In this document: positions 1 through 35,482 of the stretch, piece by piece
Layout of the letters: each line of letters opens with the position of its first letter
Numbering within the stretch: the stretch's first letter is position 1
Assembly (NCBI RefSeq): GCF_001194135.2
Contig: NC_069008.1
Span: forward strand, 11,970,930 to 12,006,411
Origin: Octopus bimaculoides
Lineage: Eukaryota
Reading direction: 5' to 3'
DNA: 35,482 nucleotides
Made by a program: the position numbers and the translations under genes
Notes under the pieces: generated by a model
Databases searched by the model: none
Told to the model about the DNA's origin: nothing
Seen by the model: the letters and a program-made list of their open reading frames with translations, nothing else

Positions 1-412
1 GTCAAACATTGGCGTCGATGTAATCAACTTATCCCTTTCCCCCAAATTGCTGTCCTTGTGACAAAATTTGAAACGGTTATTATTATTAAAGACTGTAAGA
101 TGGCGAGCTGGCAGAAATGCTTAGCGGTATTTCGTCCATTTTTATGTTCTGAGTTCAAATTCCGCCGAGTCAACTTTGCATTTTATTCTTTCGAGGTTGA
201 TAAATTAAGTACCAGTGAAACAGTGAGGGCAATGAAATCGACTAGTCCCCTCTCCCAAAATTTCAGGTCTTGTGCCTTTAGTAGAAGGGATTATTATTAT
301 TATTATTATTATTAATGGCAGTAAGATGGCGAAATCTTAAAACATCAGCAGTATTTCGCTTGTGTTTACATTCTGAGTTCAAATTCTGCCGAGGTTGACT
401 TTGCCTTTCATC
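1..412 (+). mobile_element. Three partial tRNA-derived SINE copies in tandem
   Basis: A-box-like TGGCGAGCTGGCAGAA at 101-116, B-box GAGTTCAAATTC at 151-162 and 375-386, (TAT)n tail at 290-313. The same sequence recurs at ~12690 and ~26460. Confidence 0.8.
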
Positions 413-429
413 TTCGCAACCATGTGCAA

Positions 430-1345
430 CATCAGTATCGTTGAACAAGTGGCAACATCAGCCGATAAAATAATGGAAGTATCTACTCCTTCCATTACCA
501 TAGCAGCCATAGCATTCCAGTTCCAGAGTTTTCGACGAGTCACAGAAAATCAATTGAAGACCTGGTAGCAACCTCCGTTTCAAAAGGAATACAGTCCCAC
601 GTGCAAGACACCGATCCTGCTCTAGATCTCTATCCAGACATCAGTACATTGGTAACCAGGGATCCGTATGTTGGTACCATACCAATTTCGGCGCCAAAGC
701 AAGGAAATGCACACCACTTTGCTCATATAGTGCCCAGGGAAACGCCCGAACGGAGCAGTAAGCACTGCTACTGCTTCTAGTGTCATCTCCACCAAGTCAT
801 GCAATTTTTATTAAAGTCGAAATTTCCCAGAAGAGCTTCCTGGTTGACTCAGGAGCCGTCTGTAGTATTTGGTCAACTAAATATACACAAAGAAAACCTT
901 TTCCTTCAGCCGCTACCTTGCAAGCGGTCAACCATTCACCTATCACCACATGTGGCGAAATTCTTCTCACCTTAAATATACGACTCAGACGATGCTTCCA
1001 GTGGATTTTTCTAGTCCCCGATCTGCAGTATCCAATCCTTGAGGCAGATTTCCTCTTCCATTTTTCCTTGCTAGTCGATCTGAAGAACAGGCAACTGATT
1101 GACAGTAAGACGCAGCCCAGTGTGTGTGGCACTGACTGTTTTGTTTCCACAGTCGGATTTGTTTTCTTTGTCGCCACTGCTTCCAACAAATACCACACAT
1201 TGTTGCAACCGTTCCCGGAGTTTACAAAACCCATGTCCCATAGAAAGGATAATTCGCACCCTGTAGAACACCACATTTCGAGCATGGGTCCTCCTGTCTT
1301 TTCTCGCTTGAGACATTTGTCAACAGAGAAACTTAAGGCTGCAAG
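430..1345 (+). mobile_element. Degenerate Ty3/Gypsy LTR retrotransposon fragment (gag C-terminus, aspartic protease, start of RT)
   Basis: Gag-terminal motif CWYHTNFGAKARKCTPLC (~670-725), protease FLVDSGAVCSI in ORF 780-1379, then HPVEHHISSMGPPVFSR typical of the pre-RT region. It is frameshifted and truncated by a SINE piece at ~1345. Confidence 0.85.
737..743 (+). other. Candidate -1 ribosomal frameshift heptamer (G GGA AAC) at the Gypsy gag/pol junction
   Basis: XXXYYYZ heptamer in gag frame (QGN) a few codons before the gag stop. Confidence 0.55.
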
Positions 1346-1623
1346 CTCGTTAATTTCACAAGCAGGCTGTTCTGGTTAACAGTGTCCACCATTATTCGAA
1401 AAATTAACTTCGTCAATCATTTTATATATATACATGTGTGTGTTGCACTCTGTCGGTTACAACAACGAGGGTTCCAGTAACAGCCTGCTCGTGAAATTAA
1501 TGTGCTTATGGCCTTAAGTTTCTCTGTTGACAAACGGGTGAGAAAAGGCAGGAGGGCCCGTGGTCGAAATGTGGTGTTCTACAGGGTGCAAATTATCCTT
1601 CCATAGGACATGGGTTTCGTTAA
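1222..1623. repeat. Imperfect inverted repeat of a Gypsy-SINE chimeric segment (arms 1222-1375 and 1474-1623)
   Basis: The reverse complement of 1474-1623 aligns to 1222-1375, including CACCCTGTAGAACACCACATTTCGA and TTTGTCAACAGAGAAACTTAAGGC. Confidence 0.9.
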
Positions 1624-1948
1624 TTCTTTGAAAATGTAACGGAAGTTAACATTAATTCATTAACATTAACTTTTATTGAAAAATGGCATAACTACAGTTT
1701 AATACCCTACCGATTTTTTGCTTCATAACTTCCAGAAAAATGAATACTTTTTAATGAAACTTACACCAAATAATCGCTTCTATCATGTAGATTGAGGGTA
1801 TATAAAAATTTGTTGGGGTTGGGTGAGGAGTTTCGGAAAATTCACAGGACTATACATTTTCCCTCTCATAAATTTCTAGAAAGTAGGTATTTTTTAATGA
1901 AATTTATACAAATACCTTTCAGACGGTGTAGATTATGATTACAAAGAA

Positions 1949-2128
1949 ATTTGGGTAAGTTTTCAGATTAACACCCGCACAATCTTCACTAGGGTGTTGA
2001 GGTTACGGTTTTAGGGTCAGGGTTAGGGTTAGGGACGGAATTCCTTAATCCTAACCCTGACCCTAAAACCCTAACTCTAACACCCTAGTGAAAATCGTGC
2101 AGGTGTTAATCTGAAAATTTACCAAAAT
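1949..2128. repeat. ~180 bp palindrome with head-to-head TTAGGG/CCCTAA-like core
   Basis: TTTTCAGATTAACACC...CACTAGGGTGTT...TTAGGGTCAGGGTTAGGGTTAGGG is mirrored by CTAACCCTGACCCTAAAACC...AACACCCTAGTG...GGTGTTAATCTGAAAA. Confidence 0.9.
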
Positions 2129-2129
2129 C

Positions 2130-2340
2130 ATATCAGGCATAAGAATATCGGAAATATTTACTCACAACAAGCATGATCAAATTTGAGCAAACGAGAAACG
2201 TAATGATTAATTCCCAAGAAGATAAAAGCGCCAAAAAGATCATCAGTGTAAAGATTAATGATCTGAAGTTGTCGGAACGTTGACAACTGTCAGCGAAATA
2301 GCTATACGTGTAGAGCGTTAAACGTTAAGGGGAAGTAACT
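2130..2340 (+). promoter_or_regulatory. Possible promoter/non-coding first exon of the 1712-aa gene
   Basis: Locally CpG-richer unique-looking sequence ending in a donor-like GTAACT at 2335-2340. Inference only. Confidence 0.25.
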
Positions 2341-2543
2341 ACTTCTGACTAAGCTGCAGGCTAATTTGCAAGAGGGTGTACAGCTCAAATGGCTTTCTTG
2401 GCTGGTAACCAATTAAAAAACTAGCTAATGGATACTTTCACAAGCAAGGGTAGAGGGGAAGTGCACCGATGATAGTCTGAAGGTAGAAGGACATTAACTT
2501 GTGTGGGGGGGGGGGGCTATGGTCTACCCACATATTTCTTGAT

Positions 2544-2927
2544 NNNNNNNNNNNNNNNNNNNNNNNNNNNNNNNNNNNNNNNNNNNNNNNNNNNNNNNNN
2601 NNNNNNNNNNNNNNNNNNNNNNNNNNNNNNNNNNNNNNNNNNNNNNNNNNNNNNNNNNNNNNNNNNNNNNNNNNNNNNNNNNNNNNNNNNNNNNNNNNNN
2701 NNNNNNNNNNNNNNNNNNNNNNNNNNNNNNNNNNNNNNNNNNNNNNNNNNNNNNNNNNNNNNNNNNNNNNNNNNNNNNNNNNNNNNNNNNNNNNNNNNNN
2801 NNNNNNNNNNNNNNNNNNNNNNNNNNNNNNNNNNNNNNNNNNNNNNNNNNNNNNNNNNNNNNNNNNNNNNNNNNNNNNNNNNNNNNNNNNNNNNNNNNNN
2901 NNNNNNNNNNNNNNNNNNNNNNNNNNN
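2544..2927. other. Assembly gap (N run)
   Basis: Run of N. Other gaps are at 18579-18605, 19318-19327 and 31686-32058. Confidence 1.
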
Positions 2928-3639
2928 ATGGCCACAGTCAAATAACTGAAACATTAAAAGAAAAACCCCAAAATCCTTTAAGTCTGAGATTTTTCAGATT
3001 TTTAAAAAATGTTTCAAAGAATACGTCATTTGTTTCATCTCATTATTTCAAATTAACTTTGCACACACAGACATACACACACCAATCTGCATGTGTGAAT
3101 TAAGCAGTCTCATACTTTGGCTGTGCACTTGTGCAAAGTTTTGTTTAAATTTTAAAATTTCAAGTTTAAAAATAAATCTGAATAGGTCAGTTTCAAATCA
3201 TTGAAAAGCAAAATGTGAATCGAATAGTAGTCATTTCCTTTGATTTCTAGATTGGAGCAAATAGGAAATAACACTGACCAAAGACAAAGAAATAAAATAC
3301 AATTTTGTCACATCGATAGAAAATAGGGATATTGATACCTTTTATCTTTTACTGCTTCAGTCATTGTACTGTGGCCATGCTGGTGCACTGCTTTGAAGAT
3401 TTTAATTTTAAAAAAATTGACCGCAATAATTTTTTTAAATCTGGTTCTTTTATTGGCTTCTCTTTGCCAAATTGCTATCTATCTGTCTGTCTGTCAGGGA
3501 CATTTTTCAATCCCTTTCTAACAAATGCACCAGCTATGCAGTGGCACTGAACCTAAAACCACATACTTGGGAAGCTAATTTCTTATCACACAGCCATATC
3601 TACACCTATGGTTTTAAAAATCTAATCAATGCTTTCATT

Positions 3640-3660
3640 TTATTATAAATTTCATTTCAG
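3640..3660 (+). promoter_or_regulatory. Candidate splice acceptor upstream of the long ORF
   Basis: T-rich tract ending TTTCATTTCAG at 3660. Confidence 0.45.
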
Positions 3661-3872
3661 TTCTGGTGTGAAATTGGTAAATTGAGAAGTAGACAAATTT
3701 CTCTCCAAAGGAAAGCTGAGACATAAAAGACATTAATCTAAATCTCACAGAACTCTTGGATTTAATGGTTTTGTAGCAGCCACCAATAAACACATGCACA
3801 AACACTTGCAAGCACACACACATACATGTGTAAGTATATATAAAGAAGAGTTAATACATCAAAGTTGAGAAA

Positions 3873-6800
3873 ATGTTGAAGATTGAAGAAAACCTAATTC
3901 TGGCTATTGATATACCTGCCAAATCAAATAATGATTTACTATCTGGTGATAAAAATTATAAGGAAGGGTCAATTATTGCCAAAGCATATAATGAAAGGAG
4001 CAAGAAGAAAACTGAAGAACGGGAAATACAGCAAATTTTTCACATAATCACATGTGGTAAAATAATGATAAAAGGCAACCACATCCAAATGTTTTTGGAC
4101 CTTGTAAATGAGAAGTCTAATGACATAGAACTTATGGGATTAGACAAACATCAGTTTTTAAGAAATGTCAGGCGTGAAATGAAAATCTTTCGGAAATATA
4201 CTAAACAAAACAATGATATGATTCTGCAAAATCTTCCTTGGTTTTGTGAACGACTGTTTGACATTTACGCTAACAGTAATCCCTACAAGAATAAGGCCAT
4301 TACATTACCAAAGCCATTCACAAAATTTCATTCTCCTTCTTCTTCTGAAGTTGTGCCAAGGAAATTAGAGTTTGAGGAATCTGGTGAAGATACCCCAAAT
4401 ATAATATCAAATATTGTCACAATCTATCATGGAATAGTAACCTACTCACCATATTTGATGACCTTACGTTGTAACACAACTGATGGTAGAAGTAATACAG
4501 TCCACTGTCCTTCACCTATCACAGACATTACAAGAATTGGTAAAGAAACTGTTCTGGTCACATTGCCATTTAGGCAAAAACTACTCATTATTAACCCCTC
4601 AAGTTGTGAAATGAAATCTCTGGATTATGGTTTCTACAAGATTTCTTATTTGAATCATTGTAAATTTGTGGGGCTGGAACTGTTTAGCAAGACAATCTAT
4701 CTTGTGGACTGGGCCAATGATACAGTGGAAAAAATAACTGCCCTCGAAGAGCAGCCTACAGATATCATAGTAGGACCTCAGCATCACCTCTTATTAGCAT
4801 TTGCTAATATAAATAAAGTTATCTGCTGCAGTCTTGGTGGCAGGCAGTTATTTCAGGTATACACACAGTCAACAGTTATTCCAACTAGTATCTCAGCTTA
4901 TCGCAATTATTTTTATGTCCTTCAAGGAAACGTCATTTACAGGATTTCATCTAAGGGTGGAGTGTCACAGAGAAAAATTGCGATAAAAGCTCAATATATT
5001 TGTTGTGGCACAAATTCTATTTTCCTGCTTGATTACTTAGGCATTGCATATACTTTTAAGACAAATGATAATTTTTGGCCAAGTATGACTTATCGTCAAC
5101 AAGCTCATACACCAACTGTGAAAAACCAAATTCATATTGATGATCCCTGTGAGATTCAAAATATTCTGCCTATGCCAGCCTCTTCTATATTACTTCTATA
5201 TAGGAGTCAAGAAGTCAAATTATTTAGTGATAATGGGCAAGTCATTCACAGAAGTACATTAACGTCTAAGTGCCAACCTACTGCCATCTGTCGAACTGAC
5301 TCAAACAGATTTCTTGTCCTTTATCAAGAAGATAGAAAACTTCAGTATATTGCATGCCCTGAACTAACTGAAGGTCACTTTATAGACATCGATGCTGATT
5401 ACATTCAAATATGTCATATGGTATCAAATAAGTACTTAGCTCTGACCACTGGTGGAAACGAAGTAGAGGCACATATCCTATTGATTACAGAGAACAAAAT
5501 TGACATTGTTGACAAAATTTCACTTAAGCATGAAGATGTCATCATTGCAGCAACTCCAATTAATTTTGTAGTAGCAGACATGAGAGAAAATGCACTGGTG
5601 TTTTATTCAAGCTCTGGTGAAGAGCTTTTTGTGAAACAGCTTGATTTTTACTCTAACCCTCATCATATCTACACTGACAAATTATACTTCTACGTTGTCT
5701 TCAGGAGAGAGTCTGTGATAGTATGTTACAATATAATTGGAGAAAGTAAATGGCAATTGAAACTGCCTTCAACTCCTTACTTTCACATTGATGTTTTCCA
5801 AGGAACTGTATATGTAGTGGATGTTATGCACAGTAGAATTCTTCTTTATAAATACTATGACTGGTCCAGTTGTTGTATACAGTTCAAAAATCCTTACATC
5901 AAAAATCTAGATATACGACTCAAAGAAAATAAGAATAACAAAATACTCATTGCCAAAATGTGCTGGCTTCCAAGTGGGCAGTTTGTGTTGTCCAACTTTA
6001 ATAATGATCGCTTGTTATATGTTTCTAAGGAGGGAGACATTATGTCCACATTATCTCTGCCATCTTTAGCTACAGATATATGCCGATGGGATTGTAATCA
6101 AATAGGTGTCACATTACCTCTAGAGAAACAACTATGGGTTATTGGCAATGTATCAAAAAGAGTTAGAACTCTATCATTAAGCCACCCTTATATATGGGTG
6201 CGTAAGCTCGGTGAAGGTCATACTGCTTGTGTTTGTGACAAACCTTCTCGTTTAGACATTGTATCGATTCAAAACCACAACCAAGGTGAAATAATTTCTA
6301 CAATCAATATACCTTTTGTAAAGTCATTAGTGATAGAAAACGAAACACAAAATGTGTTGGTTGTTACTAAAAAAAAGATATTTCTCTACAAACCTATTAC
6401 TAGGAGGAGGAGGAGGAGTAGTAGTAGTAGTAGCAGCAGCAGTAGTGGTAGTAGTAGTAGTAGTAGTAGTAAATTGGTCCCCACTCTTTTACTGCCTCAT
6501 ATCAGACCTCCACCCAGTCTCTATGGTGGATATATTGATAACATTTTTGTTTATCTGATAGACAACAGCAGTATGTTTGCTATAAATGACTATAACCTGG
6601 TAGTGAGCGATCACATTACAAATAATCAACTTAACATGCACATCGACCTGGTAGATGTATTTTCCAGAAACATCTGTGTCAGTGAAATGTTGTCCTCTAC
6701 ATTGCATCTGGAGGACCATACAGTTTCTGATAAAGCTCGACATATTTTAATCCCTCGATCTGTTGGAGAAAATGAATATATGGACATTACTGGTTTTTCA

Positions 6801-9011
6801 GTTATTACTGAAAACAACCTGATTATACTCTATGATAATGCAAATAGGAACATTAAGATATTAACATTTGATGGTCAACTTCTTGACTCTATAAAATTAA
6901 ATATTTTCCCGACATATATGTGTTGCTGGCAGTCAAACACACTGGTTATTACAACTGGTGATAAATACCAACTGTTAACATTAAAAGTGGAATTTCCATT
7001 GTCTCTGGTAACTTACCAGACAGAAAATGAATATTATTGTATTGCTTCTTTGTCTGACAATCTACTTGTATGTTATGGTTATACAGATGGAGAGAAATAT
7101 TTGCTTATTATTAAGATTGATGAAATACAGTCAACTGTGTGTGAAAGGAATAAAATAGTAACAGGCATTACTCAAATATTAAGGAAAAGTTATAACAATG
7201 GGATGTGTGGTATTGCAGTTACTGCTGAGGACGTCATCATACTCATCAGTGATGATTATATCATTTTCTTTAAGCGAAATGGTGAACTTTTACGTATGGT
7301 ACAACATCACATATATGTCAAGGAAAACTATATGACAATTGATGATGCTTTTTTGTACATTTATGGATGTTGGGATAAAGAAAATGACTTTCAACGTAGT
7401 CGCATTATGTGTTTGTTGCAGACTGGTAAATACAAGAGAATATTTTTAAATAAAAGACATTACAAACATGGAATAAATTTCTCCAGTATAAACTGCAATG
7501 GCCCAAGGTTTGTCGGAAACACTGAGAACCGTTTGTATGTTGAAGGTTTATTTGAATTTAATCGAGAAAGATTCTCCATTTGTAAGTTGCTAACAGACCT
7601 ATATCCTGTTGAAGTAAAAGATCTTGATATCTCTTTTGATGGACAGATAGTTGTATGTGAAAAAGCCAATACTGGCAATCTTAAAATATTTCAGTGTAAT
7701 GGGGAGCTGGTATATTACAGAGATATTGGAACTTTAGTTGGTGGTGTGTGTTATACAGAAGAAAGAGATATAATGGTCACAGTCCCTTACAGAAAAGAAA
7801 TATTTCAACTGAAGCAACAAGATTTGGCAAACTATAAAGTCTGGCAAAGTGAAATACCTTATGGAATAATATGCAGAAAAGCAGAAAACACCTACTGGTG
7901 TGTACATATTAACTTGACTGAATATTATACCATAGAGATTGATGGTGACAAATTGAACATTCTGGAATGCCTGTCATTAAAGCTTGACTCTGGTCTTCAT
8001 TTCCCTCCCGTTACACCTTATATGAACAATGAAATATTCAGTAATGAATTAATTAATACATTGAAACATAGCAAAGGAGATGGGAGGGAAAAATCATGTA
8101 AAATAATTGATAAAGGTAGATTAAAAGTGAGATGTGGTAATTACATTGCAGAGACTACGTTAGGAAGCAATGAAATATTAGTGAAGAGAATGCCACATAG
8201 AACAGCAATGTTTCCTCTTTCCACTCCTACAGGTATTGAACTAGATTATTATCATTACAATTATCAGTGCATCAAATTAATTATGCTACATGACAATGTT
8301 GCTGTTATTATACAAAACCCTACTCTCATTGTAACCAATACAACAGGTGACATACTTCATCATACTGTAATAGATAAAAAAGCTCAGGATATATGTCGGT
8401 GGACAGATGACTGTTTCATAGTCCTCTTACAAGAAGATAAACAACTGATGTTCTTCAAAAGAGATCTCTCCCATTTAAAAACCATCAACATTACAAAAGG
8501 TTATGAAATGATTTGTAAAAAGAATGACAATCAACTTGTGTGTGGTGGTTATACTTTAGATAAACGCTCTGGCTGGAAATTCTACTATGTCGATGTAGTT
8601 AACATCCTTGATGAAACATGTGAATACAGTCATGAAGTATGGTCTGGGGGAACTGAATTAAAGAAAATTTGTGTAACATCAAGTGAAGATATTGTTATTG
8701 TGCAGAAACCCAAATGGAGTTATGTTGTTGCATGTTGGTACAGAGAAGGTTTGGTTTGGAGTTTAGAAATAAATTTGAATATTCATGATGAGAGAATTCA
8801 TCTATCAGCACATGGTGAATATATATATATAACAGATTTGTCTAACAATATACACCAAATAGCTAGAGATGGTGAACAACAGTTATTCCTCAGCAGTGAT
8901 GATAGTGAACTCCACACAGTTCTTGGTATTGATATTTCGGCTGATTTTTTCATGATTTTTGGACCTGTTTCAGGACTTCACTCTTATTGTTTCTTACATT
9001 ATGAAAGATAA
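3873..9011 (+). CDS. 1712-aa single-exon protein with ~6 tandem NHL/TRIM-like beta-propeller units and an unrecognised N-terminal domain
   Basis: Uninterrupted 5139-nt ORF with an in-frame TAA at 3852-3854 upstream of the ATG. Recurrent blade motifs ITDITRI, PTAICRT, ATDICRW, PTYMCCW, VGGVCYT and AQDICRW occur at ~4520, 5280, 6070, 6910, 7740 and 8385. Beta-strand-like hydrophobic alternation. No RING/B-box, signal peptide or TM segment is evident by eye. Confidence 0.85.
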   Translation: MLKIEENLILAIDIPAKSNNDLLSGDKNYKEGSIIAKAYNERSKKKTEEREIQQIFHIITCGKIMIKGNHIQMFLDLVNEKSNDIELMGLDKHQFLRNVRREMKIFRKYTKQNNDMILQNLPWFCERLFDIYANSNPYKNKAITLPKPFTKFHSPSSSEVVPRKLEFEESGEDTPNIISNIVTIYHGIVTYSPYLMTLRCNTTDGRSNTVHCPSPITDITRIGKETVLVTLPFRQKLLIINPSSCEMKSLDYGFYKISYLNHCKFVGLELFSKTIYLVDWANDTVEKITALEEQPTDIIVGPQHHLLLAFANINKVICCSLGGRQLFQVYTQSTVIPTSISAYRNYFYVLQGNVIYRISSKGGVSQRKIAIKAQYICCGTNSIFLLDYLGIAYTFKTNDNFWPSMTYRQQAHTPTVKNQIHIDDPCEIQNILPMPASSILLLYRSQEVKLFSDNGQVIHRSTLTSKCQPTAICRTDSNRFLVLYQEDRKLQYIACPELTEGHFIDIDADYIQICHMVSNKYLALTTGGNEVEAHILLITENKIDIVDKISLKHEDVIIAATPINFVVADMRENALVFYSSSGEELFVKQLDFYSNPHHIYTDKLYFYVVFRRESVIVCYNIIGESKWQLKLPSTPYFHIDVFQGTVYVVDVMHSRILLYKYYDWSSCCIQFKNPYIKNLDIRLKENKNNKILIAKMCWLPSGQFVLSNFNNDRLLYVSKEGDIMSTLSLPSLATDICRWDCNQIGVTLPLEKQLWVIGNVSKRVRTLSLSHPYIWVRKLGEGHTACVCDKPSRLDIVSIQNHNQGEIISTINIPFVKSLVIENETQNVLVVTKKKIFLYKPITRRRRRSSSSSSSSSSGSSSSSSSKLVPTLLLPHIRPPPSLYGGYIDNIFVYLIDNSSMFAINDYNLVVSDHITNNQLNMHIDLVDVFSRNICVSEMLSSTLHLEDHTVSDKARHILIPRSVGENEYMDITGFSVITENNLIILYDNANRNIKILTFDGQLLDSIKLNIFPTYMCCWQSNTLVITTGDKYQLLTLKVEFPLSLVTYQTENEYYCIASLSDNLLVCYGYTDGEKYLLIIKIDEIQSTVCERNKIVTGITQILRKSYNNGMCGIAVTAEDVIILISDDYIIFFKRNGELLRMVQHHIYVKENYMTIDDAFLYIYGCWDKENDFQRSRIMCLLQTGKYKRIFLNKRHYKHGINFSSINCNGPRFVGNTENRLYVEGLFEFNRERFSICKLLTDLYPVEVKDLDISFDGQIVVCEKANTGNLKIFQCNGELVYYRDIGTLVGGVCYTEERDIMVTVPYRKEIFQLKQQDLANYKVWQSEIPYGIICRKAENTYWCVHINLTEYYTIEIDGDKLNILECLSLKLDSGLHFPPVTPYMNNEIFSNELINTLKHSKGDGREKSCKIIDKGRLKVRCGNYIAETTLGSNEILVKRMPHRTAMFPLSTPTGIELDYYHYNYQCIKLIMLHDNVAVIIQNPTLIVTNTTGDILHHTVIDKKAQDICRWTDDCFIVLLQEDKQLMFFKRDLSHLKTINITKGYEMICKKNDNQLVCGGYTLDKRSGWKFYYVDVVNILDETCEYSHEVWSGGTELKKICVTSSEDIVIVQKPKWSYVVACWYREGLVWSLEINLNIHDERIHLSAHGEYIYITDLSNNIHQIARDGEQQLFLSSDDSELHTVLGIDISADFFMIFGPVSGLHSYCFLHYER
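6402..6470 (+). repeat. (AGG)5(AGT/AGC)n microsatellite in frame within the CDS (R5 S10 G S7)
   Basis: Directly visible trinucleotide run translating to RRRRRSSSSSSSSSSGSSSSSSS. Confidence 0.95.
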
Positions 9012-9112
9012 ACATTTTTATAACTACTCCATTTTGTTGTTGTTTTTGTTGGAAATCTCTGTTTGTGGTCAGAATTGGCTGGAAATTGAATCTACATCAC
9101 ATTATGTAGACC

Positions 9113-9118
9113 AATAAA
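9113..9118 (+). terminator. Candidate polyadenylation signal
   Basis: AATAAA ~100 nt after the stop of the long ORF. Confidence 0.4.
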
Positions 9119-9249
9119 TCTTTTTTCCTACATTCTTCACTTCTTATATATATGAATGTCGGTGTATAGTTGTGTGTGAATATATATATATATTGCATGA
9201 TAGACTGACTGACAAACTCAGCTGGAGACTTGCCTGTAGATTCAGTTGG

Positions 9250-10860
9250 GGGTTGTGCGATAGGTAGAAAGTAAATGATCCAGTTTAGTTTGGAAGTTTC
9301 CAGTACTTTGCTTTTTCAATCCATTCTTTTTTCGCACATTCTGCTAGGCCATTTGAAGACGGATGATATGGTGCAGTTCTTATGTGATGTACCCCATTCT
9401 CTCTCAAAAATGTTTGGAAAACTTCACTTGTGAAAGGAGTACCATTATCTGAACAAATTGTTTCTGGAATCCCAAATGTAGAAAATGATGAGCATAGTCG
9501 GGCTACTATAGATTCTGCTGTGGCATGTACGTCTATCCCTTTTGAATGTGCATCAATAAGCACACCATACCATTAAGAGAACCAAAATAATCAATGTGTA
9601 ACCTTTTCCACAATTTCTATGGCCACTTACAGGGATGAACAAGTCCTGGCGTGTTTTGTCGCTGATATTATTGACAAATGTCACATCTGCTCAATATCAG
9701 CATCCAGATTGGGCCACTAACAATAGCTTTGAGATAATGCCTTCATTCAATTTATGCCTAGATGAGCATCATGCAACTCATTAAGCAATTGTTGTCTTAA
9801 TTTAAAGGGTACAATTATACGAGGACCCCAAAATATGCAAACTCAGTTCATCTTTATGCTGTAAAAACGGTTTTAATTCTTAACTTGTTCTGGGCATCCA
9901 CCCTCTTAAATGATGTTTGACACTGGACAGTATTTGATCTTTGTTTGTTTGTTGAAGTATATGGATAGGTGTGCCACTAAAATGTTGCACCATGTGTACC
10001 GGTTCCACTGATTGTTCAATTTTGTGTAATGAAGAAGTCAAGGGAAAACGACTCAATACGTCAGCAGTAACATTATAGGTCCAGGAATGCAATGCATACT
10101 ATAACTATAATCACTTAACATCAAAGCCCATTTCTGCATTCCAGGTGAACACATTTGCTGAATACCCAACTCTTCTCCAAGTAGTGCAATCAAGGGTTTA
10201 TGATCAGCATCAATTTCAAAATGACAGCCCCAAACATATTGATGGAATCGCTTGACACCAAATAAAACTGCAAGTTCTTTGTCCAACTGAGAATAGTTCT
10301 TTTTAGCTGGTAACAGAGTACGTGAGGCAAAAGCTACAAGACGAAAAGTACTGTCATTCATTTGATGACAAAGGGCTGCACCTAGCCCTGATGGAGATGC
10401 ATCACATTGTAACATAAAACGTTTATGTGGGTTATAAGGCACAAGTACAGACGAACCAGTAAGTAACTTCTTAGCTGTAGCAAATGCTTTCTGATGTTTA
10501 ACATTCCACTCCCAACGGAAATATTTATGCAATAGGGAATATAAGAGTGTCAGCACTGTTGAAATACTTGGTAAAAAGCGATAATGCGATAACATTCCTA
10601 CAAATGATCTTAACATACTATTGTTTTTAGGTTCTGGTGCACTTAAAATAGGCTGCACTTTATCACTCCTAATTTGCAAACCATCTTTGAGTTGGTAACC
10701 AAGGTAACAAACAGAATCACAAAAAAACTCAGTTTTAATCTGCTTTTGTGAAGACGATCAAGTATGATAGATAATGTATGAAGATGTTCATAATCAGAAC
10801 GCCCTGTGATTAGTAAATTGTAGCAGAGCTACATATTACCTAGCAATATTAGTTGACCTG
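9250..10860 (-). mobile_element. Degenerate Ty3/Gypsy pol fragment (RT C-terminus, RNase H, integrase)
   Basis: Minus-strand LITGRSDYEHL, SVCYLGY..DGLQIRSDKVQPILSAPEPKN, LQCDASPSGLGAAL, NYSQLDKELAVLFGVKRFHQY, TADVLSRFP, PETICSDNGTPFTS, HIRTAPYHPSSNGLAE. Several frameshifts and stops. Confidence 0.9.
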
Positions 10861-11199
10861 CACAGCAGACGAATATATCGATGAGGCATCTAGCCTCGCT
10901 TTGATACAGTAATCTCGTTCTGAGTTACACTGTAGAAACGGCCTCAGTTCCTGCCAGGCTTTGGTCAAAGACACATGTCTTCTCTGCAGCTCCACGTGCA
11001 ATCTCCCACATGTGACTCAAATGTCTATTCACCATATATGGTTCATAAACGAAGATATTTTATCACACACACATTCTCAAAACGACTGTTCTCATTAAAC
11101 ACATGCATACATACTGTAATACAAAAGCAAAGATCAAAACTTTCTTTGTATGTAAACACACAAGTTTTTGTATGATACAACATGCTTCCACCACAAAAG

Positions 11200-12670
11200 G
11201 TGAACACAGAATATATTTAGGGATCTAGTCAAGGACTTAGAAGAGGCACTAAGGCTGGGCTCCGCATCCCAAGTTTTGACAGCGAGATCAACCTTGGACC
11301 AACACCTCAAAGCCATACATGAGGACTATAGAGTTCGGGCTAAAGTACGTGCATTAGGTCACAATGGAATTAACGTTGTCGGGTGGGCCTGCACAGTAGA
11401 GACCCTGCATGGCTATTATGTCACAATTGGGTTTTTGGTCGATGAACAGGAGTGTTTGATCGAAGGACAAGATGAGATGTATGAGGTCTTTTACAAGCGC
11501 TTTGCCGAGTTATTCTGGAGGAGTGAGGCGCTGGACCATGGTGAGCTTCTTCAGAACTTTCTGGTTGGTGGCCCATGTCTCTCGCAAGAGGATGAGTGCT
11601 GTGAAGGACCAGTCATGGCTAAGGAAGTCGGAAAAGTCGCCAAGGATTGATGGCCTGCCCTATGAGTTTTTCAAAAGTATGCCAGACTTGTTCGGGCACC
11701 TACTGGCCAGCGTCCATGCCAACTGGCAGCAAAATGGGAGAATTCCCAAGGCTGCAAGCCAGGGAAGTAGGGTGGCGCTGATCAGAAAGGACCCGAACGA
11801 GAAAATTATTAGTTACTTTAAGCCCATAACCCTGTTAAACACAGAGTTAAAGATTTTAGCCAAGGTGCTAGCAAAGAGGTTGGTGCAGATCGTGGGTAGC
11901 CTTGTTGGGGAGGCACAAATATGCACCATTCCTGGCAGGACGATGCACAACAATCTCCATTTCATATGCTACACCTTAGAGCGGGTGGGTAAAATTTCTG
12001 GCAAAGGTGGGGCACTGGTACATTTCGACCAGTCTAAAGCATTCAATACGGTTGACCATCGGTACCTGGCAGCGGTTCTCAGGGCAGCCGGGCTGGGCCT
12101 GACTTTCCTTGGCTGGATTGCTGCTCTGTATAGCAACATCGAGTCTATCGTCCAGGTGAACGGTTTCTTTTCAAAACCGTTTGACATTAAGCACTCTGTT
12201 CACCAGAGATGTCCCCTGTCTCTGCTTTTGTATGTGTCGGTTCTTGAGCCATTACTGCATAGGTTGGAGGCTTTAGGGGGCATTTCACGTGATCTAAGCT
12301 GCAGAAGAACTGTGACCATGTACGCAGATGACACCACCATCATCGTGTCAGATGAAGGGCAGCTACCTTGTGTAGAAAACTCCATGAGAAGATACGAAAC
12401 GGTGGCAGGAGCAAAAATTAATCAGGATAAATCAGTCAGCTTGCAACTCAGCACCTGGGGGGGGGGCAAGTCAATGCCGTCCAATAACGTCATGGGACAT
12501 TTGACGGAAGGTCCAGTTAAGATGCTAGGGATCTGGTTTTGTCCGGATCTCTAAGTAGAGAAGAACTGGAGTGAGGTCATAAGCAAGGTAACTGTCCTAA
12601 CCCAGATTTGGTCTGGAAGGACGTTATCGCTGCTAGGGAGGGCAGAGGTGGTGCAGATGTACATAGCATC
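11200..12670 (+). mobile_element. Degenerate non-LTR retrotransposon ORF2 fragment, Tx1/L1-like
   Basis: RT motifs SPRIDGLPYEFFK, KPITLLNTELKILAKVLA, DQSKAFNTVDHRYL, QRCPLS and YADD in ORF 11472-12554. Frameshift near 11635 relative to ORF 11276-11650. It continues past the stop as EKNWSEVISKV...LSLLGRAEVV. Confidence 0.85.
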
Positions 12671-12689
12671 TGTTATATATTATTATTAG

Positions 12690-12915
12690 AGTGACGAGCT
12701 GGTAGAATCGTTAGTGTGCTAGATGGAAAGTGGTATTTCACCTCTTGCTATATTCTGAGTTCAAATTCTGCCAAGGTCGACTTTACCTTTCGTCTTTTTG
12801 GGGTTGATCAAATAAGAACCAGTCGATCACTGGGGTCGATGTAATCAATTCATCCCCCTCCTCCCCAAAACTGTGGTCCTTTTGGCAAAATTTGAAACCA
12901 TTATTATCGTTATTG
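12690..12915 (+). mobile_element. tRNA-derived SINE (same family as 95-313)
   Basis: GACGAGCTGGTAGAATCGTTAG, GAGTTCAAATTC, GGGGTCGATGTAATC, AAAATTTGAAACCATTATTAT. Confidence 0.8.
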
Positions 12916-13094
12916 CTAATTTCTTTCTAATTGTCCCTTAGCACATTCTGATTGTTCATATTTCAATCCCAGTTAACTGCTGTTCAACTCTTGTTATTGT
13001 CATAATGCAGCCCTTCTCTTTTTGTATGGTATAGAAGGTCCCTATTGCTTTTTCTTTTTCTAGACACACCACACTGGCCAGTTTAATATTACCA

Positions 13095-13435
13095 CCTGGT
13101 CTTTGAAATGCTGTACCCTTCAGTGGGTCCCATTTCAAAGAAAAGCAACTTCTCTGATTCAGCCAACTACTGTCCACTTACAATCATCTCTAGCATCCCT
13201 AAGGTAAAGAAAACAACTGCTAGCAATGACACTTTCTCACACCTTGAATCCCTGTCTCTCCTCATTGACCACCAATACAACTTACACAGAGACAGATCTT
13301 TCATAATCATCCAACATTCGATTTCCATGCTGGCATAGGTTGGACGGCTTGACAGAACTGGTTTTCCTATGGCACTACCACATGTGGTTTTCCTGTGGCA
13401 CTATCACAGGTGCTTTTCACATGGTACCAGCACCA
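13095..13435 (+). mobile_element. Short degenerate CR1/Jockey-like LINE RT fragment
   Basis: PISKKSNFSDSANYCPLTIISSIPKV...SHLESLSLLIDHQY resembles the PxxKKGxxxxxxNYRPISL...LLxxxQYGFR motif, followed by ITGAFHMV (AFDxV-like). Confidence 0.65.
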
Positions 13436-13498
13436 GTGCTTTTAATGTGGCTCCATGTTTTCAACAGCATACAAAAAAAAAGAACTTTATGTAGTATT

Positions 13499-13735
13499 AT
13501 GTCAAGAAAATACTACAACTCCCATTGAATATAAGTAACATTCCTTTTAAAGCCTCTTCCTCTGCTGGGTTTCACTTTTGCTGAGGATCTCCAGGTAAAA
13601 GCAAATCTTTAACATAGTTAAAACATAGCTAAGACTACATCCCAAAGACTGGCCTTTAGTGTTCATATTGTAATATTTAGTACCACACATTGACACACAT
13701 TAAACAAATACGTTAATTCTTTAATTTATGATTGT
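13499..13735 (-). pseudogene. Orphan paralogue of the stop codon and 3' UTR of the minus-strand ZNF gene
   Basis: Colinear with 15986-16181 (ATGTCAAGAAAA, GAATAT.AGTAACATTC, CCAAAGACTG, ATATTTAGTA.CACACATTG, TTCTTTAATTTATGATTGT). Confidence 0.75.
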
Positions 13736-13736
13736 A

Positions 13737-14043
13737 TCAGGTGAAGGTGATCATGAGCTGAATACTCTAAACACTAAGTCATGAGTTCAATTCTCAGCAA
13801 TGTATTGTGTCCCTGAGAAAGACACTATTTTACATTGCTCCAGTCCACTCAGCTGGCAAAAATGAATAGTACTTGTATTGCAAAGGAACTAGCCTGGTCA
13901 CACTATCATGCTGAATCTCCCTGAGATTAAGGGTACACGTGTCTGTGGAGTGCTCAGCCACATGCACATTAATTTCACTAGCAGGCTGTTCCACTAATTG
14001 GATCAACTGGAATCCTTATCATTGTAACTGATGGAGTGCCAGT
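13737..14043 (+). mobile_element. tRNA-derived SINE with conserved central box
   Basis: GAGTTCAATTC B-box and GTGTCCCTGAGAAAGACACT core. The 3' part matches the reverse of 33020-33150. Confidence 0.75.
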
Positions 14044-14269
14044 GGTTGTATCAGTAGAAGTTTTGATTAGATGAAATTGTAGGAGTGAATCAGTTTTATT
14101 TAGATTTCAAGTTATCAAGAAAACTCATTCACAAGGGTTGAAGAGGTGAGAAATCAGGAATCCATGACTTGCAGTTGGAATGACAAATGAGTGAGAAGTA
14201 TAGTGATATCTTGAATGTAAGATATGTCCAACCCATACAAGCAGAAATAATGGACATTAAAGCATTGAT

Positions 14270-14975
14270 GCAATAGTAATACCAGTTTGAATATATTAAA
14301 AGCACATTCAGACTTCTAAAGAAGCCATTCACTGTGTTTTGTCATGGAGAAAATTACTCGCTGTAGACATTATGATGTGAATACACCTAAATCAGCTTGC
14401 AGTGCCACCTATCCAGACTGTGAGATGCAAGCAGAGGAGATAACTACTCCGAAATGTTTGCATCTCACAGTCTGGATAGGTGGCGCTACAAGTTGATTTG
14501 GGTGTATTTTACACCTTTTGTCTACAGTGAGAAATTTTCTCTATGACAAAACATGGTGAATGCCTTGTTTACAAGTCCAAATGGGCTTTTAGCATATTCG
14601 AACTGGTATTAACATTACTTATTACGGCTTAGTGTACTCACCCCATAATTTAAGTATGATGACAAATGTTGACTGGAAAAACAAGAGAGAATGTCTCTCT
14701 TATCACCTCACAGCACCACCGCCCAGTTTCTGTGACTGAAGAAGAGATAACTACTCTGAAATGCTTGTATCTCACAGTCTGGATAGGTGGCACTGCAAGC
14801 TGATTCAGGTGTATTTATACCATAATGTCTACAGTGAGAAATGTCCTCCATGACAAAACACTGTAAATGGCTTGTTTACAAGTTTGAATGCACTTTTAGC
14901 ATGTTCAAACTGGTATTAACATTGCATTTTTATTCATCACCGCCTAACGCACTCACCCTGTAAATTAAAGCATTG
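14270..14975. repeat. Three copies of a ~160-230 bp unit: one inverted (14270-14432) and two direct (~14433 and ~14741)
   Basis: TCTCACAGTCTGGATAGGTGGC occurs at ~14465 and ~14770 and as its reverse complement at ~14404-14425. The arms extend to GAACTGGTATT/AATACCAGTTT. Confidence 0.9.
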
Positions 14976-15094
14976 ATATATCACCCATGTTACACTATCA
15001 AGTTAAATATTACACTGACACTTGCAAATATATCCAATTGAATCATTAAGTCAGAAAGGAACCATGATACAAACAGAACTGATAAACTTATATG

Positions 15095-15220
15095 AAGGGC
15101 ATCCAATCGTAGAAACCAAGCTAAATCAGACTGGACCCTGGTGCTCTCCAGCTGTCCAGCTCTGGTCAAACCATCTAACCCATGCCAGCATGGAAAACGG
15201 ACATTAAAGGATGATAATGA
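15095..15220 (+). mobile_element. 3' tail fragment of the RTE-like LINE or a partner SINE
   Basis: GAAGGGCATCC...AACCCATGCCAGCATGGAAAACGGACATTAAAGGATGATAATGAT matches 32208-32340. Confidence 0.7.
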
Positions 15221-15560
15221 TAAATGTAAACTAACAACAGAATCCCTTGAAGGGACACACACAAAAGAATTAACACAAGAATACCATAAGAAACATGAAA
15301 GAATGTTTAGAAAATCTAGAATACAACAATGCATACTGGATAATGTTTAATAATCACAAATTTTATCTTATTGGTTAAAAGTAACAATTTTATGCATATC
15401 ATTATGTATAAAAATATTTATAGAATTATAGGTTTACCAATGAAAAAAAATATAAGAAAATAGTTAAAGAAGTGATTTTAAATTCTCAATCGCAGGATAA
15501 TGCTAATAATATAGCCTGAACAGGATAAACTACCCCTATTTTGCAGAAAAAAAGTGTAGG

Positions 15561-15635
15561 TGGTTAGCTGTGGACTTGAACTCACATCTCCGTGATTACG
15601 CGTCACAATGCTCTGACCGATTGAGCTAAACTCCC
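15561..15635 (-). pseudogene. tRNA-like sequence (anticodon CGT, Thr-like), probably a pseudogene or isolated SINE head
   Basis: Minus strand reads GGGAGTTTAGCTCAATCGGTCAGAGCATTGTGACGCGTAATCACGGAGATGTGAGTTCAAGTCCACAGCTAACCA. D-stem GCTC/GAGC, anticodon stem TGTGA/TCACG, B-box GAGTTCAAGTC and a T7 run 7 nt downstream are present. The acceptor stem pairs poorly and position 33 is G. Confidence 0.6.
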
Positions 15636-16171
15636 CCACTACAGATTCCTCTAAATAGAGTGCCTTTTCCCCACATAAGAAAGTATGAATATGGAAACAT
15701 TTCCATGTGGCAGTGTGTGCTTGCTATGTATTGATAAAATTTCTAGAATAATCAAAAGAAAAAAAAAAAACCCTCAATATTCATAAGACTACAGTTTAAG
15801 CCAACAAGGAAAAGGATTAAATTCCCACTGCAAAAATTAAAAAGTATGCTTGCTATGTTGTATTTATCACAAGTTGAAACTTGGTGTGGATGCAGTCGCT
15901 CTTCTATATGAACACATCCATATGTAGTCAAGTTGCCTTTTCTAGAGGATTTATTATGGGAATCACAATGACATGGTTTCTCTCCATGTCAAGAAAACAT
16001 GACTCCCACTGAATATGAGTAACATTCATTTAAAACCATCACTGTCTCTCCAAATGCATTTTAAACATCAGACTATATTCCAAAGACTGTATGAACACAT
16101 CTTTGTGTTCATACAGTGATATTTAGTAGCACACATTGTTATATATTAAACAAATGTGTGAATTCTTTAAT

Positions 16172-17191
16172 TTATGATTGTGTTGGTATATGTTTGTGAG
16201 AGATTAAGGTACTTAAATGAGAGAATGATTTACCACAGACATCACAGAGATAAGGTTTTTCTCCTGTATGAATACGTTTATGTCTAGTTAAGTGGTGATG
16301 AAGAGAGAATGATTTATTGCAGATATCACAATGATATGGTTTCTCTCCTGTATGAACACGTTTGTGTATAGTTAATTGACTAAACTGAGAGAATGTTTTA
16401 CCACAAATATCACAGAGATATAATTTATCTCCTGTATGAACACGCTTGTGATTAGCTAATTCACTATTCTGAATGAATGATTTACCACAGATATCACAGT
16501 AGTATAGCCTCTCCCCTGTATGAATGCGTTTGTGCCTATGTAAGCTACGATTTTGAAAGAATGATCTGCCACAGATATCACAATGATATGTTTTTTCTCC
16601 AGTATGAACATCTTTGTGTTCAGTTAAATGATGCCTTTGAGAGAATGATTTATCACAGATAATACAGTGAAATGGTTTCTCTCTTGTATGAATGCGTTTG
16701 TGTACTTTTAAATCACTACTCTGAGAGAATGATTTATCACAGACATCACACTGATATGGTTTCTCTCCAGTGTGAATACGTTTATGTTCAGCTAAGTGAC
16801 TACTTCTAGAGAATGATTTACCACAGATATAACAGCAGTATGGTTTTTCACCAGTATGAATGCGTATATGAGCAGTTAAGTCACTTCTTCCAGAGAATGT
16901 TTTGCCACAAATATCACACTGATATGGCTTCTCTCCTGTATGAATGCGCCTGTGTTTAGTTAAGGTACTGCCTACAGAGAATGATTTACCACAGATATCA
17001 CAAATATATGGTTTCTCTCCCGTATGAATATGCTTGTGTGTAGTGAGGTAATGCTTTTGAGAGAATATCTTTCCACAGAACTCACAGTCATATGATGTTT
17101 CTCCTTTATCTTTGTTTATAACATTAAGAGAACCCAAACTCTTAAACTGAGTGTTAGATATACACTTATTGTCACAAAATTCAGTTCCCAT
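16172..17191 (-). CDS. C2H2 zinc-finger protein, 339 aa, 11 tandem fingers (last lacks the canonical second His)
   Basis: Repeated CxxCGKSFS...HxRxH-TGEKPY. About 30-aa N-terminus with no KRAB/SCAN/BTB evident. Confidence 0.95.
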
Positions 17192-17384
17192 AATTTTTTT
17201 CTTTTTACATTCTTATAGTGAATACCTAACAAATATTCCTGTTATTATTTTTCCACTAACCCTACTCTTCATTGGTATTCAAAGATCCTGCAAATTCAGG
17301 TGCTGTCCATATTTAGTTAAAATGCAAAACCATCTTCTTTACATTCCAGACAGTGGAGTAAAGAAATGTTGGTACTGATCTCAG

Positions 17385-17402
17385 CTGAAATATTTCACTA
17401 TA
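17385..17402 (-). promoter_or_regulatory. Candidate splice acceptor for the ZNF coding exon
   Basis: Minus strand ATAGTGAAATATTTCAG, ~190 nt upstream of the ATG. Confidence 0.45.
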
Positions 17403-18210
17403 ATTCGGTATCTTGTCTTATAACTTACAAAATTGTGATGGTACTGTGGGCTATTTTTGGATAAAATGAGAAAGGTGCAAGAATGTGAGGGAAATGAGGT
17501 AGCACAGGGAGAATGACTGATATCAGAGAGAGAGAACAGAAGTGTGTAAGCAATAAATATGGAGTAGCAGTAGGATGATAATGTTAATACAGCTGTCATT
17601 CTACCATACACACGCATGTGCTTTCAGTCAGTCTACAAAGCCAAGTTGTAGCAGACAGACAATAACTAATGAAAACAGTGTTTGTGTGTATCTATGTATG
17701 CATGTATGTATGTCACACGCTGTTACCTTTAAGAAAAGGAATGATTTACATCAAAGTTTTACTCTGTTAACATGTATATACATACGTTTAAGACATTAGA
17801 TATACGAATAGAAATAACTTAATTCTACAACTATATTTGTGATTAAACCAAACTCATTCTTTTTTTCTCATCCCTCTCTTTCTGCACACACAAACGTCTT
17901 TCATATCATGCTCTTTCTTGCTCTACTGAGGGACAGCATTTAATGCTAGGGTTTCGTGTAAGCACTTAGGATTACAATTTTGAGTAAGGGTAAGGATTAT
18001 GTTTAAGCAGAAACTAAAAAGGGATTCAAAGGATTTGAATTTGTGTACAAATTTTTACAGAATTGATCTTGCATATGTCTGGAATTTGGATATGAAAAAT
18101 ATATTCATAAAAGAAGAAAAATAAAAAGGTCTACAAAGTGTTCTTAGTTGAAAATTTTGCTGAGTGTTTTTTCAAAAATATTTACTACTGTTAATTCTCT
18201 GAGTAATTAA

Positions 18211-18239
18211 CTCAGGCAATGCTGGGTATTTCAGCTAGT
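18211..18239 (+). mobile_element. Helitron-type 3' terminus (hairpin plus CTAG|T) of a non-autonomous remnant
   Basis: CTCAG-GCAATG-CTGGG stem-loop followed by TATTTCAG CTAG T, similar to the terminus at 27111-27137. Confidence 0.55.
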
Positions 18240-18686
18240 TATTACATAAACAAGGTTATATTGGAGGAATAATGATGATGCCGGTAATGCCAATGTCGTA
18301 TGATGATCTGAAATAATAGAGAAACAACAGAGTAAGGTACAAAAGATATTTTTAAAAAATAAAGATACAATAGAAATTTTATTATATTTCTATAGAGTTA
18401 AGCTGTAGAAAGAAACATGAGCCTTGACAACAGAACAATAATGATAATGATATAACTGTTTCTCATCAATTGTATTATAATAGTATAGATGAATCAATCT
18501 ATCATAGTATACCTGAATGAATATATATCTATATATATATATATATATACAATATATATATATATATATATATATATANNNNNNNNNNNNNNNNNNNNNN
18601 NNNNNGTGCTAGAAAAACCTGCCCCCCTACAATAAATATTGTGAAGCACATTAGAATATGATGTGTGTAATGAGGGTCAGAGTGTA

Positions 18687-19712
18687 CGAGGTGATATCAA
18701 AAGGTTCCCAGACTAGTTATGTTTAATAAAAAATAACTTATTTACTCTTTTACTTGTTTCAGTTATTTGACTGCGGCCATGCTGGAGCACCGCCTTTTTG
18801 AGCAAATCGACCCCGGGACTTCTTCTTTGTAAGCCTAGTACTTATTCTATCGGTCTCTTTTGCCGAACCGCTAAGTGACGGGGACATTAAACACACCAGC
18901 ATTGGTTGCCAAGCAAATGCTAAGGCGACAAACACACACACACAAACATACACACACATATATATATATATACATACATATATACGACAGGCTTCTTTCA
19001 GTTTCCGTCTACCAAATCCACTCACAAGGCTTTGGTTGGCCCGAGAGTATAGTAGAAGACACTTGCCCGAGATGCCACGCAGTGGGACTGAACCTGGAAC
19101 CATGTGCTTGGTAAGCAAGCTACTTACCACACAGCCACTCCTGCACCTAACATCATCTCCTTTGAAATAGTCACTTTACATAGCAATACACATATCTAGT
19201 TGCTCTCCTTCAAATGATTAAAAAGGTCATGGTAGAACTCTTGATTGACAGTCTAGCTTTGGGAGACAAATTCTCAATGCACACTACTGTGGATGTTAAA
19301 AAAAAAAAATAATAATANNNNNNNNNNAAAAAAAAAAAAAATAATAATAATAATGAGCATGCTTTTGATTAAGCTGTCATGCCTTTGAAAAGCCTGTGCT
19401 ACTCAAAACATTGCAAATGACCCATTGCCTCATTACCATTAGCTTGCCAAAGCATGCTCAACGTCTCTGTAGCAGATTTCCCAAATTTAATGCAAAATTT
19501 CATGTTGACTCATTGTTCCAACTTCCTGTCCACGATAAAATTGCAGACAACAGCATACACAAATTTCACAACTTGTGAAGTAAACACAGCAATGTCACTT
19601 GGTCACATTACTTCACGAAGGTCATCGCTAGCTCTCACTGTGCATGCAACTGTGTGCCGCCACCTGTTGGTGTGCTACAAAACTACTCCAGGAACTTTTT
19701 GATGCCACCTTA
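18687..19712 (-). mobile_element. Internally deleted Mariner (Tc1/mariner) element with a nested SINE
   Basis: TA|CGAGGTGATATCAAAAGGTTCC versus GGAACTTTTTGATGCCACCTTA imperfect TIRs. Minus-strand LEQ*VNMKFCIKFGKSATETLSML...QCFE*H (19380-19533, transposase N-terminal HTH) and DMCIAM*SDYFKGD (~19160-19200, C-terminus). Confidence 0.8.
18745..19148 (-). mobile_element. Full-length tRNA-derived SINE with internal (TA)/(TG) microsatellite
   Basis: Head GGAGTGGCTGTGTGGTAAG...GGTTCAGTCCC, core GGCAAGTGTCTTCTACTATA. Other copies or pieces are at 2928, 3350, 23808, 33975 and 35200. Confidence 0.85.
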
Positions 19713-20454
19713 CATAATAAGTCTACATATGGATCTCCCATTTGTTATATTTCTGTTCAATCTCCAACAGCTGCCCTACATTGCACTACCTTCTCATCTA
19801 TTACTTACCCTTTCTCTTAACAAAGGGGACTACATCAGATCTGGTAGTATTAGATACATGCTATCTTCACTCCTCATCTCCCAAGTCACTGCCTCTCTCA
19901 CTTTCTCTCTCTCAATACCCCTCAGATTCATTACTGTCCATTACTACCTAACAGCTCATGGAAGACATTGCGAAAACATAGATATAAAGTAAATATATTT
20001 TCAGTAAACTGCCTAGAAATCAAGAGGTAAAATTTTGACACAGCTATTTTACACATATCGAAACATCGCCCTCCAGCCTTTTTGTTTTTTTCAAGTGTTT
20101 TAGAATTTCCCATATGAAATGCCGCAAAAAATAAACAAAAACAAAAAACAAACAATTCAATTTCATTCGTGAGTTATTCCGAATGTCCGCCAAAATGAGC
20201 ATTATAGCTTACTTGCAATGATATATAAAACCGTGTTCGGTGTGAAATATCGTTGTTTACATCATCTGTCTTTCCAATATCTCAAATGCCAATTTATTTT
20301 CTTGTGTGAATCAACAGGCACTAAAAATATGACAACAGAAATTTTAAAAAATAGACTTGAAACGTAAACGACGAAATGCATTTACGTAGTGTTTATATAC
20401 CGACAGAAGAATAAATATGCATGATTTCTAAAACAAATTTCGCTTAAAATATAG

Positions 20455-21193
20455 AAAAACACACACATTTTTAAATGTACAAAAATTCTGAAAATTTCTA
20501 AATCAGTTATATCTCATAGACTTTGCGCCGGAAGGTACTATACAAATGAGGGAGCCTCAGACAAGCTATGATTCTAAATATTTCTTAAAAAAAGAATGAG
20601 ACTTTGATCTGGTTGTGAATGTGTTCGAAGAACAAATGAAGTAACATTCTTATTTTGAATGTGTTACTTAAAAGGAAGATATATATGAAGAACGAGAAGA
20701 CTACAACATCCGGATTCTTATTCCGTTTCGTTTCTCCCGGGCATCCTTTTATAATTTCTGTTGACAAACTTTATAGTCTGTAAAGCATTGCAAGAAATTG
20801 CCTCACAACACACCAAGACTGGAGATAGGGAAACAAGAATTGATGGAGAAATACAAGTAAGTCTTTAACCCAGTACTGACAAAGTAAGAACAGATTTCAT
20901 TGACTGATTGTATAAGATAACTAGTATTAAATATGAAGCCTTTCACTATATTTACCTAAGTATAATGACGAAAGGATCTTGCTCATGATGTGAGTAAATT
21001 GTACAGCTATCTAAAGTGGGACTGTAGAATTACTTAGATATTAAATAATTTAGATACCATCTGCGTTAAAAGTTATACGTGTGTTGGTGTTAACATTTCC
21101 AGTGAGTGAAACATTTAAAAGATAATAGAAAGTAAATATTACAGTGCGGAAGGAAAAAAAAAAGATATTAAAGACCAGTATTATTTTCATTTT
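20455..21193 (+). promoter_or_regulatory. Promoter/first-exon-like block, copy A
   Basis: Direct paralogue of 22366-23578. CpG-containing core CCGGATTCTTATTCCGTTTCGTTTCTCCCGGG, ETS-like CCGGAAG at ~20529, perfect donor GTAAGT at 20857-20862. Confidence 0.6.
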
Positions 21194-22199
21194 ACCTGAA
21201 TACAACTTCAGACATGTTTCTGTATTTTAATCTTTTTCTCTTCACCGAGATGTACTCGATTGTTAAGAAACGCGAAAAGTTTTATCTATTTTCATAAAAA
21301 CTAACTTATACCAACCTTTCTAATCTAACTGTTATATCGACATCACTTTCTTCATCTCAAAACTAATGGAAATGGTTGTAAACAACTCCGTTGTTTATCA
21401 TCCGCAGTCTTGTCTCCTTTCTATGACCAACACTACAGCTTCTGTACAACCGGATCTACCGCAGAATTCTGTTATAGCCTTGTGGTCTTCCGTCATTCCA
21501 TTAAGTCTGGATCGAGAAGTCCATGGCTTTTATATTTAGAAACAAGTGAAATAGATCCGTATATCATCAGAAATTTCTAGTGCGAGACACATATTCCATT
21601 TAGTTAGTTTGGGACTTATTTCTTTCCAACTAGTACTATCATAACTAGGTAATTACAAACGTCAATCTGTGATTCAGAATCGCAAATTAGCAAAATACTT
21701 ATTAATTATACATGGCTTTTACTTACTACTGAAGTAACTTGTATTTTGGATGTTAACTTTTATCAGCGATTAAAACTGGGTTACTGACTGCTAAGTATCT
21801 TGGTTATAGACAGATAAATAAATAGGCAATACACTAATAGTTTTACAGCAATCAGATACATTTTCATATGACATATTTCAGGTGAAATTAGAGGGGGAAG
21901 TAGAAGCATTTTCTGGGAGGTGGAGAACAATGACCCATTTTCTTAGATAAAACTTTCTAAAAAAAAAAAATAATAAATGAATAAAAATAAAACAATGCAA
22001 AAGGAAACCAATGAGGAATGTCAGGAATTCCCCTTCTCTACTTGACTTAACAATGTGCCAAGTTATTGATAAGTTTGTGTTACTGCATATTAAGAGGCTG
22101 GGGGTCAAGAGGTCACAGTAAACAGTAACAACTTAGAATAAATTACAGTCAATGTTACCTTTACCAAAATTTTTAGCTGATGCTCTTTAACCCTTTAGT

Positions 22200-22345
22200 A
22201 ATCACATGGATAACACTGGTGGCATGGAGAGGGGAGGCCGGTATGCATGGGCGACTGCTGGTCTTCCATAAACAACCTTGCCCGGACTTGTGTCTTGGGA
22301 GGATAACTTTCTAGGTGCAATCCCAGGGTCAGTTCATGACCGAAG
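22200..22345 (+). mobile_element. GC-richer interspersed repeat fragment (probable retroelement 3' part)
   Basis: Abrupt GC-rich segment GGCGACTGCTGGTCTTCC...GACCGAAGGGGGTCT, recalled as an octopus repeat. Family not assigned. Confidence 0.4.
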
Positions 22346-22755
22346 GGGGTCTCGGCATGCATTATAAAAACACACTATTAAATGTACTAACATTCTGAAA
22401 ATTTCTAAATCAGTTATATCTCGTAAACTTTGTGTCGAAAGGTACTTTATAAATGGGGGAGCCTCAGACAGGCTATGATTCTATATATGTTTTGAAAGAG
22501 AAATGAGGTTTTGATCTGGTTGTGAATGTGTTCGAAGAACAAATGAAGTAACATTCTTACTTTGAATATGTTTCTTAAAAGAGAGATGCATATGACGAAC
22601 AAGGATACTACATACAACATCCGGATTCTTATTCCGTTTCGTTTCTCCCGGGCGTCCTTTTATAATTTCTGTTGACAAACTTTATATTCTGTAAATCATT
22701 GCAAGAGGAGATTGCCTCACAACAACCCAAGACTGGCGATAGGTAAACAGGGATT

Positions 22756-23010
22756 GGGTAATCTTCAAGTTTAGGGGGATAAAAAAATAAATAAAAATAT
22801 TCAAGAGAAGTAACTGAACGTCTTACCAGTATTCTCCGTACATCTCTGTTTATAAATAAATCACACACGTGATTTTATTGACGTTAGGGTTAGGGTGTGA
22901 TTTATTTATAAACAGCTAGAAGAAAACGGATAATACTGGTAAGTCGTTCAGTTATTTCCCTTGAATATTTTTATTTATCTTTTTTATCCCCCTAAACTTG
23001 AAGATTACCC
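22756..23010. mobile_element. 255-bp foldback MITE with TTAGGGTTAGGG in the loop
   Basis: GGGTAATCTTCAAGTTTAGGGG...CCCCTAAACTTGAAGATTACCC with ~110-bp arms. It is flanked by AGGGATT/AGGAATT (imperfect TSD) and absent from copy A. Confidence 0.85.
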
Positions 23011-23235
23011 AGGAATTGATGAAGAAATACAAGTCTTTAAAGTGGCAAAGTAAGAACAGATTTCATTGACTGATTTTATAATATAACTAGTATTAATTAC
23101 CTAGCCTTTCACTATATTTACTAAGGTATAATGATGAAGGAATCTTGCTTATGATGTAAGTAAATTGTACATTTATTTAAAGTGGAACAGTAAAATTGTT
23201 TATGTATTAAATAGTTTAGATACCATCTACATTAA

Positions 23236-23452
23236 AATCCTTTCGTTGCCGTATTTATTTTGAGATGCTCTGTGTTTCTTTCAATTAATTTTAAATATAA
23301 CAAAGAGTTTAGTAAAATAACTTAGTTATCATTTAGGTAATGTTAGGAACATAAATTGTGACTAAGGTTTGGTGGAAGATTTTAATTCAGAAAATTTTGA
23401 AAACAAGACATTTGAACCTGAGGTGGTTTCTGCCAGGTTGGTATTGAAAAGG
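23236..23452. mobile_element. piggyBac-like MITE at a duplicated TTAA
   Basis: TTAA at 23232-23235 and 23453-23456. CCTTTCGTTGCC and GGTATTGAAAAGG form imperfect TIRs. A single TTAA is present at the equivalent site in copy A. Confidence 0.7.
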
Positions 23453-23807
23453 TTAAAAATCATACGTGTGTTAGTGTTAACATTTCTTATGAGTGAAACA
23501 TTTTAGAAGTTAACAGAGAGTAAATATTACGGTGCAGAAGAAAAAAAGATGTTAAAGACAAGTATTATTTTCATTTTTGCCCCACAATAAACTAATACAT
23601 GCATTATCTTGTAGCTTTGAGGTTTTTATGGGGTAACTGTTAATTCTTAGAATGATATTGTAGAGTTGGTATGAGGGGCCACATTCCAACCAGTTTGAAC
23701 ATAAAACAGGTGGAATATTTTGGCCAGATATGGCTGGTTTAAAGGCTAATGAGTTAAGGTGTAGGACTGTTTCTCAAGCATTTTTTTTTCAACATACATA
23801 AGCACAA

Positions 23808-23948
23808 GCATGGCTGTGTGGTAAGAAGCTTGCTTCCCAACCACATGGTTCCAGATTCAGTCCCACTTCATGGCATCTTCAGCAAATGTCTTCTTCTACA
23901 GCTTTGAGCTGACTAAAGCTTTGTGAGCAGAAACTGAAAGAAGCCCAT

Positions 23949-23975
<27 letters not shown>
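23808..23975 (+). mobile_element. 5' part of tRNA-derived SINE ending in (TG)n(TA)n
   Basis: GGCTGTGTGGTAAGAAGCTTGCTTCCCAACCACATGGTTCC matches the reverse of 19060-19140. Confidence 0.8.
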
Positions 23976-23981
<6 letters not shown>

Positions 23982-24304
23982 TACGGAGATGTACTTGCAT
24001 AGCAAGTGACCTGATCTGAGATCGTGTGCTGGAACGAAAACAATTGCAGCGTGGAAGGTGTTTATAAGCCATTTAAAATAACACACAAAAGCTGTCAGAT
24101 TCACTTCAGCATTTAAATTTAATTTGTCAAAATATTTTCGTCGCTTTGAGACCGCGACCTGTTCACTGACAAAAAGCACAATTTCATCCTTCAACTGTTC
24201 ACATAAATGTTTACATTTACAGTTTTTTTTTTTTTTTTTTTTTCTATATTGAAATGTGAAATTTTTACCTGTTGTATTTCTATTTTTTAAGTGTCTTCTG
24301 TATC

Positions 24305-24328
24305 TTACACTGTTGTTTCTCTTTTCAG
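24305..24328 (+). promoter_or_regulatory. Candidate splice acceptor for the plus-strand ZNF exon
   Basis: Polypyrimidine tract TGTTTCTCTTTTCAG ending at 24328. Confidence 0.6.
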
Positions 24329-24759
24329 ATTATCAAATGGTGCTGGTCTTGAATTGTTTACCTCAAGTACATCATCTGTTCTGTATGGATTATGAATTAA
24401 AAAATAATGGGAAATGTTATACAGACGTGATGTGAACATGTTTATATACATCAATGATGAATTGCTATAGTGAAATATTCCTTTTGAACTAGGATAAATA
24501 GCAATATCTTACGTTTTCATTATCTGGAATTTCCCCATAATTTTGCATTTTAAGAGTTTCTGGCATATAAAGATATCAGTAAATGTTACAATTGAAGAAA
24601 ATAGAGAATATTTTTTTTTTAGTAATAAAGTATTATTTTGTAAGGAATAAGTTCTAAAAATGCAAACAAAAAGATATCCATATATTTGTGTTGAGAAAAG
24701 TAAAATAGTAGAAAATGACGAATGTGAGAAACTTCAAGAATTGATGTTTACCTGATGAG

Positions 24760-25788
24760 ATGTTGGAAGAAATAAGGAAGTCATCATTCCACTGTGATGT
24801 CTGTAAAATGTCATTCTCTCTAGAATCAAACCTCATTAAGCACAAACGTATTCGTACAGAAAGGAAACCACATCATTGTGATATCTGTGGTAAATCATTC
24901 TCTCAAAAAAGTAAACTAGCTACTCACAAACGTATTCATACAGGTGAGAAACCATATCACTGTGATATCTGTGGTAAGTCATTCTCTCAGAATGGATACT
25001 TAGCTACACATAAGCTTGTGCACACAGGAGAAAAACTATATCATTGTGATGTCTGTGGTAAATCTTTTTCTCATGGAAGTAACTTAACTAATCACAAACG
25101 TATCCACACAGGCGAGAAACCATATCATTGTGATTTATGTGGTAAATCATTTGCTGAAAATGGAACCTTAACTAGACACAAACGTATTCATACTGGAGAA
25201 AAGCCTTATCGTTGTGATATCTGTGGTAAATCATTCTCTCGTAAATGTGAAGTAAATATACACATACGCATTCATACAGGAGAAAAACCATATCGCTGTG
25301 ATATATGTGGTAAATCATTCTCTAAAAATGAAAATGTAACTATACATAAGCGTATTCATACAGGAGAGAAACCATATTGCTGTGATATCTGTGGTAAATC
25401 ATTCTCTCAAAAGGAAAACTTAACTACTCACAAGCGTGTTCATACAGGAGAGAAACCATATCAGTGTGATGTTTGTGGTAAATCATTCTCTGAAATTGGT
25501 CATGTCACAAGACACAAACGAATTCATACTGGAGAGAAGCCATTTCACTGTGATACCTGTGGTAAGTCATTCTCTGAAAATGGAGTTTTAACTAAACACA
25601 AACGTATTCATACTGGAGAGAAACCATTTCACTGTGATATCTGTGGTAAATCATTCTCTGAAGCTGGCTATGTAACAAGGCATAGACGTATTCATACAGG
25701 AGAGAAGCCATATCAGTGTGATATTTGTGGCAAATCATTCTCTCTAACTCATAACTTAGCTAAACACAAACATATTCACACAAGATAA
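24760..25788 (+). CDS. C2H2 zinc-finger protein, 342 aa, 12 tandem fingers (first lacks the second His)
   Basis: Repeated CDICGKSFS...[11 protein letters not shown] with no effector domain evident. Confidence 0.93.
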
Positions 25789-26225
<437 letters not shown>

Positions 26226-26459
26226 TATATTATAAATCAAACTCAAAAACACTAATTTGACTAAACATGTAGCTGTTCATTCACTATTAAAATTCATTAC
26301 ATTTTAAAACCATTTCACCTGCTAAACCAGGGGTTAGCCTTGTGGATGTCACTCATAACAGTAATTGTACTCCTTATTAAACCTTTTTAAGGCAGTGTTT
26401 TACTGCCAGTTGCATTTCCTGATTGTAACCCTTTTAATCACTTATTGTTGTATGCATGG

Positions 26460-26680
26460 ATACAACAAGCTGACAGAATCGTTAGCACACTGGGCAAAAT
26501 GCTTCGTGGCATTTCATCTGTCCTTACTTTCTAAGTTCAAATTTCACCCAGGTTCACCTTGCCTTTCATCCTTTTGGGGTCACTAAAATGAGTACCAGTC
26601 TAGTATTGGGGTCGATGTAATTGACTATCCTCATTCCCCAAATTTCAGGCCTTGTGCTTATAGTAGAAAGGATTATATGC
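26460..26680 (+). mobile_element. tRNA-derived SINE (same family as 95-313)
   Basis: AAGCTGACAGAATCGTTAGC, AAGTTCAAATTTC, GGGGTCGATGTAATTGACT, CAAATTTCAGGCCTTGTGC...TAGAAAGGATTAT. Confidence 0.8.
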
Positions 26681-26878
26681 TATTCCTTAACTAAAACCAA
26701 GCTACACACAGTTTCTCAAAGTTCTTTGTATGAAAAGATATCTTGTATAACCATAAATGTATTGATTTAGCAAGAAGACATACCAAAGTGACAACAGCCT
26801 GTCAATACTATATTATATAAAACCACAACTGAATCTACAATGCATTATAGTCATTCATATATATTCAGTCTAACATAA

Positions 26879-29686
26879 CACTGTGCAACAAAAAAGATCT
26901 ATTGTCTGCTACTCAGACAAATGGTGCTGTACTAAACTAAATTGAGTATGCTGATTCCGAATCTGAACTCAGAATTGCTGTAGCATGTCAGGATTTTGAG
27001 TTATGCACCGAATTATATATCAATACTATATTTGAATCGGGAATAGTTTAGTTCAAGGTAGATAATTATTATTATAGTATATTAGTACTGTATATAGTAT
27101 TATAATATAACTAGCTGATGTACCTGGTAATTCCCAGAAAAGCAAGGTTTATCCTTTAGTTCCGTTCTCATAATTGTTTTGCCAATCCAATAACAACAAT
27201 ACAAAGTATGTAGCCCATGAAACAGTGTGCATTTACAGAGAATACCGAACTATCTTATATAGGACCTTGTTGTTAGGAAATCCGAATAAGTTATGAATCC
27301 CCAAATCATGAAGTCAGTTACATAATAACATGAAATTAGTGATCCGATAGTAAGAATTCAAATAAAGTACCCCTGAAAAGGGCTCTAATGCATTCCCATA
27401 GTATATAGAACTTAGGAAGAAATACCAATAAGGTATGTATACCAAAATTGTGAAGCATGTTACATAATAACAGGCTAATCAGATATGAGATAACAACAAT
27501 TCAAAGTAAATAACTTGTGTGTTCCCAGAGAATATATCCCTTAGGGGCGCTACTGTTGAAATACATTTACAATGAATACAGAAACAGACTGACTTTTGGT
27601 TTTACAGTAGACGTACAAATAAATTTGCATATAGATTTAAAAATAAAATCGCATGTAGATTATCAATACATTTACAACACTTACAAATATTGCAGTTAAA
27701 TAATAAATACCTGATGATTTGGTGAATCTTATTAAGTTTGCAGAGCTTCTTGATAAACAGTTTTGGTCGATTAGGATTGCCGACACATGAGCATCCCACA
27801 TAAAGTTGGCCATGGGAGAAAACTGGTTCCACAAGGTTCAAACCTACCACATCCAAGGACTGTCCCTGGGCCTTGTTAATGCTCATTGCAAGGTCATTTT
27901 CAACAGGAATTGCAGGCACTTGTACTGGAAAGCATATCCAAGGGAATAAATTGAATTCTAGGAATGAATACGGGCTCACCGCTTGCTTTACCAGTCAAAA
28001 TTATTGTCCCCAAGACTTAGCATCATCTTTCTTATAAGTCGTGTGCCATAACAAAGCTTCGGTGGATCAAGGTTTCGAAGCAGCATAACTGTTGCTCTAA
28101 TCTTGAGGTTCATGTTGTGAGGTGGGAGGCAGGGTATTGTTAGACTATTCAAAAATTCAACTGGATAATTCACAGCTTCATCAATGTCGAGTACAGTGTC
28201 AATAGAATTGTAGATGTGACACTCACCTGGCAACTGTTCCAGAAGTTTTATGTTCAAATCATCAGCTGTCACATTCTTTGGAACTAAAATGGCATGGGCT
28301 TTCAGCCAGTTGTGGTTTGTATACTGATTCCTTAAGTTAGGAAACACCTTATTCATTAGTTCCTTTAAATCAGATACCATGTGTCCAAAAGGCAAGCTTA
28401 CCCGGCCATCCTTCTTGCCAACCAAAGTGCCATTACCGATGTCCAACAGTTGCTTTGAAAAGGTTCTGTCAGCATCATCACCACTGAGCTGCAGTTTCAT
28501 GTTGGTTGTGAATCTCTGCTTTTGCACATTGCTCCATAGGTAGGATGACTTTATGCTGACGTTTACCTCATCAGCTCTTGTCCTCTTTGGAACCACAGGA
28601 AGGATTTGTCTAAAGTCTCCTGCAAGCAAGACTTGGATGTTAAAGGAAAATATATTGGTTATATATGTGGACCCCTTGTAGGGGCCCTAGCTATCCAATT
28701 ATAGATTTTTATTAAACTTCAATGAGCCTAGTAACAAACTGGATGTTACTTGAACATTTTTGCAAAGTTTCATGAAAATTTGTTAATGGGTGTAGACGGC
28801 AACTTGACATAAACAGACAACTTGTGTTTATAAATGTATGTAGATGGTACACAGTATATTTATGTTAAGGGAATACTCACCTTATTTTTGATTTGCTCAG
28901 CTCAGAAATGTTTGAGACACTTGCTCTTGCACTTATGCGTCATGCTGGTCTCCTGTTGTAGGAACCAGCAGTAGTCACCCAACGTGTGGATTGAACCGGC
29001 TTTGATACCTTGTTTCCTTCTCAGATATGTCCTGGTGGAGCCTCTCACCATATTCATCACTAAGAGCACCAAGTTTCGTTGGAAAAAAAATTGAGATGAG
29101 AATGCAAGAAGTGCATTTTAAGGGACATCCATCATCCCACTCTTTCATATGCTGTTTATTAAATCAGCATAGTTTTCAACTTTATGATTTCCAAGAAAGT
29201 TCTGTACAACTAATACAAATGAATCCCATGCCGTCAGCTTAACTGGATTCAGTTTACCTCTGAATTTGCTATCAGGTATCAATTTTCTAATCTCGGGTCC
29301 AACGAAAATGCTTGCTTCAGTTTTGCGTCACTTTCCTCTGCACCAAATTTTATTTTTAAGTACTGGAAGTATAGTTATAATCTTGTGCATGCACACAACT
29401 CAAAATCCTGACGTACTAGAACAATTCTTTGATTTAGGCTAAAACATGCTTTTACAATAATAAGAGTAGAAATCAATATTATTAAATAATATCAATTTCA
29501 ACCAGTGGTCAGCATACGTAAAAAACGTCCAAGGACTGTGAATTATATTTAAATATAAACAAGAGAAGAGTCCACTAAGTGGATTCCTTGTTTGCTAAAA
29601 AGAGACGTCAAACCGTCCTACCATGAAATCTGTGTTCTCAAATTAGCATATGTTTACTCCAGTAGCAAAATCTTTGTTGACCAGTG
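26879..29686 (-). mobile_element. Internally deleted TIR DNA transposon, Chapaev-like (CMC), interrupted by a Helitron
   Basis: Termini CACTGTGCAACAAA (26879) and TTTGTTGACCAGTG (29686), flanks TAA/TAT, subterminal inverted pair 26963-27008/29385-29437. Minus-strand transposase C-terminus LTAWDSFVLVVQNFLGNHKVENY, MSLKMHFLHSHL, LGALSDEYGERLHQDI, GDYCWFL (~28904-29265). The family name is from recall of this motif set. Confidence 0.75.
27111..28844 (-). mobile_element. Internally deleted Helitron with PIF1-like helicase fragment and both canonical ends
   Basis: Minus strand A|TCTAC at 28845/28844, 3' hairpin CTGG-GAATTA-CCAG (27137-27124) then CTAG|T (27114-27110). Helicase motifs [34 protein letters not shown] and [10 protein letters not shown] in frameshifted ORFs 27988-28629 and 27602-27979. 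Confidence 0.92.
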
Positions 29687-30560
29687 TATTAGAAGCAGTG
29701 AGAAAACGTACTATCGATGATTTCACACTGGAATCATCAATAGAATGTTTTCTCACTGGGTAAATAACTGAAAAACAAAACATTCTTCTGTATTGGGGAT
29801 AACATCACTGTACAGTTATATAAATAAATATGCAAAACATTAAAAGAAAATATTCTACTTTAGGATATATTCATGATCTTATATGTATTTTTATTATATA
29901 TCTTATGTAAATTGTGGTTTAAATTTTATGATGTATATCTCATCAATGAAATGATTCTTATGTTGATTTAGATTTATATAACATTCTCATTTCTTTTATT
30001 TATATAATGATCCCTTCATGCCTTTATCATTAAGCTAAATGTTAATTTACAAGTGTTAAGGTAAACTTAGTATTAAGTGGGATGTATAATTTGTGAATCA
30101 TCATCTTCATTGATGTTTAAATGTCCATTCTCTTAGTATGGGTTGGACATGCCTGTGATACAAAATATCCTTTGTCATCTCATCTATATGTCCCAGAATC
30201 CAGAAGTTTGGTTTCACTACACCTTGTGAATGTTCTTAGTAAACTTGGAATTGAAACATTTAAATAAAGCTGGTTTATTCTTACATTATTCTTCTATCAT
30301 TTTACATATACAACAATTAACTAAAACTTAAGGCTGACACCATAAACTGTAGAATTCACAAACTTGATTATATAAATAAAGTTTCATATTTTTTTATAAA
30401 CTGATCTTCATTAACAGTTTATTTGAAGTTATATCATCTGTTTCCATTGTTTGATACTAAACACTGGATATTAGGTGTTATTGTGCAGTGAGTAAAGGAT
30501 AAACAATAGGATTACTTTCTTTTAGCATTCAGATTACTCTGTCAAATGTAATCTTATTTA

Positions 30561-30960
30561 TAGTAAAGATTGTTTGCCAACATAACATGGCAGTCCTGGT
30601 TTAGGATGAATGTTGCTGTAATTTAGCCCCAGGAGTGACATTGTCTCCAGCTGGCAATACAACACAATCTGTGTCCTTATATTTTCAAACAAGGGAATAT
30701 AGCATCACCACCCAGCTCAAAACAATATCTGTGTATTGCAATTTCTGGGTTATTTTGCTTCATCAGCACAGAATAATTGTTTGGCTAGAGGTGGCACTGC
30801 CAAATTGCCATTTGAAATATATAGTTTTCAAAGCAGAAAAATATAAGGACACAGATCGTGTTGTATAGCCAGCTGGAGACGATATCTCCTGGGGCTAAAT
30901 TACAGCAACATTCATCATAAAGAAGGACTGCCATGTTATGTTGGCAAACAATCTTTACTA
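30561..30960. mobile_element. 400-bp MITE with ~125-bp TIRs (Tc1/mariner-like, TA target)
   Basis: TAGTAAAGATTGTTTGCCAACATAACATGGCAGTCC...GGACTGCCATGTTATGTTGGCAAACAATCTTTACTA, with flanks TA and CA. Confidence 0.88.
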
Positions 30961-31419
30961 CAAAGTACTGTTGCTGAATATCTCACATTGTGAGATTTAA
31001 AAATAGTAATTTTTGTAATCTTATTTATTCTCGTTGTTTTTGAATTAATCATGCATAATCTCATAGCTTTGAGATTTTGATAATGTGATTCTTTACTCTT
31101 TGCATGGCATTGTAGGATAGATGTAAGAGGCCAGATCTGGTCAGTTTGAAAGTAAAGCAGGAAGAATATTTGATCCAGACATGGCCAGTTTAAATCATGA
31201 TGATGAAGGTTATCAAGTGAATGTGATGCAGCCAGCTGGTTAAATGTAGCCAAGTGAGAATCAGTCTAACAAAAATATATTTCTCAACTTCTCGAAATGT
31301 TGAAGTGTGATACATAATGCTGCTTGAAAAATTACATTTTTGATTCTTAATTATGATCTCCAGAACAAATAACATGGTATCACACCAACTGTTTGTATGG
31401 CATTGCAATTCTTATAAAG

Positions 31420-32340
31420 ACCTTCGAACATTGGGCCTCACCGAGGCGATGACTTCTGACCGAGACCTTTGGAAATATGCTGTACGTGAGAAGACCCGGC
31501 AAGCCAAGTGAGACTTAAATCCAAGGCCCCTGCAAGGGTTGTAGCCAGTCCACTTATGCGTACCTTTCCTTCATTGGACACTAAACTCTGCTTGCGAAGA
31601 CCTGTTGAGGCAAGTGAAATTGAAATCGAACTAAATTTGGCGACTGGCACCCATGCCAACGTTGTCTCCTTCATTGGACACGAAANNNNNNNNNNNNNNN
31701 NNNNNNNNNNNNNNNNNNNNNNNNNNNNNNNNNNNNNNNNNNNNNNNNNNNNNNNNNNNNNNNNNNNNNNNNNNNNNNNNNNNNNNNNNNNNNNNNNNNN
31801 NNNNNNNNNNNNNNNNNNNNNNNNNNNNNNNNNNNNNNNNNNNNNNNNNNNNNNNNNNNNNNNNNNNNNNNNNNNNNNNNNNNNNNNNNNNNNNNNNNNN
31901 NNNNNNNNNNNNNNNNNNNNNNNNNNNNNNNNNNNNNNNNNNNNNNNNNNNNNNNNNNNNNNNNNNNNNNNNNNNNNNNNNNNNNNNNNNNNNNNNNNNN
32001 NNNNNNNNNNNNNNNNNNNNNNNNNNNNNNNNNNNNNNNNNNNNNNNNNNNNNNNNNNCGTTGCCAGTGCCCCTGGACTGGCTCTTGTGCAGGTGGCACG
32101 TAAAATACACCATTTTGAGTGTGACCGTTGCCAGTACCGCCTGACTGGCCTTTGTGCGGGTGACACGTAAAAGCACCCACTACACTCTCTGAGTAGTTGA
32201 TGTTAGGAAGGGCATCCAGCTGTAGAAAGTCTGCCAAATCAGATTGGAGCCTGGTGTAGCCATCTGATTTCACCAGTCCTCAGTCAAATCATCCAACCCA
32301 TGCTAGCATGGAAAGCGGACATTAAACGATGATGATGATG
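31420..32340 (+). mobile_element. 5'-truncated RTE-like LINE 3' end (ORF C-terminus, repetitive 3' UTR across gap, (GAT)n tail)
   Basis: DLRTLGLTEAMTSDRDLWKYAVREKTRQAK* (RT C-terminal DRxxW motif), internal repeats CCTTCATTGGACAC and CGTTGCCAGT, tail GATGATGATGATG. Confidence 0.7.
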
Positions 32341-32429
32341 GAGTAACAGGTTGTTGTAAATCTTGTTTGCTGTTCTCTGGAATATTGCAATCAATGTGTG
32401 AAAGGCAGTTTTCTAAATATTGATGTGCA

Positions 32430-32650
32430 TGATGACCAGCATTCCTCATTCACTGACAAACAATGAAACAAGCCAATGAGGGTGCTTTAATGTGATTGTT
32501 CAACTTGCTTGAAATAGAAGCTATATCTCCCTCAAAATCACACCGACCATTTAAAAAAGAACATGCTGCAATACAATGGAAAGAGAAGGGTGGTCATGGC
32601 TGGAACGCCTTTGATCATAGGTCTGCTTCATAAAGGTTGACTTTAAGCTG
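32430..32650 (+). mobile_element. Degenerate SINE-like repeat
   Basis: GGTCATGGCTGGAACGCCTTTGATCATAGGTCTGC with an (AAC)-like tail, recalled as an octopus SINE. Confidence 0.45.
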
Positions 32651-33019
32651 AACAATGTAAACAAACAATGAGAACATTTTTCACACAAAAAAGTCCACAT
32701 CATAACCACTACATCTGCACCAAAGGAACTCAGAAGTCATCGTTTAACCATGTTGGAGTGAAACAAGTATTTTAGAGTTGGATTGAGGTTATACGAATTG
32801 CTTTTAAAATATTAAATAGGGTTAGACATTTCTTTAAGCTTCCTTGTTTAGAGCAGTGGTTTGAGGAAGACCATGGCATTCTACATTATGGAGTGTGGGA
32901 AGTTATTGTTATGCATTTGATTTATGTTAGTTTGATTTTATCTTACACAGATGTGAAACCAATAGGAAAAAGTCCACCAGTAATATGCTGTGGTGAATCC
33001 ATTACAATATGTTGATTGG

Positions 33020-33385
33020 CACTCCGTCGCTTATGACGTCGAGGATTCCAGTTGATCCGATCAACGGAACAGCCTGCTCATGAAATTAACGTGCAAGTGG
33101 CTGATCACTCCACAGACACGTGTACCCTTAACGTAGTTCTCAGGAATATTCAGCGTGACACAGTGTGACAAGGCTGACCCTTTGAATAACAGGCACAACA
33201 GAAACAGGAAGTAAGAGTGAGAGAAAGTTGTGGTGAAAGAGTACAGCAGGGTTCGCCACCATCCCCTGCCGGGGCTTCGTGGAGCTTTAGTTGTTTATGC
33301 TCAATAAACACTCACAACGCCCGGTCTGGGAATCGAAACCGTGATCCTATGACCGTGAGTCCGCTGCCCTAACCACTGGGCCATT
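33020..33385 (-). mobile_element. Full-length tRNA-derived SINE
   Basis: Minus strand GGAGGCGCAATGGCCCAGTGGTTAGGGC (A box) and GGTTTCGATTCCC (B box). The body matches 13737-14043. Confidence 0.85.
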
Positions 33386-33439
33386 GCGCCTCCATCATTA
33401 CAATATATCCTGCCATAAAAAGACCTGTCATGGTGTTTA

Positions 33440-33675
33440 GATTGGTTAAGCCACATTATCCCATAAGGAGTATAAGGCCAGTTTCTCTGACAAGCATATA
33501 TTCCTCCCTGGATGGGAAGCCAATCTGTCACAGGGTTACTCATCTTTACCAGCTGGAGCAATGTGAAATGAAGTGTTTTGCTCAAGGACACAATGCATTG
33601 CTTGGTCCAGGAATCAAAACCACAATCTTACGATTATGAGCCCAACACCTGAATCACTTAGCCATGCACCTCCAA
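33440..33675 (-). mobile_element. Older tRNA-derived SINE with conserved central domain
   Basis: Minus strand GGTGCATGGCTAAGTGATTCAGG, GGTTTTGATTCC, TGTGTCCTTGAGCAAAACACTTCATTTCAC. Confidence 0.7.
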
Positions 33676-34089
33676 ATAACTTTGTTTGGGTGGAATAATT
33701 ATCAGTAGGGCAGAGAGAGGAGTCCACATCCTTATGCTCTAACTCAATACACATGTTATGAGAGGTGAATCAGCCTCACTGATTGGGTGTATGTTGTAGA
33801 GTAACTCTGTGATTGCATTTTATGGAAACTTGTTCATATTGTTACTTTCATAAAATCCAATATTATACTGCAGAAATCAATGGGTTATGAGCTAATTTAA
33901 ACTTAATTTAATTAATAAGTAAATTCGTTCATTTTTTTTAGTTGTCAGATCATTTTTGTTTATTCTTTTATTGATTTCAGTCATGGGACTGTTACCATTC
34001 TGGAGCACCCCTTGTTTATCTTTCAGATACATAAGTCTTGCTGGTATCATCAGTCACTGCAGATGGCATCAAAGACAATGAAGTCCATA

Positions 34090-34985
34090 CTACATGACTG
34101 AAAGTGCATGGAAACATATCTGTAGTATGACTGCAGCAACAAAGAGGAATGCGTGTGAGCAACCACAGTGTGTGGCATGTAGTCTTGTTAAATGGCAATG
34201 TGAACCAGGATAACTACAACGCAGTCTTTGTAATGTTCATCATGTACAATAATACAACTTTGGAGGAATTTGCTGGAATATACTCTCAAAGCTCAGCAGT
34301 TGGATTCTTTTGGACATTTTGCTGTCATAGAAATCAATGCAGTCTGTGAATTTTATGAAATCTCTCATCTCAGAGTGATACAGAAGAAGCCCCATGCTGC
34401 AGTGGAGGAATTTATAGTGTTTGTGGTTGTGGTTATTGTGTGAAACAAAGAAGTTGTCAACAACTTCTGTCTCCAACGATATCATTTCTCACCAGATAGA
34501 TGACATGGAGAGGATGTTGAGATATAGTATCGACACACGAGTTTACTATTCAGCTGGATAAATTGATGTTTCTAATTGTGCTCAGCTGATCTACTTTGCT
34601 TGCTATATTGTTGATGATCAGCTGAAGGATGAGTACTTGTTCTGCATTATTGAAACAGCCACAATACTTCATTGATATGGTATCAACTTACTTTAAATGG
34701 GAAGCTAGGAACTACCTATATTGATGGGATACCAACAATGTTTGGAGTAAATTCTGAAAGAAAAAAGCTCTTTTACTTAATGGCATGCATTGTGCCATTT
34801 ACTGTCAGAAATCTCCCTGATTTATTAAAAAATGTGGCAATTTATGTTATATGAGTAGTTGATTTTATAAAAGGTCAGGCACTAAAGACTTACTTGTTCA
34901 GTTCCATGTGAAGTATTTTGGCTCTGAATACATGAAAGTTTTTGTGTACTGAGTTGAGATGGTTGTTGTCTGGCAAGGTTTGGAA
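34090..34985 (+). mobile_element. Degenerate hAT transposase fragment (Charlie/Buster, ZBED5/8-like)
   Basis: Frameshifted motifs PQCVAC, SVSNDIISHQIDDM, FTIQLD, DVSNCAQL, DEYLFC, DGIPTMFG, TELRWL. Confidence 0.75.
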
Positions 34986-35199
34986 CTGTTATAAAATGGA
35001 CTTTTGAAATATGTCCAATTTTAATTAGATTGCAAAATTAGAAGGGTATTTTGGATAATGAATAAGAAAAACGTTGCTACTTATCCTAGTTAAAAAGGAA
35101 TATTTGATTATAATTCACTATTGATTTTTATAAACATGTTGCAATCAGTTCTGTGTAAATATTTCCTGATATCTTTTAGTATATCATGCATAAGTACAA

Positions 35200-35252
35200 T
35201 GTAGCTGTGTAGTAAGAAGCTTGCTTCTCAACCACATGGTTCTGGATTCCGT
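35200..35252 (+). mobile_element. Isolated SINE head
   Basis: GTAGCTGTGTAGTAAGAAGCTTGCTTCTCAACCACATGGTTC matches 23815-23850. Confidence 0.65.
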
Positions 35253-35416
35253 GAAGATGATCAAACTTTAAACCTCTATAACTTTTTTTGGACAAAATGA
35301 AATAACTCCAGCAATTCAGTTTGGGCAAGTGTATTATTGTGTCAACGTCGGAGTAACCAATGAACATCAAAGGATCAACACCAAGAAGGAAGAAATATTA
35401 TTTACATATATTTATT

Positions 35417-35482
<66 letters not shown>
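35417..35482. repeat. (CA)n(TA)n microsatellite
   Basis: Directly visible. Another long (TA)n run at 18522-18578 borders a gap. Confidence 0.98.

Follow-up and report, generated by a model that had tools for sequence, protein, structure and literature searches.

NHL propellers are known from TRIM E3 ligases, where a single one at the C-terminus serves as the recognition domain. In Brat, LIN-41 and TRIM-NHL proteins, the top face of the propeller is the site at which RNA or protein is bound; for Brat, LIN-41/TRIM71 and Mei-P26, the NHL ligands include short RNA motifs. Tandem six-bladed propellers of the YWTD type are found in LRP5/LRP6 and LRP1/2, extracellular receptors in which one chain offers separate ligand-binding sites and EGF modules stand between the propellers. 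WD40 propellers are usually seven-bladed, with a GH...WD repeat signature. Little is understood of innate immunity and genome defence in cephalopods. Oyster has many TRIM2-, TRIM45- and TRIM71-like genes, and these follow immune phenotypes (PMC9892467).

The locus described here lies in a 35,482-nt stretch of the Octopus bimaculoides genome (the window), on chromosome CM046628.1, where an identical protein is present (GCA_001194135.2). Its product resembles the TRIM-NHL proteins (LIN-41/TRIM71, Brat, Mei-P26, TRIM2, TRIM3 and Thin/TRIM32) in the six-bladed, four-strand-per-blade propeller, but has six propeller units where these have one, and is without RING, B-box and filamin domain. Unlike the YWTD propellers of the LRP proteins, the octopus propellers abut directly, are of NHL-like type and are accompanied by neither a signal peptide nor a membrane anchor. 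The domain itself is known, but its arrangement as a chain of six without the ligase part is new, and literature searches with the family and the locus identifiers found no published description of it.

Six homologous units in a single ORF

The ORF at 3873..9011 (+) starts with ATG and runs for 1712 codons with no internal stop, so that the 5.1-kb frame reported in the initial annotation is indeed open; reading of the ORF and comparison with the O. sinensis orthologue LOC115226324 indicate a complete coding sequence. The product (1712 aa, 197 kDa, pI 6.65) begins with a 160-aa N-terminal module, after which come six homologous units of 216–279 aa, close to the period of roughly 215–280 aa estimated earlier. 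The N-terminal module occupies aa 1–160 (3873..4352, +). On the same strand follow the propeller units U1 (aa 161–414, pI 8.6; 4353..5114), assigned from cross-unit HMM matches, hhalign and the unit alignment; U2 (aa 415–680, pI 5.7; 5115..5912), from an AlphaFold2 model and Foldseek; U3 (aa 681–959, pI 9.2; 5913..6749), from hhalign and the unit alignment; U4 (aa 960–1235, pI 5.9; 6750..7577), from model, HMM and tblastn; U5, a truncated propeller (aa 1236–1451, pI 6.1; 7578..8225), from model, hhalign and paralogue comparison; and U6 (aa 1452–1712, pI 5.3; 8226..9008), from model, hhalign and dN/dS.

A recurring motif, x-D/G-I/V-C-x-W ... V-T-L-P-x-x-K-Q-L, begins at aa 216, 469, 733, 1012, 1289 and 1504. 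It had been noticed as a DICRW-like string at about 4520, 5280, 6070, 6910, 7740 and 8385, and the motif scan placed it at 4518, 5277, 6069, 6906, 7737 and 8382; the exact DICRW string occurs only twice (aa 735 and 1506). The best copy, ATDICRWDCNQIGVTLPLEKQLWV, at 6069..6140 (+), spans strands A-B-C of blade 2, and the other blade-2 copies, all on the + strand, are at 4518–4589, 5277–5348, 6906–6977, 7737–7808 and 8382–8453. HMMs built from the orthologues of each unit match other units in register, with scores up to 31 bits, and global profile-profile alignment (hhalign) connects all six units, with E values of 4e-14 for U4-U6, 1.5e-10 for U3-U6, 1.8e-7 for U2-U6, 2e-6 for U2-U4, 3e-5 for U4-U5 and 5e-4 for U1-U2 (full-length). 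An exhaustive profile search likewise gave six matched stretches within the 1712-aa protein. Judged by these sequence comparisons, what recurs in the ORF is the whole homologous unit, beyond a motif. Self-BLASTP of the protein returned only the identity match; since the units are only 13–19% identical to one another, profile methods are needed to detect the repeats. At the DNA level no repeats were found in the ORF besides an (AGT)18 serine run, so that the unit duplications are old. This run, at 6417–6471, encodes part of a disordered, Arg5-Ser-rich, low-complexity insert in U3, RRRRRSSSSSSSSSSGSSSSSSSK (6402..6473, +), whose length and composition differ among orthologues and paralogues (unit alignment columns 217–241).

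Structure models were obtained for U2, U4, U5 and U6, whereas U1 and U3 were assigned by sequence homology. Structure prediction, set beforehand as a check on the repeated propellers, returned propellers in U2, U4 and U6, each modelled as six blades of four strands: for U2 the pLDDT was 87.7 and the pTM 0.85, for U4 the block pLDDT was about 80 across most of the unit, and for U6 it was about 85–93. In the model of U5, three blades are confident; confidence is low for some 70 residues (aa 1369–1437), and there is one more four-strand sheet. The ORF is thus read as five full six-bladed propellers, predicted from models for U2, U4 and U6 and from homology for U1 and U3, plus a truncated fifth unit. 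The earlier count of about six propellers holds in that repeated propellers in six units are predicted, but not for U5, which at 216 aa models incomplete. The multi-unit model covering U4 to U6 has a pTM of 0.45 and does not fix the relative packing of the propellers.

Relationship to the NHL domains of TRIM proteins

With the U2 model as query, the top 10 Foldseek matches were all NHL domains (best probability 1.00). Those of Thin, LIN-41/TRIM71, TRIM3 and TRIM2 came at the top (E 5e-10 to 1e-8, TM 0.64–0.69), with Thin as the single best match and with Mei-P26, Brat and the LIN-41/TRIM71 RNA complexes 8j72 and 6fq3 among the best; WD40 structures ranked below NHL. The unit profile matched PDB sequences of the same domains with E values from 1e-9 to 8e-6 (TRIM2/TRIM3 NHL ~1e-9, Brat 2e-7, Mei-P26 3e-6, TRIM71 4e-6), at a unit identity to solved NHL domains of just 9–15%. 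Neither a Pfam scan nor a phmmer search against PDB with the whole protein gave anything significant. Pfam NHL (PF01436, gathering score 20 bits) stayed below threshold on every unit, scoring on 2 of 27 units only (best E 0.0024); the match to U2, of 14.2 bits, falls on the blade-2 motif, and paralogue P0012 reached 18.5 bits.

Outside the family, the nearest relatives by sequence are RING-B-box-NHL proteins of cephalopods and gastropods. Found in Sepia pharaonis and Haliotis ('TRIM2-like'), these proteins are 550–730 aa long and have a single C-terminal matching stretch, a RING, a B-box and an above-threshold Pfam NHL. Those of Sepia (Acanthosepion) pharaonis (CAE1315789.1, P0030) and Haliotis rubra (XP_046544206.1, P0044) score 100 bits against the unit profile and carry the same blade-2 motif, P..GIC.W....VVTLP..KQ, as the octopus units; they have one C-terminal propeller after RING, B-box and coiled-coil, whereas the octopus protein has six after an unrelated N-terminal module. 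U4 is the unit most like this single propeller: its HMM scores 61.8 bits on P0030, and tblastn with the P0030 propeller finds 6801–7457 of the window, within U4 (E 1.3e-8). The NHL/TRIM-like character first proposed for the units is therefore borne out by the Foldseek matches, the profile matches and the RING-B-box-NHL relatives, and we conclude that the units descend from the NHL-type C-terminal target-recognition propeller of mollusc TRIM (RING-B-box-coiled-coil-NHL) proteins.

Two other assignments were rejected. A WD40 propeller was discarded on the six blades of the models and the lack of a Pfam WD40 match; a WD40_CFAP43 match on the protein is sub-threshold (E 0.063). The Nostoc WD40-repeat protein 2ymu outscores NHL domains in the sequence-profile search, and since no single stretch of it passes alone, its score results from adding up weak matches blade by blade. 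Multi-stretch proteins of 1000–6000 aa were discarded as architectural relatives because they are metagenomic (ENA/JGI) repeat proteins matched blade by blade; where named at all, they are called YncE or WD40.

A gene family restricted to octopods

Searches of protein relatives found the family only in Octopus species and Argonauta, as the view of a lineage-specific protein had it, and a further search with the unit alignment added one fragment only. There are five or more genes per genome, each a single ORF, and the coding sequence is uninterrupted in every full-length paralogue or orthologue examined. The O. sinensis orthologue (LOC115226324, 1717 aa) is 85% identical to the octopus ORF, and all length differences between the two are in frame. 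The O. bimaculoides paralogues LOC106882419, LOC128250759 and LOC128251161, the O. sinensis orthologue and Argonauta hians Ahia01_000013500 share the N-terminal module and the U1–U6 order, which is fixed across all paralogues and Argonauta, as is the short form of U5. The paralogues are 28–56% identical (the closest 56%); some have extra low-complexity inserts, with ESEDQI repeats in P0003 and P0004 and proline/glutamine/tyrosine-rich repeats in the Argonauta protein. The family comprises a slow clade (clade I), with 94% identity between O. vulgaris and O. bimaculoides, and an expanded fast clade, with 83–89% identity between species and 45–67% between paralogues. In the databases the octopod models are named only 'uncharacterized' or 'hypothetical', and the protein matched neither a characterised gene nor a TE protein.

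Selection and the variable face

Compared with the syntenic O. sinensis orthologue, the gene has an overall dN/dS of 0.40 (dS 0.18), not a value near 1, which had been set beforehand as speaking against the proposed binding scaffold. This ratio indicates that the gene is under purifying selection overall and is selectively maintained. U1 to U4 have dN/dS values of 0.26–0.33; U6, together with U5, evolves fastest (dN/dS 0.76). Across the pairs compared, whole-gene dN/dS was 0.4–0.6, which is high for a core cellular scaffold.

Within the units, divergence on one propeller face runs several-fold ahead of that in the strands and on the opposite side. Conservation in the loops of this variable face is 0.44 versus 0.69 (p 3e-17). 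In the O. sinensis pair, dN/dS is 0.86 for the variable face, 0.19 for the other face and 0.31 for the strands; in an independent paralogue pair the values are 1.17, 0.39 and 0.55, respectively (Fisher p 4e-4 and 3.5e-3 for the N/S counts of top face versus rest). By canonical blade topology the variable face is predicted to be the B-C/D-A 'top' face, an assignment made from DSSP strings, not coordinates. Since the value of 0.86 has a bootstrap range of 0.49–1.68 and does not differ statistically from 1, the pattern is accounted for by relaxed constraint on long loops as well as by diversifying selection.

That the variable face is merely an unconstrained loop surface, on a constant structural or cytoskeletal scaffold comparable to the Thin/TRIM32 NHL on myofibril proteins or to the multi-propeller EMLs, is the alternative that survives best, and we regard it as plausible though unlikely. 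It agrees with Thin NHL being the best single structural match, with a variable-face dN/dS not significantly above 1, with the strong conservation of the architecture and the bottom faces, and with the slow rate of the clade I member (94% between species). However, an octopod-only range, several diverging paralogues and the whole-gene dN/dS of 0.4–0.6 are atypical of core structural proteins, and the raised rate sits specifically on the canonical ligand-binding face, a pattern repeated in the independent gene pair.

A multi-site RNA-binding regulator, whose propellers would read clustered short motifs in mRNAs or in viral or transposon RNAs through an electropositive top surface, appears unlikely. 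The best structural matches do include LIN-41/TRIM71 (8j72, 6fq3), Mei-P26 and Brat, as this reading would have it, but the protein-binding NHL domains of Thin, TRIM2 and TRIM3 match equally well, and RNA-contact residues are untraceable at 9–15% identity. Two units, U1 and U3, have a basic pI (8.6 and 9.2), but the other four are acidic (pI 5.3–6.1). The Arg5/Ser-rich insert of U3 weakly resembles SR-type splicing proteins (PF10500, E 0.059), but is not kept among the paralogues. In addition, a fast-evolving binding face is unusual in sequence-specific RNA readers.

The N-terminal module

The first 160 aa have a conserved core of roughly GLD..FL ... QNL.WF..RLFDIY..SNPY ... KFRPLS and contain just 2 Cys and 4 His, so that the module is not a RING or a B-box. 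It gave no Pfam match and no PDB profile match, a profile search with its alignment found no relatives beyond the known family, and hhalign against the coiled-coil regions of three TRIM relatives was insignificant. RING and B-box were absent from Pfam scans of both the whole protein and aa 1–160; since the same type of scan detected the B-boxes of P0030, P0041, P0044 and P0052, a B-box would have been detectable. Their absence, proposed at the outset, thus holds for the protein by Pfam, and tblastn with five RBCC N-termini extends it to the window and 10 kb upstream, with no match (best E 5). The weak hits of this search (E >= 5) fall in zinc-finger genes. As RING and B-box are both missing, no E3 ligase domain, nor any other catalytic one, is detectable in the protein.

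These results bear on whether the ORF belongs to a conventional TRIM gene, as a large final exon with the RING, B-box and coiled-coil exons upstream, which we consider very improbable. Mollusc TRIM relatives do end in the same propeller type, and transcription through the region is conceivable because a second O. sinensis gene model (552 aa, same strand) spans the entire locus there. Against this stand the failure of the RBCC queries in the window and 10 kb upstream, the in-frame stop 6 codons 5' of the ATG, and the fact that all models in three Octopus species and Argonauta begin with the same non-RING N-terminal module.

Genomic setting

In blastn, 3569–9193 of the window aligns with 9701–15340 of the O. 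sinensis locus (L001) at 90% identity, so that conserved flanks border the ORF on both sides. The 5' flank (3569..3872, +), which contains TATATAAA about 35 nt 5' of the ATG, is presumed to be a 5' UTR or promoter, and the 3' flank (9012..9193, +), with an AATAAA at 9113, is presumed to be a 3' UTR. An Rfam scan of the window gave no RNA family, and no transcript-derived contig for the ORF was found in the sequence collections searched. The nearby transposon ORFs are broken, as described initially: the RNase H (10053–10679, −), the LINE reverse transcriptase (11472–12554, +) and the PIF1 helicase (27988–28629, −) are all fragments.

Readings of the ORF as transposon- or virus-derived, as TE cargo, as a pseudogene or as a chance or decaying frame without host function are barely credible and were rejected, since despite the TE-rich surroundings and an O. 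sinensis alignment that reaches only about 300 bp beyond the ORF on the 5' side and 180 bp on the 3' side, the frame is open over 1712 codons (probability ~10^-54 at the base composition of the window), no TE or viral Pfam domain is present, the locus is syntenic with O. sinensis including the downstream zinc-finger gene, the closest paralogue is only 56% identical, which argues against recent copying, U1 to U4 are under purifying selection (dN/dS 0.26–0.33), and the architecture is conserved out to Argonauta.

Proposed function and significance

The locus is an intact, octopod-only, single-ORF gene, and we propose that its six TRIM-derived propeller units form a cytoplasmic multivalent recognition scaffold, a reading to which we assign a probability of roughly 0.55. 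Since neither a signal peptide nor a transmembrane segment was found in the 1712-aa protein, it is by default soluble and intracellular. Each propeller would provide a separate, independently evolving top-face binding site, so that one polypeptide could bind several ligands, or one repetitive ligand many times over, with high avidity, and the conserved N-terminal module and bottom faces may serve folding, inter-propeller packing or binding of a constant partner. Without a ligase part of its own, the protein would not be an enzyme; it would serve instead as adaptor, sensor or sequestering factor. The multivalent binding scaffold for RNA or pattern recognition suggested by the initial annotation is consistent with the fast-evolving propeller face seen in the sequence comparisons.

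Among possible ligands of the proposed recognition scaffold, our preference is for ones that change fast, for example products of pathogens, viruses or transposons. This is the weakest step of the argument, suggested by the near-neutral to >1 dN/dS on the variable face together with the split into a slow gene and a fast clade. Taken further, and only tentatively, the family may represent a class, not recognised before, of recognition or restriction factors inside octopod cells, in which the top faces diversify independently in an arms race against parasites such as viruses or transposons, targets are captured by avidity without a ligase, and the captured targets are perhaps handed to the conventional TRIM/ubiquitin machinery through the N-terminal module and bottom faces.

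Should the protein instead be a constant scaffold, it would still be a new multi-propeller architecture, of modest general interest. In either case it offers a clean natural example of a recognition domain that was freed from its effector and then multiplied, and its six paralogous propellers per chain provide a built-in comparison for the divergence of binding specificity. With its lineage-restricted range, its fixed hexavalent architecture and one fast-evolving face, the family is a concrete candidate for a part in cephalopod immunity or genome defence.

Coding sequence and surroundings

The gene at 3873..9011 (+) encodes six NHL-type recognition propellers and no catalytic domain; its architecture is conserved, and one propeller face is fast-evolving. 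It is an unbroken ORF of 1712 codons starting with ATG, with an in-frame stop 6 codons 5' of the start and an AATAAA 100 nt 3' of the stop codon. The probability of an ORF this long arising by chance is ~10^-54 at the composition of the window (35% G+C, giving each codon a 0.070 probability of being a stop). An identical protein is encoded at ~11.97 Mb on chromosome CM046628.1 of the O. bimaculoides assembly GCA_001194135.2. The sequence collections searched yielded no transcript-derived contig containing the gene.

The initial annotation had described almost all transposon ORFs nearby as broken, and the RNase H of an LTR-retrotransposon (10053-10679, -), a LINE-type reverse transcriptase (11472-12554, +) and a PIF1-type (Helitron-like) helicase (27988-28629, -) are indeed all short fragments. 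The 199-aa ORF at 780-1379 (+), grouped with the transposon remnants, has no Pfam match. Two C2H2 zinc-finger ORFs made of 84-bp tandem finger units, located at 16172-17191 (-, 339 aa) and 24760-25788 (+, 342 aa), show that the surroundings are rich in zinc-finger as well as transposon sequence. The former has a syntenic counterpart in O. sinensis, a 315-aa gene. Since the 84-bp array of the latter extends to 26168, beyond the ORF stop at 25788, this copy could be disrupted or have another splicing pattern. Assembly gaps (N runs at 2544-2927, 18579-18605, 19318-19327 and 31686-32058) explain the seemingly multi-frame ORFs listed at 2438-2954 and 31438-32273. Short segments, in three groups (114-243, 12726-12855 and 26468-26626; 13869-14039; 18953-19142), match tandem arrays in the O. 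sinensis locus (CM016888.1), whose periods are ~183 bp (7554-8417), ~270 bp (19195-20104) and ~185 bp (17387-18828); judged by this similarity, they are satellite-like families common to the two species.

Six propeller units

Unit borders were set with per-segment orthologue HMMs that matched other segments in register, giving an N-terminal module (residues 1-160) and six homologous units, U1 (161-414), U2 (415-680), U3 (681-959), U4 (960-1235), U5 (1236-1451) and U6 (1452-1712). All six were joined by global profile-profile alignment, with expected values of 4e-14 (U4-U6), 1.5e-10 (U3-U6), 1.8e-7 (U2-U6), 2e-6 (U2-U4), 3e-5 (U4-U5) and 5e-4 (U1-U2), and when a 27-sequence unit profile was run in an exhaustive HMMER search, six stretches matched in the window protein and in its full-length relatives. 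The DICRW-like blade motif initially reported at six places was recovered at every one (nt 4518, 5277, 6069, 6906, 7737 and 8382), the literal string DICRW occurring only twice.

Identity between units is 13-19% and the gene contains no DNA-level repeat except an in-frame (AGT)18 run; the unit duplications are thus ancient. The (AGT)18 run encodes the serine run that, with Arg5, forms a low-complexity insert at 6402-6473. The paralogues P0003 and P0004 carry ~150 aa of acidic ESEDQI(S/F)-type repeats within U6, and in the Argonauta protein P0015 repeats rich in proline, glutamine and tyrosine precede U6 and ADNTRMV repeats are found at the N-terminus. The propeller loops tolerate large, lineage-specific low-complexity insertions. 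U5 (7578-8225) is ~50 residues short, and the short form is present in every paralogue and in Argonauta; it may take up strands from neighbouring units or be an open propeller.

The AlphaFold2 model of U2, obtained with the unit alignment as input (pLDDT 87.7, pTM 0.85), has 24-25 strands forming six four-stranded blades. When it was compared with the PDB using Foldseek, places 1-10 were all taken by NHL domains (Thin, LIN-41/TRIM71 and TRIM3; E 5e-10 to 8e-9, TM 0.64-0.69), with TRIM2, Mei-P26 and Brat close behind and designed six-bladed 'Pizza' proteins and WD40 domains ranked below the NHL domains. The unit profile searched against PDB sequences likewise matched the NHL domains of TRIM2/TRIM3 (E ~1e-9), Brat (2e-7), Mei-P26 (3e-6), TRIM71 (4e-6) and Thin (8e-6). 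A Nostoc WD40-repeat protein outscored them; since no single stretch of it passes alone, its score is made up of many weak blade-level matches added together. A joint model of U4-U6 (pLDDT 71.5, pTM 0.45, at which relative domain packing is unreliable) gave six four-stranded blades each for U4 and U6, and for U5 three blades modelled with confidence, ~70 residues of low confidence and one more sheet; as modelled, U5 is a truncated or degenerate propeller. U1 and U3 were assigned as propeller units by profile alignment and length. As the Pfam NHL model stays below threshold on all units, the NHL assignment comes from transitive homology and fold and not from the curated model.

Relationship to TRIM proteins

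In the exhaustive search, the best matches outside the family were single and whole-unit, each at the C-terminus of a protein 550-730 aa long; by Pfam scan, 6 of 10 such proteins have a RING and/or B-box and 5 of 10 have NHL repeats above or near threshold. The U4 HMM scored 61.8 bits on one from the cuttlefish Sepia pharaonis, more than any unit scored on another unit, and the cuttlefish propeller matched 6801-7457 of the window by tblastn (E 1.3e-8). A blade-2 motif is common to the octopus units and the RING/B-box/NHL relatives. These similarities point to the C-terminal propeller of TRIM proteins as the origin of the units.

TRIM proteins possess a RING and a B-box, whereas the octopus protein, as proposed from the sequence at the outset, has neither detectable by Pfam; tblastn with five RBCC N-termini also gave no match in the window or 10 kb upstream. 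Residues 1-160 include two cysteines, and no relatives of this module were found by Pfam, by PDB profile search or by comparison with TRIM coiled coils. Lacking RING and B-box, the protein is not a TRIM; it belongs to the NHL propeller superfamily as a divergent member. The propeller domain is already known; what is new is the tandem arrangement of six NHL-like propellers, their detachment from the RBCC part and the novel N-terminal module. No published description of this architecture was found in the searchable literature, and the family genes exist in databases solely as uncharacterised models.

Orthologue, paralogues and distribution

The O. sinensis orthologue LOC115226324 (1717 aa) shares 85% identity with the window protein over its full length, and its coding ORF is likewise uninterrupted. 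The loci are syntenic: the ORF with ~300 bp of 5' and ~180 bp of 3' flank aligns at 90%, and the order of the propeller gene and the downstream zinc-finger gene is kept. In the source annotation of the O. sinensis locus, a gene model of 552 aa covers the whole 25 kb on the strand of the propeller gene, which in this species may therefore sit within an intron of that other gene; at the O. bimaculoides locus, no spanning model of this kind is annotated.

Further paralogues (45-56% identity), all named 'uncharacterized' or 'hypothetical', are present in O. bimaculoides, O. sinensis and O. vulgaris, one of them 2.8 Mb from the window gene on the same chromosome, and all full-length members examined consist of one ORF. 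In the exhaustive unit-profile search, all 19 named proteins with E < 1e-30 belong to Octopus species or Argonauta hians; one additional member, from a sequencing run, shares 85% identity with an Octopus gene. The multi-unit form was absent among the squid, cuttlefish and other mollusc proteins found by the searches. Every unit HMM, including that of the short U5, scored best at the matching position both in Argonauta and in the Octopus paralogue that has diverged most, so the six-unit gene is older than these splits.

Two deep branches make up the family, one consisting of a slow gene (LOC106882419, 94% identity between O. vulgaris and O. bimaculoides) and the other an expanded, faster clade (83-89% between species, 45-67% between paralogues) that includes the window gene. 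Full-length and fragmentary models lie on a 29.2-Mb chromosome of O. vulgaris, a 15.1-Mb chromosome of O. sinensis and an 18.6-Mb chromosome of O. bimaculoides. These small chromosomes, each with several members, appear homologous, which suggests a loose gene cluster; the fragmentary models, of 260-870 aa, could represent pseudogenes or annotation errors.

Selection on the propeller faces

By the Nei-Gojobori method, the window gene and its O. sinensis orthologue gave dS 0.177, dN 0.071 and dN/dS 0.40 over the whole gene, with 0.26-0.33 for U1-U4, 0.78 for U5 and 0.76 for U6. Loops were assigned to faces by combining the strand strings that DSSP gave for U2, U4 and U6 with canonical propeller topology, in which B-C and D-A loops form one face and A-B and C-D loops the opposite one. 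We take the B-C/D-A face to be the 'top' by the WD40/NHL convention, a label derived from topology and not from coordinates; the contrast between the faces holds whichever is called 'top'. Within the family, the B-C/D-A face has a conservation of 0.44 and the opposite face one of 0.69 (Mann-Whitney p 3e-17), and the orthologues differ at 26% and 7% of amino acids, respectively. In this pair, dN/dS was 0.86 (bootstrap 0.49-1.68) for B-C/D-A loops, 0.19 for A-B/C-D loops and 0.31 for strands; for LOC128250759 versus its own O. sinensis orthologue the values were 1.17, 0.39 and 0.55, with U4 top loops reaching 1.5. The non-synonymous excess on the B-C/D-A face is significant in both gene pairs (Fisher p 4e-4 and 3.5e-3).

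Possible function

It is through the 'top' face that Brat, LIN-41 and other propellers bind their ligands. The octopus protein, having no signal peptide or membrane segment, is predicted to be soluble and may act as a multivalent recognition scaffold, in which every top face would be a separate putative binding site and the chain of propellers would provide avidity or bridge several ligands. Roles in packing or in holding a constant partner could fall to the conserved bottom faces and the N-terminal module. By analogy with Brat and LIN-41, RNA binding is a live alternative; the fast face may also reflect relaxed constraint, and a constant structural role is a further alternative. Mollusc TRIM genes have immune associations (PMC9892467). 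Because of these associations, the fast face and the paralogue expansion, we lean towards changing targets of the scaffold, such as pathogen, viral or transposon products. The interest of the family, otherwise moderate, would be high if this recognition array were confirmed.
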